A DNA stretch of 64,000 bases from positions 1,221-65,220 of the forward strand of contig JAJDCM010000382.1 of assembly GCA_029260825.1 (NCBI GenBank). The letters run 5' to 3'. Positions 1-64,000 of this stretch are shown one piece after another. Both the position numbers and the translations under genes were made by a program. The notes below the pieces were generated by a model. It made no database searches. It had not been told where the DNA came from and saw nothing but the letters and a program-made list of their open reading frames with translations. Position 1 is the stretch's first letter, and every line of letters begins with the position of its first letter. The stretch comes from Planctomycetota bacterium (GTDB lineage Bacteria; Planctomycetota; JACOTG01; JAJDCM01).

Positions 1-487
1 GCTCGAGAAAAGCGTTGTGAGAGGGTAGATCCTTGGAGTCAAAAGCATCGACGCTCGGGGTGTCGATTCCGATGAGTCGCACACCCTTCTCGTGAAGAAA
101 GTGAACCGTTTCCGGAGAAAGGCCGGAAAAATCCCGGTTGAAATCGGTGGGATCGGGAAAGGTTTCGCTTCGGAAGAGAACACGAGATTCGGTGATCGGA
201 CAGGTGATGAGTTCCGGAGCAATTCTCTCCCCCCGGGTTGCCTGGACTTTCACAACCTGACACGGTCCGAGATAGATCTCAAGATCCGCCTTCTCGATTC
301 CGGGGGCATGGGGTCCGTAATGATTGGGGCCGTCGGCGTGAGCACCGAGGTGGACGGTGGAATGAATTGTAGACAGGGTTACCGTGTCGCCCTTTTTGAG
401 GTCAAGCAGCACCTCTCGCTGAGGAGGAGTATCCCCCGGCCAAACCTGCAAGCCAGGGGCGATGGCGGGCGTAATGTCGTAGATCAT
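1..487 (-). CDS. kynB: Kynurenine formamidase (cyclase-family arylformamidase), 3' end runs off the window
   Basis: Minus-strand translation from ATG at 487-485 gives MTMIYDITPAIAPGLQVWPGDTPP...STVHLGAHADGPNHYG, the HxGTHxDxPxH cyclase/kynurenine-formamidase signature. No stop before coordinate 1, so it is absent from the ORF track. It lies directly downstream of kynA on the same strand. Confidence 0.7.
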   Translation of the reverse strand, partial: MIYDITPAIAPGLQVWPGDTPPQREVLLDLKKGDTVTLSTIHSTVHLGAHADGPNHYGPHAPGIEKADLEIYLGPCQVVKVQATRGERIAPELITCPITESRVLFRSETFPDPTDFNRDFSGLSPETVHFLHEKGVRLIGIDTPSVDAFDSKDLPSHNAFLE

Positions 488-534
488 GGTCAATCATCCT
501 GAACAAGTGATCCCAGGAGGATCACAGGATCGGC

Positions 535-1317
535 TCAGAGCCGGTGGCGAATCGCCCACAGATCAGGGAACACCGGGTGAAACAACGACTTTTTGAGGAA
601 TTTGACCCCCAAGGTTCCGGCAGTTCCTTGCTTGCTTCCGATGGTACGCTCCACCAGCTTGACGTGGCGGTAGCGCCATTCCTGAAGCCCTTCGTCCACG
701 TCCGTCATGGCCTCGATGAGGTAGGTCATTTCCGGAACGTCACGATAGAGCTGAAGAACACAGTCTTGAATCGTGGTATTCGGGACCGTCGGAAGAGTGA
801 TGTCCTTTTCCCGAAGTTCGGCCGGTATGGGAGCACCTCGTTTTTCCAGAAGGTCGTAGAAATGATCGACCACCGATTTTTCTGCCAATCGTTTCTCGAC
901 TTTCGCGTAGCCCGGCGTGCCACTCTGAAGCAGACGCAGGGTGTCCGGTCGCTTGTAGCCAAGAACACACTCGATCTCTCGAAACTGCGCAGACTGAAGA
1001 CCGGAGGCCGTGTCCAAGCGCACCCGAAAACTCGTGAAGTGCATCGGCGTCATTGTCTCCAGGATGTCGACCTGAGAGACAAGTGTCTTCAGGACCATGC
1101 GGACTCTCTTCCACGTGGCAATCGAGCCGAAGAGATCATTGTCAGAGAAGTCGGTCTTGATCTTGTCGATCTCATGAAGAAGCAATTTGAACCACACTTC
1201 ATAGGCCTGATGGATGACGATGAACAGCATTTCATCGTGTTCCGGGGGATCGGATTGTGCTTCCTGCAGGCCAAGGAGTGTCTCAAGCTTCAAGTAGTCG
1301 GGGTAGGTAAGAGTCAT
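535..1317 (-). CDS. kynA: Tryptophan 2,3-dioxygenase
   Basis: 260-aa ORF with the TDO-family N-terminus (YPDYLKLETLLGLQ...IHQAYEVWFKLLLHE). It is 9 nt downstream of kynU on the same strand. Confidence 0.85.
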   Translation of the reverse strand: MTLTYPDYLKLETLLGLQEAQSDPPEHDEMLFIVIHQAYEVWFKLLLHEIDKIKTDFSDNDLFGSIATWKRVRMVLKTLVSQVDILETMTPMHFTSFRVRLDTASGLQSAQFREIECVLGYKRPDTLRLLQSGTPGYAKVEKRLAEKSVVDHFYDLLEKRGAPIPAELREKDITLPTVPNTTIQDCVLQLYRDVPEMTYLIEAMTDVDEGLQEWRYRHVKLVERTIGSKQGTAGTLGVKFLKKSLFHPVFPDLWAIRHRL

Positions 1318-1326
1318 TATTTGCTC

Positions 1327-2616
1327 TCAGGAAATTCGGTGAGAAAGAGCCATCGCGAACTCCCAGACATCCTGGAAAGTATTGTACAGAGGGACGGGAG
1401 CGGCTCGAATGACGTTCGGGGGTCGAAAATCACAAGTGATTCCCGCCTGGCCAAGCGCGGCAAGACGCATTTTTGGATCGTCGTTCACAAGAAGAGAAAG
1501 CTGACATCCACGTTCGCTCGGTTGATCCGGAGAGACAATCGAAACCACGCCGTCTCCGAGTTCCTTCAGGAGAAACTCAAGATATCCGGTCAACAGTTCG
1601 GACTTTCTTCGCAAGGCCTCCATCCCGACCTCATCAAAAATTCGAAGAGAGGAAAGGAGTGGGGCCATGGAAAAGATCGAAGGATTCGAGATCTGCCAGC
1701 CATCGGCTCCAGCGCGGGGTATGAAATCGGCGACCTCATCCATCTGAAATCGGGTCTCCGGATCGTTTCCCCACCATCCTGCAAATCGAGGAAGATCGAG
1801 ATTGTGGCCATGACGTTCATGAACGAAACAACCGCCCACCGCTCCCGGTCCGGAATTCAGATATTTGTAATTACACCAGGCGGCGAAGTCGACGTTCCAG
1901 CGATGAAGTTCGAGAGGAACGTTGCCTGCCGTATGAGCCAGGTCCCAGCCGACCGTGCATCCTTTTGCCTGAGCAAGCTGGGTGATGCGCTCGATGTCAA
2001 AAAGCTGGCCGGTCAGGTATTGAACTCCGCTCAGAAGGACGAGCGCAATCCGCTCTCCTTCGTTCTCAAGGATCTCTTCAATGGTGGCAAGAGGAATGGT
2101 TGATTGACCGCTCGGCGGCCGGGCAATCAGCAAGGCCGCTTTGGGGTCAAGACCATGGTGAATCAACTGAGTCGACGTCGCATAGCCGTCGGACGGGAAG
2201 GCACGGTCTTCGATCAGGATCTTGTATCGTTTCTTGGTGGGGCGGAAGAAGGACACCATCATCAGGTGCAAGTTCACCGTCAGGCTGTTCATCATGACCA
2301 CTTCACCGGGAAGGCCGCCCACGAGACGAGCCCCCATCTCGCGGAAACATTCATGATAAGAGAACCAATCGGGGTCGGCTTCGAAATGCCCCTCAACTCC
2401 CAGCTTTGCCCAGTCGGAAAGAAGCCGCTCCATCTGGGGGCCGACGGCCTTGGGTTGAAGGCCCAGTGAGTTCCCGCAGAGATAGACGGACGGGGTGCCT
2501 CCTTCCCGCTGTGGGATATGGAATTGATCCCGCATCGAAGCGAGCGGGTCGTTCGCGTCGAGCTGCTCGGCGCAGCTTCGGTTGACGTCGAATGGTGAGG
2601 TCGATGTTGAGCCCAT
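1327..2616 (-). CDS. kynU: Kynureninase (PLP-dependent)
   Basis: 429-aa ORF with kynureninase-family conservation (VYLCGNSLGLQPK, YKYLNSGPGAVGG). It lies 5 nt downstream of the ACMSD gene. Confidence 0.85.
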   Translation of the reverse strand: MGSTSTSPFDVNRSCAEQLDANDPLASMRDQFHIPQREGGTPSVYLCGNSLGLQPKAVGPQMERLLSDWAKLGVEGHFEADPDWFSYHECFREMGARLVGGLPGEVVMMNSLTVNLHLMMVSFFRPTKKRYKILIEDRAFPSDGYATSTQLIHHGLDPKAALLIARPPSGQSTIPLATIEEILENEGERIALVLLSGVQYLTGQLFDIERITQLAQAKGCTVGWDLAHTAGNVPLELHRWNVDFAAWCNYKYLNSGPGAVGGCFVHERHGHNLDLPRFAGWWGNDPETRFQMDEVADFIPRAGADGWQISNPSIFSMAPLLSSLRIFDEVGMEALRRKSELLTGYLEFLLKELGDGVVSIVSPDQPSERGCQLSLLVNDDPKMRLAALGQAGITCDFRPPNVIRAAPVPLYNTFQDVWEFAMALSHRIS

Positions 2617-2621
2617 CTCGG

Positions 2622-3644
2622 TCAGTTTGACTCCCCGAAGACGTCTTTTTCTTTCAGTCCCAAGAACTCCAGAGGAGTCTTCACCAGCATCTGGTGCTTT
2701 ACTTCGTCCCCGATGTCGGAAAGAGAATCAACCAGCTTTCCAGGTTCCGCTTCCCCCAAAGGAAAAGGATAGTCGGATCCAAGGGCGATGCGCTCGGGCC
2801 CGATGAGGTCGATGAGCCCTCGAAGAGCAAATGGATCGTAAACCGCAGTATCCACGTAGAATTTACCGATGTAACTCCTGGGACTCTTGTCGTTGTCAAC
2901 GGCACACAAGTCGGGGCGAGCGTTGAAGCCGTGTTCGATTCGTCCAATTGTCCAGGGGAATGAGCCCCCGCCATGAACGAACAGAAGCTTGAGTTTCGGC
3001 AGGCGTTCGAGAACACCACCAAAGATCATCGAGCTCAGGGCCAGGGCGGTTTCCGTGGGCATTCCCACCAGCCAGGGAAGCCAGTACTTCTTCATGCGAT
3101 CCTTGGCCAACATGTCCCAGGGATGAACCATGATGGCAGCGCCAAGCTCTTCGGCACGGGCAAAGACAGGGAAGAGCTCTTCCGCATCAAGGTTCCAATC
3201 GTTGACGTGGCTTCCGATCTGGACGCCGCACATGTTGAGCTCGCTCATACATCGTTCGAGCTCTTTGATGGCAAGGTCCGGAGCCTGCATGGGAAGGGTC
3301 GCGAGTCCTCCAAAACGTCGGGGACGATCCTTGACGATCTCGGCGATGTGATCGTTGAGAAGCCTCGAGAGATCGTGACAATCATCGTGCTTGGCCCAGT
3401 AGCCAAACATCACCGGCACCGTGGAGAGGACCTGGTACTGAACCCCGAGCTGATCACATTCTTCTTCTCGTTTCGCCGGGCTCCAGCAGTTCTCCTTGAT
3501 CTCACGAAAAAAGGTATCGTCCACCATCATTCGAGCGAATCCAGGTCGGTGGTGCTCGAGTCGGACAAATCCGCCGTAACCATACCGATCTCGAAGATCG
3601 GGCCAGGTTTCAGGCAGAATATGAGTGTGTAGATCGACCTTCAG
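2622..3644 (-). CDS. 2-amino-3-carboxymuconate-6-semialdehyde decarboxylase (amidohydrolase-2 family), probable CUG start
   Basis: The track ORF 2622..3530 aligns along its whole length to ACMSD (VRENCW, TLPMQAP, KYWLPWLVGMP, HGGG.FP.T.GRI.HGF). The in-frame sequence upstream of the first AUG encodes (L)KVDLHTHILPETWPDLRDRYGYGGFVRLEHH, which is the metal-binding HxH N-terminus of ACMSD. No AUG, GUG or UUG lies in frame back to the upstream TAG. A CTG at 3644-3642 sits 7 nt after a GGAGG Shine-Dalgarno. Confidence 0.75.
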   Translation of the reverse strand: MKVDLHTHILPETWPDLRDRYGYGGFVRLEHHRPGFARMMVDDTFFREIKENCWSPAKREEECDQLGVQYQVLSTVPVMFGYWAKHDDCHDLSRLLNDHIAEIVKDRPRRFGGLATLPMQAPDLAIKELERCMSELNMCGVQIGSHVNDWNLDAEELFPVFARAEELGAAIMVHPWDMLAKDRMKKYWLPWLVGMPTETALALSSMIFGGVLERLPKLKLLFVHGGGSFPWTIGRIEHGFNARPDLCAVDNDKSPRSYIGKFYVDTAVYDPFALRGLIDLIGPERIALGSDYPFPLGEAEPGKLVDSLSDIGDEVKHQMLVKTPLEFLGLKEKDVFGESN

Positions 3645-3770
3645 GGCAGGACCTCCATCTTGCGTCGCTGGAATCGGATGAATTTTCCGTACCCTAGCAA
3701 AACACCATCTGGACTGCCAGCTCCCATCCCCCTCGATCAGAGCCGAGGGGGCCGACCTGAGGCGGGGAAC

Positions 3771-3998
3771 CTACTGGGTCGCCCCGAGTGCATCCAGGAT
3801 CTCTTGATCCTCCGGAAAACGATCGTCTTGCTCGTGCTTGCTGAAGACCATCTTGCCGTCTCGTTTGACGTCGAAAATGCCGCCACTACCTTCGATGAGC
3901 TCGGACTCGATTCCCAGTTTTCCCTTCAGGAATGCCGCCAGACTGGCGGCTTTTGGGTGATAGTCTCATTGAACGCAGTACGTGATTGAAACGTGCAT
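3771..3998 (-). CDS. SelW-like (Rdx family) selenoprotein with in-frame UGA (Sec) at codon 11
   Basis: AAGGAGG lies 7 nt before the ATG at 3998. Translation is MHVSITYCVQ-U-DYHPKAASLAAFLKGKLGIESELIEGSGGIFDVKRDGKMVFSKHEQDDRFPEDQEILDALGATQ, stop TAG at 3773-3771. It has the CxxU redox motif and the GGxF..DG...F SelW fold pattern. The TGA is at 3968-3966, and a perfect hairpin GCCGCCA-GAC-TGGCGGC begins 16 nt downstream of it. Not in the ORF track because of the TGA. Confidence 0.7.
3934..3950 (-). other. SECIS-like stem-loop (7-bp GC stem, 3-nt loop) 16 nt 3' of the in-frame UGA of the SelW-like gene
   Basis: Plus-strand sequence is gccgcca gac tggcggc. This is the position expected for a bacterial SECIS, inside the coding sequence immediately after the Sec codon. 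Confidence 0.5.
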
Positions 3999-4036
3999 CT
4001 TGAGTCCTCCTTTTGGCTTTCCATGTTGAAGTTTCT

Positions 4037-5614
4037 TCAGTTCTTCGGGTTTCCGGATTCAGGTTGGTTCGAATACAGATAGCCGAGTTCTTTCAATCGT
4101 TGAATCGCGCTTTCGCTCAGAGTTCCGGAGTCGCCGTCGAAATCATCCGGTTTGCCATGGGCACTCCGACGGATTTGAAAACTCTCCCAGTCCTTGCGAA
4201 GTCGACTGTTGAATTCAACCAGATCGGGAAACCTACTTTCCTTGATTGAGGATTGGTTCTGACTTTCCTGGGGATCCTTCTTCAGGTCGAATAACTGGTC
4301 GATTCGACCGAGATTTCCCTCCGGATCGACCTTCGAGAGGTCCTCAAGCCAGCCCTCCATATCTTCCCCGACTTGAGGGAAGTGAAGGATGTACTTCCAA
4401 TCCCTACTGACCAGGGCGTACTGCTTTCGTATCCCGCCTTCGAGGTAATAGACCGGATCATTCTCCTCCTTGCTTTCATCTCCTCGAACCAGGTTCACGA
4501 GACTGTTTCCGTGAAAACCACGTTCGGAAGGAAGGCCGGCAAGCTCGAGTAAGGTGGGAGCAACATCGACCAGGTTGACCGGTCTCTTGATGACCTTTCC
4601 AGCCGGGAGTTTCTGGGGATAGCTGAGAATCATGGGGATGCGCATCACTTGTTCGTAGAGAACCCCGTGGCCAAAGAAATCATGTTCACCAAGACTTTCC
4701 CCATGGTCGGAAGTGATCAACACGACGCATTCTTCAAGGAACCCTTCACGGTCCAGCCGCCGAAAGAACCGTTCAAGTTCCTGGTCGACGAACCCGACTC
4801 CTCCATCATACTGGGCGTCCAGAAAACCGGTGGGATTCTCCGGATCTTCCCGATCTTTGGCCACGAGATGGGCAGAGATCACTCCGAACTGATCGGTTCC
4901 TTCCCGGACTTCATAGCGTCGATCCTTCTTCCCCTCATAGATAGCATCCCCTACGAATTTTTGATCAAAAGGAGAAGGAGGGGCAAAAGGACCGTGAACA
5001 TCGAAACAATGAAGAAAGAGGAAGAACGGATCGTCACCGTCCCGCTCGGTCAGCCAGTCAAGAGAACGATTCGCGACCTGTCGGATGCCGCCGTCCGAGT
5101 CGACCTTGTCGTTCATGCCCGCCTCCGGGTCAAACTTCATGAAGCCCTGATGAAAGCCAAGCTGAGGTACGAGCCACGGAGTATCAACGAACGCTGCCGT
5201 GTCGTATCCCGCTTCGAGAAACCGCTCGGCAAGAGTCGTCTCCGCGGCATCAAGGAGCCAGTGGTGAAAGCTCTGGGGGTTTTCGACGGTGACCTCTTCA
5301 ACGGGCCTTCGGTACAACGCTGGATAGTTACCGGTGAGCATCGACATATGGGCGGGGACGGTCCATGGCGCCGAAGTGTAGGCCCGATCGAACCGGACTC
5401 CATCGCGGGCAAGTCGATCCAGGAAAGGGGAGGTAGCTCGAGGATGCCCGTAGCTTCCCAACCGATCTGCCCGAAGAGTGTCGATCGAGATGAGGATCAC
5501 CGAAGTTCGCTTGGGCGTCGGATCCGCACCACACGAAGAAAGAAGGAGCAAGGACACGATCCCCATGAAGACAGGAAAAGGAGCCCTTGGGCTGGGGGAG
5601 TCGGTTCCGTCCAT
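4037..5614 (-). CDS. Sulfatase-family (alkaline-phosphatase superfamily, LtaS/phosphotransferase-like) lipoprotein
   Basis: 525-aa ORF with a signal peptide and lipobox (LLLSSCG). It has the sulfatase-fold N-terminus (ILISIDTLRADRLGSYG...AYTSAPWTVPAHMSMLTG), but the CxPxR formylglycine motif reads T-V-P-A-H. A Thr nucleophile is typical of LtaS, EptA and OpgB-type enzymes rather than true sulfatases. Confidence 0.75.
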   Translation of the reverse strand: MDGTDSPSPRAPFPVFMGIVSLLLLSSCGADPTPKRTSVILISIDTLRADRLGSYGHPRATSPFLDRLARDGVRFDRAYTSAPWTVPAHMSMLTGNYPALYRRPVEEVTVENPQSFHHWLLDAAETTLAERFLEAGYDTAAFVDTPWLVPQLGFHQGFMKFDPEAGMNDKVDSDGGIRQVANRSLDWLTERDGDDPFFLFLHCFDVHGPFAPPSPFDQKFVGDAIYEGKKDRRYEVREGTDQFGVISAHLVAKDREDPENPTGFLDAQYDGGVGFVDQELERFFRRLDREGFLEECVVLITSDHGESLGEHDFFGHGVLYEQVMRIPMILSYPQKLPAGKVIKRPVNLVDVAPTLLELAGLPSERGFHGNSLVNLVRGDESKEENDPVYYLEGGIRKQYALVSRDWKYILHFPQVGEDMEGWLEDLSKVDPEGNLGRIDQLFDLKKDPQESQNQSSIKESRFPDLVEFNSRLRKDWESFQIRRSAHGKPDDFDGDSGTLSESAIQRLKELGYLYSNQPESGNPKN

Positions 5615-5671
5615 TTCTTCCTTAGCAACCTTTGAAGATAGAAGACTTGAGCCCGATCCGGCGCAGATGAC

Positions 5672-6577
5672 TCATGAGTTCGTCGTCACTCGGGCACGAA
5701 GACTTTGGAGTCGAAAGGATCTGAGGCTCGCCAGGGTGCCAAAGCCGGCTCCCAGCAGACCAATGCCGGCTCCACCAAAAGAGCCGACCCAGGTCATTAT
5801 CTTAGGAGAAATGATGCCGTGCGCAACCTCGAGTTGAACGGCGGCCATGCCAAGAAGAAAGATGGCCATGAGAAGCTGGAGGAAATACACGCCTCGAACC
5901 CTGAAAAGCCGATGTCGCTCCATCTCACGAGCGAGCTCCTCCCCGGCCGGCCCGGACTCCGGGAGGGCTTGAGGCGCCAGGACTTCTCGACGGACCCAGA
6001 ACATCGAAATCAGCAAGGTGACGAGTCCGCAGCCCTCGAAAAGGAAAGCGTTCAGCACCCAGTTTCCCGCAGTTTCCGAGGTGACGGTGACCATCCTCCA
6101 GATGAAAAGAGAAAGGGCCAGGACAGCGAGGAGCGGGAAGAGGACTCGGGACCACCCGGGGAGGTCCTTCGCGACAGACCGCCTGGTGAGGCTTGCCGTT
6201 CGAACCGAGCCGGTCGGGGTCACGGGCTCGATTCCCTTCTTCGACCGAGAAGCTCTCTCGTGCTTGCGGATGAGCACAAAGGAAAAGGGCCACCAGATCC
6301 CGTGAAACACGAGAAGCTGGGAAGCATTGAGGATCGATTTTCTGTCTCCTGCTTGGATCGCCTCGGCGTCGAGAATCATCCAAACAAGGAAGGCTACTCC
6401 GGCGAGCCCGGTTGCCAGGAACAGCCGGGTTCGATCGGGTGCAATGCACTGTTCCACTTCATCGCGAACCTCTCTTTTCAGGTTGCGACGGGCCCTACTT
6501 AGATAGAAAACCGGTACCAGGCTCACACCAAGAAGAATTCCAAATTGAATCATCGAGTGAATAAGAATGGGGCTCAT
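5672..6577 (-). CDS. Polytopic membrane protein of unknown function, 4-nt overlap with the upstream GntR regulator gene
   Basis: 301 aa with several hydrophobic segments. ATGA start/stop overlap with the GntR gene at 6574-6577. The plus-strand alternative 5705..6502 is low-complexity and charged. Confidence 0.6.
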   Translation of the reverse strand: MSPILIHSMIQFGILLGVSLVPVFYLSRARRNLKREVRDEVEQCIAPDRTRLFLATGLAGVAFLVWMILDAEAIQAGDRKSILNASQLLVFHGIWWPFSFVLIRKHERASRSKKGIEPVTPTGSVRTASLTRRSVAKDLPGWSRVLFPLLAVLALSLFIWRMVTVTSETAGNWVLNAFLFEGCGLVTLLISMFWVRREVLAPQALPESGPAGEELAREMERHRLFRVRGVYFLQLLMAIFLLGMAAVQLEVAHGIISPKIMTWVGSFGGAGIGLLGAGFGTLASLRSFRLQSLRARVTTNS

Positions 6578-6963
6578 GCCTGGATCTCCTTTGCCCAGCG
6601 ATCGATTTCTTTTGTGAGTAGCTTCTTCACCTCTGGAAACGGAAGCCCGGAAAGTCGCGCTTCGGTAAGAATCTCCCGAAGCTTTGCCTGGATCCGGCCT
6701 CGAGTCGATTCCCCCTCCCCTGAGGGGCCATCCGTCGCCACCGTCACGCCCTTTCCACGTCCCACCTGAAGTAGCCCCTCGTCCCGAAGCTTCCGGTAGG
6801 CTCGGGCCACGGTGTTGAAGTGGATTCCAAGATCCCCGGCGAGCTGCCGGACCGAAGGGAGAGAATCTCCCGGGCCGAGCTCTCCTCGAGCAATGGTCTC
6901 CCGAATGCCCCGTCGGATTTGCTCCTCAAGGGGGATCGAACTTTCAAGGTCAACGGTGAGCAT
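6574..6963 (-). CDS. GntR-family (YtrA-like short) transcriptional regulator
   Basis: 129 aa with a winged HTH (LPSVRQLAGDLGIHFNTVARAYRKLRDEGLL) and a short C-terminal effector region. Confidence 0.8.
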   Translation of the reverse strand: MLTVDLESSIPLEEQIRRGIRETIARGELGPGDSLPSVRQLAGDLGIHFNTVARAYRKLRDEGLLQVGRGKGVTVATDGPSGEGESTRGRIQAKLREILTEARLSGLPFPEVKKLLTKEIDRWAKEIQA

Positions 6964-7084
6964 GGTTACGCTGTATCATCTATTGGTACAGTACGTCAAG
7001 CAGCTTGGAAGGTTCAAAAATCGGGCCAAAATCGGCGGCGGGAGCGTATTGACGAATCCGGGGGAAAGAGAAAACAATAGACCC

Positions 7085-8983
7085 ATGGTGAATCCAGGCA
7101 TGACCGAGGCAGCACTTCATGTGCAAAAAGGACCGGCGCGACCCAGCCGGGTGCTCCTTCGTGAGGATCTCCTGTTAATCGGGCGATCCGAGGACTGCGC
7201 TCTCATCTTGCTGGATGATACCGCCTCCCGTCACCATGCCAGCGTCGAGCGGACCGAGGATGGCTTTCGTTTGAAAGACCTGGGATCTTCAAATGGAACC
7301 TTCGTGAACGGAGACATGAATCCAGATCGACTCCTCATCGAGGGGGATGAGATCCGGATCGGCTCGGTTCACCTTCAATTCAGCCTGAAGGCCGGGCGGA
7401 AAACGATCATCGTCGAGGAAAAAGAGGAGAGTCCGACAACTCTGAGGGTTGAAACCTCCATACCCGGCCCCACGTTTGATCCCACCGAGGGCGATGACGA
7501 TGACGGGCTTCTTCGACGACTGAAAACACTTTATCGGGTAAACACGGCTCTTTCCCGGTGCCTCGATACGAACGAACTCCTCCTCGAGGTCTTTCGGAGT
7601 CTGACGGAGGTCCTTCCGTTTGAGCGAGGCGCGGTCTGGTACAGCAAGGGGGGGCAAACAAGACCTTTGATCTACTACCAGCGAGAAGACGAAAATCATC
7701 GCCCGTTTCAGGTGAGCTCGACTCTTCTCCAGCGAGTGCTGGTGAGCAAGGAAGGCGTCCTCGTTCGGGATGTTCTCGAGGACGAAAAACTCCGAGATCG
7801 CCGGAGTGTTCTTCTGGGTAGTACGCTCTCCATCGCTGCAGTGCCTCTTCTGGTTGAGGGCAATTGCATGGGAGTTCTCTACATCGACTCAACCCTGGTC
7901 GATTCCTTTTCTCCCGAGGATCTCGAATTGCTCCTGGGCCTGGCATGTCCCACCGGGCTGGCGATCCGCAACGCGGAAACTTTCACCCGAAAAGACCAGG
8001 AAGCTCATCGACTTCGCCAGGAGCTTACGACTCACCACCGAGCCATCGGTGATTCTCCCGAATTCAAGGAGGCGCTTTCCCTCACCGAGAAGGTGGGGCC
8101 GACGGACACCACCGTCCTCCTGCTCGGAGAGACCGGAACAGGTAAGGAGATTCTTGCCCGGACCATCCACAATCTGAGCACCCGAAGAGAAGGGCCCTTT
8201 GTCCCGGTGAATTGTGCGGCGATTTCTCCCTCCCTCCTTGAAAGTGAACTCTTCGGTCACGTCAGTGGAGCATTCACCGGAGCTCATCGGGACGCTCCGG
8301 GTCAGTTCAGGCTGGCTGACGGCGGCACATTATTCCTGGATGAAGTCGGGGAAATGCCCCCCGAGCTCCAATCAAAGCTTCTTCGAGTTCTCGAGGAGCG
8401 CGAAGTTCGTCCGGTGGGCGCCGATCGCACCGTGGCGATCGACATCAGGATTCTTGCCGCCACGAACCGGGATCTCCAGGGCGACATCGAAACCGGTGGC
8501 TTCCGCGCCGACCTCTACTATCGCCTGGGTGTGATGCAGATCAACATTCCACCTCTTCGGGAGCGAACGGGAGACATCTTGCTTCTCGCTCGATCCTTCC
8601 TTGACGCATTGCGAGGCGGCCTGGGGAAGCATCCTTCTGGCTTCTCTTCGGAGGCAGCAGAGATCCTAGAGCGGTATCCTTGGCCGGGAAATGTGCGAGA
8701 GCTTCGCAATGTGGTGGAAAGAGCATCCGTTCTTGCCGCAGGAGAGCAGATCAAACCGAGAGATCTCCCCGATGATGTCCGTCGGAGCATCCAGGGCGCT
8801 GGGGGTGGGCGCTTCGATGACCCGGCCGGGGATGAACCCATCTTCTCTCTCAAGGAAGCGGAAAAGATCGCCATTGAGAGGGCCCTCCAGAAGACCGGGG
8901 GGAGAAAGGGGGAGGCTGCCAAACTCCTCGGTACTTCCTGGCCAACCCTGACGAAGAAGATCCGAGAATACGGGCTGGATTGA
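7085..8983 (+). CDS. Sigma-54-dependent transcriptional activator with N-terminal FHA and GAF domains (FHA-GAF-AAA+-Fis HTH)
   Basis: FHA region LIGRSEDCALILLDDTASRHHASVE...LGSSNGTFVNG. AAA+ region GETGTGKEILARTIHNLSTRREGPFVPVNCAAI...GAFTGA. C-terminal HTH KGEAAKLLGTSWPTLTKKIREYGL. Start chosen at ATG 7085 because the track ORF start at 6812 overlaps the divergent GntR gene. Confidence 0.85.
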   Translation: MVNPGMTEAALHVQKGPARPSRVLLREDLLLIGRSEDCALILLDDTASRHHASVERTEDGFRLKDLGSSNGTFVNGDMNPDRLLIEGDEIRIGSVHLQFSLKAGRKTIIVEEKEESPTTLRVETSIPGPTFDPTEGDDDDGLLRRLKTLYRVNTALSRCLDTNELLLEVFRSLTEVLPFERGAVWYSKGGQTRPLIYYQREDENHRPFQVSSTLLQRVLVSKEGVLVRDVLEDEKLRDRRSVLLGSTLSIAAVPLLVEGNCMGVLYIDSTLVDSFSPEDLELLLGLACPTGLAIRNAETFTRKDQEAHRLRQELTTHHRAIGDSPEFKEALSLTEKVGPTDTTVLLLGETGTGKEILARTIHNLSTRREGPFVPVNCAAISPSLLESELFGHVSGAFTGAHRDAPGQFRLADGGTLFLDEVGEMPPELQSKLLRVLEEREVRPVGADRTVAIDIRILAATNRDLQGDIETGGFRADLYYRLGVMQINIPPLRERTGDILLLARSFLDALRGGLGKHPSGFSSEAAEILERYPWPGNVRELRNVVERASVLAAGEQIKPRDLPDDVRRSIQGAGGGRFDDPAGDEPIFSLKEAEKIAIERALQKTGGRKGEAAKLLGTSWPTLTKKIREYGLD

Positions 8984-9021
8984 AAGGTTCTTTCAATCCT
9001 CCATTGAAAGATCTTTTCAAT
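8979..9021 (+). repeat. Tandem AT-rich hairpins/palindromes ATTGAAAG-N3-CTTTCAAT (x2) immediately after the activator stop codon
   Basis: attgaaag gtt ctttcaat cctcc attgaaag atc ttttcaat. Each has an 8-bp stem and a 3-nt loop. They stand out as AT-rich in a GC-rich genome. Confidence 0.5.
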
Positions 9022-9186
9022 TCTTACCTTTCTGCCGGAGCTCTCGGGGCTCAACGGTTCTGGCGTTTGTTATTTTAAGCCTTTAATTTACAATGGCTTA
9101 GAGGCACTTTTGGGCCGTCCCGATATCGATGGCACGATTCGTGTTGTTCTTCCCGGTGACAGAGCCACCAACCAGAAGAGAGCCAG

Positions 9187-10239
9187 ATGAACGAAAACAA
9201 GAACCTACATGCTCGCGTGACCCGAAACGCGGAGGATACTGCCAGCTTCGACACGAGTTCCCTGGTGGGGCTTGAGCTTGGCGGCTATCGACTGGACGAG
9301 CCGATTGGACAGGGAGGCATGGGATCCGTTTTTAGAGCAACCCAGCTCTCCCTCGGCCGCTCGGTTGCGGTGAAAGTACTCGCCCCCGAGCTTTCGGGGC
9401 GCGATCAGATGGTGTCCCGATTCAAGCGAGAGATCAAAACACTCACAAGCCTTAGCCACCCCAACATCGTTGCTCTTCTCGACGGAGGATTCGACAGCGA
9501 CAAGGGGCTTTATTACTACGTGATGGAGTTGATCGACGGAGTGACGGTTCGAGACGTGATCGACGGGGGCGGTCTTGAACCGGCAAAAGCGTTGCTCATG
9601 GTTCCCAAGATCTGCGATGCCCTGGAATATGCCCACCAGATGGGAGTCGTTCACCGGGACGTGAAGCCAGCCAACATCCTGTTGGACCGGGAAGGTCGGG
9701 TCAAGATCGCAGACTTCGGTCTTTCTCGTCTGATCGAAGAAAAGGAAGATGAAGGCCGGATCACCCGGACTCAGCAGGTCATGGGCACCGTCGAGTACAT
9801 GGCCCCCGAACAGCGAGAGGGGGCCAAGCACATCGATCATCGGGCAGACATCTACTCTCTCGGGGTTGTTTTCTACGAGCTGCTCACCGGTGAGCTCCCG
9901 ATCGGTCGGTTTGATCCCCCGAGTAAAAAGGTGGAAGTGGACGTGCGGCTGGATGACGTTGTTTTGCGGGTTCTCGCCAAAGATCCCCAGCGGCGCTACC
10001 AACGTGCAAGCGAGGTGGCCGTCGACGTACGAAGTCTCGAGTCGGACAGCGCCGTCGCCAGTCCGGGAACCAGTGGATCTCATCAGGAGGAGGAAGACAT
10101 GGAACACGCAATCTCGACCCCGTCCCGAGTCTCAGGATGGGCGATCGCCAGCTTCGTCCTGGCTCTTTTGATCATCGTGCCGTTTGTGCTGGGGATGCTC
10201 GCACTGTTGTTCCTGGGAGCAACCGTTCAGAGCGGATAA
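9187..10239 (+). CDS. Hanks-type Ser/Thr protein kinase (active; C-terminal TM anchor)
   Basis: Glycine loop GQGGMGSVF, VAVK lysine, HRDVKPANILL catalytic loop, DFG, APE. C-terminal hydrophobic segment. Confidence 0.85.
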   Translation: MNENKNLHARVTRNAEDTASFDTSSLVGLELGGYRLDEPIGQGGMGSVFRATQLSLGRSVAVKVLAPELSGRDQMVSRFKREIKTLTSLSHPNIVALLDGGFDSDKGLYYYVMELIDGVTVRDVIDGGGLEPAKALLMVPKICDALEYAHQMGVVHRDVKPANILLDREGRVKIADFGLSRLIEEKEDEGRITRTQQVMGTVEYMAPEQREGAKHIDHRADIYSLGVVFYELLTGELPIGRFDPPSKKVEVDVRLDDVVLRVLAKDPQRRYQRASEVAVDVRSLESDSAVASPGTSGSHQEEEDMEHAISTPSRVSGWAIASFVLALLIIVPFVLGMLALLFLGATVQSG

Positions 10240-10303
10240 GGGCGCCGCTTCCGGTCCCATTGGAAGTGCTCATGAAGAAGAGAGAAGAAAGGAACATCGA
10301 TCC

Positions 10304-10669
10304 ATGCAGATAAGTGAACTGTTATTAGTCCTTGGAGTCCTTGCTTTCTGTACCATCCCACTTCTATCGATTATCTTTGGAATCGTTGGACTGGTCAAAA
10401 TTGGGAGGTCAGGTGGGCAACTCCGAGGAGCTGGACTAGCTTGGACAGGAATCATCATCGGTGTCATTTCTCTGCTTGCGGTCCCCGCCGTGGGAGGCCT
10501 TGCTCTGGTCTCTCGCCGGTCCCAGGCATCAGCCTGGGAAGCAGAGACCGCACTCAAGGAGGCTGTCCTCCAGGAAAGAAAGGACAGAAAGAAGCGAACC
10601 AGGGCCATCGAAATCGCCCCGGAAGACCTTGCTCCGACCCAAGAAACCACGGAGAAAGAGGGAGTTTAA
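10304..10669 (+). CDS. Small two-TM membrane protein (DUF4190-like)
   Basis: MQISELLLVLGVLAFCTIPLLSIIFGIVGLVKIG...GIIIGVISLLAVPAVGG. A purine-rich SD precedes ATG 10304. The track ORF start at 10184 overlaps the kinase 3' end. Confidence 0.55.
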   Translation: MQISELLLVLGVLAFCTIPLLSIIFGIVGLVKIGRSGGQLRGAGLAWTGIIIGVISLLAVPAVGGLALVSRRSQASAWEAETALKEAVLQERKDRKKRTRAIEIAPEDLAPTQETTEKEGV

Positions 10670-10680
10670 GGCCCCTCGAG

Positions 10681-12045
10681 ATTCTCCTTCTCCTGGCGAT
10701 TTGCTGCTTCCTCGTCACCCCCTCGATCTCGGCTCAAACGACTGTCGATCCCGATGAGGTTGTTCGGGCCCGGGTCGAACAGAGTGCTTGCTCGGGAATC
10801 GTGGTCGGCCTCGTCAGTCCCTCCGGGACCAAGATCATCTGCCAGGGAACACGGCTGCGATCTGGCCGAGCCAGAGTCGATGCAGACACGCTCTTTGAAC
10901 TGGGTGAGGTGAGCCAGGTCTTTACCGGGCTTCTCCTTGCCGAACTCGAACTCGAGAAAGAGATCTCCTTCAAAGATCCGATCTCTCTTTTCCTTCCCAA
11001 GGACTGGTCTCTACCTGGTGATGATCCGGACGCGATCACTCCGCTGAGTCTGATCACTCATACATCCGGTTTCCCCCGCCATGTGAGGATTCCCCGAAAA
11101 GGAGACGACCCGGAGAGAATTCGAGCTGCTCTTGGCTCCTGCACTTTGGACAAGGGAAGGAACCACCCGGTTGAATCGAACTTCGGGATCGGGCTCCTTG
11201 GCCACGCTCTGGAAACCCGGGCGAAGACATCCTTTGAGGACCTTCTCACTCAGCGGATTCTAAGACCCCTCAAAGCGCCTCACGCCTGTTTTGAGTTCGA
11301 CCCGAATCCCGAGGTAAATCAGGCTCGGGGGCATGATGCGGAGGGCTTTGGGATTGCTCGCGCCAAAGGCCCGGCTCTCCTTCCCGCATCCGATGGCCTC
11401 CGTGCTTCCGGGGCCGATCTTCTCCGCCTGCTGGAGTTCCTCCTCGCACCGGGAAAAGATTCAAAGCTTGAACCCATCGTCAGCCCGACTCTTACGAATC
11501 AAATCAAGAACTCCCCCGAATTGCCGGGTGAAGGAAGAGGGCTCGGGTGGATCCTCTTGACCGAAAAGGGAAGCAATCTTGCGGTTCAATCCGGAGCAAT
11601 CTACGGGTGCAGCTCCTTTGTCGGGTTAGATCTCAAGGCCAGAACCGGGGTCTTCGTTCTCTCGAATTCGATTCAAGATGTGTCGGATCTTGGCCTTCAT
11701 TTCCTGGACCCCAAAAGACCACTTGCCAGGGCCCGGGTCAGAAAAGCAACCACCCTGGAAAAGGGAGCCCTCAAGGCCAAAGAAGGAATTTTTAGACTTT
11801 CCGACGGACGGCGCATCAATCTTCGCGCGATAGCAGGCGGCCTGAGAATGCAGTCAGACGACGGAAAAGTGCTGGACCTCATTCCTGAGACCGAGGATGT
11901 TTTCTTCGGTCTCACGGACGACATCGAGATCAACTTTCTTCCTGCCGAGCCCGGTTCCCCTCCATCTCTCTCGTTCAGGAATCGGGCAAGAACTCAGAAA
12001 GGGACGGGGCAGGGGAGGCAAGAGAAGACTCCGAAGAAAGACTAG
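10681..12045 (+). CDS. Secreted beta-lactamase/PBP-fold protein with degenerate catalytic motifs (probable pseudoenzyme); start codon uncertain
   Basis: Signal peptide ILLLLAICCFLVTPSISA-QT. Strong collinearity with class C beta-lactamases (LFELGEVSQVFTGLLLAELE versus AmpC LFELGSVSKTFTG). SxxK reads EVSQ, YxN reads ESN, KTG reads QSG. No ATG, GTG or TTG in frame near the signal peptide; ATT at 10681 or CTG at 10693 are the candidate starts, 12-24 nt after the upstream gene's stop. Confidence 0.65.
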   Translation: MLLLLAICCFLVTPSISAQTTVDPDEVVRARVEQSACSGIVVGLVSPSGTKIICQGTRLRSGRARVDADTLFELGEVSQVFTGLLLAELELEKEISFKDPISLFLPKDWSLPGDDPDAITPLSLITHTSGFPRHVRIPRKGDDPERIRAALGSCTLDKGRNHPVESNFGIGLLGHALETRAKTSFEDLLTQRILRPLKAPHACFEFDPNPEVNQARGHDAEGFGIARAKGPALLPASDGLRASGADLLRLLEFLLAPGKDSKLEPIVSPTLTNQIKNSPELPGEGRGLGWILLTEKGSNLAVQSGAIYGCSSFVGLDLKARTGVFVLSNSIQDVSDLGLHFLDPKRPLARARVRKATTLEKGALKAKEGIFRLSDGRRINLRAIAGGLRMQSDDGKVLDLIPETEDVFFGLTDDIEINFLPAEPGSPPSLSFRNRARTQKGTGQGRQEKTPKKD

Positions 12046-12318
12046 ACGGATTTCTGCTCAAGCTTACAACCATCCAGCTTCGATCAGGATATAGAGATTG
12101 AGAGTGAACCCAAGGCCCAAAGAAGGGGACCTGACCCAGGTCAAGGCCGGGTCGATTTCGGTCTCGTAGGATGGCTTCGGCTGCAGTTCGTAGGGTTGAA
12201 GCTTCGGATCCAGGCGGTATCCTAGGAGTTGCGCTCTTTCGGTTCGCCCCTTCGAATCTGGAAGGCGTCTCTCCCGTTCCCTCACAGTTTTCCGCGTCAA
12301 AAAATAAAGAGAAGAGCC

Positions 12319-14166
12319 ATGACAACGACCCAGGAGCTGAAATCCCGTCCCGAGATGGAGAAGAAGGCAAGTGAGCTTGAGTCTCGTGAAGTTGCCGAAT
12401 CGGCTCGGGAAACGGAATGGAAGAGCCCTAGCTTCGTGAAGGAGTTGTATGGAGGTCGGATCCTCCTGGATCTCCTTCATCCGTACCCGGAAAAACCGGC
12501 CGCGGATATCGAAAAAGCCCGCCCGTTCATGGAAAAGCTGGACAAGATCCTGGCCAAGGTTGATGGGGACGCCATCGATCGCACCGGCGATCTTCCCGCT
12601 GATATCGTCCAGGAGTTGAAAGACATCGGGGCGTTCGGGATCAAGATCCCGGAAAAATATGGAGGCCTTGGTCTTTCTCAGCGCTCGTACGTGGAGGCCA
12701 TCGCCAAAGTGACCAGCGTCGATGGATCCCTCACTGCTCTTCTTTCCGCTCATCAGAGCATCGGTCTTCCTCAACCTCTGAAGATGTTTGGGACCGAGGC
12801 GCAAAAGGACAAATGGTTCCCGCGGCTTGCCAAGGGGACGATTTCCGCCTTCGCACTTACCGAGCTCGAAGCAGGCTCTGACCCGGCCAACATGACGACT
12901 GCCGCTGTTTCCGACAACGGAGATGAATACGTCATCAACGGAAAGAAGCTCTGGTGCACAAACGGTGTCGTGGCCGACGTCCTCGTGGTGATGGCAAAGA
13001 CCGGAAAACGAATCTCCGCCTTCATCGTCGAGACAAAGACTCCCGGAGTGGAGCTTGTTCATCGGTGCCACTTCATGGGATTGAAGGGGATTCAAAATGC
13101 GGTGATCCACTTCAACGATGTTCGTGTTCCCAAAGAGAACCTGCTCTGGAAAGAAGGCTCGGGGCTGAAACTTGCCTTGATTACTTTGAACACCGGGCGA
13201 CTCACGCTGCCGGCAAGTTGTGCCGCAGGGACCCGAAGGCTGGTGCAAATTTGTCGTGAATGGTGCAAGGAGAGAGTTCAGTGGGGAGTCCCCATTGGAA
13301 AGCACGACGCCATCGCCCAGATGCTGGGGAACATGACCGCCAATGCTTTTGCCATGGAAACGGTTGCCGACATGGCTTCGGCCATGGCCGATCAAGGCGG
13401 ATATGACATTCGCCTGGAAGCGGCGATCGCCAAGCTCTTCAACTCGGAGGTTTCCTACAAGGCGTGTGATGACGCCTTGCAGATTCGCGGTGGACGAGGC
13501 TATGAGACCGCCGATTCATTGAAGGCTCGGGGCGAGAAACCCATCCCCATCGAGCGGTTTCTACGAGACATGCGGATCAACCGGATCTTCGAGGGATCCA
13601 CCGAGATCATGCATCTCTTCATTGCTAGAGAGATGCTGGACGGGCACCTCAAGGTCGCCGGAGATCTGGTGAATCCCAAGGCCACCGGGGGGCAGAAGTT
13701 CAAGGCCCTTCTACGTGCAGCCGGCTTTTACTCCTGGTGGTATCCAACCCGGTGGGTTGGCTGGTCGTTCGCACCGAAGTACTCGGAATTTGGCGAACTT
13801 GCGGGTCACCTGCGCTTCGTTTCAAGATCCTCTCGAAAACTTGCCAGGACGATTTTCCACTCCATGGTCCGCTTTGGCCCCAAGCTCGAGAAACGACAAA
13901 AGGTTCTCGCAAGGCTCGTGGATATCGGAGCCGAGCTTGTAGCCATGGCCATGACTTGTGTCCGGGCTCACGCGATGGTCAAGAAGGACCCGGGCAACCA
14001 AGGACCTTCCGAACTCGCCGACGTCTTTTGCTCTCAAGCCCGCCTCCGGGTCAAAGAGCTCTTCCGCAACGTCTCCAGCAATGCGGACGTGAAGACCTAC
14101 AAGGCGGCCCAAAACGTTATTTCCGGTGATCACGCCTGGATGGAGGAAGGCCTCCCCAAGGTCTAA
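12319..14166 (+). CDS. Acyl-CoA dehydrogenase (long form with C-terminal extension)
   Basis: ACAD motifs (FALTELEAGSDPANMTT, YVINGKKLWCTNG, IFEGSTEIM). RBS aagagaagag precedes ATG 12319. The 443-aa antisense ORF 12064..13395 is a shadow. Confidence 0.85.
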   Translation: MTTTQELKSRPEMEKKASELESREVAESARETEWKSPSFVKELYGGRILLDLLHPYPEKPAADIEKARPFMEKLDKILAKVDGDAIDRTGDLPADIVQELKDIGAFGIKIPEKYGGLGLSQRSYVEAIAKVTSVDGSLTALLSAHQSIGLPQPLKMFGTEAQKDKWFPRLAKGTISAFALTELEAGSDPANMTTAAVSDNGDEYVINGKKLWCTNGVVADVLVVMAKTGKRISAFIVETKTPGVELVHRCHFMGLKGIQNAVIHFNDVRVPKENLLWKEGSGLKLALITLNTGRLTLPASCAAGTRRLVQICREWCKERVQWGVPIGKHDAIAQMLGNMTANAFAMETVADMASAMADQGGYDIRLEAAIAKLFNSEVSYKACDDALQIRGGRGYETADSLKARGEKPIPIERFLRDMRINRIFEGSTEIMHLFIAREMLDGHLKVAGDLVNPKATGGQKFKALLRAAGFYSWWYPTRWVGWSFAPKYSEFGELAGHLRFVSRSSRKLARTIFHSMVRFGPKLEKRQKVLARLVDIGAELVAMAMTCVRAHAMVKKDPGNQGPSELADVFCSQARLRVKELFRNVSSNADVKTYKAAQNVISGDHAWMEEGLPKV

Positions 14167-14191
14167 CAGCCCGAATCGTGGCGGGAGTTCC

Positions 14192-15733
14192 CTACTCGCC
14201 CTTTGACCAGGTAGCCAGGACCAACAGGGTGGCCCAGGAAACTTCGCCAGGATAGCTGACAGCTTTCGTCACTCGAAGATGACGGCGAAGTTGTCGTTGC
14301 CTCGCCGAGACGATTGCTTTGGCGAAGTAGAGCGCCGGGGCGAGGGAGTAGGCGGCTTCGCCACCCAGACGATCCTCTCGAGTCCTGGCCCTCATGGCGG
14401 TCCAAAGTTTCTTGTTGTCCGGATGAAAGGTCCCCGAGGTACTTTTCAGATTCAATCCGGTCATCCCGGAATGTCCTCCGTCATAGCCAACCTCAAGCGC
14501 AAATGTTGCGATCTCCCGGGTGCGTTCCTTGATCAGAGGCGCCAGCCCGGGGGAGTGAGTCTCGATGACCAGCATTTCGTAGGGCCAGAGACAACCCAGA
14601 TGAAACCAGGTGACGTACCGTCCCTTCGGGTTCCGGGAAGCCAGGTAGGGCCATGTGATGAGGTCGCGGGTCTTGACCCACTCTCCTGGATCGGTCTGCC
14701 AGCCTCTCTTTGACGTATCACCGGCAACTTTTCGCCAGGAGCAAAACTGGAGCAAGCGGCCCTCGACAACGGCCAGGAAATCCTGGGTGGTTTCGAACGT
14801 AAATGGAACCTCTTTAAGCATCTCGGGGGTCAGATATCCCTGTTCAACTAGGGCCTCAAAGACCTGACTGAATCGAAAGGCTGCCCCCGCTGCTCGAACG
14901 AAAGGTCGAACGCCTCCCATTCCGATCATCCATTTCTCGTTCTCTGGATCATCCTGGAAAAATGGACTGTTCTGGAGACGATGAAAAGCGACTTGAAATC
15001 CGTTCAGCAGGGCAGCCCGGGTTTCACCGTCTCGTGCCGCGATTGCGGTCAGACCGATGGCCGGGTGCCTCTGAAGGTGTCCGTGGTCCTGCTTGTCCGG
15101 AATCTGGACCAGCCAGTTTGCGAGGTTGACGGCGTTGTCCCGTGCCTTCTCATCCCCGTAGAGTAGCCAGCCTAGAAGGTTATTCGTGATCCGGTCCGAA
15201 TCGTTGTTGCCCCGTCCTCCCCGGCGAGGGTCGGGGATGCTCTTTTCGTCCCCGGTTCGAACGTATCGCTCGAGCGGGTCTTTTACCTGGAGGGCGGCCA
15301 TGTAGCGCCGTCCCGCCGGGACGAGAGCCTTCTCGTAGAGTTTGCGAGCGATGGCCCTTTCCTTGGCGGTTCCTAGCGGAATGGGGAAGAGTTTTCCAAC
15401 TCGATCTTTCTCCACAACCGGATCGACTGGCTTCTGCTTCTCGTTCTTCTTTGTTCCGGGGTCAACCGTCGCTTTCTTGGAGCCGGAGATTGGTTGTGTT
15501 CCTGAGGAGGAGTCTTTCCCTGCCTTTGCCGGAGACGCTACCTCTCCGCCCAGCTGTCCTTTCTGGTGAGTTTCCGACGGACGCTTCTGGCTCTCCTCCT
15601 GGGAAATGGCGTCAGGAGCACCCCCAAATAAGAGGGAAGCAAGGAACAGCACGATGGGCCCCCGAAGCTTGAGAATCAGGGACCATGTCGGGGAATCCGT
15701 TTGGGCGTACATGGAGCACCTATTCTCCATCAT
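14192..15733 (-). CDS. Hypothetical secreted protein (signal peptide, no recognisable domain)
   Basis: Long ORF with signal peptide IVLFLASLLFGGAPDAISQ. It sits immediately downstream of the GDPD-FGGY gene, so it is probably co-transcribed. Confidence 0.5.
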   Translation of the reverse strand: MMENRCSMYAQTDSPTWSLILKLRGPIVLFLASLLFGGAPDAISQEESQKRPSETHQKGQLGGEVASPAKAGKDSSSGTQPISGSKKATVDPGTKKNEKQKPVDPVVEKDRVGKLFPIPLGTAKERAIARKLYEKALVPAGRRYMAALQVKDPLERYVRTGDEKSIPDPRRGGRGNNDSDRITNNLLGWLLYGDEKARDNAVNLANWLVQIPDKQDHGHLQRHPAIGLTAIAARDGETRAALLNGFQVAFHRLQNSPFFQDDPENEKWMIGMGGVRPFVRAAGAAFRFSQVFEALVEQGYLTPEMLKEVPFTFETTQDFLAVVEGRLLQFCSWRKVAGDTSKRGWQTDPGEWVKTRDLITWPYLASRNPKGRYVTWFHLGCLWPYEMLVIETHSPGLAPLIKERTREIATFALEVGYDGGHSGMTGLNLKSTSGTFHPDNKKLWTAMRARTREDRLGGEAAYSLAPALYFAKAIVSARQRQLRRHLRVTKAVSYPGEVSWATLLVLATWSKGE

Positions 15734-15756
15734 TGAGCGTGTCCGTCCAAGCGGAT

Positions 15757-17928
15757 TCAATCGAGCACCTTCCTGCGCCACTCCCGGTGGAGACGCTCGG
15801 CCTGCCGGGGGCGTGTGCGGGGGTGGATGACGGTAAGAGGTTCCCTCTCGCGAAGCCGTGCTTGCCCGCCCAGAGCCAGAAGAGCCGCGCCGATGATGGT
15901 GCTTTCCTGAACCGGGCTGACAAGAAGTGACGCGCAGAGGGTGTCCGCAAGGATCTGAAGAAGATGAGGATTCCTGGAAAGTCCGCCTCCCACGGTCAGA
16001 CGAGATCGATCGGGAACGACTCGTCCAAGCCGGATCAAATTCTCCCGCACCAGGTATGCGATCGACTCCAGGAGGCCCCGAGCAAGCCCGGGAGCGTTCC
16101 GACGTCCTCGGACAACAAACCGACGCCTCGGATCCCAGAAGGGAGATCCAAGGCCTTCCTGAGCGGGAAGGACGTAGGTCCCTGCCTCTCCTCGAGCGGC
16201 GAGCTCCCCAAGACTCAACTGGTCCGCATCGTTCTGGGCGAGGAAGCCCTGGATGGAAGGTACAACCCGGTGAACCGTGCCCTCGATCAGATACTCCGCC
16301 TTACCACCCTGGCTCCAAGCAATACTGGAAAGAAGGCCGGGCACGCGATGGAGCACCGAACCCGTGTTGGCAAGTAAGAATCCACCGGTCCCCAGATTCA
16401 GGCAGGCGGGACCGGTCTGGACTTCTCCAGAACCGAATGCGGCGAGCGCAGCCTGCTGGTCTCCGATCTGGCAACGGGTGACAAGCTTTCGGCCCCCCAG
16501 CATGATCTCGGCCGGGGATCCGCAAGTATCTGCAATCTCCGGGAGGATTGACGCCGGGATGCCAAAAAGGCTCAGAAGTTCCGGATCCCAGTCTCGTCGA
16601 CGCAGGTTCATGAGAAGCATGCGGGCGGCAAGGGTTGGGTCCGTGCGGAAGATGCGCCCCTCGGACCATCGCCACAAAAGATACGTGGGAAGGGGTCCAC
16701 AGAGAAGTCGATCCGAGTGAACTCGCGTCCGACGAAGCTTCCAGGCAATCTTGCTGGCTGAATAACTGGGAGACAGGAGAAGACCGGTTCGATCTCGGAC
16801 TAGATGGGCTGAGTCCTTGCGGGCGGCAACCAGACGACGTCCTCGAGTGCACCGCCAGCTCGGAGCATCCCCGATCGGCTTTCCTGTTTCCCGATCCCAC
16901 AGAACAAAAGTCGATCTCTGGGACGCGAGTGCCACGGTGCGTACGTTTTCTTCCTCGAGCAGGAGTCGAGAGGCCTCTCGGGTTACGAGACGCTCCACGG
17001 TTTCGGCATCGAGGCCAAGCTCACCCTTGGGGCCGCGAAGCGTGGGGAGCGGTTTCCTCACCAGCTTGAGCGGAACTCCCTGATGGGAGACAAGCGCAAT
17101 TTTTACCTCCGTTGACCCCAGATCGATGGACAGCACAGGGGCCCTTGCCCGGCTCGGACGAGGGGGAGACGAACGACGTTGATCGCCGACCAGCTCCACC
17201 CAACGGATCATGCGGCCCGGGTCATCGGTGATGACTCCATCCACTCCCACTCGATGCAGTCGTGTCAGCTCCTGTCGAGTGTTCACCGTATAGGGCAAGA
17301 TCTTGCGTCCTTGTCGATGCTGATTCTTGACCCAGCTCTTGGTCACGTGAGAGCGATTCGGAACGACGAAGGAAGCCTGAATCTCAGTGGCCAATCGATT
17401 GAGAGAAAAAGAAGGACGGGAAGGATAGACGATTCCGAGCTGGAGATCAGGAGCGTTTCTTGCAGCCTCTTGAACCATCGCCGGTTCCGCCGACGTCAAC
17501 AACGCCCGGTTGAAACCACCGGTTCTCCTCAGCGCCAGAAGGACCTCCCGGACAAGAGGCTCGGCGTGGGACGGGGGACCCTTGAGTTCCACATGTACGT
17601 CGACATCCGGCCGCAGAATGGCGAGAGCTTCATCAAGAGACAACATCCTTGTTCGACGCCAGGTCTGGTTCTTGCGAAAGTCCGGTCGGACTGAGAGCTC
17701 GCAGCATTCGGCAAGGGTCATCTCCCGGATCGAGCCGTTGTGGCCACAGACCCGCCGAGTGGTTGCATCATGGTGGACCAGAGCTCGGTCGTCCGCGGTC
17801 AGCTGAACATCGAATTCGACCGCATTCACCCCTGCGGCAAGGGCTAACGAGAACGAAGGAGCGGTGTTCTCCGGAGCGCGTGCGGCCGCACCGCGGTGGC
17901 CGACGACGATCAATCCGCCCTTGGTCAT
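15757..17928 (-). CDS. Fusion protein: glycerophosphodiester phosphodiesterase (GDPD) N-domain + FGGY-family glycerol-kinase-like C-domain
   Basis: N-terminus VVGHRGAAARAPENT...EFDVQLTADDRALVHHD (GDPD). C-terminus SIDLGSTEVKIALV...WDRETGKPI...LLLSPSYSASKIAWKL...GGGLSRNPHLLQILAD...IIGAALLA (FGGY/GlpK). Confidence 0.75.
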   Translation of the reverse strand: MTKGGLIVVGHRGAAARAPENTAPSFSLALAAGVNAVEFDVQLTADDRALVHHDATTRRVCGHNGSIREMTLAECCELSVRPDFRKNQTWRRTRMLSLDEALAILRPDVDVHVELKGPPSHAEPLVREVLLALRRTGGFNRALLTSAEPAMVQEAARNAPDLQLGIVYPSRPSFSLNRLATEIQASFVVPNRSHVTKSWVKNQHRQGRKILPYTVNTRQELTRLHRVGVDGVITDDPGRMIRWVELVGDQRRSSPPRPSRARAPVLSIDLGSTEVKIALVSHQGVPLKLVRKPLPTLRGPKGELGLDAETVERLVTREASRLLLEEENVRTVALASQRSTFVLWDRETGKPIGDAPSWRCTRGRRLVAARKDSAHLVRDRTGLLLSPSYSASKIAWKLRRTRVHSDRLLCGPLPTYLLWRWSEGRIFRTDPTLAARMLLMNLRRRDWDPELLSLFGIPASILPEIADTCGSPAEIMLGGRKLVTRCQIGDQQAALAAFGSGEVQTGPACLNLGTGGFLLANTGSVLHRVPGLLSSIAWSQGGKAEYLIEGTVHRVVPSIQGFLAQNDADQLSLGELAARGEAGTYVLPAQEGLGSPFWDPRRRFVVRGRRNAPGLARGLLESIAYLVRENLIRLGRVVPDRSRLTVGGGLSRNPHLLQILADTLCASLLVSPVQESTIIGAALLALGGQARLREREPLTVIHPRTRPRQAERLHREWRRKVLD

Positions 17929-18068
17929 GAGAGTCCGTCTTGGATGAGATTCGACAAGGTCCTGGAAAAGGCGAAAACCTCGCGGGTTGCTGGCCCGGAT
18001 TTCTGCTTACCCTACTCCAAGGTATCGGCCTGGGAGGGGGCCCGACTCAAGATTCAAGAACCTCGACT

Positions 18069-21000
18069 CTACTCGGCGAGAAGATCCCGATATCGGAGGG
18101 ACTCGATCATTTCTCCCCGACTTTCGTAAAGACTTATGAGTGCGCGAATTGCCGTAAAAGTACGGTCGTGGTTCGGACCCAGGGCTGCGAGGAGACTTTT
18201 GTATCCTGACAGGAGGCTCGTCTGGGCTGCATCGAAGCGTTTTTGCTCGAGAAGGCAGGTCCCCAGATTCACTCGGGCAAAGCCGATCCTCCAGTCATCT
18301 TCCGGGAGTGCGGCAATCAGCCCTTCCAGAGACTCATTGAGCAGCATCTCGGCCTCCTCGGTTCGACCCAGATGAAAATAGCAGGCGGCAAGGTTGTTGA
18401 GAGTGAGATACGTCGCAGGATCTTCCTCGCCTCGGTGAGCCTTCCGCAGGACGAGTACCTTCTCGTAAATTCTTGAAGCATGCTTCACATTGCCTTGCTC
18501 CCTCAGAATGGAAGCCAGGGTTCCTCGGGCCGACAGGATCTCCGGGTGATAGGACATCTCACCCGTGTCAAGGCTTCCCAGGTTCAATGTTCGCAGAGCG
18601 GCCTCCGCCTTCACGAAATTTCCCTGGGCCTTGTAGACAAGAGCAAGTGAATGGCGGTGCTTGATCGTCTGGAGATGGGAGGACCCCAGGATGCGGTCAC
18701 AATCCTTGACGACGTTCAGGAATGCATTTTCTGCTCGTCCAAGATCTCCTTTTCGATAAAGAACCATCGCTCTTGAGGCTCGGACGGAAAGAAGTGCAGG
18801 GTGCTCGTAGCTGAACAGGTCAAGAAGACCCACCTGCCCGGTCGTGAAATGCTCTTCTGCCTCTTCAAGATGGCCCATCTTGAGAAGAAGTTCTCCGAGT
18901 GAGATCCGGCAAAGCAGAGTCAGTGGGTCGGAGGGACCGAGGGTCTTTGTCCTGACCTGAAACACCTTCCGGCGCTGTGACAGCGACTCGTCAAAGTTGT
19001 CGAGCTCGTCGAGGCACCTGGCGTGGTCGAGAATGGCCTCCTGGGCCCGGTGATTTTCAAGACCCAGACCCCTCGTCAGGCTTTCAGCACTCTGCTTCAG
19101 AATGATGGCAGCCTCTTCGGTTCGCTTCCGGTGCAACAAGTTGATCCCGAGGTTCCGTTGCACTTCCCGAACCATCGGATGATGAGGAGCAAGCTGGGCC
19201 AAGGATCTCTCCAGAATGTCCTTGAGGTCTTGCTCCGGGTTCCCTCCCTCGGATGAAACCGAGTTTCGTGCCTTCAGAAGGTCCAGTTCAAGGAGGATGG
19301 GATCGGCCAGGGCCGGACGATTGTTACACCAGGCTATGGCCTTTCTTAATGCTTCCGTTGCTTGCGAACCTTCACCCCGATCCTGATGCAATTTCACCAG
19401 GTTGAAGTACAGACGAACCGGGAGGGTGGTCCCGGTGTCAGGGCAAGAATTCAGCTTCTCAAGCCCGAGATTCCATTGTTCGATGGCGTGTCGTGGATTT
19501 CCCCGGGCAAGCGCAATACGACCGAGGCTCTCGGAAACCCGGACCGCAAGGAGACTACTCTTGCCGGCGATTTGCTTCAGTTCTTCAAGAACTCCCTTGG
19601 CCTCTTCAAACTTCCCGATCTCCAGAAGCACATCGGCAAGATTCTCCAGGACCATCGGTTCATGAGGGTCAGGGGAACCTGCGGCCCCGGAAACATTGTT
19701 CACGCGAACAAGCTCGTAGGCCTCTTTCAGAAATCCTTCTGCATCCTGGAGGCGAAGTTCGAGCACCAGAACATCGGCGAGATCGCAAAGCTCCTTCACC
19801 CGGCTCTTGTGATCAACGGTCTTCTCGGGTCTATTCTCCTGAGTAAGAAGCCGGCGCAGCTCTTCGGCTTCATGCAGGAGAGCGTTCCTCTTCCCATCCT
19901 TGGATGAACAAGCCACGTCTACGAGATGATCGGCGAGAACCCGACGCGTGTCCCGAATGAAAGATCGAGGGTCATCTCCTGTGGATTTCAGAAGACGTAA
20001 GGATTCCCTCAACAGGCCGATTCCCCGGTCCGACTCGCCGCAGCGAAGATAAGCCTTTCCGAGAATCGAATAGGTGATTCCTCGGGAGACCTCATCGTTG
20101 GCAAATCTGATGCTGGCCTGGTCGCTCGCCAGAGTTGTAAGTTCCGATAGAGTCAGCCGGCGATTCCCTGGGCCGTCGCTCTCTCCCAGGACATCGGAAA
20201 GGAAGGAAAGGATCCCGTCGGTCCGACGACTGTCCGTCCGTGCTTTCTGGAGTTCTTGACCGAGTTCAGCCAATTCGGTCATCAACCCCGCCGCTTTCAT
20301 CTCTTCGGCTTCAAATCGATGTTCGGCATCAACCCGAGAAGCCCGTGCGGAGTCCAGAGTCTTTTCCGCCTGCTGGTTCTTCGATTGTTCATGAAAAAGA
20401 AGAGTCACGAGGCTGGCCAAAACGAGCATTACACTTCCAGTGATCGAGCCAGCAAGGAGAGCCAATTTGGGATTCCGGCGACGAAAGAGAGAAATCCGCT
20501 GGAAAGGAGTGACGGGACGATCCGGTAGAGGCACCTTCCTTTCATGGAGGGAGACATCCCGGGCAAGGTCGGCGACGCTCGCATGGCGTCTCCGGCGATC
20601 TTTGGAGAGCGCCCTCGTCGCGATGAAGTCAAGGTCACCGGCGAGCCTGGCCGAAAGGCCGCCCTCACTCAGACCTCTTCGTTTGGCGATCTGACCCCAG
20701 TCTTCAGTAGGTGAACCTACTTGCTGGCTCGGTTTGGGTGGAGGTTGTCGAAAAAGCTGAGAGGCGGACATCTCTGTCCCTGACTCCGGCTTTTGGGCGG
20801 AAAAGATCCCGACGCCACAGATCATCTCATAGAGAACGACTCCCAGGGCGTGAACGTCCACCCGAACGTCAAGGAACTTATGAGGGTCGAGATGCTCCGG
20901 GCTGAGTCCGTCCAGGTCGGGGAAGTATTTGATAATATCAATTGCTGGTAGATGCTCGGTCTTTCTGGCAAGCCAGCTTGCGGGCCCCATTCGTTGGACT

Positions 21001-21527
21001 CTCGGAGTCGGTTTGTTGTCGCTGCTGACGACGGCAATATCTTGACTTCTCAGGCCACCATGGATGATCCCCTTCAGGTGAGCATGTTGGATTGCTTCGC
21101 AAAGTCGGAGAAAGAGAGCGCACCGATTCGAGAGCGAAACATGCTGGGTATCACAAAACTCCTGGAGTGTTGGCGCCTGAATCCAGTCCGAAATGTAGTA
21201 GGGCTGTTGCTCCTGGGTCAACCCGGATCCGAGGTTTCGTGCAAGTCCCGGGTGGCGGATGTTCGAGAGACGTTCGCTGTGTTGCGCAAAGAAAGCTCGA
21301 TCGACGGGATCGTCGAGCCGGGCGGTGAGAACATCCACCCTGACGGTTTTTGGGGTGTTTCTTGCTCCCTCCACTTCACCTCGCCAGACAGAGAATCCTG
21401 GTGTCTCCTCGATCATCTCAAGAAGATTCACGTCCTCGATCTTTGGCGCAGGTGTTCTCGCGGCGGCGGTGATGCCTCCATCACGGCCGCCTTTCTCAGA
21501 TGGGTGGCTCTGGCCCTTGAGCCCCAT
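18069..21527 (-). CDS. Large pseudokinase-TM-TPR protein (Hanks-kinase-like N-domain with degenerate catalytic motifs, single TM, long TPR array)
   Basis: Kinase-like region with HRDLKPxN replaced by HGGLRSQD, no DFG, and an altered beta3 Lys (RVDVL). Activation/APE-like LGVVLYEMICG is retained. A TM segment LLAGSITGSVMLVLASLVTLLF is followed by about 750 aa of TPR-like repeats. Confidence 0.8.
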   Translation of the reverse strand: MGLKGQSHPSEKGGRDGGITAAARTPAPKIEDVNLLEMIEETPGFSVWRGEVEGARNTPKTVRVDVLTARLDDPVDRAFFAQHSERLSNIRHPGLARNLGSGLTQEQQPYYISDWIQAPTLQEFCDTQHVSLSNRCALFLRLCEAIQHAHLKGIIHGGLRSQDIAVVSSDNKPTPRVQRMGPASWLARKTEHLPAIDIIKYFPDLDGLSPEHLDPHKFLDVRVDVHALGVVLYEMICGVGIFSAQKPESGTEMSASQLFRQPPPKPSQQVGSPTEDWGQIAKRRGLSEGGLSARLAGDLDFIATRALSKDRRRRHASVADLARDVSLHERKVPLPDRPVTPFQRISLFRRRNPKLALLAGSITGSVMLVLASLVTLLFHEQSKNQQAEKTLDSARASRVDAEHRFEAEEMKAAGLMTELAELGQELQKARTDSRRTDGILSFLSDVLGESDGPGNRRLTLSELTTLASDQASIRFANDEVSRGITYSILGKAYLRCGESDRGIGLLRESLRLLKSTGDDPRSFIRDTRRVLADHLVDVACSSKDGKRNALLHEAEELRRLLTQENRPEKTVDHKSRVKELCDLADVLVLELRLQDAEGFLKEAYELVRVNNVSGAAGSPDPHEPMVLENLADVLLEIGKFEEAKGVLEELKQIAGKSSLLAVRVSESLGRIALARGNPRHAIEQWNLGLEKLNSCPDTGTTLPVRLYFNLVKLHQDRGEGSQATEALRKAIAWCNNRPALADPILLELDLLKARNSVSSEGGNPEQDLKDILERSLAQLAPHHPMVREVQRNLGINLLHRKRTEEAAIILKQSAESLTRGLGLENHRAQEAILDHARCLDELDNFDESLSQRRKVFQVRTKTLGPSDPLTLLCRISLGELLLKMGHLEEAEEHFTTGQVGLLDLFSYEHPALLSVRASRAMVLYRKGDLGRAENAFLNVVKDCDRILGSSHLQTIKHRHSLALVYKAQGNFVKAEAALRTLNLGSLDTGEMSYHPEILSARGTLASILREQGNVKHASRIYEKVLVLRKAHRGEEDPATYLTLNNLAACYFHLGRTEEAEMLLNESLEGLIAALPEDDWRIGFARVNLGTCLLEQKRFDAAQTSLLSGYKSLLAALGPNHDRTFTAIRALISLYESRGEMIESLRYRDLLAE

Positions 21528-21869
21528 ATCGATCTCCTATCTTCCCTGACAAAGGGGTCAGCTGCTGGGTCTACCCCTCGGACCCAGTCCAGTATGAACA
21601 AAGCGATGGGAGACTGGCAATCAATTTGTTTATCTCGGGGAGAGATCGGAGGGAGGAGGATAGGGTCCTTTCTTCATTCAGGTTCACCACTTACGCTTCT
21701 GTGCTGGCTGACTGAAGAAAGTCGTATAACTTCCTATCTAGCGGGCTTCGGCTCCTCCAAGTGTTGCCTGAAGGGAGGATGCTGTCCTGGAGCGCTGAAA
21801 TCCGGACCGCTGAGGAAGGGGGCGAAATAGAGTAATTCTTTTATCGCCTTGCCCGGCAGGGAGTTTCGG

Positions 21870-22643
21870 TCAAAAAGAGTATTCTTTCCCCATTTCGACC
21901 ACGCTGATGTTGTCCCGTCCGAGGTTTTCGAGCTGCTCCATGATGGTGTCCCGATATTGAGGCTTCATGTGGACGATCTGAATCTTGACTCCGTCGACTT
22001 TGAGCTTTTTCAGCTCTTCGTCAAGAGAATGGGGGGTCAGGTGCCGGGCCACCTGGGCCAGCCCCTCCATTTCGTTTGGATAGGAAACGTCGATGAAGAT
22101 GGATTTCAGATTCTTGGCCTGATTGCAGAAGTCCCACATCCGATCCGTGCGGTAAGTGTCGGACGTGAAGCAAAAAGAGCTCTCCTTGGCCTGAAGAACC
22201 AAGGCGTGGGTCGGAATAATATGGCTTGTCGTGATCGGAGTGATCGTGAGTCCGTTGATCTCGAACGACTTTTCCTCTTCAATCTCGACGTATTCAAGAC
22301 CTTTTCCCGAGCCTTGCAAAAGATCGATCCGGTCAAAACGGGGCCAGATCAGGTCGTTGAAGATGTGTTTCTTCAGGCTCGCGATCACCGTTTTGGATCC
22401 GTAGATACGAAACGGTTCATCCAGGAACGGGAAGACCTCGGAAACAAAGAGGGGCAACGTTGCCACGTGATCAATATGCTCGTGAGTCACGACAACGTTT
22501 CGAATCTTTGTCTGCTCAGCAAGGGGAACAGCAAGTCCCAGGCTTCCACCGTCGATCGCCAGAGAGCGATTGACCAGGATGGTCGTGAGCGTCTGCAACC
22601 ACTTCGTGTTCTGAAAATGGCTGGGAAGCAATTTGACTTTCAT
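21870..22643 (-). CDS. Metallo-beta-lactamase-fold hydrolase, class II 3',5'-cyclic-nucleotide phosphodiesterase-like
   Basis: HxHxDH motif (VVVTHEHIDHV) and the N-terminal GG loop of MBL enzymes. It lies 62 nt downstream of the cyclase gene on the same strand. Confidence 0.6.
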   Translation of the reverse strand: MKVKLLPSHFQNTKWLQTLTTILVNRSLAIDGGSLGLAVPLAEQTKIRNVVVTHEHIDHVATLPLFVSEVFPFLDEPFRIYGSKTVIASLKKHIFNDLIWPRFDRIDLLQGSGKGLEYVEIEEEKSFEINGLTITPITTSHIIPTHALVLQAKESSFCFTSDTYRTDRMWDFCNQAKNLKSIFIDVSYPNEMEGLAQVARHLTPHSLDEELKKLKVDGVKIQIVHMKPQYRDTIMEQLENLGRDNISVVEMGKEYSF

Positions 22644-22705
22644 AGTTCCTCAGGAATGGCATGCCGTTCCCCGTGGGGGCGGAAGAGACGTGCCCAAGCC
22701 TCGTC

Positions 22706-24268
22706 TTACTTGGCAAAGACCTCATAGATCCGAACCGGTTTCTGTCGCCCTTTCACCTGGATCTCATGAATAAATTTGCCTTCGAATTCTTCTTTGGCCC
22801 TGTTCCAGGACTCCTCGGCCACGGCGATGCCCGATTCCGTTTCTTGCTTGGAAAGCCGTTCCGATACATTGACCGGGTCACCGATGACGGCATATTCCAG
22901 GCGATGTCTCGGACCAATGTTGCCAGCGATCACGTGCCCCGTATTGATGCCGATCCGGAGAGCGAAAGCTCGCTCCGGCGTCGATGCGTTGAATTCATGG
23001 ACTCGACGCATGAGCTCCTGGGCAGCCCTCACGCCGCATATCTCGTGCTGATCCACTTCCAAGGGAGCATTGAAGACAGCCAGGACTGCGTCCCCGATGT
23101 ACTTATTGACGTGACCCTTGTGCGCAAAGACCGCATCGGCCGACATTTCATAGAAACTGTTCAACAGCCCGTGGATTCCGGTTTCCCCGAGCTTTTCCGT
23201 CAACCCGACCGAGTTGCGAATGTCGGCGAACAACAGGGTGACTTCTTTTCGGCCGGTTACGAGCTTCCCCTCGTTCTTCATCAGAAGCTCAACCACATCC
23301 GGCGAGTGGTACTGGCCCAGACTATTTCGGAGCCGCTCTTCCTTCTCAAGCTTGATTCGAAGAGCCAGAAGATTGGCAATACCACACAAAAGAGCCTGAT
23401 CTTCACGAGAGAAAGGAAACGCCTGATTGGAACTCTCCAGGTAAATAGCTCCATGAGATGTCTCGTGATCCCAGAGGGGAACACAGAGAACGGAACGAAT
23501 CTGGTCCAGAATAATACTTTCCATGTTCTGGAACCGGGGATCCGTCGTGGCATCGCTTGTCAGGGTCGCTACATGTTCGTCAAAGGCCCGTTTGAGAATC
23601 GACGTGCTGTAACCTTTGGGTTCATCACTGAGGAACCCGTCATACCGGTCGTAATGAACCTGGGCCGAAAAGGCCTGGGTTTTCTGGTCTCGCAAGAAGA
23701 GGATTCCTCGGTCGGCCGTCATGACCTCAAAAATGGAGAGCATGACAAGACGTGTGAGATGGTCCAGGTCTCCCTGCTGGCAAAGCTTCTTCGAGATCTG
23801 ATAGAGCGAGAAGAACATCTGGGAACCCTTGCTCGTATCTCCGATCCCGGAAAGGGTGGTCTCTGCCGCCGGAGGAGGAATCGACATCGAGGCCTGGCTG
23901 TGCAAACTGAATTCCTGCAGCACCTCTTCCGCATCCGATTCAATCTTTGGACCGCTGGGCTCCGCCGGCTCGCTCTCGGAGACATCCCCCTCAAAGACAA
24001 GTTCGACTTTGCCGATCCGAATCGTATCTGCGGCTCTTAGTTCTGATTTTGTTACCGGGGACTCGTTGAGGAGGGTCCCGTTGAGACTCTGGAGATCTTC
24101 GACCGTGTAGCGTCCGTCTTCGAATTTGATGCGACAGTGCTTCCTCGAGAGAAACGGCTGATTGACCGGAAGGTCGCAATCAGGATCTCGACCAATGATG
24201 ATCGGGTTCGGACCCAACGCGATTTCCTGCTGGATTACGCCGTCGGTTTTCAGTACCAGTTTAGCCAT
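22706..24268 (-). CDS. Class III adenylate/guanylate cyclase with N-terminal FHA and GAF domains
   Basis: FHA IIIGRDPDCDLPV...SRKHCRI...LQSLNGTLLN. Cyclase motifs VTLLFADIRNSVGLTE, KYIGDAVLAVFNAP, LRIGINTGHVIAGNIG, EYAVIGDPVNVSERL. Start taken at MAKLVLKTDG (24268). Confidence 0.85.
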   Translation of the reverse strand: MAKLVLKTDGVIQQEIALGPNPIIIGRDPDCDLPVNQPFLSRKHCRIKFEDGRYTVEDLQSLNGTLLNESPVTKSELRAADTIRIGKVELVFEGDVSESEPAEPSGPKIESDAEEVLQEFSLHSQASMSIPPPAAETTLSGIGDTSKGSQMFFSLYQISKKLCQQGDLDHLTRLVMLSIFEVMTADRGILFLRDQKTQAFSAQVHYDRYDGFLSDEPKGYSTSILKRAFDEHVATLTSDATTDPRFQNMESIILDQIRSVLCVPLWDHETSHGAIYLESSNQAFPFSREDQALLCGIANLLALRIKLEKEERLRNSLGQYHSPDVVELLMKNEGKLVTGRKEVTLLFADIRNSVGLTEKLGETGIHGLLNSFYEMSADAVFAHKGHVNKYIGDAVLAVFNAPLEVDQHEICGVRAAQELMRRVHEFNASTPERAFALRIGINTGHVIAGNIGPRHRLEYAVIGDPVNVSERLSKQETESGIAVAEESWNRAKEEFEGKFIHEIQVKGRQKPVRIYEVFAK

Positions 24269-24723
24269 CGTGTCCCTTAGCCTCTTTACGGGCCGCTTGT
24301 CAGAATTTGAGCCCGGCCTTCTCGCACATCTCAAAGCGATCGAATGTTTTAACCTTATTAGAGTGGCAACGGAAGGAGCTTTGAGCGTCAGCCAGACGAA
24401 GGCCCTTCTGTTGTTTGGCTGTTACCGTAACAGCTTGAATGACTTATCTGCAAGCACATGACATGACTAAGCTTGGTCATGACTTGCCATCGTAGGTAGG
24501 GGTTCCGTTAGCGGGGGCCGGTCTCAGTTGAGTCCCGATCTCTGGAAACGAAATGTAATCTGATCAAGGAAATCCTCCGGTTGTTCCAAACCGCCCAGCG
24601 AGGCACCAGGGATCGTGGTGAAGGAAGGGCCACCCGAGAAGAGTCTTGTCGGGGTCGTTTGTCCTGAAAATCGGAGCAAAAACCGGATCGATGAAAGACT
24701 TCAACTGGAATGGGAGCGCAGCG

Positions 24724-26148
24724 ATGGACCGAGCGGCCACGAATCTTGCAGTCGTGATCATGGCGGGAGGAGCGGGGACGAGATTCTGGCCCCTCAGCAC
24801 CCCCGAATTGCCCAAGCAGTTCATGACTGCCTTTGGAGACGAGTCTCTCTATCAGGAAACAGTAGCCCGCGCCCTGACCCTCGTCCCGGCGGACCGAATC
24901 ATCGTGGTAACCAACCAGTCGTTCATCGGAATGGCACGAGCACAGGCTCCGGATATTCCCGGCGCCCAGGTTGTGGGAGAACCCTACCGCCGGGATACGG
25001 CCCCCGCGGTGGCACTTGCCACGGCCATTTCCGAGAAGCTCTGGCCTGGAAGTGTCAATGTGGTGATGCCGGCCGATCACGTCATCCGGGACTCTGCGGG
25101 ATTTCGAAAGAACATCCTTGCTGCTGTCGAGAAGGCTCAAGAGGGTGCCCTCGTCACTTTGGGAATCCCTCCGACGTATCCAGCCACCACCTATGGGTAT
25201 CTTGAGACTGCTTCTTCAGACGTCAAAGAGCCTCAAAGGCTGATTCGATTCGTCGAAAAGCCGGACGGTAAACGGGCAGCTGAGTTCCTGGCCACCGGAC
25301 GCTTCTTCTGGAACAGTGGTGTTTTTGTCTTTCGTGCGGCCAGGATGATGAAGGATCTGAAAAGGCACCTCCCCGGGATGGAAAAGCTCATGTCAGGGGC
25401 AGTCGAGCAATTTCAGACGGAAAAGTTTGTCCCCGAGCTTCGAAAGGCCATGGAAGTTACTACCGCGGTCTCCATCGACTACGGAGTCATGGAGAAAGCA
25501 GAGGACATCTGGGTCGTTCCGGCTGGGTTCGACTGGTCCGACGCGGGCGGGTGGCTAGCGGCCATCGATCTCGTCGAACCCGACGGTGATGACAACCGGG
25601 TGCGTGGAGCGGTCATTCTCGATGATTGTCAGGAAAACCTTCTGCTCTCGGAGGATCCGGGAAAACCGCTGATTTGCGCCGGCTTGAAGGGGGTGATCGT
25701 TGCCAGCACTCCCGAAGGGATATTAGTCTGCAAAAAGGAAGCGGCAGAAGGGATCAAACCTCTCGTCCAGAACGTACTGGAGTCCAGAGACAGAACAGCG
25801 CGAGAAGATCATCGGCCGTGGGGTTACTATGTCGTCCTTGAAGATCTTCCCGACCACAAAGTAAAACGGATTGTTGTCGATCCGGGTCAGAGGCTCAGCC
25901 TCCAACGACATCAGTATCGAGGTGAACATTGGCACGTTGTGTCAGGATGCGCCATGGTCACAAAAGATGACGAGGAAATTCAGGTCGGGCCCGGAGAATC
26001 GGCGGAGATCCCCCAGGGAGTCTGGCACCGGGTTCGAAACCCGGGAACCGAACCTCTGGTGTTTATCGAGGTTCAACACGGAACCTACTTCGGCGAGGAT
26101 GATATCGAACGTAAGGATGATGATTACGGAAGAGTCGAACAAGTCTAA
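24724..26148 (+). CDS. manC: Mannose-1-phosphate guanylyltransferase with C-terminal cupin domain (bifunctional ManC/PMI type II)
   Basis: VVIMAGGAGTRFWPLS nucleotide-binding loop and C-terminal cupin (HQYRGEHWHVVSG). GGGAG RBS before ATG 24724. Confidence 0.8.
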   Translation: MDRAATNLAVVIMAGGAGTRFWPLSTPELPKQFMTAFGDESLYQETVARALTLVPADRIIVVTNQSFIGMARAQAPDIPGAQVVGEPYRRDTAPAVALATAISEKLWPGSVNVVMPADHVIRDSAGFRKNILAAVEKAQEGALVTLGIPPTYPATTYGYLETASSDVKEPQRLIRFVEKPDGKRAAEFLATGRFFWNSGVFVFRAARMMKDLKRHLPGMEKLMSGAVEQFQTEKFVPELRKAMEVTTAVSIDYGVMEKAEDIWVVPAGFDWSDAGGWLAAIDLVEPDGDDNRVRGAVILDDCQENLLLSEDPGKPLICAGLKGVIVASTPEGILVCKKEAAEGIKPLVQNVLESRDRTAREDHRPWGYYVVLEDLPDHKVKRIVVDPGQRLSLQRHQYRGEHWHVVSGCAMVTKDDEEIQVGPGESAEIPQGVWHRVRNPGTEPLVFIEVQHGTYFGEDDIERKDDDYGRVEQV

Positions 26149-26170
26149 CCAGGGTAAAAGGGAACATGAA

Positions 26171-26800
26171 ATGAAAGAACTGAGTGATAAGAAGGGGCGT
26201 GGATCGAGTCTTTCACAAATGGCTCTTTTCGGCCTTGTGGTATTGATCGGCCTCAGTGGCTGTCGATCCACGCCGAAAGGACGCATCAAGGAGGAATCGG
26301 AAGGGGACCTCGTCGGCGCAAGAAGCGCCGGAGCTCCTACGTTCAACAAACTCGTCAGCGGGAGCACGGAAAAGCTCCTGGATCGAGCCTCTGCAAAATA
26401 CGCCAGCCCTCGCCTGAGTGTTGCCGTGATGGAAATCGAAAACCGGAGCAACGAAGCGATCGGTGACTTCCTTGCTCAGCTGGATGATGTCATCGAGACG
26501 GTCTTTGAGAACAGTGGCTCCTACGATTCCGTGAGTCGCCGATACATCGAAGCGGTTCTTCGGGAAACCCGTCTGAAACCCGACCAGCTGGTCATTCCCA
26601 AGTATGCCCGACAGTTCGCCAGTGTCCTCGAACGACAGGATGTACCTGTCACTCACCTCCTATTTCCGCGAATCACCAGCGGAACGACCCGTGGCGATGA
26701 GGTGACCCAGAAGGACTACCTCATGTCCCTTGAGCTTCTGGACATCAGCTCGGGAAGGTTTGACAAGGAAACTCAGAGGGTGCGGAAAGAATACAATTGA
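26171..26800 (+). CDS. Lipoprotein, LpoB/CsgG-N-terminal-like fold (putative PBP-activator-like)
   Basis: Lipobox LIGLSGC. The pattern SVAVMEIENRSNE...SGSYDSVSR...DYLMSLELLDISSG resembles LpoB (VLLVDSVNNRTN...YVLYS...MQLMLVQTGEI). Similarity is recalled from memory, not a search. Confidence 0.45.
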   Translation: MKELSDKKGRGSSLSQMALFGLVVLIGLSGCRSTPKGRIKEESEGDLVGARSAGAPTFNKLVSGSTEKLLDRASAKYASPRLSVAVMEIENRSNEAIGDFLAQLDDVIETVFENSGSYDSVSRRYIEAVLRETRLKPDQLVIPKYARQFASVLERQDVPVTHLLFPRITSGTTRGDEVTQKDYLMSLELLDISSGRFDKETQRVRKEYN

Positions 26801-28167
26801 ACCGGCCTTCGTTCATCCTTGTTGTTTCCCTGCTGGGTGTGCTGGTCGTCTCGAGTTGTAAGAGCTACGATGTCCGGGTGGCCGAGGCTCGAAGTCGTTT
26901 TTTCAGAGGAGACTATCTGGGCTCGACGGAAGAGCTCCAGAAGCTCCTCGAAGATGACAGAGAGAACGCCCATCTCTATCGCCTGGAGCGATCTCTCCCT
27001 CTCCTTGCCCAGGGACGGTTCCAGGAGGCCGAGGAATCTCTGAGCCAGGCGAAAGAGCGACTGGACTTCCTCTCTCAGCCTCTCACCGTGGAATCGATGG
27101 CTGCACTTCTCACCGATGATGAAGCCATTGCTTACGGTGGGGAGGACCACGAGAAGATCCTCGTTCGTGCCGTCCTGGCGCTCGTCAACCTGATGCGAGG
27201 GGGGGGCGACGCCATTGCGTACGCCAACCAGCTGGAGGAAAAGCAAAATGAGATCATCTCCTATATAGATGAGGAGGGGGCGACACCCAAAAGCGGTTAT
27301 CAACGGATTGCTTTTGGGGCCTATCTGGCAGCGATTCTCTTCGAGGATCAGGTCCGTTTTGATCGGGCCCGCCGGCTCTTTGAGCAGGTGCTCGAATGGG
27401 AGCCGGGCTTTCCTCTGGCAGAAGAAGGAATCTTGAGAACTCGAGGAGAAGAAAAGGATCCTCCTCCCGGATTCGGAGTCGTTCACGTGATCGGCCTCGT
27501 CGGGGAGGGACCCCTCAAGATCGAGTCGTCCGAGCCCATTTCCTCCACGGCGTTGGCCCTTGCTCAGGCAATCTACCGCATCGTGTCCGATCGTGGGGTG
27601 ATTCCTTCGGGAGGCAGTATCCGGGTGCCGATTCTCGTCGGGACCCCGGATTCGGTCGATCGGCTTTCCGTTTCGGTTGACGGCTCGCTTGCAGGGGAAA
27701 CCTTGGTGCTGACCGACGTCGAGTCGGTGGCCCTTTCTCAGTTCGAAACCACGATCGATCAGATCGTCGCCCGTGCCGTCGCAAGAAGAACGATCAAGCT
27801 CGTCATTCTTGAGGGGGCGACCCATCATCTTGCCCGAAAAGACAAACGGCAATACAGCGAACAGGAGTTTGCCGTCGATCTCCTCACCAGTGCCGCTGGC
27901 TTCCTGTGGACAGAAACGGAGAAAACCGACACCCGGTGCTGGTCTTGCCTCCCCTCATCGTTTCAGGTCAAACGCCTGGTCGTCCCCGCGGGAGAAGCTT
28001 GGATCGAAGTTGCCCCCGTCCTGAACGGGCGGCAGGTGGCGCCGCCGAGTCGTACCCGGGTGCTCGTTCGGGATGGTTATGCTACCTTCGTGCTGGCGGT
28101 TGCGCCGGGGGCGATCTCCCCTTCACTCCTCAGCTCGGATCCGGGCACGGAGGAGCCGGCGCGCTGA
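26797..28167 (+). CDS. Lipoprotein of unknown function (helical N-region), 4-nt overlap with upstream lipoprotein gene
   Basis: Lipobox LVVSSC. ATGA overlap at 26797-26800. Confidence 0.5.
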   Translation: MNRPSFILVVSLLGVLVVSSCKSYDVRVAEARSRFFRGDYLGSTEELQKLLEDDRENAHLYRLERSLPLLAQGRFQEAEESLSQAKERLDFLSQPLTVESMAALLTDDEAIAYGGEDHEKILVRAVLALVNLMRGGGDAIAYANQLEEKQNEIISYIDEEGATPKSGYQRIAFGAYLAAILFEDQVRFDRARRLFEQVLEWEPGFPLAEEGILRTRGEEKDPPPGFGVVHVIGLVGEGPLKIESSEPISSTALALAQAIYRIVSDRGVIPSGGSIRVPILVGTPDSVDRLSVSVDGSLAGETLVLTDVESVALSQFETTIDQIVARAVARRTIKLVILEGATHHLARKDKRQYSEQEFAVDLLTSAAGFLWTETEKTDTRCWSCLPSSFQVKRLVVPAGEAWIEVAPVLNGRQVAPPSRTRVLVRDGYATFVLAVAPGAISPSLLSSDPGTEEPAR

Positions 28168-28215
28168 ACGATTTCCCTTCGTATTGGCCCTGATCCGGGA
28201 AGGTGTGAGGCGGCG

Positions 28216-29610
28216 GTGTCGAACCCATCGGTTTGTGTCATCAACGTAGTTGGTCTGACCGAGGCGTGTCTTGGGCCTCACACACCAGCGCTCTGTCGGC
28301 TCCGGTCAGAGGGGGGAGGGAATCGCTTCGATGGGGTCCTACCCGCCGTGACCTCGACGGCTCAAGCAACTCTGCTCACCGGAGCACGCCCCCAAGACCA
28401 CGGAATCGTCGCCAATGGGTGGCTCTTTCGAGATACCCGGGAAGTGCGCTTCTGGCAACAGTCTCGCCATCTCATCCAGGGAGAGCCGGTCTACGAAACA
28501 GCGCGTCGACGAGCGCGAGACAAGGGACGGAAGTTCACCACGGCAAAACTCTTCTGGTGGTTCAACCAGGGGTGCGGAGTCGACATCTCCGTAACACCCA
28601 AGCCTCACTATGGTGCCGACGGATCCAAGGCTTTCGACATCATGGGGTATCCATCCGGAATCGCCCCGACCCTCACATCCAAGCTCGGTCCTTTTCCTTT
28701 TCACACGTTCTGGGGGCCGATGGCCGGGCTTCCGGCGACTTCCTGGATTGCCCGTTGCGCCGAGCATGTGTTGCATGAGCACCGTCCGGATCTCAGTTTT
28801 GTTTATCTTCCCCATCTGGATTATGATTTTCAAAGGTTTGGCCCCGAGTTTCCGGAAGCAAAACAACGTCTCTCGGAAGTGGATGAGTGTGCGGGTCGGG
28901 TGATTGCCGCCGCAAGAGAGGTCGGAGCGACGGTGGTTTGCCTCTCCGAATATGGTCTGGTTCCGGTGCAGCGAGCCGTACTGATCAATCAAGCCCTTCG
29001 CCGCAAGGGCTGGCTTCAGGTTCGCGAGGGGCCCTTTGGCGAAATGCTGGATCCATATGGATCTGGCGCATTCGCCGTCGCCGACCATCAAGTCGCCCAT
29101 GTTTATGTTTTCGAGGCAGGCCTGATCAACGCGGTGGCCCGAGAGATTTCCAGCCTGGAAGGAGTGAACCAGGTTCTCGTTGGTTCCGACATCATGAAAG
29201 CCGGACTCGCTCACGAAAGAAGTGGGGAAGTGATCGCCCTTGCCGATGCAGACGCCTGGTTTGCTTATCCCTACTGGCTTGACGATCGGAAAGCGCCGGA
29301 TTTTGCTCGTACCGTGGATATCCATCGAAAGCCAGGCTATGACCCGTGCGAGTTGTTCTTTGATCCAGACCTATCCGCGCCTCGTCTCCGAGCGATGTTC
29401 AAGCTTCTCAAGAAGAAACTCGGGTTTCGCATGCTGATGGACTTGATCCCCCTCGATCCGTCTCCGGTTCGGGGGAGTCACGGGCTTCTCGCCGGTTCAT
29501 CCTCCGAAAAGCCGATCTTGCTTTCGGATCGAATCGACGCATTTCAAACCGATCCATTTCCCATGACGGGCTTCAAGGATGCTCTCCTTGGACTTCTGGA
29601 TCTGAACTGA
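28216..29610 (+). CDS. Alkaline-phosphatase-superfamily type I phosphodiesterase/nucleotide pyrophosphatase-like enzyme
   Basis: N-terminus VCVINVVGLTEA...LPAVTSTAQATLLTGARPQDHGIV (NPP-like Thr nucleophile context). GTG start at 28216 as called by the track. Confidence 0.7.
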   Translation: MSNPSVCVINVVGLTEACLGPHTPALCRLRSEGGGNRFDGVLPAVTSTAQATLLTGARPQDHGIVANGWLFRDTREVRFWQQSRHLIQGEPVYETARRRARDKGRKFTTAKLFWWFNQGCGVDISVTPKPHYGADGSKAFDIMGYPSGIAPTLTSKLGPFPFHTFWGPMAGLPATSWIARCAEHVLHEHRPDLSFVYLPHLDYDFQRFGPEFPEAKQRLSEVDECAGRVIAAAREVGATVVCLSEYGLVPVQRAVLINQALRRKGWLQVREGPFGEMLDPYGSGAFAVADHQVAHVYVFEAGLINAVAREISSLEGVNQVLVGSDIMKAGLAHERSGEVIALADADAWFAYPYWLDDRKAPDFARTVDIHRKPGYDPCELFFDPDLSAPRLRAMFKLLKKKLGFRMLMDLIPLDPSPVRGSHGLLAGSSSEKPILLSDRIDAFQTDPFPMTGFKDALLGLLDLN

Positions 29611-29755
29611 GAAACCAAGGGTTGGGAGTGGTATTCGCATTCCCATGGGCTGGAGGGATGCTTGGGGCAGCAACTGACCTGAGCCCGGAAGGGGAAGATA
29701 GAAGGGGCAACGACCATCGAGTCGGGGCCGAGCAAGAAGAAGGGGTAGGAAAAGA

Positions 29756-32617
29756 ATGGGAATGGGTTTGGTACCTGGTGATCGTGGGAGACGAATTCTC
29801 CTTTTGATTCTCGTTTTGATGTTTCTTTCCATCCAAGGACAAAAAAAAGCGGGTGCGGAAGAGACCGGAACCATCCGCTTCACCGACAACGTCTTCAAGA
29901 AAACCTGGGTTCTCGTTCCTGAAAGACGGGAAGTCATGATCCAGTTCCGCCCCGGGGTTGATGAAGAGGAGGCGATGCGAATCGCCCGCTCTCTCCTTCT
30001 GACCGAAAGGAAGCCCTTTGATCCTCGCCATGGATTTGGGGTGTTCGGATTCGCCAATGAGGCGCCCCTTTCCGGGCCCCTCCTGAGAGAGCTCCGGGAG
30101 CAGCCGGAAGTCGTTGCAGCGATGTTTCCGCGCATCGACCAGGATGGCTTCCTCAAGTACTTCTTGCCAGGAGAGCTGACGGTTCAGTTCAACAACAATG
30201 TTTCCTTCCCCCGAATGATGGAAGTACTCCAGGACCTGGAAACCCGGGTGATTCGCGACCAGTGGACTCCCGGTTATTTCACCGTCTCCGTCCCTCCCGG
30301 AGAAACCGTCTTTTCCGCCATGGAACGCATCGGAAAGACCAAGGAGATCCTGTTTTGCGAGCCCAGCTACTTCAGTTACAACGATGATCTTTCCCCCGTC
30401 AACGACCCTCTTTTCTCCGACCAATGGCATCTCATGAACACGGGACAACTGGAGGAATCGACTGCATCTTCGGACATGAATGTCCCGCAGGCCTGGTCGG
30501 TAACGACGGGAGATCCGGATGTTGTCATTGCCGTCATTGACACGGGAATCGACCTGAGTCACCCGGATCTTGTTGCCAACATCCTCCCCCGAAACGGAGA
30601 GGATTGGAATTTCGCCAGCACATCCGAAGAGGAGCCCACCGACGTAGGAAACCACGGGACCGCATGCAATGGAATCGTCGCCGCTGTTCAAGAGAACGGG
30701 ATCGGTGTCTCTGGCGTGGCTCCCGGTTGTAGCCTCATGCCTCTCAAGATCGATCTCGTAGCAGGTGCCAATGCAAACCGAGCGGATGCCATCAACTATG
30801 CCGCGAGCCGACGCCCCGAATTCAAAGCCATGATCTTGAGCTTGAGCTGGCGGATGTCGATTGGCGATTTCACCGCGGTCGGACTCGCAGTGCGAAATGC
30901 GTGGGAAGCAGACTGCATCATCTTGGCTGCATCGGGAAACGACAACGGCCCGATCAGTTATCCTGCAAAATACCCGGAGGTGATCGCGGTAGGCGCGACA
31001 ACTCCCTGCGATGAACGAAAGAGCCCGACCAGCTGCGATGGCGAGACGTTCTGGGGAAGCAGCTTCGGACCCCAGCAAGAGGTTGTCGCTCCGGGTGTGA
31101 GAATTGTCACGACCGATCGGGTGGGAGCCTCTGGCTACAGTAGCACCGACTATACGATGACATTCAATGGCACTTCCGCCGCTTGCCCGGCCGCCGCTGG
31201 AGTCATGGGACTCATCTACTCGACAAACCCCAACCTGACCAATGAGCAGGCGCGGTCCGTACTCCGCTATTCCGCCTCGGATGAGGTCGGGGTGGCCGGG
31301 GAAGATCTTCCCGGTTTCGATCCCTTCATGGGATACGGGCGCGTCGATGCGGAGAACGCGGTTCGCCTGGCTCACGATCATCCATTCCTGACCGCGGATG
31401 ATTTGAAGGTCAGGGATCAACGGTTCGGCAATGGCAACGAAGGGTTCGATCCGGGAGAATTTGGAACCATGGATCTGACCGTTCAGAACCGCGGAACGGG
31501 GGATGCTTCGGATGTCATCGCAACCCTGGTGACGGATCGTCCCGACCTCGTGACCCTGGTCGACTCGACCGTTCGGATCCCCGGCGTTGAGGCCTCCGCA
31601 CGTCGAACGGAGAAGAGAGCCTTCTCTTTCATTGTCTCGCCGGAAGCTTCCTGTGGGGCCGAGCTGGTTCTCGAAGTCCATCTCGAATATCAGGGCATTC
31701 AGATCACCCGGGAATTTCCATCGTTCATCGGCAGTGAAACCCAGGAGTTCTTTGATGACCTTGAGTCGGGGGGCGGAAACTTCACAACCTCATCTCCGAC
31801 CGGAAACGGAGACTGGAATCTTCTTGAGTTTGGGGCGTCCCGGAGTCCGGTACACTCCTGGTTCACGAGCGATGTCGCAGAGATCAAAGAGGATCGACTG
31901 ATCCTGAGCTACGGTCTACTTCCCCAGGGAGCCTTGCTTTCCTTCTGGCATCTCTACTTCACCGAAGACTTCTTCGATGGGGGAGTGATCGAGATCTCTA
32001 CCGACGGACTTCATTTCGAGGATCTGGGTCCGTTCATCCGTCAGGGAGAGTATGACCGGACTCTCTCGTCCGGATTCGGGAATCCACTCGAAGGAAGGAA
32101 TGCCTGGACCGGGAGCTCCGGGTCGACCATGAGCAACGTTCTCGTGGATCTCTCCTCTTTTTTCGGTAACTCGGTTACCATCCGATGGCGGTTTGGTTGT
32201 GACAGCTCGCAAGCTAGTGACGGATGGTATGTGGATGACATCTCGATTCTCACGCCTGATTGTGAGACGTTCCAACCCGAGGTCGGTGCAACCCTCTCCC
32301 TTGGAACGACCGATGCCTCCGCAGGCGACTCGGTCGACTTTCAGGTGATTCTTTCAAATCCTGGTTTCACCCGTCGAAACGTCCAGATCAAGATTTCGTT
32401 CCTTCTGCCGGGAAGGGAACGCCTTCTCTCGATTCCGATGTTCTCAAGATGGGTTCAACTGCCGGAAACCGACGTTCAAACCGAGGACTTTCAGGTTCAG
32501 CTCCCATCGCCTCTCCCGACCGTCATGATCGGGGAAATCCTTGCGGTCGTTCGTGTCACAAACGAGGACGGAAGAATTCTCTCGGTGGATGGATTGAGGT
32601 TCGTCGCCGGTGAATGA
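29756..32617 (+). CDS. Secreted subtilisin-like serine protease (S8) with large C-terminal extension
   Basis: Signal peptide. Catalytic triad contexts VIDTGIDLSHPDL (Asp), HGTACNGIVAA (His), GTSAACPAAAGVMGL (Ser). The 702-aa antisense ORF 29573..31681 is a shadow. Confidence 0.85.
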   Translation: MGMGLVPGDRGRRILLLILVLMFLSIQGQKKAGAEETGTIRFTDNVFKKTWVLVPERREVMIQFRPGVDEEEAMRIARSLLLTERKPFDPRHGFGVFGFANEAPLSGPLLRELREQPEVVAAMFPRIDQDGFLKYFLPGELTVQFNNNVSFPRMMEVLQDLETRVIRDQWTPGYFTVSVPPGETVFSAMERIGKTKEILFCEPSYFSYNDDLSPVNDPLFSDQWHLMNTGQLEESTASSDMNVPQAWSVTTGDPDVVIAVIDTGIDLSHPDLVANILPRNGEDWNFASTSEEEPTDVGNHGTACNGIVAAVQENGIGVSGVAPGCSLMPLKIDLVAGANANRADAINYAASRRPEFKAMILSLSWRMSIGDFTAVGLAVRNAWEADCIILAASGNDNGPISYPAKYPEVIAVGATTPCDERKSPTSCDGETFWGSSFGPQQEVVAPGVRIVTTDRVGASGYSSTDYTMTFNGTSAACPAAAGVMGLIYSTNPNLTNEQARSVLRYSASDEVGVAGEDLPGFDPFMGYGRVDAENAVRLAHDHPFLTADDLKVRDQRFGNGNEGFDPGEFGTMDLTVQNRGTGDASDVIATLVTDRPDLVTLVDSTVRIPGVEASARRTEKRAFSFIVSPEASCGAELVLEVHLEYQGIQITREFPSFIGSETQEFFDDLESGGGNFTTSSPTGNGDWNLLEFGASRSPVHSWFTSDVAEIKEDRLILSYGLLPQGALLSFWHLYFTEDFFDGGVIEISTDGLHFEDLGPFIRQGEYDRTLSSGFGNPLEGRNAWTGSSGSTMSNVLVDLSSFFGNSVTIRWRFGCDSSQASDGWYVDDISILTPDCETFQPEVGATLSLGTTDASAGDSVDFQVILSNPGFTRRNVQIKISFLLPGRERLLSIPMFSRWVQLPETDVQTEDFQVQLPSPLPTVMIGEILAVVRVTNEDGRILSVDGLRFVAGE

Positions 32618-32643
32618 TCCGGGTTCGAGAAGTGAATCAAGAG

Positions 32644-33414
32644 TTAGTAGGTCTCCACGGCGACCCCTGGATAGGGGCGACGCATGGCAGCACTCCTTCG
32701 TCTCAAGCTCTGGCGAAAAATGCGAGAACCAGGGAGGATCGGTGGGGCGGTCGCCTCTTTGGATACGGCCAGGTGACTGGCAATGATGCTCGCTGCGGTT
32801 CCGTAGTGACGCCCCGCGATGTGGATGCCGTCCATCCCCATCAGCTTTCCTAGATCTCGCTCCAGGGTGATCGGATAGATGCTCGAAAGCGAAGAGAGCT
32901 TCTCACAGAGATCAACGATGCCAAGCTGAGCCTGTTTCAGGGTGTACTTACGGAGTGGAAAAAGGACCCCCTTGAGGATGCGAAAGCGAAGGGGCGACAT
33001 TCGTAGCACCGCAGCCGCAGGAGGGATCATGAGGGTGACACGAACCCCTCCCTCGGTAAGCTTGTCGATGATCCGGCTCACCCAATCGGCAATTTCCCCG
33101 GGGGTGGCCCCATAAAGAAGATCGTTGCCCGTATCCATGAGAATCGCTCGAGGAGGGGCGCTTGGATTCTCTTGTGCTATTCCGGCGAGAAGAGCCTCCT
33201 CGATGCCGCAGGAAACAAGGGGCTCGACCCTTCGAAAGGCAAAGGCCCCCGGGAGCCCATATCCTCGCCCCGGTCCTTTGGCCACGAAAACACGATGAGA
33301 GATCCTGGGCTCTGCAATGCGAAGCGAATCGAGAATCCCGTAAAAAAGAAGGGACAGGTTGCTCGCTCCAAGAAGAGCGATTCGACCCTGCTGATCGCAA
33401 GAACGGGTGTTCAC
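32644..33414 (-). CDS. SGNH/GDSL-type hydrolase-like protein
   Basis: ALLGASN (block I) and MDTGNDLL (GxND block III). Confidence 0.5.
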   Translation of the reverse strand: MNTRSCDQQGRIALLGASNLSLLFYGILDSLRIAEPRISHRVFVAKGPGRGYGLPGAFAFRRVEPLVSCGIEEALLAGIAQENPSAPPRAILMDTGNDLLYGATPGEIADWVSRIIDKLTEGGVRVTLMIPPAAAVLRMSPLRFRILKGVLFPLRKYTLKQAQLGIVDLCEKLSSLSSIYPITLERDLGKLMGMDGIHIAGRHYGTAASIIASHLAVSKEATAPPILPGSRIFRQSLRRRSAAMRRPYPGVAVETY

Positions 33415-33428
33415 GGGAATAAGGCTCG

Positions 33429-34952
33429 CTACGACTTTGACCCGAGGCCCATGAGAAACTCAGCGTTCGTCCCTGTCTTTCGCATCTTGTCGGTGAGGAG
33501 TTCCATGGCTTCAACCGGGTTCATCTCGTTGAGAACCTTTCTCAGCAACCAGACCAGCGTCAACTCATCCTTCTGGAGAATGAGCTCTTCCTTTCGAGTT
33601 CCCGAGCGGTTGATGTCGATGGCCGGCCAGATTCTCTTGTCTGCCAGTCGACGATCAAGATGAAGCTCCATATTGCCGGTGCCTTTGAACTCTTCGAAGA
33701 TGACCTCGTCCATGCGACTACCGGTGTCGATGAGCGCGGTGGCAAGGATGGTGAGGCTGCCTCCTTCTTCAATGTTGCGGGCGGCTCCAAAGAAGCGTTT
33801 GGGCTTTTGTAGAGCGCTGGCGTCCACACCACCGGAGAGGATCTTTCCGCTGTGTGGCACCTCCGAATTGTAGGCCCGTCCGAGGCGAGTGATGGAGTCG
33901 AGCAAGATCACCACGTCCCGACCGAACTCAACCATGCGCTTTGCTTTTTCGATGACCATCTCGGCGACCTGAATGTGCCTTGCCGACGGCTCATCGAACG
34001 TCGAGCTGATGACTTCTCCGCGAACCGAGCGCTCCATGTCGGTCACTTCCTCGGGGCGCTCATCGATCAGCAAGACGATCAGGTCAACCTGGGGGTGATT
34101 GGTGGAGATGGAGTTGGCGAGCTTCTGCAGAAGGATCGTCTTTCCCGTTCTCGGCGGTGCAACGATCAACCCTCGCTGCCCCATGCCAATGGGTGTGACA
34201 AGGTCCATGATTCGCATTTCGATCTCGTCAGAAGCCGTCTCGAGAGCGATCCGGTTTTCCGGATAAAGAGGGGTGAGATCATCAAAGACAATCTTGCCGA
34301 TCAGCCGATCCGGTTCTTCATAGTTGATTGCCTCAACCTTGAGGAGGGCGAAATACTTCTCGCTCTCTTTCGGGGGGCGAATCTGGCCGGAAACCATGGA
34401 TCCAGTTCGGAGACCAAACCGCCGTATCTGGGACGGAGACACGTAAATGTCGTCCGGACAGGGCATGTAGTTGTAGTCAGGCGAGCGCAAGAATCCAAAC
34501 CCATCAGGAAGAACCTCAAGAACTCCTTCGCCATACATGAGCCCGCTGGTGTTGATCCGGTCTTTCAGGATCTTGAAGATCAAGTCCTGCTTCTTGAGGC
34601 CGGAATACTCCTCGATTCCTTCCTGCTTGGCGGTCTCGATGAGCTCGGACATGGTCATCCGCTGGAGCTCGGAGATGTGAAGCTCACCTTTTTTTGCCGC
34701 TTCGTACCGGGCATTGGGATCTCCCGGCCGGCGCTCCGTTTTTGGCGCTTCCTCTTCCACCGGCAACTCCAGTTGCTCCGGTTTGGGATCACCATCCTTG
34801 GAGGCCTTGGCGAGATCTTCTTTCTTGTCAGCAACTACCGCGCTGACCGTCTTTTCCTTGGTCGTCTTCTTTCTTGCTTTGGTCGTGGTGACCTTGCTCT
34901 TGGCGGGCATCGTAACTCTCCAATGTTTGTGCGGAAGGTTTGGGGGCACCAA
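33429..34952 (-). CDS. rho: Transcription termination factor Rho with Lys-rich N-terminal insertion
   Basis: RNA-binding domain ([17 protein letters not shown]), Walker [22 protein letters not shown] loops. The true start may be MPAKSK at 34910. Confidence 0.9.
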
Positions 34953-35233
34953 TAAGGCAGGGTTGTCCCCAGGCGTGAATAGAAATTAGAAGGTTCTCCA
35001 ACCGAATCATCATCTCCACCCAAAGAAGAAAGCCCAACTTGTTTTGGGGTGGGACAACCGTGGCGGCGGGAGAAAAAATAAGAAAGGAACGTGTGAAAAC
35101 TTAACGGCTGATGACCATCGTGTATACCACGCACGAACACAAAGGGTCAACAGATTTTGATGGGAGCCCCAACATCTTGTCCTTCTCAGCCGGGGTGGCA
35201 AGTGACGGACAGAATGAATTTTTGAGCGGGGGG

Positions 35234-35261
35234 TTGAACTGCTGTCTTAAATGAGTATTTA
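35234..35261 (+). promoter_or_regulatory. Candidate sigma70 promoter for tRNA-Leu (TTGAAC-N16-TATTTA)
   Basis: -35 TTGAAC at 35234-35239 and -10 TATTTA at 35256-35261, about 30 nt upstream of the tRNA. It is embedded in an 8-bp inverted repeat GGGTTGAA/TTCAACCC (35231-38 and 35262-69). Confidence 0.35.
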
Positions 35262-35291
35262 TTCAACCCTCAAATGCCAATTGGAGCATCA

Positions 35292-35377
35292 GCCCGGGTG
35301 GCGGAATTGGCAGACGCGCTAGATTGAGGGTCTAGTGGCCTTTATTGGCTGTGGGGGTTCAAATCCCCCCCCGGGCA
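35292..35377 (+). tRNA. tRNA-Leu (anticodon GAG), class II with long variable arm; CCA not encoded
   Basis: Acceptor GCCCGGG/CCCGGGC with discriminator A. Anticodon stem CTAGA/TCTAG with loop TTGAGGG. Long variable arm. T-arm GGGGG-TTCAAAT-CCCCC. Confidence 0.85.
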
Positions 35378-36754
35378 CTCCCAAACGGATATCAATCCAC
35401 CTCCGCTCTTGGCTTCGACTCTCCCCACACCCTTCCCGAATCGATATCGAACGTCAGACTGACTCGCGGTTTCGGGAAGCCCGGATGGAACGTTGACCTT
35501 GATTCGCCCCATGTTCGTCACGGCTTGGAGTGTAAGATCTGGCGAATTCGGGAGCTGAAGGTCAATGGGCCCAAAGGATGTCTCCACGACCCAGTCGACC
35601 GGCTTTCCTGCTGATTCAGCAGGAGATGCCCAGCTGGAAAGTGAAATGGAACCGGATCCAGTTCGAGCCCTGACCCGACCCAGATCACCGTCAATGATCA
35701 GGGGGCCGGCCTTGGCCTGAAGGTCGACATCTCCCCGAAACTGGGTGACCGTGACGTCTCCCGACTCTGAAACGCCAACGAGCCGTCCCGAGGAGTTCAG
35801 GATTTCCATCGACCCGGCACCGCTTCGGAGATCGAGTTGAGTCCCGTTCGAGCGATCGACGTGGATGAAGCCCGACCCCGTTTCAACCCAGGTCACTCCA
35901 TGGGTCCCGATCAGGGTCACGTCACCGATGCCCGCGCGCAGAACCGATTTCTCTCCGGTGATATTGTGAGCCTGGAGCGCCCCTCGGTCCGTGATGAGCT
36001 CGACTTCTCCGGCAACGTTCGATGCCTGAATGGTGCCTTCCTGTGTGTGAGCAAGAAGGTGAACGCATTCCAGGTTATCCAGCAGGAAAGAACCCGTCGT
36101 GGCGATCATCTCGACGCGCTCGGCCCTGGATGCCATCAAGCTGCCTCCACCCGAATCGACCTGGCAGCGGATGACCGATCCCGTGATTCGGGCCGCGTCA
36201 ATCTTCCCCTTTCCAACTGCGGCAAGCAGATTTCCTCGAACTCCGGAAACGACGATGTCTCCAACGTTCGTAGCAAGCTCACAGCTGTCGAAAGGGCCAA
36301 GGGCAGTGATCGCCCCCTCGAGCGCCTTCACATTCAAACGAGTGTGATTCGGAACGGTGATGTGGAGATGAATCTCGTACGCCCCGCCATCTTCGACGGT
36401 GGATCCCCCCTGAAGGACGATCGCTCCAAACTCCTCCTCGAGGCGTAGATCGATCTCGTCCAGCCGCTGATTGGCCTCTTCCTCCGATCCGGAGAAAGCG
36501 ATGATTTCAGCAAAGACAGAGAGGGTTGGGTCCGGCGAGGCCACGATCCGAACCCGCCCTCGAGGATTGCGGACCGTGATCGGCGTTCCTGTCGGCAGAG
36601 GGATGTTCAGCTCACGAATTTCTCCGTAGGGTTCCTTTGCCTCGTATTTGAGACCACCCCATGGAAATGAGGCGCAGCCACCGATGCAAAGAGCAAAGAG
36701 CAGGCCAGAAAGAGAAACCAGCAGTCGGGGTCGATGGACGTCGGAATTCGTCAT
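35342..36754 (-). CDS. Lipoprotein with repetitive beta-rich (DUF4097/adhesin-like) C-terminal region
   Basis: Lipobox LFALCIGGC, then repeated G/S/T-rich beta-strand units (GDVTL.., GSGSISL..). The last 11 codons are antisense to the 3' end of tRNA-Leu. Confidence 0.6.
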   Translation of the reverse strand: MTNSDVHRPRLLVSLSGLLFALCIGGCASFPWGGLKYEAKEPYGEIRELNIPLPTGTPITVRNPRGRVRIVASPDPTLSVFAEIIAFSGSEEEANQRLDEIDLRLEEEFGAIVLQGGSTVEDGGAYEIHLHITVPNHTRLNVKALEGAITALGPFDSCELATNVGDIVVSGVRGNLLAAVGKGKIDAARITGSVIRCQVDSGGGSLMASRAERVEMIATTGSFLLDNLECVHLLAHTQEGTIQASNVAGEVELITDRGALQAHNITGEKSVLRAGIGDVTLIGTHGVTWVETGSGFIHVDRSNGTQLDLRSGAGSMEILNSSGRLVGVSESGDVTVTQFRGDVDLQAKAGPLIIDGDLGRVRARTGSGSISLSSWASPAESAGKPVDWVVETSFGPIDLQLPNSPDLTLQAVTNMGRIKVNVPSGLPETASQSDVRYRFGKGVGRVEAKSGGGLISVWECPGGDLNPHSQ

Positions 36755-36880
36755 GATTCACTCGGATTTTGCGTGGAACGCCTACACCAGCTTGGCGGGC
36801 TACAAGAACCTTCGGAATCTTAACCGAAAGGGCTTAAGACGGGATCAAAGTCCGATGACCAGGAATTCGCCCCGGACTTC

Positions 36881-39283
36881 TCAAGGCTCTAACGGTAATG
36901 TCAGGGTAGGACTTACAAGCGGTGGTCCCGAGTCCGGGAAGATCACGGCTTGAAAGAAAATCGGGCGGGATCCAAGCTCCGCTCCGCCATGCATCAGGGC
37001 ATGACGAGGAACGCGAAAAGAAACCTCGGCCAAACCTGTCTCCGAAAGAGGCAGATCCGGACCAAAAACCGTATCGGCGAGAACGCGCTGACGAGGTCCA
37101 ATATCGAGGGGGACACCTTGTGGGGCGAGAACGGATCCAGCATCTTCCACCGATGCTATGAGGACGAAATCGGAGTTTTTCGGCCCGCCGACGCGCAGGG
37201 TCGCCGACTCGCCAACCAAAATACGACTCGGCCCAAAAACTCGGGGCGGAGATTGATAATCAAAGCCACCCGGAATCAGGAGTTCGCCAAAAGCATTGAC
37301 GATCTTGAGATCCACCGGACCGACGTCGGTTGCGAGAGGAGATTCGATCACGCACGAATGATCTCCGGCTTTTTCCAGCACCCGAGTCGACTGACCATCG
37401 ATCAAGACTTCGGTCTCATTGCCAGCAAACCCGCCCCCGGTAAAGGTGATTCTGGAGCCACGAAAGGTGTCGGATGTGGCCGGCTCAATCGACTCGACCC
37501 GGGGCAATCGGGGGACGTGAAGAAACCCTTGAGAAAGAGCCGCCTCATGCAAAAGTTCACCGTGAGGGGTTCCATTCAGGAGGTTTCCGTCGTCATCATC
37601 GAGCAAGAAGACTTCGATCACAAAATCCGGGATACGATTGTTGTTCGCAAGAATCGTGTTGATGACGATTTCTTCGGCAATGACACGCCCCGCGTCTTCC
37701 TGTCTCTTGATGAGTTCCTGACGGACCTTCCAGGCAAATCCCGCCGCCGTCAAACCCACGCAATGAAGTGACTCGCACCGAAGCGCCGGCCATTTCTCGG
37801 TTCTTTCCACCGAACGCAGGGCCTCGGACGTGCCTCGATATCCCTTCCCCATGAGGGGCTGACCGGAGGCGAACGTCGCAACAATATCGGCCAGGCCTTC
37901 GGAGAGGCTCGGGTTCCGAATGCCACCGTAGCGATCATCGGCGAAATGGCCGTACTCATGATAAATGAAGGTCTCGTAGGAGGAGTTCAGGCAGTTTCCA
38001 CCGGCCTGAAGGAAGTTGATCGTATTGGAGACATAAAACGCATTGCATCGACCGGCAAGGTTTACCCGACAGAGAACCGGAAGATCAATCCGGCCCATTT
38101 CAGGGGACACCCCTTTGAGCCAATCATGAACGAACGTGGTCTGAAAGTGAGCGTTCACCTGGGCAAGGGTGCGTTCGTTGATCGAATCCCGGTTGAGGGT
38201 CAGGGAAACTCTGTCACCATCGGAAACCGTGGTGCGCAGCACCAGATTTCCACCCAGAGTGCTGCTTACATCCACCCAGGGTCCTTGTAGCCTGGCAACG
38301 ATCTCGAGAGGACCTGGCCCGGGAAGTTCGAGAACGAAGGAGCCGTCCGGATCGGTGAGGGTCTCGGTTCCGTTCGGAATCCGAACAACCAGGTTGTTCA
38401 TCGAAAGAAGTTGCGGGGGAAACAACGTCGGAGGACCCGTTCCCGAGCCAAATGCGGTCACATGGCCCGATACAGAAGCATCGGCCCGCCGACTCAACAG
38501 ATGGAGAAGACCACCGGTCTGGGCGTCTACAAATGCATCCCAGGAGTCGATCGGATTCGAGTTCTCGGCGGTCACATGAAAAACCAGGAGTGGGCCCTCT
38601 TGGTTTTCCATGGGGTGGATCTTGAGGATCGGATCCTGGGTTAGAACAGGGGTGAACCCCTGGGACATCAACGCATCGAGAACAACGCTTCCAGCTTCCA
38701 CGGCTGCGATGCCGGGAACCAGCGAAGGCGGTGGCCGGAGGGCAACCCCCTCACCGCCAAAAAGAGAAAGGACGCCACTTTCATGAATCCGTAGATCGAC
38801 TTGACTACCCACGACCTCGAGCCCTTCGAGCCGTTGCCGTAAGAGCACGAACCAGAGGTCTCTTCCCCGGGTACAATGAATGAGCTCGCCCTGATCGAGA
38901 TCAAATCCAAGGAGAGATCCGTGGGAAGAGAGAAAGCCTCGAGAGGCCATCAATGCATCTGCTTGGTTTTCAATGGATCCAATCGCGACTCGAATACCGC
39001 TGCCTACTGCGCGCCTCAAGGTTCCGTTTTCGTTCCAATCCGGAATCCAGGGACCGTTGGCCGCGACGAATTGATCCCAGAGATCTTGACGAACTCGAGA
39101 GGAGGACAGAGGCGTGGCGGACGCGACACCCACTTGCAAAAGAAAAAAGAATAGACAGAAGGCGGGCGTGAAGTATTGGCGAGCAATTCGAGTGTGATTC
39201 GGGGAAATCATAGGGCCTCTTAAACCCTCACGAATAACGGTGAGGGTTCTTGAATTGAAGCATGGCGCAACTGAGTTTGTCAA
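36881..39283 (-). CDS. Secreted zinc metalloprotease (HExxH) with C-terminal beta-sandwich domains
   Basis: FIYHEYGHFADDRYGG zinc-binding motif and a signal peptide. The start may be the internal MISPNH.. at 39211. Confidence 0.7.
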   Translation of the reverse strand: MTNSVAPCFNSRTLTVIREGLRGPMISPNHTRIARQYFTPAFCLFFFLLQVGVASATPLSSSRVRQDLWDQFVAANGPWIPDWNENGTLRRAVGSGIRVAIGSIENQADALMASRGFLSSHGSLLGFDLDQGELIHCTRGRDLWFVLLRQRLEGLEVVGSQVDLRIHESGVLSLFGGEGVALRPPPSLVPGIAAVEAGSVVLDALMSQGFTPVLTQDPILKIHPMENQEGPLLVFHVTAENSNPIDSWDAFVDAQTGGLLHLLSRRADASVSGHVTAFGSGTGPPTLFPPQLLSMNNLVVRIPNGTETLTDPDGSFVLELPGPGPLEIVARLQGPWVDVSSTLGGNLVLRTTVSDGDRVSLTLNRDSINERTLAQVNAHFQTTFVHDWLKGVSPEMGRIDLPVLCRVNLAGRCNAFYVSNTINFLQAGGNCLNSSYETFIYHEYGHFADDRYGGIRNPSLSEGLADIVATFASGQPLMGKGYRGTSEALRSVERTEKWPALRCESLHCVGLTAAGFAWKVRQELIKRQEDAGRVIAEEIVINTILANNNRIPDFVIEVFLLDDDDGNLLNGTPHGELLHEAALSQGFLHVPRLPRVESIEPATSDTFRGSRITFTGGGFAGNETEVLIDGQSTRVLEKAGDHSCVIESPLATDVGPVDLKIVNAFGELLIPGGFDYQSPPRVFGPSRILVGESATLRVGGPKNSDFVLIASVEDAGSVLAPQGVPLDIGPRQRVLADTVFGPDLPLSETGLAEVSFRVPRHALMHGGAELGSRPIFFQAVIFPDSGPPLVSPTLTLPLEP

Positions 39284-39351
39284 GAGCAGCCAATCGACCC
39301 GGGAGCCCGGGTCCAGAAGGAGAATCCTGTCATTTTGAGAGGGAGGCTCGA

Positions 39352-39380
39352 TTGTAAGCTGTCGAGTTTTGTACTATAAT
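39352..39380 (+). promoter_or_regulatory. Candidate sigma70 promoter upstream of rpoN (TTGTAA-N17-TATAAT)
   Basis: TTGTAA at 39352-57, a 17-nt spacer, TATAAT at 39375-80. It is 53 nt upstream of the rpoN ATG. Confidence 0.4.
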
Positions 39381-39432
39381 AACTACGGCCGCGGGGGACG
39401 AGCTAAAGTGTTGATCCTTATAGGGTAAAGGC

Positions 39433-40839
39433 ATGAAGATCGATTTATCGCAAAAGCTTCAGATGCGCCAGGAGCTGCGGTTAGCACCGCAGATGATCCA
39501 GGCCATTGAGATTTTGCAGATCCCCGTGGCTGAGCTTCGCGAAAGGATCGATCAAGAGCTCGAAATCAACCCTGTCCTGGAGATTGACGAGCGACCGAAA
39601 GAAACCTCATCAGATTCATCCAAGGAAGAGGCACCAACGCCAGAAGAGCTCAAACGCGAAGAGCGCTACGATGCGATGGACCGCTACCAGGATGACGATT
39701 TTGCCCGGCCATCCCGCCATATAGCGGGGGAGCGTGACCGCAAGCTCGAAGCCATGGCAAACCGAGAATCTCGACCGGAGACTCTTCAGGAACATCTCAT
39801 CCAGCAGGTCCACTTTCTCGATCTTTCTGAAGCGCACAAAGAACTCGCCCAGTTCATCATCAACAACATCAGTTCGACCGGCTACATGCTTTGCACACTC
39901 GACGAGCTGATGGACGCCGTAAAAGGAAAGAACGAATCAGACGATGTCAAAGACGTCCTGGAAGTCGTCCGTTCTCTCGATCCAGCGGGGGTGGGCGCCT
40001 TCGATCCTCGGGACTGTCTGCTTCTCCAAATTGATCGTTATGGACCGCACCGGGATATTGAACGCGATCTCATTTGTGATCATCTGGAAGACATCGAGTA
40101 CAACCGTTTCCCCAAGATCGCCAAAGCCACCGGGCAAGACATGGAGACGATCAAAGCGGCGATCGACTTCATCAAGTCTCTCAATCCTCGCCCCGGGTCA
40201 GCCTTTGGTGGGGAGGAACCTCAGTACATCGTTCCCGACGTCATCGTGGAAGATATCGACGGCCGCTACGAGATCCGGCTAGAAAACAGCTACATTCCCC
40301 CGCTTCGACTGAATTCGGCCTACAAAGGACTTGGCCGGGATAACGAAGCGTATGAATTCCTGAAGCGTAAGCACGAATCGGCCCGGTGGCTCATCGAGTC
40401 CATTCATCAGAGGCAAAATACGTTGCAGAAGATTTGCAGTGACATCTTCCGCATTCAGAAAGACTTCCTCGACAGGGGCCCAAACTTTCTTCACCCCTTG
40501 CGCATGCAAGAGGTGGCGGACAACGTTGGGGTTCATATCTCGACCGTGAGTCGTGCGATCGCGAACAAATACGTCCAGACTCCTCGCGGAATCTCGGCAC
40601 TTCGATCCTTCTTCACCGGAGCTACAAAGAGCCTCAACGGATCGGCTGTCGAATCCCAGGAAAGTGTTCGCCAGAAGCTCCAGGAGATGATCAACAACGA
40701 AGACAAACGATATCCTCTTTCCGACGAAGATATCCGCACCAAGTTCCGTGAGCAGGGAATCGACATCGCTCGCCGAACGATTACAAAGTACCGAAAAGCA
40801 TTGGATATCCCGTCGACGCGTCAGCGCCGTCAATATTGA
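39433..40839 (+). CDS. rpoN: RNA polymerase sigma-54 factor
   Basis: N-terminal activator-interacting region (LRLAPQMIQAIEILQ) and C-terminal RpoN box ARRTITKYR. Confidence 0.9.
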   Translation: MKIDLSQKLQMRQELRLAPQMIQAIEILQIPVAELRERIDQELEINPVLEIDERPKETSSDSSKEEAPTPEELKREERYDAMDRYQDDDFARPSRHIAGERDRKLEAMANRESRPETLQEHLIQQVHFLDLSEAHKELAQFIINNISSTGYMLCTLDELMDAVKGKNESDDVKDVLEVVRSLDPAGVGAFDPRDCLLLQIDRYGPHRDIERDLICDHLEDIEYNRFPKIAKATGQDMETIKAAIDFIKSLNPRPGSAFGGEEPQYIVPDVIVEDIDGRYEIRLENSYIPPLRLNSAYKGLGRDNEAYEFLKRKHESARWLIESIHQRQNTLQKICSDIFRIQKDFLDRGPNFLHPLRMQEVADNVGVHISTVSRAIANKYVQTPRGISALRSFFTGATKSLNGSAVESQESVRQKLQEMINNEDKRYPLSDEDIRTKFREQGIDIARRTITKYRKALDIPSTRQRRQY

Positions 40840-42071
40840 CACCCCATTTCGGGTCCCGCATGAACCATCTCATCGATTCCTTGGCCGTCGAAAGTGACGC
40901 CAAGATCCTCTTTCTCATCCTGGATGGCCTTGGAGGGCTCCCCGATCTTGATCAGGGTGGAACTGAGCTTGAGGTCGCAACAACTCCAAACATGGATGCT
41001 CTTGCCAGGAAATCCGTCTGCGGATTCCTTGATCCAATTCATCCAGGAATCACCTCGGGTAGCGGACCCGGTCATCTTGGCCTCTTTGGCTACGATCCGG
41101 TCGAGACCGACATCGGTCGAGGTCTTCTGGGAGCAGCGGGAGTGGGCTTCCCCCTCACGGATCGAGACCTGGCGATTCGATGCAACTTCTGCAACCTCGA
41201 CGACAAGGGGCACATCACCGATCGTCGCGCAGGAAGAATCGACTCCGAGCTGAACCGGGCAAGATGTTCTGCGATCATGAAGGCGCTGCGTCCGATCGAG
41301 GGGGTCGAAATCTTTCTATCGACCGAAAAGGACCACCGAGCTGTCCTGGTCGTTCGGGGAGACAATCTTTCCGACGATCTTGTTGAAACAGACCCCCAGG
41401 CGACGGGAGTTCCGGCCCGCCATCCAGATCCTCTGAGTGAGGGTGCGAACAAGGCATCGACGGTTCTTGCCGACTTCCTCTCTCAGGTCGGCGAGATCTT
41501 GTCCGGGGAGATGCAAGCGAACTCCCTTCTGCTGCGAGGGTATGCCAAACATCGCCGATTGCCTTCCCTGACCGAACGATTCAAACTGAAGAACCCGCTT
41601 GCCATGGCAACCATGCCCATGTACCTGGGAATTGGTCGGCTCATCGGAATGGAACCGGTCGAGGGCTTGGGGACCATTGAAGAAGAAGTTGAGGCACTGC
41701 GGGAACATTTTCATGAAGAGCGGGATTTCTTCTTTCTCCACGTGAAGAAAACAGATAGCTACGGAGAAGACGGGAACTTCGACGCGAAGAAGAAAGTCAT
41801 CGAAGAGGTTGATCGACTCCTTCCAGACATTCTGGCTCTGTCTCCCTCGGTGCTCGTCATCACCGGCGATCACTCGACACCATCCCAGATGCGAGCCCAC
41901 AGCTTTCATCCAAGTCCGGTTCTCATCGCCAGCGACCTTGCGCGAGTGGACGGTGCGACACAATTCGGGGAGACCGCCTGCATCACGGGTGGTCTCGGTC
42001 GAAATCGGGCCCAAGACCTCATGGGGCTCAGCCTCGCCCACGCAGGACGGCTCAGAAAGTTCGGGGCGTAA
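40836..42071 (+). CDS. apgM: Cofactor-independent phosphoglycerate mutase, archaeal type
   Basis: ILFLILDGLGG...TPNMDA...GSGPGHLGLFGYDP. 4-nt overlap with rpoN. Confidence 0.8.
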   Translation: MTPHFGSRMNHLIDSLAVESDAKILFLILDGLGGLPDLDQGGTELEVATTPNMDALARKSVCGFLDPIHPGITSGSGPGHLGLFGYDPVETDIGRGLLGAAGVGFPLTDRDLAIRCNFCNLDDKGHITDRRAGRIDSELNRARCSAIMKALRPIEGVEIFLSTEKDHRAVLVVRGDNLSDDLVETDPQATGVPARHPDPLSEGANKASTVLADFLSQVGEILSGEMQANSLLLRGYAKHRRLPSLTERFKLKNPLAMATMPMYLGIGRLIGMEPVEGLGTIEEEVEALREHFHEERDFFFLHVKKTDSYGEDGNFDAKKKVIEEVDRLLPDILALSPSVLVITGDHSTPSQMRAHSFHPSPVLIASDLARVDGATQFGETACITGGLGRNRAQDLMGLSLAHAGRLRKFGA

Positions 42072-42074
42072 AAG

Positions 42075-43310
42075 GTGGAACAGCCGGGCGGGGAGCTCAG
42101 AAACCCTCTTGCCAGGCAGTACCTCACCCGCGACATTCCCCGGGTTCATGGAGTCTTGAAAGTCGTCCCAGAAGATTTCCTGGTTGATGAGGTCCCCCAG
42201 TATCCTCCCTCAGGAAAGGGAGACCTGCTCTTTCTTCGCATCTCAAAACGGGGTCTTTCCACGTTCCAGGCCATCCGCCTTCTGGCACGCACGCTCGACA
42301 TCCCCGAGAGGCATGTGGGCTATGCCGGATTGAAGGACGCTAGAGCGGTTACCAGCCAGATGGTCTCGGTGCCTGTTGCTACTCGCCCTCGGGTGGAGAC
42401 CATGAGGATTCCGGGAATCCGCGTGCTCTCCATCGATCGCCACCACCAAAAGCTCAAGATCGGGCACCTCAAAGGCAATCGCTTTCGAATCCGGGTCCGT
42501 CGGACGCGTGCCGATGAGCGAGAACGCTTCTTTCAGGTTCTCGAGGTTTTGAAGTCAGAGGGGGTGCCCAATTATTTTGGCCGACAGAGATTCGGTTTTC
42601 GCGCCAATTCTCACATCCTGGGCCGAGCGATCCTCACGTATGACTATCCAACCTTCCTCGAAAACTTCCTGGGAAAGGCCCATCGGCGAGAGGACGAGAC
42701 ATGCAAGGAAGCCCGAGGACACTACGATCAGGGAGATTACCCCGCGGCCATCAATGCGTTTCTCCCTCGGTTTACCAACGAAGCCAAAGCCATCACCATG
42801 CTGGCAAAAACCGGAGATCCGCGACTGGCGTACAACGCGATCCCCCGAAAAACTCGCCAGTTCTTCGTCTCTGCCTATCAGTCGTATCTCTTCAACTGCT
42901 ATCTCGATCGCCGGGTGAACCACCTCAATCGATTGGAGACCGGCGACCTCATCATCCGGCATTCTCGGGGTGATCTCTTTGCTGTACTCGACCCTCCTGT
43001 CTGGGTGAAAGCGATGCGCAACTTCGAGGTCAGTGCCACCGGCCCGATCTTCGGGGGATACATGCGATTTCCCCGGGGACCGAGGAGGGTTTTTGAGGAG
43101 GAGCTACTTGCCAGTGAATCCCTCACACCGGGGAGTTTTCTGGCCATTGACGGGTTTATCGAGCGGGGAGCAAGACGTCCCCTTCGTTTTCCTGTCCATG
43201 AATTGGAAGTCTGGTTCGGGGAAAACGAAGCGTTCCTTTCTTTCTACCTGCCAAAAGGATGCTACGCCACCTCCGTCTTTGACGAGTTATTCAAGGAGGG
43301 GGATGTTTAG
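42075..43310 (+). CDS. truD: tRNA pseudouridine(13) synthase
   Basis: GYAGLKDARAVTSQ and NYFGRQRFG motifs. Confidence 0.85.
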   Translation: MEQPGGELRNPLARQYLTRDIPRVHGVLKVVPEDFLVDEVPQYPPSGKGDLLFLRISKRGLSTFQAIRLLARTLDIPERHVGYAGLKDARAVTSQMVSVPVATRPRVETMRIPGIRVLSIDRHHQKLKIGHLKGNRFRIRVRRTRADERERFFQVLEVLKSEGVPNYFGRQRFGFRANSHILGRAILTYDYPTFLENFLGKAHRREDETCKEARGHYDQGDYPAAINAFLPRFTNEAKAITMLAKTGDPRLAYNAIPRKTRQFFVSAYQSYLFNCYLDRRVNHLNRLETGDLIIRHSRGDLFAVLDPPVWVKAMRNFEVSATGPIFGGYMRFPRGPRRVFEEELLASESLTPGSFLAIDGFIERGARRPLRFPVHELEVWFGENEAFLSFYLPKGCYATSVFDELFKEGDV

Positions 43311-43413
43311 TCCCGGCGACCTCCGAAACCAGGCCTCAAACGGACCGGTTTTTGCTTCAGGAAGCACCATTGGCGACTGGATCATTCCAAACCCCGTGAG
43401 AGATAAACCTTCC

Positions 43414-43770
43414 ATGATCTGCCACGCAGAGCGACGAAAGTTCCCGAGAATGGGCCGAGAGTACCCGGTCATCGTGCGCTGGGACACCCGAGGAAAAGGC
43501 TCCCACACCGCAGCACGAACCGCAAATGTAGGAGCAGGGGGGATCCTCCTCATCGAGGAATCGTCGAAGGATGTCCACGTGGGGGAGCCCGTCACCCTGG
43601 TCATTGAAGTTCCTGCGCCCGGGGGATCAAGACATCAAAAGCTCCATCTCCGGGGTTCGGGTAGAGTCGTGCGCCAAAACGGAAGCGATGCGCCATCGGG
43701 AGCGGTTCGGGTGGTCGCCATCATGTTCGACCGCCCCTTATCCCTCGAGAATCCCGTAACCGTCTCGTAG
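43414..43770 (+). CDS. PilZ-domain (c-di-GMP-binding) protein
   Basis: RRKFPR (RxxxR) and NVGAGGILL (D/NxSxxG-like) motifs. ATG at 43414 has an RBS. The track ORF start at 43033 overlaps truD. Confidence 0.6.
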   Translation: MICHAERRKFPRMGREYPVIVRWDTRGKGSHTAARTANVGAGGILLIEESSKDVHVGEPVTLVIEVPAPGGSRHQKLHLRGSGRVVRQNGSDAPSGAVRVVAIMFDRPLSLENPVTVS

Positions 43771-43778
43771 CCCGCGGT

Positions 43779-43945
43779 CTAGCAGCCCGTTGACAAAGTC
43801 AGATTTCGCCGAGGACAGCCCTTTCAGCCCAGCTCTGCGTCGCCGAAAAGCACAAGAATCAACCAATTCGAGTCCGTTCCGGCTTCTTGATCTGAACCGA
43901 AATGACTCGCCCTCGTCAAAAAGCACTTTATCAACGGGCTGCTAG
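43779..43945. repeat. 21-bp near-perfect inverted repeats (CTAGCAGCCCGTTGAcAAAGT / ACTTTaTCAACGGGCTGCTAG) flanking a 125-bp spacer in a convergent intergenic region
   Basis: Left arm 43779-43799 and right arm 43925-43945 match 20 of 21. The arms abut or overlap the stop codons of the pilZ gene and the small minus-strand ORF. Each arm carries an inward-facing TTGACA or TTGATA hexamer. Confidence 0.6.
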
Positions 43946-44235
43946 GTCAGATCCTCCGGAATCTCCTCTCGGTCGTCCGACTCGGATGGAGAGGCGCCGT
44001 TCTCCACCTTGCTGTACCCAAGACTCTTCAAGATGCTCAGTACCTCTCGCCAGGTGGGAAAAGGACGTACATTCTTGCGCTTGAAGTCGTCAATCGCCTT
44101 GAGGAAAGCGAGCTCTTCAGCTGTCATATCTCCGGTAATGGTTGGAGATGCAGCAAGTGACTTCTTGTTTTTTCGGACCTTTTTGGTCACTTTGCGCTTC
44201 GAAGGCTTTTCTGGGGTCGGACTGGATTCAAGCAT
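43942..44235 (-). CDS. Small basic hypothetical protein (Lys-rich N-terminus, acidic C-tail)
   Basis: 97-aa ORF with plausible composition (AEELAFLKAIDDFKRKNVRPFPTWREVLSILKSLGY). No recognisable family. Confidence 0.4.
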   Translation of the reverse strand: MLESSPTPEKPSKRKVTKKVRKNKKSLAASPTITGDMTAEELAFLKAIDDFKRKNVRPFPTWREVLSILKSLGYSKVENGASPSESDDREEIPEDLT

Positions 44236-44313
44236 CCACCAAGCTCCTGATCACTGGGGGAAAGGCTGTTTGGCTCGTTGATTCGGTGTCCTGTGCAGGA
44301 CACGCCACAAGGC

Positions 44314-45651
44314 TTATCGGCCGTCCTGGGGCGCCGGCTTGAGGACGGTATGACCACGCCGAGCCCGAGGAAGCTCGCTCGGGATCCCGAACTGCTCCTG
44401 ACAGAGATCGGGAGCCCTCGAAACGAGCTGTTTCTGTTCCGGATCGACGAAGACATAGAACTTCCAGAGCTGCCGATGCTTCTCCTTCAAGATCTCGATT
44501 TCCGGGTTTCTCAGGGTGGCGAGGGAGACGAGATCAGCCGCGTCGGTACGAACGAGAACGTCCGCTTCCTTGAGCGCCATTCCCACCGCCGGGCAATAGA
44601 TGATCACGGACTCGGGGGGAACGGCAAGTTTTCGGGCGATCCGTCGCTCGATCTTCTCTCGTTCTCCTCCTTCATTCAGATGATAACGACTGACCAGATC
44701 GGCTTGACGATCCGGCCCGATCGCCGGGCTAAGAAGATAGGCAGCCTTATAAAGACGCCGTGCATCCAGGCGCTGCATCAAGGTGCGAATACCTCTTACC
44801 CGTGAGAAACGGGTGCGGAGGACATAAAGAAGTGACTCGTCCTTCAAGCCGTAGAGATCCGCTTTCTTCAGCCCCTTCGTGAGGCCCAGCTCGACCGCTT
44901 TGGAGATCATGGCTCCGGAGGCGATCTTGGTGTGATGATAGTAGACCCTCTCGGAGAGCGTGTATCGGAGGCGGAGGAGGTTGATGATCTCGGTGAGTGC
45001 ATCGTGGCGGAAGAGTCCGTTCTTGATGAGCTCGAAAAAGAGAGTGCCTTTCTCCTGTCGAAAATATTGAAACACCCGGTCATCGTAGTGCTGAGAGAGG
45101 CCACAGAAGTAAGCATCGCGACGCAGGTAATCAAGAAGATCGGCGCAAACCGTATCTCGCACCACTTGAATGGCAAATTTCGGTACTTCTCCGGCGCCGG
45201 CTTTTCCCGTGAGACAAGACGTCACGGTTTTTTTCAATCCGCTCTTCTTCAGGACCCCTCCGAGCTCCTTGCTCTCGAGAAAATGCGTCCATCGATCTTT
45301 GTCGTCATCGTGCCTTGGAAAAACGCGCCGCTCATCCTCCAGAGTGTGACCGTAGGGAAGATGTCCAACGTCGTGAAGAAGGGCGGCGACCCCGATCATC
45401 TCCCGATGCTCGGGTTGCACCACGATCCCTGCATCTTCGATGCAATCAAGGATGCGTCCCGCCACATGGAGAGTCCCCAGGCTGTGTTCGAATCGGGTGT
45501 GCTGAGCGCCAGGATAGACGAGGTACGCCGTTCCCAGCTGGCGAATCCCGCGCAGCCTCTGCATCTGAGGAGTGTCCAGGCACTTCTTTTGAAGGGGGGT
45601 GAGCTGGATGTCCCCATGGACCGGGTCCCGAACAATCTTTGCCATGGTCAT
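44314..45651 (-). CDS. HD-domain phosphohydrolase (dGTPase/SAMHD1-like dNTP triphosphohydrolase family)
   Basis: IVRDPVHGDIQLT...RLRGIRQLG...RFEHSLGT...LLHDVGHLPYGH...YLRRDAYFCG. Confidence 0.75.
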   Translation of the reverse strand: MTMAKIVRDPVHGDIQLTPLQKKCLDTPQMQRLRGIRQLGTAYLVYPGAQHTRFEHSLGTLHVAGRILDCIEDAGIVVQPEHREMIGVAALLHDVGHLPYGHTLEDERRVFPRHDDDKDRWTHFLESKELGGVLKKSGLKKTVTSCLTGKAGAGEVPKFAIQVVRDTVCADLLDYLRRDAYFCGLSQHYDDRVFQYFRQEKGTLFFELIKNGLFRHDALTEIINLLRLRYTLSERVYYHHTKIASGAMISKAVELGLTKGLKKADLYGLKDESLLYVLRTRFSRVRGIRTLMQRLDARRLYKAAYLLSPAIGPDRQADLVSRYHLNEGGEREKIERRIARKLAVPPESVIIYCPAVGMALKEADVLVRTDAADLVSLATLRNPEIEILKEKHRQLWKFYVFVDPEQKQLVSRAPDLCQEQFGIPSELPRARRGHTVLKPAPQDGR

Positions 45652-45659
45652 CTCGCCGA

Positions 45660-46703
45660 TCAGCCCAAAACGATGGCCCGCACTTTTTCAGTCGTCGGGT
45701 TGTAGATGATCCCCTTCTCCGTCACGATGCCCGCGACATAGGAAGCCGGGGTGACATCAAATGCAGGATTGAACACCGAGACGTTGGGGGGGGCCACCAT
45801 GGCGCCAAAACTCTCGGCAACTTCCGAAGGGTCTCTCTCTTCGATGGGGATCTCATCTCCGGACGCGATCTCCATGTCAAAAGTAGAGGTCGGCGCAACC
45901 ACGTAGAACGGGATTCCGTGAGCTTTGGCGAGAACCGCAACGGAGAAGGTACCAATCTTGTTGGCCACGTCGCCATTGGCGGCGATTCGGTCCGCACCCA
46001 CCACCACCTTGTTCACTTTTTCCTTCTTCATGGCATGACCCGCCATGTTGTCGGTGATGAGTGTGACATCGATTCCAGCCTGCATGAGCTCCCACGTGGT
46101 GAGCCGCGCACCCTGAAGCAGGGGGCGGGTTTCGTCCGCGTAGACCTCGAACTTCTTTCCCGCTTCTTTGGCCGAATACATGATGGAGAGAGCGGTACCG
46201 TAGCGAGCCGTGGCCAGTCCTCCGGCGTTGCAGTGGGTGAGGACCGAGTCTCCGGAGTCGATCAGGACGTGACCGATCTCGCCAAGTTTCTTGCAGATTT
46301 TCACGTCGTCTGCGTGGATGATCTTGGCTTCCTTCAGCAGGGCTTCCTTGATCGCAGCAACCGGTTGATCTGCAACCGACTCCGCAATCTTCACCATGCG
46401 CTTGACCGCCCAGGAGAGGTTGACCGCAGTGGGGCGGGCGGTACTGACCGCCTCTGCCACCCGGGCCAGCTCGGATTTGAAGTTTTCATCCGTTGCGTTC
46501 CGGATCCCCAGAACGACTCCGAATGCGCCTGCGACCCCGATAGCGGGGGCACCCCGAACCGCAAGAATCTGGATGGCATGAATCATCTCCTCCATCTTCT
46601 CGCAGACAAGATATTCAAGGGATCCGGGAAGCTTCGTCTGATCGATCAGGCGAGCGTGGCCGTCGAGGTCTCCGACCCACTCAAGTGTCATGGGAACGGT
46701 CAT
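45660..46703 (-). CDS. mtnA: S-methyl-5-thioribose-1-phosphate isomerase
   Basis: eIF2B/MtnA family motifs (AIQILAVRGAPAIGVAGAFG, GADRIAANGD). 4-nt overlap with purE. Confidence 0.85.
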   Translation of the reverse strand: MTVPMTLEWVGDLDGHARLIDQTKLPGSLEYLVCEKMEEMIHAIQILAVRGAPAIGVAGAFGVVLGIRNATDENFKSELARVAEAVSTARPTAVNLSWAVKRMVKIAESVADQPVAAIKEALLKEAKIIHADDVKICKKLGEIGHVLIDSGDSVLTHCNAGGLATARYGTALSIMYSAKEAGKKFEVYADETRPLLQGARLTTWELMQAGIDVTLITDNMAGHAMKKEKVNKVVVGADRIAANGDVANKIGTFSVAVLAKAHGIPFYVVAPTSTFDMEIASGDEIPIEERDPSEVAESFGAMVAPPNVSVFNPAFDVTPASYVAGIVTEKGIIYNPTTEKVRAIVLG

Positions 46704-47245
46704 CGGGACGTCTCCTGATGAAATTGTCTTCGAACTCGCTCATCCGAGGCAAGTGCCTTTCTCTCCATGTTCTTTCGAAATTCCAGCAGCTTGTCGGTGA
46801 GATCTCGGTCCGAAAGCGCAAGGATCTCCGCCGCGAGAATCCCGGCGTTCCTGGCGCCTCCCTTGCCGACGGCGACGGTGGCAACCGGGATTCCCGGAGG
46901 CATCTGAACCGTCGAGTAGAGGGAATCGACCCCGTGAAGATCCGAGGATGGAACTGGAATTCCGATGACGGGGAGAATGGTCTGTGCTGCAACCGCACCG
47001 GCGAGATGGGCCGCATGGCCCGCGGCGCAAATCAAGACCTTCATCCCCCGATCCGTGGCCGATCTGGCGTAGTCTGCGACCAGCGTTGGGGTTCGATGGG
47101 CCGAGAGGACCCGAACATCAAAAGGGATCTCAAGTTCCACCAACGCATCGAGACAGGGGCGAACCCCGTCGAGATCGGATTCACTTCCCATGAGGACACC
47201 CACTGCAATTTCTGGTTGAGTCATGAGCCTTTCTGAGCTCTCCAT
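46700..47245 (-). CDS. purE: N5-carboxyaminoimidazole ribonucleotide mutase
   Basis: [11 protein letters not shown]...[13 protein letters not shown]...PVIGIP. Confidence 0.85.
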
Positions 47246-47381
47246 CTACGGGGTTTTTGCGTCGAATCCAGAGCGAGGGCGCATTGTAGATGGGCGGTGT
47301 CTCACCACCAAGGGGGCCTTGGGAAAAACGTTTCAAAACTCCGCCGGTTTTCAGGACTCATGATGGCCGGAAGGGGGCGGT

Positions 47382-49529
47382 CTACTGCTTGACACCGACG
47401 CAGAAGAGGTGGCCGAGCGACCGCACAAAGATCATTCCATCCGAGATGGCCGGAGTCGCCATGCACACCTCTCCGACGGAATTGGAGGCGAGGAGCTCGT
47501 ATTTCGCCCCTGCCTTCACAACGTGGATATCTCCGTCCTCGCTGGTGAAGTAGATTTTCCCGTCCGCGGCAACCGGCGACGCCGTGTACCCCCCGCCTTT
47601 GCCTCCAGCGACCCGATTGCGATAGAGGCGTTTTCCGGTCGTCGCCTCATAGCAGGTCAAAACCCCCGAATTGGCAAGAGTGTAGAGATGGTCTCCATAC
47701 ACAAGAGGAGTCGGCATGTAGGTTCCGCCCCGGTTGTGGCTCCAGGCAACGCCATCGTTCCTGCTCTCTCTCCCCTTGAGAGTAATGTCACCTACAGCGT
47801 CGACCTTCACCGCATAGAGGGGCTGAATCGGTTGATAGCCGCCGGTAAAGAAGATGAGACCATGACCGAAAACCGGGCTACCCACCGTGACTTCCGAGTT
47901 CCCGCCAAGGCGCCAGAGTTCCTTCCCCGATCGTGGATCGTAGCCATAAACTCTCTTGCTCGAGTTCGTGACGACCTGAACCCGGTCCTTGCTTTCCACG
48001 ATTGTTGGAGTTCCCCAGGAAGGGATCTCATCTCGCCTGGTTTTCCAGACTTCCTTGCCATCTCGGAGCTGGTAACCCGAGATGAACGAATTCTTCTGGA
48101 TATCAGCCTGCACGATGACAAGATCTTCGAAAAGAACGGGCGAGCTTGAAAACCCCCACTGGTATTCCGGGTCATAGAACCATCCGGAATCCAGATCCCC
48201 CAGATCCCGCTTCCAGCGGAGATTTCCCGAAAGCTCGTAACAATAGAGGCCTTCCGCACCCAGGTTCACCACGAGGCTCTCCCCGTCGGTGGCGGGGGTG
48301 CAGCTTGCGTGACTTCCCTTCAAGTGACGGCGAATTTTCGGGACCCCTTTGCAGATTTCTTTTTCCCAGAGGAGCTCGCCCGAATCCTTCTGAAGACAGT
48401 AAAGCTTCCAGGTGTGGACGGACTCATCGACCACGGAATCCACGTCGCCGTACTGACCATGGCGGAAGGCGGGATCCGACTTGCCGCTGATGGCGGTGGT
48501 GAGAAAAACCCTGTCCCCGGCAACGATCGGGCAAGAATGGCCGAGACCGGGAATCGCGGTCTTCCATCGGATGTTGTGAGAAGTCCTGACGTCCCAGCGA
48601 AGAGGCGGGTGCTGCCCATCGGCGACGCCGGAGCCCCGGTTTCCTCGGAACGAACCCCAGTTTGATGGAGAAGTAACGGGCATTGCTTCCTCCGGAGGAG
48701 CACTTACCGTCTCAACCTCAGGAGCCGCCTTCCTCTCCACACGATCAAACACAAAAGTGGAGGAACCCTGCTTCAGGGTCATGCTCCCGACTTTCCCCTC
48801 GGTCGGCTTGAATACAATTGTGATCCCTGGATACTCGACCGAACTGAAGGTGGTGGGATCGGTGGGAGCATAGGTAATCTCGGGTTGGCCGGAGACGACA
48901 CCTTTGAGCTTTCCCGTCTCGGGCCGAAAAGAAATCTCCAGACCGATCTGAGCATTCTCGTAAGAACCGGCATAGGTCTCCAGCGTCTCCTGGGAAACCT
49001 CCGGGGCTGATTCTTTCGTGGATTTTGCACCGCCATCCAAAAGGAGTTTGACGATCTCGTCATGGGACCCGGATTTGGCCGCGACAAGGGCGGCTGAAAG
49101 AGTTTCCGGGGGAAGGGAACCCTGTGCCAGAGCCGCTCTGATCAATCCCGCGTGGCCCTTTTCTACCGCCTTCATGAAACCGGACGGCTCAGCCGGAGCC
49201 CCGCTGGAAATGAGTAGAGACAGGATGTCGAAGTGGTCGTGAGAAAGGGCCCAATAATAGGGAGTTGCCCCGTAGAAGGTGTCCGAGAGGTTGACCGTCG
49301 CACCCTTTTCGATGAGCAATCGGGCGATATCAAGGTAACCCTTGTCACAGGCGAAAAAAAGCGCCGTGGCCCCGTATTCGGTCTTGACGTTGACATCCGT
49401 TCCCGCGTCGAGGAGGCCCTCAATCTTCTTCAGGTTTCCCTTTCGTGCCGCCTCGAAAAAGGCCTCGGAGGCGACGGAAGAGGAGGTCGAGACGACGCAA
49501 AGGGTAAAAACGAGGAAGATGGTTCGCAT
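47382..49529 (-). CDS. Secreted protein with N-terminal ankyrin repeats and C-terminal PQQ-type beta-propeller
   Basis: Signal peptide. Ankyrin units ([28 protein letters not shown]). Repeated W-containing PQQ/BamB-like blades ([27 protein letters not shown]). Confidence 0.7.
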
Positions 49530-49660
49530 ATGACCGATTCCTGCGATAGGGGTCTTCGTTCCTTTAGATGTGGCCCGCAGCAGCTACGAGGAAGCGGCAG
49601 AACTCACGATTTACCGTTCTACGCCGCCGCAGCGATCGAGTTCCTTCGTTTTTCCATTTC

Positions 49661-51463
49661 TCAGGTATTCTCCTGGTCGGTCTTCAAAACCGCCAGGAAA
49701 GCCTCCTGCGGGATTTCAACGGACCCGATCATCTTCATCTTCTTCTTTCCGGCACGCTGCTTATCGAGGAGCTTTCGCTTCCGGCTGATATCACCGCCGT
49801 AGCATTTGGCGGTCACGTCTTTTCGATAGGCATTGATGGTGCTGCGAGCAATGATCGTCCCTCCGATTGCCCCTTGAATGGCAATCTTGAAGTTCTGCCG
49901 AGGAATCGTGTCCTTCAATCTCTCGCAGTATTTGAGGGCTCGGGGGCGTGATTTTCCCCGGAACACAAGCTGGGAAAGAGCATCGACAGGCTCGGAGTTG
50001 ACCAGGATATCCACCTTCACCACATCCGTTTTTCGGTAGTCAAGGAGTTCATAGTCAAACGAGCCGTATCCCCGGGTGACCGTCTTCAGCTTGTCGTAAA
50101 ATTCGTACAGGACCTCGCCAAGCGGGAGCTCGCTCTTGACCTCGAGCCGGCCCACGGCCAGATAGTTGAATTCCGTGTTCTCCCCTCGATGCTCCTGACA
50201 GAGCTCGATGACCGTTCCCAGGAACCTCTCGGGAATGAGGACCGACGCCTTGATGAACGGCTCGGTCACGGATTCGATCGTTCCCGGATCCGGATAGTAA
50301 GTAGGATTATCTACTTCGACTTCCTCGCCGCTCGTGAGTGTAATCTTGTACATGACGGTGGGGGCGGAAAGAAGGAGCGAGATTCCATGTTCTCGTTGTA
50401 GCCGTTCCTGAACGACATCGAGGTGGAGCAGGCCGAGGAATCCACAACGAAAACCGAATCCCAGCGCGGCCGAGGAGTCCTTTTGATAGGTCAGCGACGC
50501 ATCGTTCAGGGATAGTTTCTCGAGAGCTCGAGTGAGGTCTTCATAATCTTCGGTCGCCATGGGATAGATGGAAGAGAAGACCACGCTCTTTGCTTCCTTG
50601 TAACCAGGAAGCGGCTCGTCAGCCGGACAGTCGGCAAGGGTGACGGTGTCACCGATAGCAATATCTTGAATGGCCTTGATTCCGGCGATGACGTAGCCCA
50701 CGTCTCCCGCCTGAAGCGTCTTGGTTTTGACCTTCTTGAGCTGAAGGTGACCGACTTCTTCCACTCCGTAGTCGGCTTTTGTGTACATGAGGCGGATGGT
50801 GTCTTTTGCCTTGATCGTCCCTTGAACGACCCGACACATGAGGACGACTCCGACGTATGCATCATACTGGGCGTCGAAGACCAGAGCCTTCACCGGTGCT
50901 TTTGGATCTCCCTGGGGAGCCGGAAGCCGCTCAACGATCGCCTCCAGGATTTCCTCGATCCCGATGCCCTTCTTGGCGGAACACGGAAGAGCTTCATCGC
51001 TATCCAGACCGAGATCCTCTTCAATCTCTTCCTTGACCCGCTCCACATCCGCGGCGGGAAGGTCGATCTTGTTGATGACGGGGATCAGCTCCAGATTGTA
51101 TTCCAGGGCCAGATAGAGATTGGCAACGGTCTGAGCCTCCACTCCCTGGGAGGCGTCCACCACCATGAGAGCCCCCTCACAAGACATGAGGGACCGACGC
51201 ACTTCATGGGAGAAATCCACATGGCCCGGAGTATCGATCAGGTTCAGGGTATAGTCTTTTCCATTCTTCGCCTTGTAGGAGAGGGTCACCGTGTTGCTTT
51301 TGATGGTGATCCCACGTTCCCTCTCGATATCCATCGAATCCAGGATCTGATCTCTGAACTCCCGGTCTGAAATGGCTCCGCAGGCCTGAATCAGGCGATC
51401 GGCCAGGGTCGATTTTCCGTGGTCGAGATGGGCGATAATGCAAAAATTCCGGGTGTTCTCCAC
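49661..51463 (-). CDS. lepA: Elongation factor 4 (ribosomal back-translocase)
   Basis: IRNFCIIAHLDHGKSTLADRL and full-length LepA conservation. Confidence 0.95.
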   Translation of the reverse strand: MENTRNFCIIAHLDHGKSTLADRLIQACGAISDREFRDQILDSMDIERERGITIKSNTVTLSYKAKNGKDYTLNLIDTPGHVDFSHEVRRSLMSCEGALMVVDASQGVEAQTVANLYLALEYNLELIPVINKIDLPAADVERVKEEIEEDLGLDSDEALPCSAKKGIGIEEILEAIVERLPAPQGDPKAPVKALVFDAQYDAYVGVVLMCRVVQGTIKAKDTIRLMYTKADYGVEEVGHLQLKKVKTKTLQAGDVGYVIAGIKAIQDIAIGDTVTLADCPADEPLPGYKEAKSVVFSSIYPMATEDYEDLTRALEKLSLNDASLTYQKDSSAALGFGFRCGFLGLLHLDVVQERLQREHGISLLLSAPTVMYKITLTSGEEVEVDNPTYYPDPGTIESVTEPFIKASVLIPERFLGTVIELCQEHRGENTEFNYLAVGRLEVKSELPLGEVLYEFYDKLKTVTRGYGSFDYELLDYRKTDVVKVDILVNSEPVDALSQLVFRGKSRPRALKYCERLKDTIPRQNFKIAIQGAIGGTIIARSTINAYRKDVTAKCYGGDISRKRKLLDKQRAGKKKMKMIGSVEIPQEAFLAVLKTDQENT

Positions 51464-51602
51464 CGATGCTCCTTCACTGAGCTAATTCCTGGGCCAGGTA
51501 AATGCCTGGGCATTCTACAAGTTCAGCCGCGTCCTGCCGAGAATCGTGACTGGATGCCGCCTGATCGGCGATGCTTCAGCACGAGGCTTCAGCGCGATGC
51601 TT

Positions 51603-52727
51603 CTAGGGCCGGGCTATGAGCTGGGCCACGGTTTCAAGGTGCCCGGTCTGGGGAAAGAGGTCCAGATGATGGAGGCTTTCGAGGTCGTAAGCGGGAAGGA
51701 AATGGGCCAGATCTCGTGCCAGAGTCGCCACATGGCAGGATACATAGGTGATTCGGTCCGGCCGTTTCGACAAGAGCGTGGTGCGAACCGCCGATGACAT
51801 GCCGGTTCGGGGAGGATCCAGAAGGACCCGATCCGCGGAATGGGGTAACCGGCGGATCCAGCTCTCGACCCGAGATGAATTGATGGTGAGATTCTTGTGT
51901 TGATTGGCCTTGGCATTTTGCTGGGCGAAGCTTGTAGCAACCCGGTCGCTTTCCACCCCGATGACTCGTTTGTACTTACGGGCAAGAGCCAGAGCAAAGA
52001 GCCCGACTCCGCAGTAGAGGTCGTAGGCGGTGTTGCCCTCGAAATCGCCCACCGCGAGCTCGACCAGATTCACCAGCAAGTTCCGGTGAGGCTGAAAGAA
52101 GCATCGAGAATCAAAGGTGATGCGGTCCTGGAGAACCTGGTGGACGATCGGTGCGGTGGGGAGGCCCCCGATTGCCGGGGAGACCGAAACCCGACCGTCG
52201 CCACCGGTGGCAAGAGTCGCTTCTTGCGGATATGTGGAGGCAAGCTTCTCGGGAAGGGTCGTAAGAAGGCCTTCGAGAGAAGGTGCGAGAATCGGGCACG
52301 CGTCCACCGGTACGTGCTGATCCGAGTTTCGAGCGAGAAACCCGATCGTGGGGAGCCCCTCTGCGTCGGGACGAAAATGCACCTTGGTCCGCAGGCGGTA
52401 ACCCCAGAAACCTCCGGTCGTCACAGGAAGAGGGTCTTTCAGCTCCAGCCCGGCGATCCGGCTCAAGGTCTCCCTGGCGGCCTCGGCCTTCAGGATGAGC
52501 TGAGCTTCGTCTTCAATGTGCTGCAGGTCACATCCGCCACAGTCCTGGAAATAGGCGCACGGAGGATTGCGACGGCTCGGACCCGGCTCGAGAATTTCGA
52601 GAATCACTCCGCGAGCAAAGTTCTTTTTCTGCTCGATGATCTGAATCCGGAGAACGTCACCCGGTGCAGATCGGGGGACAAAAACGGAGAGTCCTTCATG
52701 GCGGAGGAGTCCGTCACCGCCGTCCAC
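51603..52727 (-). CDS. rlmD: 23S rRNA (uracil-5-)-methyltransferase RlmD/RumA family (TRAM-FeS-MTase)
   Basis: TRAM-like N-terminus, CxxxxxxC...C Fe-S cysteines (CAYFQDCGGCDLQH), SAM-MTase DLYCGVGLF, catalytic C-terminus DPPRTG...VSC. The N-terminus may start slightly upstream. Confidence 0.8.
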   Translation of the reverse strand: MDGGDGLLRHEGLSVFVPRSAPGDVLRIQIIEQKKNFARGVILEILEPGPSRRNPPCAYFQDCGGCDLQHIEDEAQLILKAEAARETLSRIAGLELKDPLPVTTGGFWGYRLRTKVHFRPDAEGLPTIGFLARNSDQHVPVDACPILAPSLEGLLTTLPEKLASTYPQEATLATGGDGRVSVSPAIGGLPTAPIVHQVLQDRITFDSRCFFQPHRNLLVNLVELAVGDFEGNTAYDLYCGVGLFALALARKYKRVIGVESDRVATSFAQQNAKANQHKNLTINSSRVESWIRRLPHSADRVLLDPPRTGMSSAVRTTLLSKRPDRITYVSCHVATLARDLAHFLPAYDLESLHHLDLFPQTGHLETVAQLIARP

Positions 52728-52780
52728 CAGCTTGAGGACCGTGCCTTCAAACTCGACCTTGTCGGAAAGATGGTTGATAC

Positions 52781-53977
52781 CTATGGCGCCCGAAGCTCCT
52801 TTGAATACTGAAAGAGGGCGGTTTCAAGCTCGGCCATCTGCTTCTTGAAGATCTTCTCGAAGAGCTTGGCTCCGTGGTCGTTTGCGGCTTCCTGCATGTC
52901 GGTAAAGCTTGGCACTTTGATGTATTTTTCGCAGAGCTTTTCCCAGGTCGGATAGAAGACAGAATCCTTGTTCTTCTGCATGAAATGGCAAAGAAGCCAG
53001 CACTGACCACCCCAGGCCCAACGGGACCTTCCTTGAACCTCTCTTGGAGAAGTGCGAAGAAGTTTCCGAAGGGGCATCAGTCCTTTGACGGGAAGCTCAT
53101 CGATCAGGGATTCGTAGAGTAACCCGACTTCAAGGGTCTCTGTTTCTCGATCCCATTTCACTCGCTCAAAATACCTGCGAGCCCCCTCTCCAAACCAGTC
53201 GGGAACTCGGTCCTTCCATGCGTACCACGTATAGAGCTCGGACACGGCCCCGACCGTTCGACTGATCAGGGTTTGACGGCCTTCACCCGGATCATAGGTG
53301 ACGAAAACTTCGAGCCCCGAATCAAAGAATCCGGTGGTATGAGCCCAACCCTTGGCGTCGTGATCCTCGCAGAAATCCTGGAATCCCTGCTTATCCTTGA
53401 AGAGAAAGACAGGCATCAGGGCCCCGGGGATCTTGATGTCGTCCACCCTGCGAGTGAGCTTCTTTGGTTTCTCGGGAGTGCGATTCATGAAGAACTCTTG
53501 ATAGGCGGGAGCTGCCGCCTCCAGGGCCATCAGGAGCTCGGCCCCCAGATCCTCCGGGCCGTCTGTGCGCACATAGAAGTGAAGACCGGAGAGTTCCCAG
53601 CCCTTTCGCCAGTTCGAATGAAGAGCATCGGCCTCGGCCCGAGGAACCCAATCTTTTCCCCGGGGCAGGAGCCCTTTTTCCATCTTCTCCCGATCTTTCT
53701 TATCCATCCAGCGTCCGCGGTGACGGACCTTTCCCTTTTTCAGGAGCTTCAGCTCCTTCTTGGTGACCCACTTTCCCTCATGCTCAACAAGACCTCGCTC
53801 CATCGCGGACTTCTCTGCGAGAGTCACAAGCTTCCCCTTGTAGCGGACCTTCTCTTCCTTTCCCGCGCCTTGTTTTGGTCGAGACACAGGAGATGACGCC
53901 TGAGCAACCGGCAAAGTGAGGGAAAGACAGAACAGGACGAGGGCTAGCCAAATCGGAAATAATGGCCGTTGGTTCAT
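52781..53977 (-). CDS. Hypothetical secreted protein (signal peptide; Lys-rich region)
   Basis: Start chosen at MNQRPLFPIWLALVLFCLSLTLPVAQA. No recognisable catalytic motif. Confidence 0.5.
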   Translation of the reverse strand: MNQRPLFPIWLALVLFCLSLTLPVAQASSPVSRPKQGAGKEEKVRYKGKLVTLAEKSAMERGLVEHEGKWVTKKELKLLKKGKVRHRGRWMDKKDREKMEKGLLPRGKDWVPRAEADALHSNWRKGWELSGLHFYVRTDGPEDLGAELLMALEAAAPAYQEFFMNRTPEKPKKLTRRVDDIKIPGALMPVFLFKDKQGFQDFCEDHDAKGWAHTTGFFDSGLEVFVTYDPGEGRQTLISRTVGAVSELYTWYAWKDRVPDWFGEGARRYFERVKWDRETETLEVGLLYESLIDELPVKGLMPLRKLLRTSPREVQGRSRWAWGGQCWLLCHFMQKNKDSVFYPTWEKLCEKYIKVPSFTDMQEAANDHGAKLFEKIFKKQMAELETALFQYSKELRAP

Positions 53978-54118
53978 GGGAGAGCTCCTTGTGGGTTGTC
54001 CCCCATTGTCCCTTTGTTCCCATAATTTGTCCATCAAGGACTCCGGCGGCCAAGCCGACGGACCTTGAAAATGCGATGATGCGCACCCAGCGGGACAAAG
54101 ATTCAAAACCGGGAGATC

Positions 54119-54670
54119 TTGATGAGCGAAGAGCAAGAAGTCGAAAAGTGGAGAACCCTTGAGAAAGAGGAGCAGTTTCACTGTCGTGTCTTCCAGATAG
54201 ACCGGGTCCGCAATCAATCTCCGGGAGGAGAAAGGCTCGATGATTTCTTCATCATCCGGAGCCCGGACTGGGTAAACGTCATCGCTCTGACTTCAAGGCA
54301 GGAGGTGGTGATGATCGAACAGTACCGTCACGGAATCGACAAGATCACCCTGGAGATACCGGGCGGAATGATCGACGCGATCGACAAGGATCCGATCGAG
54401 GCGGGAGTCCGTGAGCTTCGGGAAGAGACGGGCTACGTGGGAAAGAACCCCCGGCTCATCGGGACGGTGGAGCCGAATCCGGCCCTACAGTCCAACGTCT
54501 GTCACTCGATTGTTGTCGAAGATGCGGAAAAGCTGGCGGAACTGGAACTCGACCCGAACGAAGAAATCGTGACCCGATTGATTCCTTTGAAGGACATCCG
54601 CGGATTGATCGCAGACGGAATCATTCGACACGTCATGGTCATCGGCGCCTTTTACCACCTCGGGGATTGA
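54119..54670 (+). CDS. NUDIX hydrolase (ADP-ribose pyrophosphatase-like)
   Basis: Nudix box GGMIDAIDKDPIEAGVRELREETGY. Confidence 0.75.
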   Translation: MMSEEQEVEKWRTLEKEEQFHCRVFQIDRVRNQSPGGERLDDFFIIRSPDWVNVIALTSRQEVVMIEQYRHGIDKITLEIPGGMIDAIDKDPIEAGVRELREETGYVGKNPRLIGTVEPNPALQSNVCHSIVVEDAEKLAELELDPNEEIVTRLIPLKDIRGLIADGIIRHVMVIGAFYHLGD

Positions 54671-54746
54671 GTTCTTCTCCCGATCCTCCAACCTTCCCCA
54701 CGGCCTTGGCCTCGGAGTCAACTCGAAGCCAAGGCTCGCAATGGGC

Positions 54747-55628
54747 CTACGACGTCAGGCGATGGAAGACATCCTCATAGGCCTGAGCCGTCTTCTGGAT
54801 CACCTCTTCGGGAAGATCGGGTGGGGGTGGATTCTTGTCCCAATCCGTGGTTTCAAGCCAATCACGCACGATCTGTTTATCCAGAGACGGTTGGGACTTT
54901 CCGGGCTCGTAGAGGTCGCCGGGCCAGAATCGAGATGAATCCGGGGTCAGGATCTCATCGATCAGGACGGTCTCTCCGCCATACTCTCCCCACTCGAACT
55001 TCGTGTCGGCAATGAGAAAACCGCGCTCCTCGACATGAGCCCTCGCTCTTGAATAGATCTCCAGACTCTTGTCTCGCAACTCGGCGGCAAGACTCTTGCC
55101 GACGAGGTTTTCCATTTCGGCAAAGGAAATGTTCTCGTCGTGTCCGGTTTCCGCCTTCGTCGAAGGAGTGAAGATCGGTTCCTCAAGTCGGGAGGAGTTT
55201 TGCAGACCCGCAGGGAGGGAAATGCCGCTCACCGCCCCCGTTCTCTGGTAATCCTTCCAGCCCGAGCCGGCAATGTAGCCCCTCACGATGCATTCCACCG
55301 GGTAGGGGTTTGCTTCCCGCACGAGCATGCACCGTCCGTCCAGAGCATCCCGGTGCTTTTGCACTGCTTCTGGCATTTCCGAGAGATCCGCGGTAATCAG
55401 GTGATTTCCGGTGACTTCCCGGAACAACTCCAGCCAGAATGCGGACATTTTGTTGAGGACCTGTCCCTTTCCCGGAATCCCCTGGCGGAGAATGACATCG
55501 AAGGCCGAAATCCGGTCCGAGGCAACAAAGAGGAAGGCATCCTCGACGCGGAAGATTTCCCGAACTTTGCCACGCTTGACGAAATCGAGTCCTGGCAAGG
55601 AGAAATCAGTGAGCACCGCGGTCTTCAT
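54747..55628 (-). CDS. purC: Phosphoribosylaminoimidazole-succinocarboxamide synthase
   Basis: SAICAR synthetase motifs (GKVREIF, ASDRISAFD, LIADTKFEWG). Confidence 0.9.
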   Translation of the reverse strand: MKTAVLTDFSLPGLDFVKRGKVREIFRVEDAFLFVASDRISAFDVILRQGIPGKGQVLNKMSAFWLELFREVTGNHLITADLSEMPEAVQKHRDALDGRCMLVREANPYPVECIVRGYIAGSGWKDYQRTGAVSGISLPAGLQNSSRLEEPIFTPSTKAETGHDENISFAEMENLVGKSLAAELRDKSLEIYSRARAHVEERGFLIADTKFEWGEYGGETVLIDEILTPDSSRFWPGDLYEPGKSQPSLDKQIVRDWLETTDWDKNPPPPDLPEEVIQKTAQAYEDVFHRLTS

Positions 55629-55827
55629 TGGACTTCACCCCAATTCACTGGGTCCAAAGCGAGTGGACAGAAAAACACGTTGGGCCACGCCTCACGACCA
55701 AGATATTGGCCCTCTCGCCCGGAGGATCGGTAAGCCGCGCCAACGAAATCTTTGCAGCGTGGGATGTGGATTGCAATAATCTCTTGCCGGCGAGCCCGGA
55801 TCCCGGGGCATCAGGAGATCGCGAGTT

Positions 55828-57150
55828 TTGAAAGATAACGAGTTTAGTGGGCTTTTCCCCGTTTCAGATCTTGACGCATCCGTCCGGGTCCCCGGTTCGA
55901 AAAGCATCACCAATCGAGCGCTCCTGGTAGCAGCTCTGGCTCATGGTCCCTCGACCCTGGAACACGTCCTCTTCGCCGACGACACCCATCGCATGCTGGA
56001 GGCCCTGGAACACCTGGGGGTCGGCATTCATCAGGATGTCGCCGCGGAGAGGGTCAGAATCGAAGGGACAGGAGGAGTCTTTCGCAGCCCCGGGACTCCC
56101 CTCCACGTTGGCAACGCCGGAACCGCCATGCGTTTTCTTCTCGCCGCTCTTTGTGCATCGGCGGGGGGGCCCTACGTGCTGACCGGCGATCCGAGGATGT
56201 GTGAGCGCCCCCTTGGAGATCTCGCGACCGCCCTCCAGGAGCTGGGGGCATCCATCGAATACGAGAAGAATCCGGGATATCCGCCTGTCCGGATCCTTGG
56301 CGGTGGCCTGGAAGGAGGGGTCGTTAGGCTGCGAGCCGAAAAAAGTAGCCAGTACATTTCGGCCCTCCTTCTCGCCGGCCCCCTCACTCGCACTTCACTA
56401 AAAATCGAGGTCGTCTCTCCTCTTGTTTCTCGGCCCTACGTGGATCTAACTCTCGATCTGATGGAAAAGTTCGGGGTCTCGGTCGACGAGACGAGCCCGG
56501 GGGCTTTTTCCGTATCCGGGGAAAGAGGATATCAGGGGCGCAACTTCGAGATCGAAAGCGATGCCTCGTCCGCATCCTATTTCCTCGCGGCCGCAGCCAT
56601 CTGCGGAGGTCGAGTCCGGGTGGAAGGAGTGGGGACGAATTCGAAACAGGGAGACGCCCGATTCGCCCGGATCCTGGCCCGGATGGGATGCGAGGTGATC
56701 GAAGAGCCAAACGCGATCGAGGTGAGATCCAGCGGAAAGATCACCGCTGTCGACGTGGACATGAACGACATGCCGGATGTGGCCCTCACCCTCGCCCCGG
56801 TTGCGGCGTTTGCCCGGGGAATCACCCGGGTCAGAAACGTCCACAACCTCCGCATCAAAGAATCGGATCGAATCCACGCCATCTGCAACGAACTTCGAAA
56901 AACCGGGATCCGTGCCGAAGAAAAGGAAGACGGCTTTGAGATTGAAGGAGGGCTGCCCATGGCTGCCTCCATCGAAACCTACGATGATCACCGCATCGCC
57001 ATGACGTTTTCCCTTCTGGGTCTACGGACCGCCGGCATCACGATTCTCGACCCAGGCTGTGTTGCCAAGACCTTCCCGGATTTCTTCGAGCGACTCATCC
57101 GGGTTGCCAGGACAGGCCGGGGAGCTGGTCCCTCCGAGGTGACCACTTGA
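55828..57150 (+). CDS. aroA: 3-phosphoshikimate 1-carboxyvinyltransferase (EPSP synthase)
   Basis: VRVPGSKSITNRALLVAALA, GNAGTAMRFL, RVRNVHNLRIKESDR. Confidence 0.9.
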   Translation: MKDNEFSGLFPVSDLDASVRVPGSKSITNRALLVAALAHGPSTLEHVLFADDTHRMLEALEHLGVGIHQDVAAERVRIEGTGGVFRSPGTPLHVGNAGTAMRFLLAALCASAGGPYVLTGDPRMCERPLGDLATALQELGASIEYEKNPGYPPVRILGGGLEGGVVRLRAEKSSQYISALLLAGPLTRTSLKIEVVSPLVSRPYVDLTLDLMEKFGVSVDETSPGAFSVSGERGYQGRNFEIESDASSASYFLAAAAICGGRVRVEGVGTNSKQGDARFARILARMGCEVIEEPNAIEVRSSGKITAVDVDMNDMPDVALTLAPVAAFARGITRVRNVHNLRIKESDRIHAICNELRKTGIRAEEKEDGFEIEGGLPMAASIETYDDHRIAMTFSLLGLRTAGITILDPGCVAKTFPDFFERLIRVARTGRGAGPSEVTT

Positions 57151-59783
57151 CCGGGATCGGGATCACCTTCTTCCTCCTCGCCAATCTCCTGGGAATCCAA
57201 ACAGGATCCTCCGCAACCGGAGTCGATCTCGCTCCCCTTGCCTACTTCGGATTTGAACCGGGTACAGAAGGCCGGCTCATCGCCCTGGATCGGATGACCG
57301 AGTATTTCAAACACCTTGAAAAACACACCGGCAGGGTTCAGATCTCGGAAATCGGTAGAACGACGGAGGGGAGGCCGTTTACGAGAGTCATCCTGTCGGC
57401 CCCGGAAAATCTGACCACGCTGGAATCCCATCGGACCGCCCTGGCCCGCCTGACGGATCCTCTTCATCTCACCCGGGAGGAGTCAATCGACCTCATCGAC
57501 AGCTGTCCGGCTAGCGTGGTGATCAATTGCTCCATTCATTCCGACGAGCCCGGACCCACTCAATGGGCTCCAAGATTCGCCCACCGACTCGCCACCAGCA
57601 AGAGCCCGGAAGTTCAGAGAATCCTCTCGAACCTCATCGTGATCCTGTTGCCCTGTCAAAACCCCGACGGCTACGGACGGGTTCAAGATTGGCATGACAG
57701 GATCGACTCCGGCCAGCGCCAAAGTCGGGTGCCGTTCCTCTATCACAAGTACTCGGGACACGATGTCAATCGGGACTGGTTTGCGTTCAACCTGACGGAA
57801 ACCCGACTTGTGGTGGACCGTGTGGTGAACGATTTCTTTCCCCAGGCCGTTTTTGATCTCCATCAGATGGGCAAACAGGGCTATCGGTTTTTTGTCCCTC
57901 CTTACAAAGACCCGACGGAACCCAACATCGACCCGGTTCTTCTCGCTCAGCTTCGAGAAATCGGCGCGGTGATGTCTGGTGCGCTTGTTGCCGAGGGAAA
58001 GGGGGGCGTCATCAGCTCCGACCTCTTCGATGCCTGGTCGCCCTCTCGAGCTTACCCTCCTTATCGTGGAGCGATTCGGGTGCTCCTTGAAGCCGCAGGA
58101 TGCCACTTGACGGAACCGACTCACCTCGCTCGGGGCGATCTTTCTCATGGAGCCCAGACCCGCTCCTGGAACCACCCATTGCCGTGGAAGGGCGGGCGCT
58201 GGTCTCTTTCGGATGTCCTTGACTATTATGATACAGCTCTGTTTTCCGCCCTCGAACACATCGCGCTGAATCGGGTCGACTGGCTGAATCGATACGATTC
58301 AGTCTTTCGCAAGGCGATGAAGCCAAACCCGGAGTCTCGACTTTATGTCTTTCCCAGGAGGCAGCACGACCCCTCCAGCGCCAGCGCCTTGATCAAGATC
58401 TTGATCCGCGCCGGAGTTTCAGTGACTCGAGGCGCAAAGCCAGTCACTCTTGCGAACAAGATCTATCCGGAAGGAACCCTGTTCGTCGATTCCTGCCAGC
58501 CCTTTTCCGCTTTCGCTCGCTGCATGCTGGATAATACTCCCTATCCTCGTGGGGTTTCCCCTTCCGACCCACAAAGTCGGGCAGAAACTCGACCCCCATC
58601 GCTGCCCCCTCCCTACGACGTCACGTCCCATTGCCTTCCTCTGATGATGGGGGTTTCGGTGATCTCTCTTTCTCGTGGCGAAGGGCTGTCAATCCCGACG
58701 ACCGATGTCCTCACCGAAGAAGAGCCGTGGTTTGAAGGGGAGAAGACCACGATCAGAAGCCTGGTTGCGTCGGGAGGCTCGAAAGATCCCGGGGAAACCA
58801 CGAAGGCTTACTTCCTCCGGCGCGAGACGAACGAGAACTATCGACTCGTCATGGCTCTTCTTTCCCGGGCCATTCCCGTTTTCGAGTTCGTCGCTCCGAA
58901 GGGAGTCAAAGGCCGAAGCCCTGAATCCGGTTTCATTTCCCCGGGAACCTTTGTTGTTCCAGTTCAGGGGAATAAGGCCAAAATACTCGACCTTTCTCGG
59001 AGTCTTGGAGTCTCGTTGGGCCAAGCAGTCGACCTTCCCGACAAACCGCCCCTTCACCCGTTGCAGGCTCCAAGGGTCGGCCTCTATGAAAGTTCCGTGT
59101 CCAACCCGGATTCCGGATGGACCCGTTTCGTGCTTGATCAGCATGGGTTTGAGACCCGCAGCTTGAAGGACCTCGACATCCGAAGAGGCACTCTCGCAGG
59201 GCTCGACGTGATCGTTCTTCCCCATCAGATCCCTTCCAGACTGTTGAACGGAAACCATTCCGGAAGTCTCCCCGATCAATACACAGGAGGACTCTCGAAG
59301 AATGGAATGAGAAAGCTCTTCTCGTTCGTTCGGAAGGGAGGGACACTTGTCAGCTTTGGCGATGCCTCACGGCTTGTTCTTTCTCAGCGAAAAAAATGGA
59401 TGAACAACCGTCCGGAGGTCGTCGATCTCCTGGCTTCACGTCAAGGAAGGTCTTTTCACGCTCCCGGAGCTCTCCTGGGAATTCGTGTCGATCCTGCCCA
59501 TCCTCTTTGCTATGGCATGCCGGCTGAGGCAGCCGGGTTTTTCTGGGGAGGAACGGCTTTTCTGGCCCCGGCCGATCTCGTGCCAGCTCGCTACCGAAAA
59601 AACGATGTTGCTCTTTCCGGCTATATCCGAGGAGAATCGGTGATCAAGGGCCGGGGAGCCCTTCTGGATCTTGCCTGGGAAAAAGGCCAGCTGGTTCTCT
59701 TTGGCTTTCGACCTCAATTTCGTTCCCAGACGACCGGGACTTTCAAACTCTTCTTCAACGCGTTACTTCGGGCGGCATCATGA
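57147..59783 (+). CDS. M14-family zinc carboxypeptidase-like protein (large, secreted)
   Basis: HSDEP (HxxE zinc ligands), GHDVNRDW, signal peptide. 4-nt overlap with aroA. Confidence 0.7.
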   Translation: MTGIGITFFLLANLLGIQTGSSATGVDLAPLAYFGFEPGTEGRLIALDRMTEYFKHLEKHTGRVQISEIGRTTEGRPFTRVILSAPENLTTLESHRTALARLTDPLHLTREESIDLIDSCPASVVINCSIHSDEPGPTQWAPRFAHRLATSKSPEVQRILSNLIVILLPCQNPDGYGRVQDWHDRIDSGQRQSRVPFLYHKYSGHDVNRDWFAFNLTETRLVVDRVVNDFFPQAVFDLHQMGKQGYRFFVPPYKDPTEPNIDPVLLAQLREIGAVMSGALVAEGKGGVISSDLFDAWSPSRAYPPYRGAIRVLLEAAGCHLTEPTHLARGDLSHGAQTRSWNHPLPWKGGRWSLSDVLDYYDTALFSALEHIALNRVDWLNRYDSVFRKAMKPNPESRLYVFPRRQHDPSSASALIKILIRAGVSVTRGAKPVTLANKIYPEGTLFVDSCQPFSAFARCMLDNTPYPRGVSPSDPQSRAETRPPSLPPPYDVTSHCLPLMMGVSVISLSRGEGLSIPTTDVLTEEEPWFEGEKTTIRSLVASGGSKDPGETTKAYFLRRETNENYRLVMALLSRAIPVFEFVAPKGVKGRSPESGFISPGTFVVPVQGNKAKILDLSRSLGVSLGQAVDLPDKPPLHPLQAPRVGLYESSVSNPDSGWTRFVLDQHGFETRSLKDLDIRRGTLAGLDVIVLPHQIPSRLLNGNHSGSLPDQYTGGLSKNGMRKLFSFVRKGGTLVSFGDASRLVLSQRKKWMNNRPEVVDLLASRQGRSFHAPGALLGIRVDPAHPLCYGMPAEAAGFFWGGTAFLAPADLVPARYRKNDVALSGYIRGESVIKGRGALLDLAWEKGQLVLFGFRPQFRSQTTGTFKLFFNALLRAAS

Positions 59784-60520
59784 ACAGCTGGGTTGATCTT
59801 CACACGCACGTTCTTCCCGGAGTCGACGATGGGGCAGCCGACGTCGATGTGTCCCTGGCAATGCTCCGAAAGTTTCGAGATGACGGAGTCAAGACGGTGG
59901 TCGCGACTCCCCATTTTCTCCATCCTCACTTCAAGGTGAGCCTCGAACTGGTTCGAGACAGGCTCTTGCGGCTCCAGAATGCAATCACCGAGGAAGGCGA
60001 GGAGATCTCGGTCTGTTTTGGTGCCGAAGTGCGTTATCGATCCGACCTGGCCTCGAACCCGGAGCTTGTGAGAAGTTTGACCCTGAATGAAACGGGGAAA
60101 TACCTGCTGCTCGAACTTCCCTTTCAATTCGCGCCTCCCGAACTTCCCGAGGTCGTCTTTGCTCTTCTCTCCCAGGGAGTGACTCCGATCCTTGCTCACG
60201 CCGAGCGCTACACGGACTTTCAGGAGTCCCCCGAGCTCATCGAAGACCTGGTTCGCCGAGGCGCTCTGGTGCAAGTGACAGCAGGAAGCGTTGTTGGACA
60301 GCTTGGTCGCCGTGAAAAGAAGCTTTCGCGCTGGCTGCTGAAGAGGAACCTGGTTCACGTTCTTGCCAGTGACGCTCACGATCCGAAAGTGCGGGCCCCG
60401 GGCCTTCGAAAGGCGGTTCAGGAAGCTGGCGGGATTCTGGGCAAAGAAGCGGCAGTGGGCCTCGTCCAAGACAATCCAACCCGGATCATTGCCGGCGAGC
60501 CGATCCCGCGCCATCTGTGA
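59780..60520 (+). CDS. PHP-family manganese-dependent protein-tyrosine phosphatase (CpsB/YwqE-like)
   Basis: N-terminal DLHTHVLPGVDDGA, ATPHF, and a C-terminal ASDAHD motif. Confidence 0.7.
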   Translation: MNSWVDLHTHVLPGVDDGAADVDVSLAMLRKFRDDGVKTVVATPHFLHPHFKVSLELVRDRLLRLQNAITEEGEEISVCFGAEVRYRSDLASNPELVRSLTLNETGKYLLLELPFQFAPPELPEVVFALLSQGVTPILAHAERYTDFQESPELIEDLVRRGALVQVTAGSVVGQLGRREKKLSRWLLKRNLVHVLASDAHDPKVRAPGLRKAVQEAGGILGKEAAVGLVQDNPTRIIAGEPIPRHL

Positions 60521-60652
60521 CCCGGATGATTCAAAAAGTGAAAACTTCTCATAATCCTGTTCACGAGTTAGGCTTTTGTGCCAACTTGTGGTATTCGGGT
60601 CCTCACTGCGGGTCCTGCGGACAGGTTTCATGAAACCGATCGAGGAATCTCC

Positions 60653-61660
60653 ATGACTGGAAGCGGCGGAGCATCGGTGATGGTCTCCGGTGGGGCTGGA
60701 TACATCGGAAGCCATGCGGTAAAGGGGCTTCTTGGTCGCGGCTACAATGTTCTCACCTATGACAGTTTGGCGGAAGGCCATCGGCAAGCAGTGCTGGGGG
60801 GAGATTTCTTTCAGGGTGAGCTTGCTTCAAGAGAGCAACTCGACCAGGCGATGTCCACGTTTCGCCCCAAGATCGTGATGCACTTTGCCGCCCACTGTTA
60901 CGTGGGAGAATCGGTCGAAGATCCTGGCAAGTACTACCGCAACAATGTCTCCAATACCCTGAATTTACTCGAAGCCTGCCGGGACAACGGAGTCGAGGGG
61001 GTGATCTTTTCCTCCACTGCGGCCGTATTCGGCAACCCGGTTTCTCTTCCGATCGAGGAGACCCATCCCCAGGCACCGATCAATCCCTACGGTGAAACGA
61101 AACTCATCGGGGAGAGGATGCTTCGGGACTTTGAAACCGCTTACGGGCTGAAGCACACCGTGCTTCGCTATTTCAATGCGGCGGGGGCAGACCCGGAAGG
61201 CCAGCTCGGGGAAGATCACGATCCGGAAACTCATCTCCTTCCCCTGGTTCTCAAGACGGCCCTTGGAAAACGGGATTCCGTTCAGGTTTTCGGGACAGAC
61301 TACGACACTCGAGACGGAAGCTGTCTTCGAGACTACGTCCATGTAACCGATCTCGCGGAAGCACACATCATGGCCCTGCAGCGCCTCCTTGATGGAGGGG
61401 CAAGCGATTCGTTCAATCTGGGAAACAGTCTGGGCACTTCGGTTCTTGAGGTGATTCAAACCGCAGAACGCATCACGGGAAAGAAAATCAAACACCAGTT
61501 ATGTGACCGACGTCCTGGCGATCCCGCCGTCCTGGTCGCAGATTCAGCCAAGATGGAGAAATCGTTGGGTTGGAAGCCCAAATACCAGGACATCGAGGCC
61601 ATCCTCACCACGGCGTGGGACTGGATGGCTGCTCACCCCGACGGCTACAACAAGAGGTAA
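60653..61660 (+). CDS. galE: UDP-glucose 4-epimerase
   Basis: VSGGAGYIGSH Rossmann motif, YxxxK region, full-length GalE conservation. Confidence 0.85.
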   Translation: MTGSGGASVMVSGGAGYIGSHAVKGLLGRGYNVLTYDSLAEGHRQAVLGGDFFQGELASREQLDQAMSTFRPKIVMHFAAHCYVGESVEDPGKYYRNNVSNTLNLLEACRDNGVEGVIFSSTAAVFGNPVSLPIEETHPQAPINPYGETKLIGERMLRDFETAYGLKHTVLRYFNAAGADPEGQLGEDHDPETHLLPLVLKTALGKRDSVQVFGTDYDTRDGSCLRDYVHVTDLAEAHIMALQRLLDGGASDSFNLGNSLGTSVLEVIQTAERITGKKIKHQLCDRRPGDPAVLVADSAKMEKSLGWKPKYQDIEAILTTAWDWMAAHPDGYNKR

Positions 61661-61706
61661 CCCGTCATGTGTCCTCATCGGATCAGGACACAAGGAAAGG
61701 CAATCC

Positions 61707-62468
61707 ATGGAGCTCACGATTCTCGGTTCGGGTACCGGTGTGCCCACCAAGAAACGAGGTGCAGCCGGCTACCTTCTGCGGGTCCACGAGTCCCGGTTCC
61801 TCTTTGATTCGGGGCCGGGTACGATCCTCAAGCTTGCTCAGCTCGGGGTCGGGCTCGATGAACTCGACGGCATCTTCTACACTCACTTTCATCCCGATCA
61901 TTCCCTCGAATTTGCCGCGATTGTCTTTGCTCTCATGAATCCAAGCTTCGAGAGCAGTCTCAAGGAACTCCTCGTGATGGGTCCCCCCGGCTTGAAAGAG
62001 TTCTACGGCAAGCTTCAGGCCCTGTACGGCTCGTGGGTGACCCCGAAAAACTACCGGCTTCATTTGAAGGAGATCTCACCGACGGGGAAGGAGCACACAT
62101 TCGGCCCCATGCGAATTGCCGCCTGGAAAACGGCCCACACACCTGAAAGCCAGGGCTACAGGATTACCGGTCCTGAGAATCGAGTCCTTGCTTACACCGG
62201 CGACACCGATGTTTGTCCGGAGCTCGTGGATCTTGCGAAAGATGTGGACGTCCTTCTCTGCGAAAGTTCTCATCCGGACGGGCACCACGTGAGTGGGCAT
62301 CTGACTCCGCGCCGTGCCGGGAGGGTGGCTCGAGAGGCGGGATGTGAGCGCCTGATCCTGACTCACTTCTACCCCATGTGTGAGGGCCGAGATCTCGTCG
62401 GTCAGTGTCGGAAAGAATACCCCGGAGAAATCGTCCTTGCGGAAGATCTCATGACTTTGTCCATATGA
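61707..62468 (+). CDS. MBL-fold metallo-hydrolase (RNase Z/ElaC-like short form)
   Basis: MELTILGSGTGVP...HFHPDHS (HxHxDH). RBS aaggaaagg before ATG 61707. Confidence 0.7.
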   Translation: MELTILGSGTGVPTKKRGAAGYLLRVHESRFLFDSGPGTILKLAQLGVGLDELDGIFYTHFHPDHSLEFAAIVFALMNPSFESSLKELLVMGPPGLKEFYGKLQALYGSWVTPKNYRLHLKEISPTGKEHTFGPMRIAAWKTAHTPESQGYRITGPENRVLAYTGDTDVCPELVDLAKDVDVLLCESSHPDGHHVSGHLTPRRAGRVAREAGCERLILTHFYPMCEGRDLVGQCRKEYPGEIVLAEDLMTLSI

Positions 62469-62495
62469 TCGATCAAGAGATGGCCTGATTCCAAC

Positions 62496-64000
62496 ATGAT
62501 GAAGAAAACCTCCCGAAGTCTTGCCTCGCTCTACCGGCCCGCGATGGGAAAAGCCAGCTGTTTCGCTTTCATCGTATTTCTTTCCCTTCTTGTCGGCCCG
62601 GTTTCTTCCACACCCGGTTCTCCACCGTCGGGGCAAGAAAGGGGAGCAACCACCTGGCTCTCATCCAGGATCGAGGAAATCCTTTCCGATCGTCGGATGG
62701 CAAAGACCAGGACCGGAGTGGTCATCATCCGGGAAGGAACTCTCGAACCTCTTTACGATCGGTTTCCCGATCACCTCTTTCCTCCGGCCTCCAACGAGAA
62801 GCTTCTCACCACGGCTGCGGCCCTGCATTTTCTGGGTAGGAAGTTCGAGTTCCAGACGGAAGTGCGTGTGCAAGGGAATCTTCGTGGGGGGATCGCAAAC
62901 CGGCTGTGGATTGTTGGCGGCGGAGATCCTTCCATTTCCGGAAGACATCACCAGGGTCAACCAAAAGCACGCCTCCGTGAACTCGCCGAGACTCTGTGGT
63001 CGAGGGGAGTGCGGGAGATCGACGGCGACCTCCTGGTGGATGACTCGTACTTCGATGATGAACGGGTTCATTCCAGCTGGCCCAAAGATCAGCTTTCCCG
63101 CTGGTATTGTGCGGAAGTAGGTGCTCTTTCTCTCAACGATAACTGTGTGGATCTCAAGTTTTATCCCGGAACCAGGATCGGCGCTCCCGGTAGGCTCATC
63201 ATTTCCCCGAATGGCTACATCAATCCGACGGGGTCCTTCACGACGGGAAAGAGAGGGAGCGCCAGTCGGGTGATTGCGGAACGGATTCTCGGGACCAACG
63301 ATTTCCGAATCGGCGGGAAACACCCACTTGCGGGCAACCCGTTCTCGACCTCGGTCACGATCACCGACCCGGGTATGTTTTTCGGGACGATCTTCCGGTA
63401 CGTCCTCGAGGAAAGAGGAATCCAGATGTCGGGCGAAGTGCGGCGATCTCGAGCTCCCACACCATCTCGGGTTCTGGCCAGCCTGACGACGCCGATCTCC
63501 CAGGTCGTGACAACGACCAACAAGAGAAGCCAGAACTACTACGCGGAAATGCTCCTGAAGTCGGTGGGGAAGCGGAAATACGATCACGGTTCTTTCGCTC
63601 AGGGCGCAAGGGCCGTTTCCGATTTTCTGGTCCGTGATGTGGGTGTCGAGCCCGATCATGTCGCTCCCGTGGACGGTTCCGGTCTCTCCAGACGGAATCG
63701 AGTCACACCTCGAACCATTGCTTCCCTTCTCGTCCATATGACGAACCATCCGGCCAAGAAGGAGTTCTTCCTTTCTCTTCCCGTGTCGGGACAGGAGGGC
63801 AGTCTCAAGAAAAGACTCGTCAGTCCCAAACTTCGAGGCAAGGTTGCGGCAAAGACAGGTTACATTACAGGCGTTGGGTCTTTATCCGGATACCTTCGAG
63901 GAGCGGGGGACGAAACCTACGTATTCTCCATCTTGATGAATACCTCGGGATGGATCTCAAACAGCGTGATGAAGAGCATCCAGGACGAGATCTGTCGGGC
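62496..64000 (+). CDS. dacB: D-alanyl-D-alanine carboxypeptidase/endopeptidase (PBP4, S13 family), 3' end beyond window
   Basis: Frame has no stop through the window end, so the track omits it. Signal peptide, SxxK PASNEKLLTTAAAL, SxN DGSGLSRRN, KTG KTGYITGVG. Confidence 0.8.
   Translation, partial: MMKKTSRSLASLYRPAMGKASCFAFIVFLSLLVGPVSSTPGSPPSGQERGATTWLSSRIEEILSDRRMAKTRTGVVIIREGTLEPLYDRFPDHLFPPASNEKLLTTAAALHFLGRKFEFQTEVRVQGNLRGGIANRLWIVGGGDPSISGRHHQGQPKARLRELAETLWSRGVREIDGDLLVDDSYFDDERVHSSWPKDQLSRWYCAEVGALSLNDNCVDLKFYPGTRIGAPGRLIISPNGYINPTGSFTTGKRGSASRVIAERILGTNDFRIGGKHPLAGNPFSTSVTITDPGMFFGTIFRYVLEERGIQMSGEVRRSRAPTPSRVLASLTTPISQVVTTTNKRSQNYYAEMLLKSVGKRKYDHGSFAQGARAVSDFLVRDVGVEPDHVAPVDGSGLSRRNRVTPRTIASLLVHMTNHPAKKEFFLSLPVSGQEGSLKKRLVSPKLRGKVAAKTGYITGVGSLSGYLRGAGDETYVFSILMNTSGWISNSVMKSIQDEICR

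Follow-up and report, generated by a model that had tools for sequence, protein, structure and literature searches.

A candidate CUG start codon in an ACMSD gene that appears intact in a Planctomycetota bacterium

Introduction

The closest described counterparts of the gene analysed here encode human ACMSD (structures 2WM1 and 4OFC) and the eukaryote-like bacterial ACMSDs of Planctomycetota, Bacteroidota and Xanthomonadales. Our gene lies in 64 kb of DNA from a Planctomycetota bacterium (GCA_029260825.1 JAJDCM010000382.1:1221-65220), and the whole of that stretch is called the window below. Its product belongs to the same family, has the same length and keeps the metal-binding and catalytic residues; as in the bacterial counterparts, genes for kynureninase and tryptophan 2,3-dioxygenase (TDO) share its kynurenine-pathway operon. 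It differs from them in having no ATG, GTG or TTG at its start, and in having a SelW-like gene upstream rather than 3-HAO.

Rare non-canonical starts are already known from bacteria, CUG starts among them, and a CUG start here would be a further example. The start codon of Escherichia coli infC is AUU, which has a known autoregulatory role through IF3. Of the annotated starts in model genomes, 99.95% are ATG, GTG or TTG and ~0.05% are all other codons, and CUG initiates at 1-2% of the AUG level in E. coli (10.1101/063800). In Deinococcus deserti, one CTG and one ATC start have been confirmed by N-terminal peptides (PMC4007540). The window gene shares with the infC and Deinococcus cases a near-cognate codon one base from AUG and a Shine-Dalgarno leader. 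Low-level initiation with Met would be expected here as well. A Shine-Dalgarno motif followed by CUG is no proof of use, because such a site in Caulobacter dnaA gave a toeprint and is unused in vivo (PMC8443254).

Genes with frameshifted or mis-assembled 5' ends provide another comparison. Like them, the window gene has an out-of-frame ATG 14 nt upstream, from which a single base restores a homologue-like N-terminus; unlike them, it lies in 64 kb where no other frameshift is seen, the run of C is only 3 long, the ATG has no Shine-Dalgarno motif and the CTG has a strong one. The programmed +1 frameshift of prfB (at CUU UGA) is similar in that a Shine-Dalgarno-like element precedes a codon followed by UGA (here GGAGG-N5-CCC UGA). 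The window differs from both prfB (+1) and dnaX (-1), however, and we reject a programmed ribosomal frameshift: the ACMSD frame needs a shift of -1 (or +2), and there is no slippery heptamer of the form X XXY YYZ in CUG CCC UGA. A +1 shift at CCC UGA is rejected too, as the frame that it enters is closed after 10 more codons.

The ACMSD reading frame

In a three-frame translation, the ACMSD frame on the minus strand is open from TAG 3773-3771 to TGA 2624-2622. It reads ...Q* (TAG 3773-3771) VPRLRS...ATQDGGPA-L-KVDLHTHILPETWPDL... before it closes, and the segment L-KVDLHTHILPETWPDL opens with CTG 3644-3642. The features of this region, all on the minus strand, are:

2622..3644, minus strand: ACMSD coding sequence read from CTG, 340 codons plus the TGA stop at 2624-2622 (from translation, Pfam and the human alignment)
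3642..3644, minus strand: CTG, the candidate initiation codon, opposite human Met1 and at the start position of homologues
3651..3656, minus strand: Shine-Dalgarno-like GGAGGT, with GGAGG at 3656-3652, 7 nt before CTG
3641..3658, minus strand: out-of-frame mini-ORF, ATG GAG GTC CTG CCC TGA (MEVLP*)
3644..3646, minus strand: CCC run, where a fourth C would bring ATG 3658 into the ACMSD frame, yielding MEVLPLKVDLHTH
3621..3629, minus strand: HxH metal-ligand motif, CAC ACT CAT, His6-Thr7-His8
3528..3530, minus strand: ATG, the first in-frame canonical start, which gives the recorded 302-aa product P0001
3771..3773, minus strand: TAG, the upstream in-frame stop, which is also the stop of the SelW/Rdx-like gene

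Neither the ORF listing nor the translation contains an ATG, GTG or TTG in the ACMSD frame between TAG 3773-3771 and ATG 3530. A sequence-only reading of this DNA had placed the HxH N-terminus upstream of the first in-frame AUG and had noted that no AUG, GUG or UUG lies in frame between that segment and the upstream stop. Both statements hold: the ORF as listed spans 2622..3530, and a start at ATG 3530 removes 38 residues, among them H6 and H8 (KVDLHTH). The product on record has just this form. P0001, a 302-aa protein with 100% identity from an NCBI contig of 102,111 bp, starts at ATG 3530 and has none of the first 38 residues.

Integrity and identity of the enzyme

Read from the CTG, the protein matches the Pfam family Amidohydro_2 (PF04909) over profile positions 1-289 of 289 (residues 3-330, E 1.7e-45), and only when read from there is the profile complete. 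It aligns without a gap to residues 1-334 of human ACMSD (2wm1/4ofc, E ~1e-140), with the CTG opposite Met1, so the N-terminus that begins at this codon is indeed collinear with eukaryotic ACMSD, as had been claimed. In that alignment H6, H8, R47, H174, H224, R235 and D291 (human numbering) all fall at identical positions. From published ACMSD structures we take His6, His8, His174 and Asp291 to be metal ligands, and Arg47, His224 and Arg235 to be catalytic or substrate residues. To retain His6 and His8, translation has to start at 3644 or upstream of it.

The closest solved structures are ACMSDs rather than other decarboxylases of the superfamily: E values are ~1e-140 for human ACMSD and ~4e-68 for Pseudomonas ACMSD, and 5-carboxyvanillate and gamma-resorcylate decarboxylases match at 1e-25 or weaker. 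By its sequence, then, the gene is a complete, intact ACMSD (EC 4.1.1.45) and is predicted to be functional. Automatic gene calling truncates such genes, and the recorded 302-aa product is without the catalytic HxH motif. Whether the start is the CUG or a one-base indel has hidden an ATG, full-length ACMSD, and not a 302-aa fragment, is the right annotation for the product.

The gene order in the window is SelW-like gene, ACMSD, kynureninase and TDO (535-3998, minus strand). The two genes downstream of ACMSD are:

1327..2616, minus strand: kynureninase gene (Pfam KYNU_C and Aminotran_5), same operon, starting 5 nt after the ACMSD stop
535..1317, minus strand: TDO gene (Pfam Trp_dioxygenase, E 7.5e-57), same operon

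The kynureninase is 55% identical to that of locus L002. Elsewhere, 3-HAO lies directly upstream of ACMSD (L001/L002, L059 and L070), and KMO and TDO follow at a greater distance downstream in L001/L002; the 64-kb window contains no 3-HAO or KMO gene.

Sequence context of the CTG

The CTG was reported to lie 7 nt after a GGAGG motif, and it does, with the spacer tcctgcc. Scored as a match to the Shine-Dalgarno core, the element is 6 nt long (GGAGGT) with a spacing of 6 nt. Matches of at least 6 nt at a spacing of 3-13 nt occur at 1.8% of random window positions, versus 4 of 31 provisional gene starts (13%), where the starts are our own choices. Within the 126-nt gap, CTG-3644 is the sole in-frame near-cognate codon with a Shine-Dalgarno motif. 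The neighbouring SelW-like gene has the same geometry, AAGGAGG-N7-ATG. The GGAGG motif alone is not strong evidence, because it is common in the window, with 234 copies on both strands. Nor need a CTG before the Lys codon be a start, since many homologues have Leu at this place as an internal residue like any other (MLKID, PLKID), often encoded by CTC.

Other signals were sought around the gene. The predicted fold of the 166-nt leader is no better than that of shuffled sequence (z = 0.03), no Rfam family was found near the ACMSD gene, and no sigma-70-like promoter was found in 3400-4200. The GC content at third positions of the 5-6 codons concerned, in either frame, is rejected as evidence; the codons are too few. 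Between the SelW-like gene and ACMSD there is a strong 9-bp GC hairpin, CCCCCUCGG-loop-UCGAGGGGG (3728-3751, minus strand), which is not followed by a U-tract and may separate the two genes as a terminator or a processing structure.

Start codons and N-termini of homologues

N-terminus classes were counted over 119 homologues, using their predicted starts. The aligned codon, directly before Lys, is the predicted start in 55 of the 119, and the N-terminus is one residue longer, mostly ML-K, in another 12. Extensions of five residues occur in 14 of 119, and extensions of six residues likewise in 14 (~12%), about half of these with PLK (MSSPLK, VADAPLK, MRERPLK). Among the 15 homologues nearest by distance, the start is at the aligned codon in 13 and one codon upstream in 2. 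In a neighbour-joining tree the window sequence branches deep, beside neither N-terminus class, so that only the nearest-distance lists are usable.

At the DNA level, the aligned codon is ATG in L057, L058, L067, L068 and L073, GTG in L053 and L063, and TTG in seven loci (L074, L070, L055, L056, L061, L062 and L066). L074 encodes the closest homologue, P0003, and its TTG is one transition from CTG. L065 also has TTG at this codon, with an in-frame ATG 12 nt upstream that makes its start ambiguous. The literal first residue of 50 JGI homologues is V in 25 and L in 4, which corresponds to GTG or TTG in 29 of 50; these residues are as predicted by gene callers, in a set of sequences that is phylogenetically clustered. 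Weak starts appear to be usual in ACMSD homologues, a point that we treat as a lead and not as a result.

It had been suggested that an AUG at the equivalent position in orthologues would imply a point error here. The comparison does find ATG, GTG or TTG at the equivalent codon, in orthologues with 62-74% identity. Because they are no closer than that, an AUG among them does not refute a CUG start, and it is no proof of an error in the window. Nothing above 73% identity came from a full-length search of a 5.8-billion-protein database, from a search with the N-terminal 120 aa or from a contig scan of GTDB species genomes, and a lineage-specific degenerate DNA pattern had 0 matches in JGI metagenomes. 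One homologue, P0002 (ENA, on a contig of 819,588 bp), is 493 aa long and contains an internal tandem duplication of ~155 residues (ACQDLDMAIFVHPWDMM...GKLINGMPWSE twice), which has either arisen in the assembly or is a real feature of the gene.

JGI metagenomes were also scanned with a DNA pattern anchored on the N-terminus, independently of gene calls, giving 17 loci. One of them, L059 (Ga0255057_10064279, positions 1-330), encodes an unrelated, independent ACMSD of 64% identity and has no canonical start that keeps the N-terminus. The TGA stop of 3-HAO is followed by 36 nt without ATG, GTG or TTG in any frame, and then by AAG ATC GAT CTT CAC; the N-terminal stretch as a whole is ATC CTT AAG ATC GAT CTT CAC (ILKIDLHTH). 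The first canonical in-frame start is a GTG, which, like ATG 3530 in the window, deletes the HxH motif. Many homologues have an aligned ATG CTG AAG (MLKID) where L059 has ATC CTT AAG, so L059 is likely to initiate at AUC. An indel cannot explain this second case.

Initiation at CUG

Our best explanation, which we hold with moderate confidence, is that the window encodes a complete and functional ACMSD whose translation begins at CUG 3644-3642. The initiator tRNA would pair with this near-cognate codon, positioned by the GGAGGU Shine-Dalgarno element 6-7 nt upstream, and the protein would begin (f)Met-Lys-Val-Asp-Leu-His-Thr-His. The CTG would then be the fourth NTG variant at a codon that is ATG, GTG or TTG in homologues, and a single substitution in TTG (or ATG) would be its most likely origin. 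If E. coli is a guide, initiation would be weak, at a few percent of AUG, so the cell would make little ACMSD compared with the kynureninase and tryptophan dioxygenase encoded downstream. The earlier proposal that ACMSD appears to initiate at CUG thus stands in so far as the CTG is the best in-frame candidate and the sole one with a strong Shine-Dalgarno motif; that ribosomes actually initiate there is something we infer. If real, this would show a bacterial CUG start clearly in a natural setting, on an enzyme whose dosage decides how much goes to NAD synthesis and how much to tryptophan catabolism.

Alternative explanations

The sequence-only reading had weighed a true non-canonical start against an error at the CTG. 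That list was incomplete, having missed the out-of-frame ATG 3658-3656 and with it a one-base indel. This ATG overlaps the GGAGG (ATGGAGG), 14 nt upstream of the CTG, and its frame ends in TGA 3643-3641, which overlaps the CTG (cTGa). One added base, most simply a fourth C in the run 3646-3644, turns it into the start of MEVLPLKVDLHTH (ATG GAG GTC CTG CCC CTG AAG...), whose six extra residues are of the (M/V)xxxPLK type known from homologues.

It is possible, and in our view somewhat doubtful, that ATG 3658 is the true or ancestral start and that one base has been deleted, either as an assembly error or in a genuine recent frameshift, with GGAGG then merely codons 2-3. The position of the ATG fits well: it is 17 nt before the Lys codon, and L054 and L069 start with GTG at exactly 18 nt before it. 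The repaired N-terminus fits the (M/V)xxxPLK[IV]D class, with many PLK among the 14 six-residue and 14 five-residue extensions of the 119, and no stop interrupts the mini-ORF frame before the junction. The frequency of GGAGG in the window and the ordinariness of Leu before Lys, both described above, point the same way. An out-of-frame ATG, GTG or TTG is nevertheless to be expected by chance within ~30 nt in roughly half of cases (our own estimate), and the 15 nearest homologues are in the class with short N-termini, not in the extension class. Moreover, there is no Shine-Dalgarno match before ATG 3658, an absence seen at 1 of 31 provisional gene starts versus 30% of random positions, and the 6-nt match before the CTG would have to be the 1.8% coincidence.

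The state of the assembly also bears on a deletion. About 40 other genes in the window were checked, and wherever a family was found no Pfam match was split or truncated, so none shows a frameshift; ~5 of the genes matched no family. A separate Logan assembly of run SRR15505514 (L052) shows 100% identity to the window along a 3031-bp stretch (4964-7994) and ends 1.3 kb from the CTG site. Because of these two observations, a local assembly error at the CTG is unlikely a priori, and a run of three C is no typical error hotspot. By a rough estimate, the prior rates of a CTG start and of a one-base indel are similar, ~1e-4 per gene each, and the likelihood, again roughly, favours the CTG position over the indel by 1:1 to 10:1, depending on how far the post-hoc ATG/Pro coincidence is discounted. 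If the indel is what happened, the case is of interest for an annotation or assembly note only.

A broader proposal, speculative and in our judgement unlikely, is that ACMSD translation is deliberately throttled at initiation across this bacterial clade, of which the window would be the extreme case. The start position varies between ATG, GTG and TTG in homologues and has CTG here; 29 of 50 JGI homologues are called with GTG or TTG, and L059 probably uses AUC. With little ACMSD, less ACMS would be diverted from cyclising spontaneously to quinolinate, which would protect NAD synthesis with the remaining operon fully expressed. As a variant, the mini-ORF (AUG...CUGA) might feed the CUG by termination-reinitiation.

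We consider it improbable that the start codon has simply been lost, that is, that a TTG or ATG became CTG by a very recent mutation or a base-call error, so that the gene is in effect silent, a pseudogene in the making, or the assembly is wrong at one base. The change from TTG is a single transition, TTG is the start in the closest homologue, and CUG is the poor start in E. coli described above (1-2% of AUG; 10.1101/063800). The rest of the ACMSD gene is nonetheless undecayed, its operon partners are intact, and consensus substitution errors are rare in an assembly that is otherwise clean. Further, weak GTG and TTG starts appear usual among ACMSD homologues and a second lineage (L059) is also without a canonical start, which argues for tolerance of weak initiation rather than for gene loss.

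Coupled translation has still less in its favour. Ribosomes translating the mini-ORF from ATG 3658, or a 28-codon ORF from ATG 3727, would stop at UGA 3643-3641 and restart on the overlapping CUG (CUGA), with the GGAGG holding them there, which we think very improbable. The 4-nt CUGA overlap does share its geometry with the common AUGA coupling overlap, and the ORF 3727..3641 is present in the same frame as the mini-ORF. Against this, neither ATG 3658 nor ATG 3727 has a usable Shine-Dalgarno motif, and comparative support is absent. L059, the other case with no canonical start, has no such mini-ORF. Finally, a 302-aa protein that starts at ATG 3530 and is without the first 38 residues is scarcely credible: this is the first canonical in-frame start and the one in the recorded product P0001, but it has no Shine-Dalgarno motif upstream, it deletes His6, His8 and beta-strand 1 of the barrel, and the 38 codons upstream of it are in frame and 60-70% identical to homologues.

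The SelW-like gene and other features of the window

Upstream of ACMSD, the SelW/Rdx-family gene (3771-3998, minus strand) contains an in-frame TGA at 3966-3968 in a C-V-Q-U motif (MHVSITYCVQ*DYHPK...), and a 7-bp GC-rich hairpin follows 15 nt after this TGA, at 3934-3950. The protein matches Pfam Rdx (E 4e-16) once C is put in place of U; ORF lists split the gene into fragments. From these sequence features it looks like a bacterial selenoprotein gene with a SECIS-like element.

The SelW-like gene and ACMSD (3641-3998, minus strand) are in one frame, separated by TAG 3773-3771 and 42 sense codons, and L059 has the same layout, with one TGA between its 3-HAO and an ACMSD in the same frame. We reject the idea that ribosomes read through the SelW TAG into ACMSD: a shared frame is expected one time in three, and ascertainment favours it further, because a close in-frame stop is what makes a missing start visible. 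The shared frames of SelW-like gene and ACMSD in the window and of 3-HAO and ACMSD in L059 are probably due to chance plus this ascertainment. The only RNA gene found in the window is a tRNA-Leu (anticodon GAG) at 35292-35378 on the plus strand.

Follow-up and report, generated by a model that had tools for sequence, protein, structure and literature searches.

Small selenoproteins related to selenoprotein W have been known from bacteria since 2005, when Zhang, Fomenko and Gladyshev described SelW-like proteins with a CxxU motif and a bacterial SECIS element (PMC1088965). The Sargasso Sea data set contained 48 SelW-like genes, more than for any other selenoprotein family (PMC1088965). A later survey lists them among the bacterial selenoprotein families, with few cysteine (Cys) homologs in organisms that use selenocysteine (Sec) (Zhang et al. 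2006, PMC1794560). SelB carries GTP and Sec-tRNA(Sec), binds to the apical loop of the SECIS hairpin, and delivers Sec at the UGA codon (Böck and colleagues, summarised in PMC1088965). Bacterial SECIS elements are recognized by a small apical loop with a conserved G (PMC1088965), and the hairpin that we describe below has both.

The known bacterial SelW-like selenoproteins are about 70–80 amino acids long, have an N-terminal CxxU motif, and belong to the Rdx (SelT-SelW-SelH) family. Their SECIS hairpin lies directly past the UGA and has a G in its small apical loop, and most members of the clade are Sec forms, with few Cys forms. Here we report a gene with these same characteristics, which we call selW, in a 64-kb stretch of DNA from a Planctomycetota bacterium ("the window"). 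We consider it very probable that this region encodes a 75-residue SelW-like selenoprotein of the Rdx family, which is a thioredoxin-fold family, with SECIS-directed insertion of Sec at a UGA codon.

A SelW-like gene that is interrupted by a UGA codon

A preliminary description of the window had proposed that a 75-codon gene on the minus strand is split by a TGA and is missed by ORF finders. The sequence and a mechanical list of ORFs agree (Table 1). The frame runs from an ATG to a TAG with a single internal stop, the TGA at codon 11; the translated product reads MHVSITYCVQ before the UGA and DYHPKAASLAAFLKGKLGIESELIEGSGGIFDVKRDGKMVFSKHEQDDRFPEDQEILDALGATQ between the UGA and the final stop. 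None of the minus-strand ORFs in the mechanical list is in the selW frame, and ORF finders miss the gene because the first in-frame start past the TGA is Met50. The description had also mentioned a consensus ribosome-binding site 7 nt from the ATG, a CxxU motif (C-V-Q-U) at codons 8–11, and a location between a sulfatase-family gene and a kynurenine operon on the same strand. All of these details are correct; for the motif, both the translation and the alignment to CxxC proteins (see below) agree.

Table 1. Features of the selW locus (positions within the window).
Feature	Coordinates	Strand	Details
SelW-like (Rdx family) selenoprotein CDS	3771..3998	-	75 codons + TAG; one in-frame UGA, putatively read through
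Start codon ATG	3998..3996	-	read from the sequence
Shine-Dalgarno AAGGAGG	4006..4012	-	7 nt before the ATG; read from the sequence
C-V-Q-U redox motif	3966..3977	-	Cys8 at 3977..3975; putative Sec11 at the UGA
TGA, codon 11	3968..3966	-	sole internal stop; read from the sequence
UGA-to-hairpin spacer	3951..3965	-	15 nt; codons D-Y-H-P-K; equal length in 84/84 sequences
Bacterial SECIS-type hairpin GCCGCCA-GUC-UGGCGGC	3934..3950	-	perfect 7-bp stem; apical loop G-U-C at 3943..3941
Stop codon TAG	3773..3771	-	read from the sequence
Sulfatase gene	4037-5614	-	upstream of selW; own TGA stop 38 nt before the selW ATG
Amidohydrolase_2 gene	2622-3530	-	downstream of selW
Kynureninase gene	1327-2616	-	downstream of selW
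Tryptophan 2,3-dioxygenase gene	535-1317	-	downstream of selW

We searched protein profiles with the U replaced by C. The product matches Pfam's Rdx (PF10262) with E = 4e-16 and 59.4 bits (the cut-off is 22.6 bits), and the match extends across residues 2–70 of 75 and so spans the UGA. It also matches TIGR02174 (CXXU_selWTH) from NCBIfam, with 51.5 bits, which is above the cut-off of 34.2. These two hits confirm the assignment to SelW/Rdx that the preliminary description had made. The score for the equivalog NF041051 (SelTWH_Campy, also from NCBIfam) is 82.8 bits, under the cut-off of 88, so the protein is near the Campylobacter-type equivalog and outside it.

All of the matches among solved structures are Cys-form Rdx proteins (3dex, 2ljk/MIEN1, 2ojl, 2oka, 2fa8, 2obk, and 2p0g). 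The CxxC of these proteins aligns over YCVQ[U], so that the CxxU is at the family's conserved N-terminal position. The family-invariant residues are all retained: G37, G39, G40, D43, V44, D47, S53, K54, R60, F61, P62, and E63. Given these matches, the product is predicted to have a thioredoxin-like fold.

The preliminary description had also called the gene unannotated, and we did not find the selW product in a collection of 15 billion proteins, where the best match is 63% identical; the products of the neighboring genes are present there from an NCBI record.

Gene neighborhood and other features of the window

Downstream of selW, and separated from it by a 240-nt spacer, is a three-gene kynurenine-pathway cluster (535-3530, minus strand). 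Across the 83 related loci that are described below, we found no conserved synteny of selW with sulfatase or kynurenine genes: near selW there are a few unrelated sulfatases and no kynurenine genes at all. Because the neighborhood is not conserved in the relatives, it gives no clue to the function of selW.

The window also encodes a 723-amino-acid sigma-54-dependent activator (6812-8983, plus strand) with FHA and GAF sensor domains, an AAA+ domain, and a Fis-type HTH. Similar activator C-terminal modules are found within 10 kb of selW in five of the related loci (L005, L020, L034, L062, and L069), and their proximity is probably due to chance. Two minus-strand ORFs lack a match in the databases that we compared them to: a 301-amino-acid ORF beside a GntR-type regulator has no match in Pfam (5672-6577), and a 478-amino-acid ORF has no match in NCBIfam (52781-54217).

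Scanning the window for other selenoprotein genes, as frames that are broken only by TGA, identified just adjacent independent genes. For instance, at 61347-64000 (plus strand), an ORF similar to MBL-fold hydrolases and an ORF similar to PBP4/D-Ala-D-Ala carboxypeptidases share a frame, with a single TGA between them. This looks like two independent genes and not like a recoded gene: the second has its own start and an N-terminus that resembles a signal peptide.

The UGA codon is conserved in related loci

We scanned genomes, with one genome per species, and found 429 relatives of selW, of which the best 80 were kept. These best 80 of the 429 come from at least eight lineages: Planctomycetota/Planctomycetales, Phycisphaerae, Myxococcota, Zixiibacteriota, Spirochaetaceae, Ignavibacteria, Betaproteobacteria, Krumholzibacteriia, and others. 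The window's selW is at most 66% identical to any relative among the best 80 of 429 and the others that we retrieved. The comparisons below use 84 sequences, which are the window and 83 related loci; 83 of the sequences are distinct.

All 84 sequences have TGA at the homologous codon. Of the 83 loci, 79 have the start codon exactly 10 codons upstream of the TGA, and 70 have an SD-like core no more than 20 nt from the start; the total length of selW in the related loci is 70–82 codons. Across the 84 homologs, the entropies at the three codon positions are 0.76, 0.55, and 1.19 bits, and the periodicity is present before as well as after the TGA. Hence, selection for protein coding acts on the frame through the stop codon.

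The conservation of the TGA also accounts for how these proteins appear in public data. A first protein search gave a single full-length relative, which has tryptophan at the Sec position, and five fragments with truncated N-termini. For three of the relatives from this search we looked at the DNA, which has TGA at the equivalent codon, so the tryptophan is an artefact of gene calling. We then ran HMMER exhaustively against 1.84 billion cluster representatives and classified the best 150 matches: 118 are N-terminally truncated (with a median of 57 amino acids), 18 are full-length with tryptophan (including P0001, P0014, P0015, and P0019), and 14 have a true CxxC. Truncated and tryptophan-bearing calls are the pattern expected if TGA is conserved. 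Thus, public metagenome calls systematically truncate the SelW-like selenoprotein family or mistranslate it with Trp. The representative matches also include long repeat proteins (P0016, P0023, P0024, and P0162), which we rejected as chance matches that are inflated by the repeats.

If the UGA really encodes Sec, then Cys homologs should align across it, and both the solved CxxC Rdx proteins and the 14 CxxC proteins among the best 150 do so.

Alternatively, the UGA might be read without Sec, as Cys, Trp, or Gly, by a near-cognate or suppressor tRNA or because the codon is reassigned; the hairpin would then be a stimulator of pausing or readthrough. Cys is misinserted at Sec codons under selenium limitation in other systems, and the tryptophan in some public calls (P0001 and the other CxxW proteins) could also be taken in favor of a reading without Sec. 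As explained above, though, those calls are made by gene callers on DNA that reads TGA. Also, TGA is not globally reassigned, as it is the commonest ordinary stop codon in the window: of 42 long ORFs, 21 end in TGA, and the adjacent sulfatase gene is one of them. Members of the Rdx family have only Cys or Sec at the position in question, which is the catalytic CxxC/CxxU site. Finally, the hairpin has the apical G-U signature of SECIS elements that bind SelB, at a fixed distance from the UGA. Taken together, we find a reading without Sec highly improbable.

The hairpin after the UGA is conserved at the RNA level

A perfect hairpin had been reported to begin 16 nt after the UGA, and this is indeed where it is: the stem begins at the 16th nucleotide, after the spacer. 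The 17-nt stem-loop has a predicted energy of -12.0 kcal/mol, and it is present in both the minimum free energy fold and the centroid fold of the local RNA. To see how often such a hairpin would arise by chance, we considered every TGA triplet in the window (which is 56.5% GC) and searched for a perfect hairpin of at least 7 bp that lies 8–25 nt past the TGA and has a G early in the loop. We found one after 10 of the 2253 triplets (~0.4%), and the mean for shuffled sequences is 4.3. The hairpin alone is only modestly unusual, so what is decisive is not that it is there but that it is conserved.

The hairpin has no match in Rfam, even with a permissive threshold (we searched 3700-4060). We also considered the stem in the 3' UTR, past the TAG, which is no better than in shuffled sequences (z = 0.76) and lacks a U-run.

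None of the 84 sequences has a gap in the alignment of 63 nt around the TGA, and therefore the UGA and the hairpin are a fixed distance apart. For a helix of eight pairs, 87.7% of the cells have standard pairs, as compared to 22–53% if the 3' arm is slid by 1–3 nt. The covariation score is 0.208, versus 0.106 for shuffled alignments (none of 500 reached the observed value), and the slid registers score 0.080 or less. The pair between columns 27 and 39 illustrates this covariation: among the 83 distinct sequences, it is CG in 62, GC in 8, GU in 6, UA in 4, UG in 3, and unpaired in none. Each of these columns is the third position of an Ala codon and is therefore free of constraint from the protein. 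About a third of the relatives lack pairing at two other positions of the stem, 25-41 and 28-38. Because of this, the functional core is the upper five pairs and the loop; RNAalifold predicts likewise.

The apex is even more constrained. The third positions of apex codons 18–20 have zero entropy in the 83 distinct sequences, while the other third positions have 0.2–1.9 bits, except for the invariant A of the UGA. The apex codons are NCC, AGU or GGU, and YUG: serine is always encoded by AGU, never by AGC or UCN, and leucine is always encoded by YUG. Because these third positions are invariant, the loop begins with G-U (G32 and U33) in every Sec form (84/84).

As a control for constraints from the protein sequence, we used five Cys-form loci (L086 to L090). 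They have 5, 6, 4, 4, and 7 of the 7 pairs in register, respectively, and the Sec forms have 6–7 of 7. Since the Cys forms keep 4–7 of the 7 pairs, part of the stem is imposed by the peptide A-A-S-L-A-A in GC-rich codons. This does not explain the apex or the synonymous covariation: just one of the five Cys forms has the G-U loop start that all 84 Sec forms have. The Cys form with 7 of 7 pairs, at 301-534 of L090, has the motif CKVC and the hairpin GCGGCCG-GCC-TGGCCGC, which lacks the G-U loop start; it may be a recent conversion from Sec to Cys.

Thus the hairpin is conserved in orthologous loci, as one would expect if it functions with the UGA: it is in register in 84 of 84 sequences, it covaries at synonymous positions, and its G-U is invariant. 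Compared with the five Cys forms that were sampled, and in sequences that are phylogenetically related, these patterns indicate selection on the RNA beyond the constraint that is imposed by the protein. The 84 Sec forms and the Cys forms are a clean example of RNA-level selection within a coding sequence, which constrains synonymous sites. Judging from the conserved UGA and hairpin, the in-frame UGA almost certainly encodes Sec.

Could there be no gene here at all? The hairpin might be a plus-strand intrinsic terminator, or the palindrome might be due to chance, with a plus-strand ORF of 109 amino acids (3660-3989) as the real coding sequence. A pattern scan does rate the palindrome as terminator-like on the plus strand (GCCGCCAGACTGGCGGC then TTTTGGGTGA), and comparable hairpins follow some TGA triplets by chance, at the frequency given above. 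But the T-run corresponds to the minus-strand Pro-Lys codons CCC-AAA-A, and the relatives have CCCCGG, CCCAAG, or similar sequences there. Because the T-run is not conserved in the relatives, we rejected the terminator-like call at 3934-3950 (plus strand; the palindrome followed by TTTTGGG) as a false positive. We found no credible plus-strand gene upstream of it. Also, neither of the overlapping ORFs (3660-3989 on the plus strand and 3737-3886 on the minus strand) has a match in Pfam, even at E ≤ 1, while the minus-strand frame of selW has a strong match to its family as well as codon periodicity. We give almost no credence to the absence of a gene.

Selenocysteine machinery

We did not find the machinery for decoding Sec within the 64-kb window. 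ARAGORN and Rfam identified only a tRNA-Leu and no tRNA-Sec, and tblastn with SelA, SelB, and SelD from E. coli found no selA, selB, or selD; the sole SelB-like GTPase in the window is LepA. There is also no tRNA-Sec near selW in the 83 related loci.

One of the relatives does encode a component of the machinery near selW. In a metagenome-assembled genome from the Planctomycetales (L017), whose SelW is 60% identical to the window's, SelD is encoded 5 kb from selW (14997-16040, minus strand; 374 bits for TIGR00476). This selD has an in-frame TGA at the position of Cys17 of E. coli SelD, with YANCAG before it and AGKLP after it, and strong hairpins follow the TGA. Because of its TGA, this SelD is a Sec-containing protein itself, so a related genome uses Sec, which indirectly supports Sec decoding in the source genome. 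(We dropped an apparent SelD match at the end of another locus, L046, as it is PurM-like.) Cultured Planctomycetes are reported to have the complete Sec machinery as well as selenoproteins (PMC4807772).

Another scenario is that this lineage lost the Sec-decoding machinery, so that selW now stops at codon 11 and the remainder is a young pseudogene. The lack of Sec machinery within the window fits with this, and sister lineages are documented to have lost the Sec trait and SelW-like genes (PMC1794560). On the other hand, one would expect a dead gene to be damaged in at least some way, and here the 64 codons past the UGA are intact, every family-invariant residue is retained, the stem is a perfect 7 bp with all of the invariant apex bases, and the ribosome-binding site is a consensus one. 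These observations make a relic quite unlikely. We instead favor a functional selenoprotein gene, which marks the source genome as that of a likely user of selenocysteine. This could be useful for trace-element ecology.

Proposed mechanism

By analogy with the systems described in the introduction, translation of selW would initiate at the ATG at 3998, downstream of the strong Shine-Dalgarno sequence. At codon 11, the ribosome would encounter the UGA with the bacterial SECIS hairpin 15 nt further on, and the apex of the hairpin (C-C-A-G-U-C-U-G-G) is expected to bind the complex of SelB, GTP, and Sec-tRNA(Sec). The hairpin would keep SelB beside the ribosomal A site, which would lead to insertion of Sec instead of termination. 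Binding of SelB to this hairpin, and selenium insertion in the source organism, are thus what we would predict from the known systems.

The Cys8-x-x-Sec11 center would lie at the start of the first helix and would cycle between the selenolate/thiol and the selenenylsulfide. From its family, the selW product is likely to have redox activity, and it would act as a small thiol-dependent oxidoreductase.

Comparison with known systems

We compared the hairpin to the SECIS of fdhF from E. coli, which we read from the K-12 genome. Both hairpins are within coding sequence, a short distance 3' of the UGA. The apex of fdhF is GCA-GGU-CUG and that of the window is GCC-AGU-CUG, in the same reading frame, so that both encode Ala-Gly/Ser-Leu. 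The exact GGUCUG of fdhF is found in 21 of the 83 relatives of selW. The two elements differ in position, as the GGUCUG of fdhF is at +22 and the AGUCUG of the window is at +25, which places the window's apex 3 nt (one codon) farther from the UGA. Counting from the U of the UGA, the G and U of the loop are at +26 and +27 in the window and at +23 and +24 in fdhF. Also, the window's loop has 3 nt (GUC) and is closed by an A-U pair, whereas the fdhF loop has 4 nt (GGUC), and the window's stem is a continuous 7 bp without a bulged U, unlike that of fdhF.

At least eight lineages share an identical apex (NCC-RGU-YUG) at an identical distance from the UGA, and the genomic context is not conserved. 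This leads us to speculate that selW and its embedded SECIS form a self-contained recoding cassette that is horizontally mobile. The unrelated fdhF has the same Ala-Gly/Ser-Leu apex codons, which hints that the peptide A-(A/S/T)-(S/G)-L-A is conserved for the sake of the RNA and not the protein. We put this idea forward tentatively and think it is rather doubtful. If true, the protein motif would be a by-product of recognition by SelB.

Among eukaryotic proteins, mammalian selenoprotein W and MIEN1 (C17orf37) share the Rdx domain family and the position of the CxxU/CxxC motif with the selW product. MIEN1 (PDB 2ljk) aligns over residues 3–71 with E = 7e-6. Unlike the window's gene, eukaryotic SelW has its SECIS in the 3' UTR and relies on the SBP2/eEFSec machinery, and the two sequences have little identity. 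Bacterial SelW and eukaryotic SelW may be branches with separate evolutionary origins (PMC1088965).

The Cys-form bacterial Rdx proteins (3dex, which is SAV_2001; 2fa8, which is Atu0228; 2obk; 2p0g; and the products of L086 to L090) are in the same fold family and length class, and their CxxC aligns over the CxxU. They differ from the window's gene in that TGC or TGT replaces the TGA, as well as in the loop start and the pairing of the stem, as described for the control loci above.

The closest known system is the bacterial SelW-like selenoproteins, from which the window's gene does not differ in kind. What sets this copy apart is its sequence, which is at most 66% identical to those of the relatives that we retrieved, and its sulfatase/kynurenine context, which is not shared. 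Since SelW-like proteins with SECIS elements have been published since 2005, and since NCBIfam has dedicated models, the proposed selenoprotein is correct but not new in kind, and the finding raises no new biological question. Its value is for annotation: judging by its sequence, selW is probably an expressed gene for a redox selenoprotein, and it is invisible to standard ORF finders. It is a further member of the bacterial family that has been known since 2005.

Follow-up and report, generated by a model that had tools for sequence, protein, structure and literature searches.

The locus raises the question of how to read a long, intact reading frame that encodes a recognizable fold and an export signal, and that lacks both catalytic residues and a start codon. 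In the window, the 64,000-nucleotide stretch of planctomycete DNA analysed here, this frame occupies positions 10666..12045 of the forward strand (459 codons plus stop; all features named below lie on the same strand unless stated otherwise) and was delimited by Pfam, homolog alignment, AlphaFold and coding score. A preliminary description of this DNA had claimed that its product is collinear with β-lactamases and PBPs, and this holds in both profile alignment and structure prediction. Pfam profile PF00144 scored 123.5 bits, above its cut-off of 27 bits (E = 1e-35), residues 32-337 spanning profile positions 2-310 of 329; the best PDB sequence matches were class C β-lactamases; and the ORF aligned collinearly with 119 homologs of PF00144+PF11954 architecture. 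The AlphaFold model (pLDDT 88, pTM 0.84) has the central-sheet α/β fold of PBPs and class C enzymes. Foldseek matched it to PBP-type two-domain proteins and to AmpC enzymes, with an rmsd of about 3 Å and a target-normalised TM of 0.75-0.79 against AmpC-type structures.

The predicted layout comprises a signal peptide, a β-lactamase/transpeptidase-fold domain (approximately residues 29-350), a C-terminal β-barrel (approximately 370-448) and a basic tail. Pfam gave no PF11954 (DUF3471) match at E ≤ 0.01. The C-terminal region is nonetheless collinear with the DUF3471 region of the homologs, conserves G374, E408, F413 and F424, and is modelled as a β-barrel with pLDDT above 90. No publication on DUF3471 turned up in a literature search. 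The product scored far below the curated cut-offs of the NCBIfam models for class C β-lactamase (NF033085, 79.6 bits vs. 415) and AmpH DD-carboxypeptidase/endopeptidase (NF007943, 60.8 bits vs. 266), and the active homolog P0002 likewise fell under the latter cut-off with 171.6 bits. Against class C enzymes it scored 48-71 bits, compared to 81-100 bits for the active homolog. The product is an AmpH/class-C-type β-lactamase-fold protein and not a β-lactamase. Its lower class C and AmpH scores relative to the active homolog, together with identities of at most 37%, suggest that it has evolved fast.

All three motifs reported as substituted, EVSQ, ESN and QSG, were found in homolog alignments, which add that the Tyr of YxN is deleted and that the third motif of this family is H-N-G. 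With residues counted from codon 10666, E81-V-S-Q84 (10906..10917) replaces S-x-x-K, E170-S-N (11173..11181) marks the second motif without its catalytic Tyr, and Q308-S-G (11587..11595) stands where PF00144+PF11954 homologs have H-N-G rather than the K-T-G of AmpC. The residues concerned are present in 97-100% of the homologs (Ser in 118/119, Lys and Tyr each in 119/119, His in 116/119). Three independent alignments were concordant, and no alternative alignment recovered the Ser-Lys dyad. Although none of the four catalytic residues survives, the protein retains 79% of those family positions at which homolog conservation reaches 98% or more, and the structure model is confident. The alignments and the model thus support the earlier proposal of a catalytically inactive protein that retains its fold, and it also carries a predicted export signal. 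Judged by motif residues, AmpH-like proteins with a DUF3471 barrel have lost catalysis repeatedly, with Ser and/or Lys also missing from 4 of the 148 closest family representatives (about 3%). One of these, P0306, lacks both Ser and Lys; it was rejected as a relative of the present pseudoenzyme on account of only 30% identity and a retained Tyr, which point to an independent loss.

A signal peptide is predicted for 10666..10734, (L)RPLEILLLLAICCFLVTPSISA, with cleavage before Q (10735), from hydropathy, the -3/-1 pattern and alignment to homologs. It reads LRPLEILLLLAICCFLVTPSISA up to that Q and shows, by inspection and hydropathy, an n-h-c pattern: a single Arg, a hydrophobic core whose Kyte-Doolittle average reaches 3.4, and S-I-S-A before the Q, which puts small residues at -3 and -1. 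This N-terminus aligns with homolog signal peptides ending in AQ, and AlphaFold models it as a helix over residues 3-16, with pLDDT below 50 at residues 20-23. The encoded signal peptide is therefore as predicted in the preliminary description; its position is not. It had been placed 12-24 nt past the stop of the DUF4190 gene, whereas it opens with TTA 10666-10668, a codon that shares nucleotides with the DUF4190 stop (TAA 10667-10669; junction GTTTAAGG).

Codon 10666 is the position aligned to the homolog Met, and a TTA is found where a start is expected. The dead AmpH-like frame is open from 10318, back to a stop at 10315. The claim that no AUG, GUG or UUG lies in frame upstream is correct for 10444 to 10800, which holds no ATG, GTG or TTG, and fails at TTG 10441..10443, the only upstream in-frame canonical start. 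We judged this TTG to be unused, as it would impose a 229-nt overlap with the DUF4190 gene, with a negative coding score and an R/G/P-rich translation in that stretch. P0001, the publicly annotated gene model (414 aa), begins at GTG 10801..10803. This codon was rejected as the native start because it would drop two elements that align with homologs, conserved helix 1 and the signal peptide, and by the same alignments the public model is truncated. Downstream of the DUF4190 stop, the nearest near-cognate codon is ATT 10681..10683, a candidate weak reinitiation site. Since TAAGG lies 9 nt upstream of this ATT, reinitiation at AUU or CUG is possible. A simpler account, in which the natural N-terminus is at codon 10666, five codons upstream of ATT 10681, fits the sequence better.

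The missing start is best read as the mutated TTG of an ancestral TTGA start/stop overlap, converted to TTAA by a single G-to-A change. The orthologous DUF4190 gene of the relative L005 ends in GTTTGA (a single genome with 66% kinase identity), and in L009 and L010 a TTGA or ATGA overlap directly follows the DUF4190 gene. NTGA overlaps also occur in the window, at 15760 (reverse strand), 26797, 40836 and 57147, and in the relatives L002, L009 and L010; TGA is the commonest stop codon. The junction, including the A, is identical in the Logan assembly of SRR15505514. Assembly error was rejected on this identity, which is only partly independent evidence if the two assemblies share reads, as they may. 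With the start changed in this way, the gene would either have fallen silent only recently or be translated weakly through reinitiation at ATT 10681, which is our best reading of its present state.

The reading frame itself appears well kept. The ORF holds 459 codons with no stop or frameshift, its GC1/2/3 values are native-like, and the coding score is positive in this frame only. In a simulation it took a median of 27 changes for the first stop to arise, and all four catalytic residues were replaced before the first stop in 1 of 20,000 runs (5e-5); the simulation was substitution-only, used a hypothetical ancestor and ignored indels, and its outcome is compatible with recent death after a long functional pseudoenzyme stage. 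This outcome argues that selection preserved the intact ORF beyond the loss of catalysis, and therefore for a pseudoenzyme and against junk that died long ago.

The gene lies between the DUF4190 gene and an acyl-CoA dehydrogenase gene, downstream of a conserved module. Its neighbours assign the source genome to Planctomycetota. The first gene of this module encodes an FHA-GAF-sigma54 activator (6812..8983; Pfam and relatives), the true start of which is probably internal to these coordinates because the proteins of relatives have 610-633 aa. It is followed by a membrane-anchored Ser/Thr kinase of 350 aa with a single C-terminal TM segment and no ectodomain (9187..10239), and by the gene for a small DUF4190 membrane protein of 121 aa (10304..10669; Pfam and orthologs), the putative upstream partner in translational coupling. 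DUF4190 orthologs adjoin the kinase in all five related planctomycete lineages, which keep the whole module without any β-lactamase-like gene. In the relatives L002 and L005, gene order is conserved on either side of the site, from which the dead AmpH-like gene is missing. No homolog of it was found at the 89 other kinase loci. The window contains no paralog, and Rfam, promoter and terminator scans of 8800-12600 gave nothing relevant. A word-indexed search of 5.8 billion proteins gave no relative above 37% identity, and an exhaustive HMMER search of 1.84 billion cluster representatives likewise gave nothing above that level. JGI metagenome scans, run both with the protein and with the junction DNA in both TTRA alleles, gave no relative above 37% identity. 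By these comparisons the gene is a one-off at this locus, present only in this lineage.

Taken as a whole, the explanation that we prefer, and to which we would give an even chance, is that the gene encodes an exported, non-catalytic AmpH-type descendant, with a selected frame and a start lost by the change from TTGA to TTAA. The ancestor would have been an AmpH-type DD-peptidase with a β-lactamase fold and a C-terminal DUF3471-type β-barrel, the gene for which would have been inserted between the DUF4190 and acyl-CoA dehydrogenase genes in this planctomycete lineage. Rapid evolution would have followed, with the reading frame maintained by selection and the product binding a ligand instead of catalysing a reaction. 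Its ligand is a guess; because of the AmpH-type ancestry, a peptidoglycan-type peptide would be the most likely one. Translation would formerly have been coupled to the DUF4190 gene through the 4-nt overlap, TTG serving as start and TGA as stop, until one G-to-A change preserved the upstream stop and destroyed the downstream start. With its start destroyed, the protein would now not be made, or be made at a few percent. The gene would thus be either a very young pseudogene or the source of a few percent of the normal product through near-cognate reinitiation, for example at ATT 10681.

A plain pseudogene, in which an AmpH-like gene has had no function and has decayed ever since catalysis was lost, and the missing start is one further lesion, is an unlikely but serious alternative. 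It would account for the lack of a start codon, the loss of every catalytic residue, the long branch and the singleton status of the gene, and Ser and/or Lys losses do recur in the family. Nevertheless, it sits poorly with 459 codons free of stops and frameshifts, a native-like codon structure, a confident structure model with core residues retained, and the rarity in the neutral simulation of a four-residue loss before the first stop. One could also imagine a repurposed enzyme whose new catalytic centre, for instance of glycosidase type, consists of the carboxylates Glu81 and Glu170 in the old active site along with Gln84 and Gln308. No fewer than two nucleotide substitutions separate Ser from Glu, and the replacements in the pocket are polar rather than random. 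However, Glu170 is old, with an equivalent just ahead of the Tyr in 105 of the 119 homologs, the model is weakest just before it (pLDDT 64 for residues 161-170), and there is no precedent, which makes a new catalytic centre highly improbable. Hardly credible at all is a longer protein, whether started at TTG 10441 or made as a DUF4190-β-lactamase fusion by -1 frameshifting or through an uncorrected sequencing indel. The frame is indeed open from 10318, the β-lactamase frame is -1 relative to the DUF4190 frame, and the DUF4190 proteins of relatives carry long and varied C-terminal extensions. Yet across 10441-10650 the coding score speaks for the DUF4190 frame, being negative for the other one, the DUF4190 C-terminus (EKEGV before the stop) matches that of L005 (EKKGV), the two assemblies are identical, and the region encodes what is predicted to be a normal cleavable signal peptide. 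A frameshift fusion in particular was rejected: there is no X-XXY-YYZ slippery heptamer in 10304-10669 and no homopolymer longer than 4, and the RNA structure is ordinary (fold z-score -0.16).

The remaining alternatives take the gene to be functional in its present form. It was suggested that the protein could be a periplasmic sensor of muropeptides or β-lactam-like ligands that works with the kinase of the same operon, its expression kept low on purpose through termination-reinitiation at AUU or CUG. In its favour, the gene is on the same strand as its neighbours, 65 nt and 0 nt from them, nothing resembling a promoter or terminator separates them, the kinase lacks an ectodomain, TAAGG precedes ATT 10681, and there is a precedent in Pseudomonas aeruginosa MipB, a protein with no SXXK that adjoins ParRS and has been proposed as a co-sensor (PMC10936184). 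Phylogenetic profiling of the gene with the kinase was negative, with no co-occurrence in relatives or in the 89 other kinase loci, and the tie to the kinase is not supported because five related genomes hold the module without the gene. The protein and metagenome searches brought up no ortholog that would speak for such a role. Moreover, a start at ATT or CTG would cost the n-region its only positive charge or shorten the hydrophobic core, and AUU and CUG both initiate at 0.02-3% of AUG in E. coli (bioRxiv 10.1101/063800). We therefore consider a kinase-linked sensor of this kind to be distinctly unlikely. The most ambitious version, which we regard as very improbable, is that the gene works as it stands: after the UAA, reinitiation at AUU 10681 or UUA 10666 would yield a scant periplasmic non-catalytic receptor, a lineage-specific ectodomain of the kinase-DUF4190 module that feeds the FHA-sigma54 activator.

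Whatever its present expression, annotation of the protein as a serine hydrolase or β-lactamase is unwarranted. The junction illustrates a hazard of 4-nt overlaps, in which a swap of the upstream stop from TGA to TAA silently deletes the downstream start. The gene opens no long-standing question, and inactive proteins of the β-lactamase fold, such as MipB, are already known.

The closest known systems are the AmpH-type low-molecular-weight PBPs, or 'CubicO group peptidases' with DUF3471, which are collinear with the protein over its full length, including signal peptide, fold and barrel. Proteins of this PF00144+PF11954 type were the top matches in every search, at 30-37% identity. In contrast to them, the dead AmpH-like protein has all catalytic residues replaced, an 8-residue deletion after HTSG(L/F)PR, and no start codon. 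Among solved structures, Pab87 (2qmi), esterase IS11 (7spn), the Lip3 DL-peptidase (9sn1) and the SurE cyclase (6ksu), which combine the PBP fold with a lipocalin-like C-terminal domain, were the best full-length matches (Foldseek E 1e-25 to 1e-21, TM 0.6-0.68), although at only 17-21% sequence identity. To our knowledge, all four are active serine enzymes. Class C β-lactamases (AmpC, CMY, ADC and HaBLA, 3wrz) superpose on the N-terminal domain at 2.7-3.3 Å over about 340 residues; the present protein differs from them in lacking the equivalents of Ser64, Lys67, Tyr150 and Lys315 and in having an extra C-terminal domain.

For the start codon, the comparison is with E. coli infC and pcnB, which are translated from AUU by design, the AUU being conserved and regulatory (10.1101/063800). 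As in those genes, a non-canonical start would be possible in principle; unlike in them, the natural N-terminus here lies upstream of the ATT. For the protein, a known precedent is MipB (PA1797) of P. aeruginosa, an envelope lipoprotein with a class-C-like β-lactamase fold, no SXXK, degenerate YXN and KTG motifs and two additional C-terminal eight-stranded β-barrels, which is encoded beside a signalling system, has MipA as a partner and shows conserved synteny with parRS (PMC10936184). Compared by description, both proteins have three degenerate motifs and envelope targeting (predicted for ours), whereas the planctomycete protein has a type I signal peptide, a single barrel and no conserved synteny with the kinase. 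MipB shows that non-catalytic members of the β-lactamase fold can act in envelope sensing (PMC10936184), and if the protein described here is made, it would be a planctomycete addition to the small set of non-catalytic β-lactamase-fold envelope proteins that includes MipB.

Upstream of its TAG at 12043-12045, the frame stays open as far as a stop at 10315. Its 459-residue product, read from codon 10666, matches Pfam PF00144 at 123.5 bits (cut-off 27). Within the PDB, class C beta-lactamases match its sequence best (E-values down to 5e-19). Among 5.8 billion proteins searched, the nearest relatives are 30-37% identical, have the architecture PF00144+PF11954 (DUF3471) and carry the source names "serine hydrolase", "CubicO group peptidase" and "D-Ala-D-Ala carboxypeptidase/endopeptidase"; AmpH is their closest NCBIfam family. 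The protein itself is neither a class C beta-lactamase nor an AmpH equivalog, because it scores below the curated cut-offs. An AlphaFold model built with 120 aligned sequences reached pLDDT 88 and pTM 0.84. Foldseek placed it with two groups: two-domain proteins of PBP type with a C-terminal beta-barrel (Pab87 2qmi, IS11 7spn, Lip3 9sn1, SurE 6ksu), and AmpC-type enzymes, which match the N-terminal domain.

Three independent alignments agreed on the catalytic motifs: two by MAFFT, with 13 and with 119 homologs, and one by HMMER against class C enzymes of the PDB. Motif 1 (SxxK) has become E81-V-S-Q84. Motif 2 has lost its Tyr by deletion, leaving E170-S-N; 105 of 119 homologs carry this Glu just before their Tyr. 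Motif 3 is Q308-S-G where the family has H-N-G, and the family His aligns with Lys315 of AmpC. Ser is found in 118 of the 119 homologs, Lys and Tyr in all, and His in 116. The motif substitutions named in the preliminary description were thus borne out by all three alignments, with the nuance that motif 3 of this family is HNG and not KTG. Further family-invariant residues are changed in conserved segments (e.g., W233A, G243D and T312I), several adjoining the motifs in sequence, and eight residues are deleted after HTSGFPR. The protein nevertheless keeps 79% of the columns conserved at 98% or more in homologs, and 65% of those at 90% or more. Together with the predicted fold, this supports the earlier view of a catalytically dead protein that would still fold.

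GC content at codon positions 1, 2 and 3 (0.63, 0.46 and 0.61) falls in the range of the 34 other genes of the window, and so does codon usage, which scores +0.22 in frame and -0.36 in the two alternative frames. We simulated substitutions starting from a hypothetical ancestor in which S, K, Y and H were put back into the gene. Median distances were 27 substitutions (0.02 per site) to the first stop codon and about one substitution per site to the replacement of all four catalytic residues; all four were lost before the first stop in only 1 of 20,000 runs. The estimate is conservative since indels were ignored. This simulation argues for continued selection on the reading frame after the loss of catalysis.

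The position of the start codon is less straightforward. The only in-frame canonical starts near the 5' end are TTG 10441 and GTG 10801, with no ATG, GTG or TTG in frame from 10444 to 10800. The earlier statement that no canonical start lies upstream therefore holds for that interval but passes over an implausible in-frame TTG at 10441. We rejected this TTG as the start because the coding signal moves from the DUF4190 frame to the beta-lactamase-like frame only at about 10650. The N-terminus, LRPLEILLLLAICCFLVTPSISA followed by QTT, resembles a Sec signal peptide. Signal peptides of homologs align with it, their Met falling at most one column from the Leu of TTA 10666, and a start at GTG 10801 would cut off both this peptide and the conserved first helix. 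GTG 10801 is the start of the deposited model P0001 (10801-12045, 414 residues, without signal peptide or helix 1). Automatic annotation would probably label this product a serine hydrolase or beta-lactamase despite the absence of all catalytic residues.

TTA 10666-10668 overlaps the DUF4190 stop TAA 10667-10669 (GGA GTT TAA), so the signal-peptide region does not begin 12-24 nt after that stop, as had been described, but overlaps it. An independent Logan assembly is identical to the junction sequence, and no slippery heptamer, homopolymer of more than four bases or unusual RNA structure was found there. A TTGA overlap, with TTG as start and TGA as stop, would become TTAA by one transition. 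This is the simplest history of the missing start, and comparison of junctions supports it indirectly. In L005, the closest relative whose DUF4190 C-terminus is comparable (...EKKGV* vs ...EKEGV*), the DUF4190 gene ends in GTT TGA. TGA is the commonest stop in the window, and four-nucleotide start/stop overlaps are frequent in the lineage. Every one in the window, at 15757-15760 (-), 26797-26800, 40836-40839 and 57147-57150, is a TTGA overlap, so TTG seems to serve commonly as a start in coupled genes. The junction orthologous to the 15760 (-) overlap is ATGA in the related locus L002 (11896-11899), and an ATGA overlap opens the gene that follows the first DUF4190 gene in L009 and L010 (L009 2472-2475). 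Reinitiation at a non-canonical AUU or CUG, as proposed earlier, may occur at ATT 10681, with TAAGG lying 9 nt before it. Initiation from AUU and CUG reaches 0.02-3% of that from AUG in E. coli (bioRxiv 10.1101/063800). A start at ATT 10681 would drop the sole positive charge of the signal peptide, and non-canonical initiation is less economical than the one-base loss of a TTGA-coupled start.

The source organism is an uncultured member of the Planctomycetota. The window runs from kynurenine-pathway genes through a sulfatase, a 301-residue ORF without Pfam match (relatives carry a GntR regulator at about its position), the FHA-GAF-sigma54 activator, the membrane-anchored Ser/Thr kinase and DUF4190 to an acyl-CoA dehydrogenase, a 520-residue hypothetical, GDPD-FGGY and kinase-TPR genes. 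This order is kept in L002 and L005 (kinase 65-66% identical) without the beta-lactamase-like gene. Activator, kinase and DUF4190 are likewise kept in three further relatives (L006/L007, L008 and L009/L010), and the gene is again absent. DUF4190 lies beside every orthologous kinase in 90 fetched loci (931 kb), in which tblastn found the beta-lactamase-like gene only in L001, the Logan contig from the same genome. This makes the gene an addition specific to the lineage, placed at the operon's 3' end, and not a partner conserved together with the kinase. With no promoter-like or terminator-like site between the genes, co-transcription is plausible. The idea of a kinase-linked periplasmic sensor fails the phylogenetic profiling proposed with it, the module being conserved in relatives that lack the gene.

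This conserved planctomycete module (6812-10669; also in L002, L005, L006, L008 and L009) combines an FHA-GAF-sigma54 enhancer-binding protein with a Ser/Thr kinase, which has one C-terminal TM segment and lacks an ectodomain. Its third component is DUF4190, present as one or two small membrane proteins, some of them with long, varied C-terminal extensions. The FHA domain suggests phospho-Thr signalling as an input to sigma54 transcription, and DUF4190 may be the membrane partner of the kinase. Two tiny hydrophobic ORFs between kinase and DUF4190, in L006 (8050-8442; 48 and 34 residues) and L010 (1426-1681; 31 and 36 residues), may be further small membrane peptides of the module. The activator ORF is listed with 723 residues from GTG 6812 (region 6812-7100); judging from orthologs of 610-633 residues, its real start is probably internal, around codons 90-110.

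Around the module, the kynurenine-pathway cluster (535-3530, -) comprises tryptophan 2,3-dioxygenase, kynureninase and an Amidohydro_2 protein, the latter two syntenic in L002 and L005. A 273-nt non-coding gap (12046-12318), with a short inverted repeat at 12128-12142, separates the beta-lactamase-like stop from ATG 12319, the true acyl-CoA dehydrogenase start by alignment with L005 and L002; the TTG 12229 of the ORF list is misleading. The conserved hypothetical at 14192-15760 (-), of about 520 residues, has an N-terminal hydrophobic segment, no Pfam or NCBIfam match and a 526-residue L002 ortholog in the same position. At 15757-17928 (-), a glycerophosphodiester phosphodiesterase (GDPD) domain is fused to an FGGY carbohydrate kinase (723 residues; conserved in L002 with 756). 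The fusion may link the release of glycerol-3-phosphate or glycerol to phosphorylation.

The beta-lactamase-like gene is a singleton. No relative above 37% identity came out of an exhaustive HMMER search covering 1.84 billion cluster representatives, and two JGI metagenome scans gave no match to it. Its branch is long: the protein scores 48-71 bits against class C enzymes and 61 bits against the AmpH model, vs 81-100 and 172 bits for the active homolog P0002. Ser and/or Lys were independently lost in 4 of the 148 best family representatives (P0247, P0306, P0314 and P0321), and dead variants therefore recur in the family; P0306, for example, reads GIGGVSEVFT. These sequences suggest that non-catalytic AmpH-like/DUF3471 proteins emerge recurrently.

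Non-catalytic envelope proteins of the beta-lactamase fold have already been described. MipB of Pseudomonas aeruginosa is without SXXK, has degenerate YXN and KTG motifs and C-terminal beta-barrels, is encoded beside parRS and was proposed to be a polymyxin co-sensor (PMC10936184). Unlike MipB, the planctomycete gene has no MipA-type partner in sight and its linkage to signalling genes is not conserved. Its product has a type I signal peptide and one barrel, whereas MipB has a lipobox and two barrels. By description, the likeness is one of kind, that of a non-catalytic envelope protein of the same fold.

Follow-up and report, generated by a model that had tools for sequence, protein, structure and literature searches.

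A predicted receptor-type pseudokinase with a TPR array, encoded beside cyclic-nucleotide genes in a Planctomycetota bacterium

Results

Layout of the locus

The window, a 64,000-nucleotide stretch of Planctomycetota DNA, carries on its minus strand an open reading frame that a sequence-only reading had described as a pseudokinase-transmembrane-TPR protein of 1152 aa. We found that both the reading frame and this architecture were correct, as based on Pfam, phmmer, motif alignment, AlphaFold2 (AF2) and Foldseek. The protein has four parts: a Hanks-type kinase fold (about residues 30-335), a transmembrane (TM) helix (353-377), a stalk helix of 53 residues, and about 17 TPR-like hairpins (460-1151). 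The gene, its parts and its neighbours are as follows.

18069..21527, minus strand: complete pseudokinase-TM-stalk-TPR gene; intact 1152-aa reading frame with an ATG start (ORF list and translation)
21534..21537, minus strand: Shine-Dalgarno-like GGAG, 6 nt 5' of the ATG (sequence reading)
20523..21440, minus strand: degenerate Hanks-type kinase domain, residues 30-335, predicted cytoplasmic (Pfam, PknS match, AF2, Foldseek)
20397..20471, minus strand: single TM helix, residues 353-377 (Kyte-Doolittle 2.08, charges, a helix in both AF2 models)
20181..20339, minus strand: long stalk helix, residues 397-449, predicted extracytoplasmic (full-length AF2, low to moderate confidence there)
18075..20150, minus strand: about 34 helices forming 17 TPR-like hairpins, residues 460-1151, predicted extracytoplasmic (Pfam and AF2)
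18072..18980, minus strand: C-terminal TPR module, residues 850-1152, where conservation is highest (orthologue comparison)
21870..22643, minus strand: class-II/MBL phosphodiesterase (PDE) with an intact THEHIDH motif, 342 nt upstream of the pseudokinase gene (Pfam PDEase_II, Lactamase_B_2)
22706..24334, minus strand: FHA-GAF-class III cyclase with intact FHA residues GR, SRxH and NGT (Pfam)
15757..17928, minus strand: GDPD fused to FGGY (glycerol-kinase-like), the downstream neighbour (Pfam and locus comparison)

The sense frame across 18069..21527 contains no stop codon against about 44 predicted from base composition, and the other five frames contain 15-43 stops each. The sense frame of the single orthologue described below is likewise free of stops, with about 25 expected. 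Together, these counts point to selection for an open frame in both genes. The exact 1152-aa protein occurs in a single database record.

A kinase fold that has lost its catalytic residues

The N-terminal region scored 37.9 bits against Pfam Pkinase (PF00069) over residues 85-258, where the cut-off is 31.7 bits, and phmmer against the PDB matched it to PknS (9EED, 7e-24) and to PknB (about 1e-14). An AF2 model of residues 1-376 reached a pLDDT of 87 and a pTM of 0.86, and its best Foldseek match was again 9EED, with a target TM-score of 0.85; active kinases made up the alignment behind the model, and such a fold was partly to be expected. The proposed kinase fold thus held up on the Pkinase score, the PknS and PknB matches, AF2 and Foldseek, and we conclude from sequence matches and models that a bilobal Hanks-type (PF00069) fold is present.

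We then read the motifs column by column in an alignment with 119 relatives, and located them as follows.

21390..21413, minus strand: former Gly-rich loop, now IEETPGFS, residues 39-46 (alignment, coordinates checked)
21333..21344, minus strand: beta3 strand VRVD in place of VAxK, residues 62-65 (Ala63 to Arg, Lys65 to Asp)
21276..21293, minus strand: alphaC segment FFAQHS, residues 79-84 (alignment; helix 74-88 in the model)
21039..21062, minus strand: catalytic loop HGGLRSQD in place of HRDxKPSN, residues 156-163 (alignment, coordinates checked)
20985..20993, minus strand: RMG in place of DFG, residues 179-181 (alignment)
20895..20903, minus strand: retained SPE (APE motif), residues 209-211 (kept here and in the orthologue)

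The glycine loop reads GxGGxG in the relatives, with each glycine position filled in at least 110 of the 119, and EETPGF in the window protein. At beta3, 117 relatives have the Ala and 117 have the Lys. In alphaC, the conserved Arg79, Glu83 and Arg84 have become Phe, His and Ser. The catalytic-loop residues Asp158, Lys160, Pro161 and Asn163 are invariant among the relatives (119/119), as are the DFG Asp and Phe, and Arg157 is missing from one (118/119). Altogether, the window protein combines K65D, E83H, D158G, N163D and D179R with the EETPGF loop, each of these positions being kept in at least 110 of the 119 relatives. With the beta3 Ala, the HRD Arg, the catalytic-loop Lys and the DFG Phe also replaced, nothing is left of the residues that contact ATP or Mg or transfer phosphate. 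We found no substitute Lys or Asp near the lost positions in this alignment, which argues that the catalytic residues were lost and not shifted. The reported loss of the catalytic Asp, the DFG motif and the beta3 Lys was therefore borne out on all three counts, and a search for residues that were present but displaced found every one of them replaced.

Several landmarks of the fold survive in the window protein, namely H150, H156, G181, the SPE at 209-211, D224, G229 and R314, and the SPE together with R314 and D224 marks an intact C-lobe core. H150 and H156 are the His residues of the alphaE/catalytic-loop region, the APE Glu is paired with R314, and D224 is the alphaF Asp. The activation segment is of full length, with about 28 residues from RMG to SPE, and the AF2 model contains the helices through alphaI. 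By sequence definition, a pseudokinase is a kinase fold that lacks at least one of the VAIK Lys, the HRD Asp and the DFG Asp; here the fold is present and all three are absent. These observations support the view that canonical phosphotransfer would be impossible for this protein. The Ala of VAxK is a catalytic-spine residue that stacks on adenine. This Ala is Arg in both the window protein and its orthologue, and the ATP pocket is thus probably not only inactive but occluded.

The membrane helix and the TPR region

The hydropathy, flanking charges and AF2 models agreed with the single TM helix of the sequence-only reading and placed it at residues 353-377. It is preceded by RISLFRRRNPK, with four K/R in the preceding 15 residues, and followed by two K/R and three D/E; a hydrophobic segment lies at the same place in 117 of the 119 relatives. 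We infer that the N-terminus is cytoplasmic and that the TPR region lies outside. Pfam TPR matches run from about residue 585 to 1105 (TPR_12 at 4.8e-49, TPR_10, TPR_2 and others). The earlier estimate of about 750 aa of TPR was roughly right, in that repeats occupy about 690 aa and the stalk makes up the remainder.

A single orthologue among many active relatives

The nearest relatives, 268 proteins from two independent searches, all keep a canonical HRD..DFG. They are kinase-TM-TPR_12/TPR_10 (or WD40) receptor kinases from Planctomycetota, Verrucomicrobiota, Acidobacteriota and related phyla, are 24-36% identical to the window protein with the same domain order, and share an alphaE/catalytic-loop signature (CxAIQHAHxKGIIH) and the type of C-terminal TPR end-module. 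They retain VAxK, HRDxKPxN and DFG, which the window protein does not, and the kinase domain is their conserved part, a pattern that is inverted in the window protein.

Among 102 kinase reading frames in 86 fetched loci, the sole other degenerate copy was a syntenic orthologue, found as three identical copies. A further reading frame that failed the motif test was traced to an assembly gap. The orthologue is a 1151-aa kinase-TPR gene in loci L001-L003 of one related uncultured lineage, where the gene order (ManC, cyclase, PDE, kinase-TPR, GDPD-FGGY, unknown gene, ACAD) matches that of the window. The two proteins are collinear and 30% identical, as against 57-66% for the flanking genes, and the pseudokinase gene has evolved at about twice the rate of its neighbours. 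The motifs of the orthologue are also degenerate (VRLH, HGD-LGQNS, DAP), and it shares the derived changes A50G, A63R, I95L, R157G and K176R; aspartates remain in its HRD motif (HGD) and at its DFG position (DAP).

Conservation between the two proteins is uneven. Identity is 38-47% in the C-terminal part as opposed to 17-26% at residues 30-850. With 43% identity and 216 bits, the two C-terminal TPR modules are reciprocal best hits, where any active relative gives about 100 bits. Between the dead kinase domains, identity is 27% (about 90 bits), but each is 33-36% identical to active kinases (150-170 bits); they are thus farther from each other than from active kinases, which indicates that each drifted separately. 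Of 79 positions conserved across the family, both proteins keep 26; these lie mostly in the C-lobe core and include no catalytic residue. The core residues kept in both are H150, H156, the APE Glu, D224, G229, R314 and D324. A conserved TPR module and C-lobe core next to divergent catalytic sites suggest that the constrained parts are the extracytoplasmic sensor and the core of the C-lobe, and that the active site is not among them. The gene is present at the same position in two of three related lineages and absent from the third (L004). By these comparisons, it is a real, fast-evolving, lineage-restricted pseudokinase. Only two lineages with the gene are known and the three orthologue copies are identical, which leaves no dN/dS measure of constraint on the kinase domain.

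Comparison with known systems

The best match among solved structures, in both sequence and fold, is PknS (XAC4127) of Xanthomonas citri, a kinase-TM-periplasmic TPR receptor with the layout of the window protein (PMC13147305). The window protein has the domain order of PknS-like (ECF43-associated) proteins, that is, a kinase domain, a single TM helix and C-terminal TPRs. PknS is an active, autophosphorylating receptor Ser/Thr kinase with EcfK, an ECF sigma factor, as a substrate, whereas the window protein has lost every catalytic residue. They also differ in size (833 aa with three TPRs in PknS, 1152 aa with about 17 hairpins here) and in the extension before the kinase domain, which is about 83-88 aa in PknS and most relatives and about 30 residues in the window protein. 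Counted to the glycine loop, 83 residues precede it in PknS and a median of 88 in the relatives; its position in the window protein is residue 40. We found no ECF sigma factor gene among the larger reading frames between 10 and 30 kb, although many relatives are not adjacent to theirs.

Among bacterial pseudokinases, MviN (Rv3910, ActPs3) of Mycobacterium tuberculosis is likewise a membrane-tethered Hanks-type protein with three degraded catalytic motifs; bulky side chains occupy its adenine pocket, and once phosphorylated by PknB it recruits the FHA protein FhaA (PMC12599244). MviN is actinobacterial, is fused to a lipid II flippase, lacks TPRs and has the activation-loop deletion that is the hallmark of its family, in contrast to the full-length activation segment and different kinase family of origin of the window protein. 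EssB/YukC of type VIIb secretion resembles it as a single-pass scaffold with a cytoplasmic degraded kinase fold (PMC12599244), but belongs to a secretion machine of Firmicutes, has a strongly shortened activation loop and lacks TPRs; we found no secretion-system context at the window locus. Seven bacterial pseudokinase families have been catalogued (ActPs1-3, GLW, CP1, DYD and DLHK), with an actinobacterial, cyanobacterial or proteobacterial distribution, and their descriptions mention neither TPRs nor Planctomycetota (PMC12599244). Their hallmarks include the activation-loop deletion of ActPs3, loss of the G helix in ActPs1 and a poly-Leu/Trp at beta3 in GLW, while CP1 and DLHK have no TM helix and carry COG3899 or other C-terminal domains (PMC12599244). 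Compared with these families by their descriptions, the window protein fell into none, having a full-length activation segment, a VRVD beta3 strand and TM and TPR regions. A further parallel is offered by the eukaryotic receptor pseudokinases HER3 and the plant BIR2-type receptors, in which a partner- or ligand-binding ectodomain and a single TM helix are joined to a dead kinase that pairs with active kinases. This likeness is an analogy, as the evolutionary link is limited to the shared kinase superfamily.

The cyclic-nucleotide neighbours

The position beside the cyclic-nucleotide (cNMP) cyclase and PDE genes was as first described, with the PDE 342 nt upstream and the cyclase beyond it. The probable start of the cyclase is Met23 at 24268, and its database copy is 520 aa long. 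The cyclase and PDE genes are tightly coupled, being separated by 62 nt in the window and by 80 nt in L002 and overlapping in L004. No conserved sequence was found in the 342-nt gap between the PDE and the pseudokinase when related loci were compared. The cyclase-PDE pair occurs in three related lineages, two of which carry the pseudokinase at this position; in L004, the GDPD-FGGY gene directly follows the PDE. Farther away, four lineages have dxr and rseP after the cyclase orthologue and carry neither PDE nor kinase there; a fifth, represented by a short contig, likewise has no PDE or kinase beside the cyclase. With or without the pseudokinase, the phosphothreonine-binding residues of the cyclase FHA domain do not vary. 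A canonical kinase is encoded beside an FHA-GAF sigma-54 activator, 8 kb from the pseudokinase gene.

Co-conservation with the FHA-GAF cyclase, which the sequence-only reading had proposed as a check, thus extended to two of three related lineages and was absent beside the distant cyclase orthologues. Absence from L004 and from the distant lineages argues that the pseudokinase is a clade-limited accessory insertion and not a co-conserved partner of the cNMP pair. The link between the pseudokinase and the cyclic-nucleotide genes is therefore weak. A non-enzymatic scaffold or receptor role is still the most reasonable reading, but the argument for it from the cNMP neighbours was weakened by the unconserved gap, L004 and the distant lineages.

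Discussion

We favor, with somewhat more confidence than doubt, the explanation that this protein is a catalytically dead, single-pass receptor-type pseudokinase of PknS-like descent, serving as a non-catalytic receptor or scaffold. It would have arisen from PknS-like Hanks-type receptor kinases, with their cytoplasmic kinase, one TM helix and extracytoplasmic TPRs, and would work without catalysis. The extracytoplasmic TPR array may bind a partner or ligand, as is thought for the TPR regions of active relatives, and the cytoplasmic pseudokinase domain could relay the signal through protein-protein contact. It might do so by pairing with an active Ser/Thr kinase as co-receptor or decoy, or by being phosphorylated in trans and then docking FHA-domain proteins. 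The FHA-GAF cyclase, which is encoded two genes upstream, is a candidate partner, as is the pair of active kinase and FHA-GAF sigma-54 activator 8 kb away. Coupling to the upstream cyclase and PDE is possible, as suggested by adjacency in two lineages only and by the MviN-FhaA precedent. Several observations count against the favored explanation. The gene is dispensable in the sister lineage L004 and unlinked to the cyclase in the more distant lineages, and the unconserved 342-nt gap leaves co-transcription with the cNMP genes putative. In addition, the juxtamembrane segments of the two orthologues have no Thr in a shared alignment column.

The separate drift of the two kinase domains, their low mutual identity next to the 43% of the TPR module, and the loss of the whole gene in L004 would also suit a protein whose kinase domain is vestigial. 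In that case, function would reside solely in the extracytoplasmic TPR array on its membrane anchor, which might serve as a scaffold in the periplasm, and the decaying remnant would be kept only since truncation would disturb membrane insertion or stability. In line with this, the catalytic positions differ between the window protein and its orthologue (Asp or His at K65, Gly or Asp at D158, Asp or Ser at N163). However, collinearity persists over about 300 residues with few gaps, Pfam scores for both proteins exceed the cut-off, the C-lobe core residues are kept in both, and the fold of the window protein is confidently predicted. A useless domain of such size would be expected to shrink or break where even housekeeping neighbours are only about 60% identical, and we regard this account as doubtful. 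The differing replacements weigh in the opposite direction on the idea of an atypical but active enzyme, since they speak against a new active site. Non-canonical phosphotransfer (WNK) and other nucleotide-dependent reactions (SelO, SidJ) do have precedent among proteins first classed as pseudokinases (PMC12599244), and the orthologue still has the two Asp residues of HGD and DAP. Yet K65, E83, D158, N163, D179 and the glycine loop have all been replaced at once, no Lys in beta2 or the glycine loop could stand in for the beta3 Lys, and the Arg in place of the VAxK Ala should occupy the adenine site; we consider such an activity very improbable.

In a specific sub-case of the favored explanation, the protein would serve the cNMP module as a scaffold that docks FHA domains. 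An active kinase would phosphorylate a Thr of the activation segment or juxtamembrane region, the cyclase FHA domain would bind it, and the TPR sensor would in this way bring cNMP synthesis to the membrane or control it there. The gene lies on the same strand directly downstream of the cyclase-PDE pair in two lineages, the cyclase retains GR, SRxH and NGT, a canonical kinase is encoded 8 kb away, and MviN-PknB-FhaA is a documented precedent (PMC12599244). In addition, Thr190 occupies a position that is Thr in 81 of the 119 relatives, with a Leu at +3. Against this, L004 has the cyclase-PDE pair without the pseudokinase, the four distant cyclase orthologues adjoin dxr and rseP and the fifth also lacks a kinase, the 342-nt gap is unconserved, and Thr residues of the juxtamembrane and activation segments never fall in the same column in the two orthologues. 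Moreover, the FHA residues are equally conserved everywhere, so that their ligand must be a more general one. We judge this arrangement unlikely. The fuller proposal, in which the receptor pseudokinase couples its TPR sensor to cNMP signalling by being phosphorylated in trans by the nearby kinase and docking the cyclase through its FHA domain, and perhaps the sigma-54 activator through its own, we hold to be decidedly unlikely. If true, it would constitute a bacterial relay from Ser/Thr phosphorylation to cNMP built round a dead kinase, which has not been described before.

Annotation of the favored receptor-type pseudokinase as a 'serine/threonine protein kinase' is to be expected and would be wrong as to activity. 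The gene belongs to a narrow clade of two lineages and its partners are only candidates, so that its general importance is modest. Bacterial pseudokinases have been little studied, and the window gene and its L002 copy form a natural pair for asking which surfaces of a kinase fold survive once catalysis is unneeded. Our results suggest that the kinase-TM-TPR receptors that are so numerous in Planctomycetota and related phyla can also yield dead-kinase receptors, in which the extracytoplasmic sensor is conserved and the active site is free to drift.

An intact gene with a degenerate kinase domain

The 1152-aa open reading frame claimed by the sequence-only reading exists; it is encoded on the minus strand, with an ATG start and a Shine-Dalgarno-like motif upstream:

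18069-21527, minus strand, pseudokinase gene, 1152 aa, ATG start (ORF list and translation)
21534-21537, minus strand, Shine-Dalgarno-like GGAG, 6 nt 5' of the pseudokinase ATG (sequence read)

Its sense frame contains no internal stop, compared with ~44 predicted by base composition and 15-43 in the other five frames, and the identical protein is found in a single database record.

The N-terminal region does score as a kinase fold, with the Pfam Pkinase model matching residues 85-258 at 37.9 bits, just above the cut-off of 31.7. Against solved structures, the N-terminal 366 residues best matched PknS, an active receptor Ser/Thr kinase of Xanthomonas citri (PDB 9EED, 7e-24), followed by mycobacterial PknB (~1e-14). 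An AlphaFold2 model of residues 1-376 (pLDDT 87, pTM 0.86) used an alignment of active kinases and thus speaks for compatibility with the fold, not as independent proof of it; its best Foldseek match was again 9EED, at a target TM-score of 0.85. Together, these results bear out the Hanks-kinase-like fold that had been proposed.

We aligned the N-terminal part with its 119 nearest relatives and compared residues at positions with at least 90% agreement among them. All 119 relatives have the Asp, Lys, Pro and Asn of the catalytic loop as well as the Asp and Phe of DFG, and the pseudokinase departs from them at each motif listed below.

Table. Kinase motifs in the 119 nearest relatives and in the pseudokinase
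Motif; relatives; pseudokinase
Gly loop; GxGGxG; EETPGF
beta3 motif; VAxK; VRVD (Ala63 to Arg, Lys65 to Asp)
alphaC; Arg79, Glu83, Arg84; Phe, His, Ser
Catalytic loop; HRDxKPSN; HGGLRSQD (residues 156-163)
Metal-binding motif; DFG; RMG (residues 179-181)
Activation-segment Thr; Thr196, Thr204; Ile, Asp

Neither beta2 nor the Gly loop offers a replacement Lys, and position 158 and position 179 have no Asp beside them that could step in. Therefore, the catalytic residues are not present in shifted positions: the catalytic Asp, the DFG motif and the beta3 lysine, all of which had been claimed as lost, have been replaced. What the domain has kept (H150, H156, G181, the APE motif as SPE at 209-211, the alphaF Asp224, G229 and Arg314) is together the structural core of the C-lobe. 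We conclude with high confidence that the protein is a pseudokinase.

The claimed transmembrane helix was found as a hydrophobic segment at residues 353-377 (Kyte-Doolittle 2.08), preceded by the basic stretch RISLFRRRNPK and matched by a hydrophobic segment in the same place in 117 of the 119 relatives. The 15 residues before it include four Arg/Lys and no acidic residue, and the 15 after it two basic and three acidic residues, a charge pattern from which the kinase domain is predicted to be cytoplasmic and the C-terminus extracytoplasmic. In a full-length model (pLDDT 80), the transmembrane helix leads through a linker of low confidence into a long stalk helix (397-449), after which ~34 helices form roughly 17 hairpins over residues 460-1151; confidence is very high from ~780 onward. 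Pfam TPR_12, TPR_10 and TPR_2 gave strong matches from ~585 to 1105. The modelled hairpins and stalk agree reasonably well with the earlier figure of about 750 aa of TPR.

The degenerate state was found only in the pseudokinase and one orthologue

Relatives were collected in two independent searches: the full protein was run against 5.8 billion clusters through a word index, and the kinase domain was run with HMMER, exhaustively, against 1.84 billion representatives. All 268 relatives obtained carry a canonical HRD and, after it, DFG, leaving the query alone without them, and all 150 matches listed for the HMMER search were canonical. The top HMMER match, P0121 (257 bits), was rejected as a special relative, being a chimera that carries two kinase domains, both active. 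Identity to the nearest relatives is 24-36%; they have a kinase-TM-TPR or kinase-TM-WD40 layout and, where named, belong largely to Planctomycetota, Verrucomicrobiota and Acidobacteriota.

Searching the 5.8 billion clusters with the full protein returned no close orthologues; the matches were all active relatives, none of them above 33% identity. A two-sequence profile of the pseudokinase and the orthologue described below likewise found no new members and only active relatives in these clusters, and it missed the known orthologue, so the cluster index is blind to that protein. Word-indexed searches can miss true relatives of repeat-rich proteins; here, the orthologue was unreturned though on record in three sources. 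When species-representative genome contigs were scanned, the pseudokinase protein retrieved nothing and the profile retrieved 79 loci, all canonical, with no further member; a metagenome collection scan recovered only the already known JGI contig and no further member. L088, from the metagenome scan, encodes a canonical kinase, and L025, from the profile scan of the genome contigs, was rejected after looking degenerate, as X residues of an assembly gap cover its DFG region. Among 102 kinase-like ORFs in 86 fetched loci, the sole other degenerate copy was the orthologue, and one additional ORF failed the motif test purely through an assembly gap.

The route to this orthologue was the neighboring cyclase, whose orthologues at 64-66% identity include those of a related lineage represented by loci L001-L003 (identical copies from JGI, ENA and Logan samples). 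These loci share the gene order of the window: ManC, cyclase, phosphodiesterase (PDE), Pkinase-TPR gene, GDPD-FGGY, an unknown gene and acyl-CoA dehydrogenase. The genes flanking the pseudokinase in the window are:

22706-24334, minus strand, FHA-GAF-class III cyclase
21870-22643, minus strand, class-II PDE of metallo-beta-lactamase fold
15757-17928, minus strand, glycerophosphodiester phosphodiesterase (GDPD) fused to a glycerol-kinase-like FGGY kinase
14192-15781, minus strand, 529-aa ORF overlapping the GDPD-FGGY gene by 25 nt, without Pfam, NCBIfam or PADLOC matches

The pair formed by GDPD-FGGY and the 529-aa ORF is kept in all three related lineages (window, L002 and L004).

The Pkinase-TPR gene of L001-L003 encodes 1146-1151 aa, and its product is collinear with the pseudokinase over the full length at 30% identity, with a Pfam kinase score of 36.9 bits, again just above the cut-off. 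Its active site is degenerate in a different way: beta3 reads VRLH (Lys to His) where the pseudokinase has VRVD (Lys to Asp), the alphaC Glu is Arg instead of His, the catalytic loop is HGDLGQNS instead of HGGLRSQD (the HRD Asp is kept; Lys and Asn are lost), and DAP stands in place of RMG at the DFG position. A change of the DFG Asp to Arg in both proteins, seen by BLAST, was rejected, as ungapped and MAFFT alignments place an Asp in the orthologue. Five derived changes are common to both proteins (A50G, A63R, I95L, R157G and K176R). The orthologous gene (L003 12545-16000) has 67% G+C (GC3 78%) against 56% (GC3 60%) for 18069-21527, a large compositional difference despite the common gene order.

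In a second related lineage, L004/L005, GDPD-FGGY directly follows the PDE and the kinase-TPR gene is absent; by this distribution, the gene is dispensable. The three lineages are roughly equidistant, with flanking proteins 55-66% identical, and one gain and one loss of the gene are therefore both compatible with the data.

Constraint lies in the C-terminal module rather than the active site

Identity between the pseudokinase and its orthologue is 26% in the kinase domain, 17-21% in the transmembrane helix and stalk, 25-26% in the first two thirds of the repeat region and 38-47% in the last 300 residues. In a domain-wise BLAST of both proteins against all fetched relatives, each dead kinase domain matched active kinases at 33-36% and 150-170 bits, and the two matched each other at only 27% and ~90 bits, at rank ~255 of 270. 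The C-terminal TPR modules were reciprocal best hits (43%, 216 bits), compared with ~100 bits for any active relative. Both proteins keep 26 of the 79 positions conserved in the active family, nearly all in the C-lobe core and none catalytic.

Both proteins have Arg in place of the VAxK Ala and Gly in place of the HRD Arg, which argues that activity had probably been lost before the two lineages split. We read the active site as having since drifted freely and independently in each lineage, with the fold and the predicted extracytoplasmic end module under selection. The VAxK Ala is a catalytic-spine residue that touches the adenine ring. Arg at this position in both lineages suggests a filled nucleotide pocket, as in the Mycobacterium tuberculosis pseudokinase MviN, where bulky residues fill it (PMC12599244).

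The neighboring cyclase and PDE

The FHA domain of the cyclase has its phosphothreonine-binding residues intact (GR, SRxH and NGT). The protein further contains GAF and class III cyclase domains, the latter with its two metal Asp residues and its Asn/Arg pair in place. At residues ~488-500, the substrate-specifying pair has its Lys (NKYIGD), and the partner-Asp position, usually D-x-W-G, reads A-V-I-G by eye, making nucleotide specificity uncertain. The HxHxDH motif of the PDE is intact (THEHIDH); its L001 counterpart lies at 11623-12396, and Anti-Pycsar Apyc1 is among the families in the precomputed Pfam list of its orthologues. Matches of the cyclase to Pycsar cyclase models go no further than generic domains. 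A defence-island reading was rejected, PADLOC returning only generic kinase and cyclase domain matches and none for the PDE or downstream genes.

The cyclase and PDE genes are separated by 62 nt in the window and by 80 nt in L002; in L004 they overlap. The gap from PDE to pseudokinase gene is 342 nt in the window and ~150-165 nt in L002. We rejected the idea that the 342-nt gap contains a regulatory RNA or another conserved element, as Rfam gave no match and the gap did not align with its L002 counterpart. Promoter and terminator scans stayed at background level and did not define the transcription unit.

Among distant cyclase orthologues (35-50% identity), four (L006, L007, L094 and L095) are followed by dxr (DXP reductoisomerase) and rseP (M50 site-2 protease), without PDE or kinase, and a fifth, on a short contig, has neither PDE nor kinase beside it. 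The cyclase-dxr-rseP arrangement is conserved, unlike that of the window. The FHA residues are equally conserved in these kinase-free distant orthologues, and the cyclase is therefore independent of the pseudokinase. Co-conservation with the cyclase is thus weak: the order is the same in L001-L003, but the pairing is absent from L004/L005 and the distant orthologues.

Other genes of the window include:

6812-8983, plus strand, FHA-GAF-sigma-54 activator with HTH_8, 723 aa
9187-10239, plus strand, 350-aa tail-anchored Ser/Thr kinase, directly after the activator and 8 kb from the pseudokinase
39433-40839, rpoN
535-3530, minus strand, kynurenine-pathway cluster (tryptophan 2,3-dioxygenase, kynureninase, amidohydrolase)
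47382-49529, minus strand, 715-aa protein with N-terminal ankyrin repeats and a PQQ/BamB-like beta-propeller

The 350-aa kinase is canonical and apparently active, judged by its motifs (GQGGMG, VAVK, HRDVKPAN, DFG and APE), and ends in a hydrophobic tail anchor. The region therefore encodes an apparently live and a dead kinase together with two FHA-GAF proteins; the cyclase and the sigma-54 activator have the same type of FHA-GAF input module and different outputs.

A non-catalytic receptor is the favored reading

We consider it reasonably probable that the protein acts as a non-catalytic receptor or scaffold, and it would descend from a receptor kinase of the PknS type. In PknS, a single transmembrane helix joins the cytoplasmic kinase to a periplasmic TPR region; signalling in vivo requires this region, which seems to hold back autophosphorylation (PMC13147305). 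The two layouts are alike, whereas enzymatic output is found only in PknS. With the sensor side kept and enzymatic output gone, the output of the pseudokinase would be protein-protein contact by its cytoplasmic domain, which might pair with an active kinase, as co-receptor or decoy, or dock to an FHA protein after phosphorylation in trans.

Docking to the FHA domain of the cyclase in particular seems doubtful to us. Once PknB has phosphorylated it, MviN binds FhaA, an FHA protein (PMC12599244), an analogy that makes docking conceivable, but the support for a phospho-dependent version here is adjacency. The suggestion that a scaffold or receptor role, rather than an enzymatic one, follows from the position beside the cyclase and PDE thus divides: the non-catalytic role is favored by the replaced catalytic residues, and a link to the cyclase is unlikely. 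It is somewhat less doubtful, though still unlikely, that the kinase domain is merely vestigial and the TPR part alone functional; the active site has drifted and the end module is best conserved, and the C-lobe core is kept in both proteins. Atypical enzymatic activity is very improbable: although the orthologue retains the HRD Asp, no catalytic position is kept in both.

A classification of ~300,000 bacterial Ser/Thr kinases distinguishes seven pseudokinase families (ActPs1-3, GLW, CP1, DYD and DLHK) and notes TPR after the kinase domain for five active families only (PMC12599244). Since the described hallmarks of the seven families misfit the pseudokinase, none is described with TPR and Planctomycetota are unmentioned, the pseudokinase and its orthologue are, as set apart by these descriptions, an uncatalogued small clade that arose inside an active receptor-kinase family. 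Membrane-tethered bacterial pseudokinases are already known, in MviN and EssB/YukC, and the specialist interest of this one is modest. That some paralogue in a large kinase family should lose catalysis is to be expected. The most instructive point of the case is its inverted conservation, in which the sensor is kept and the active site drifts.
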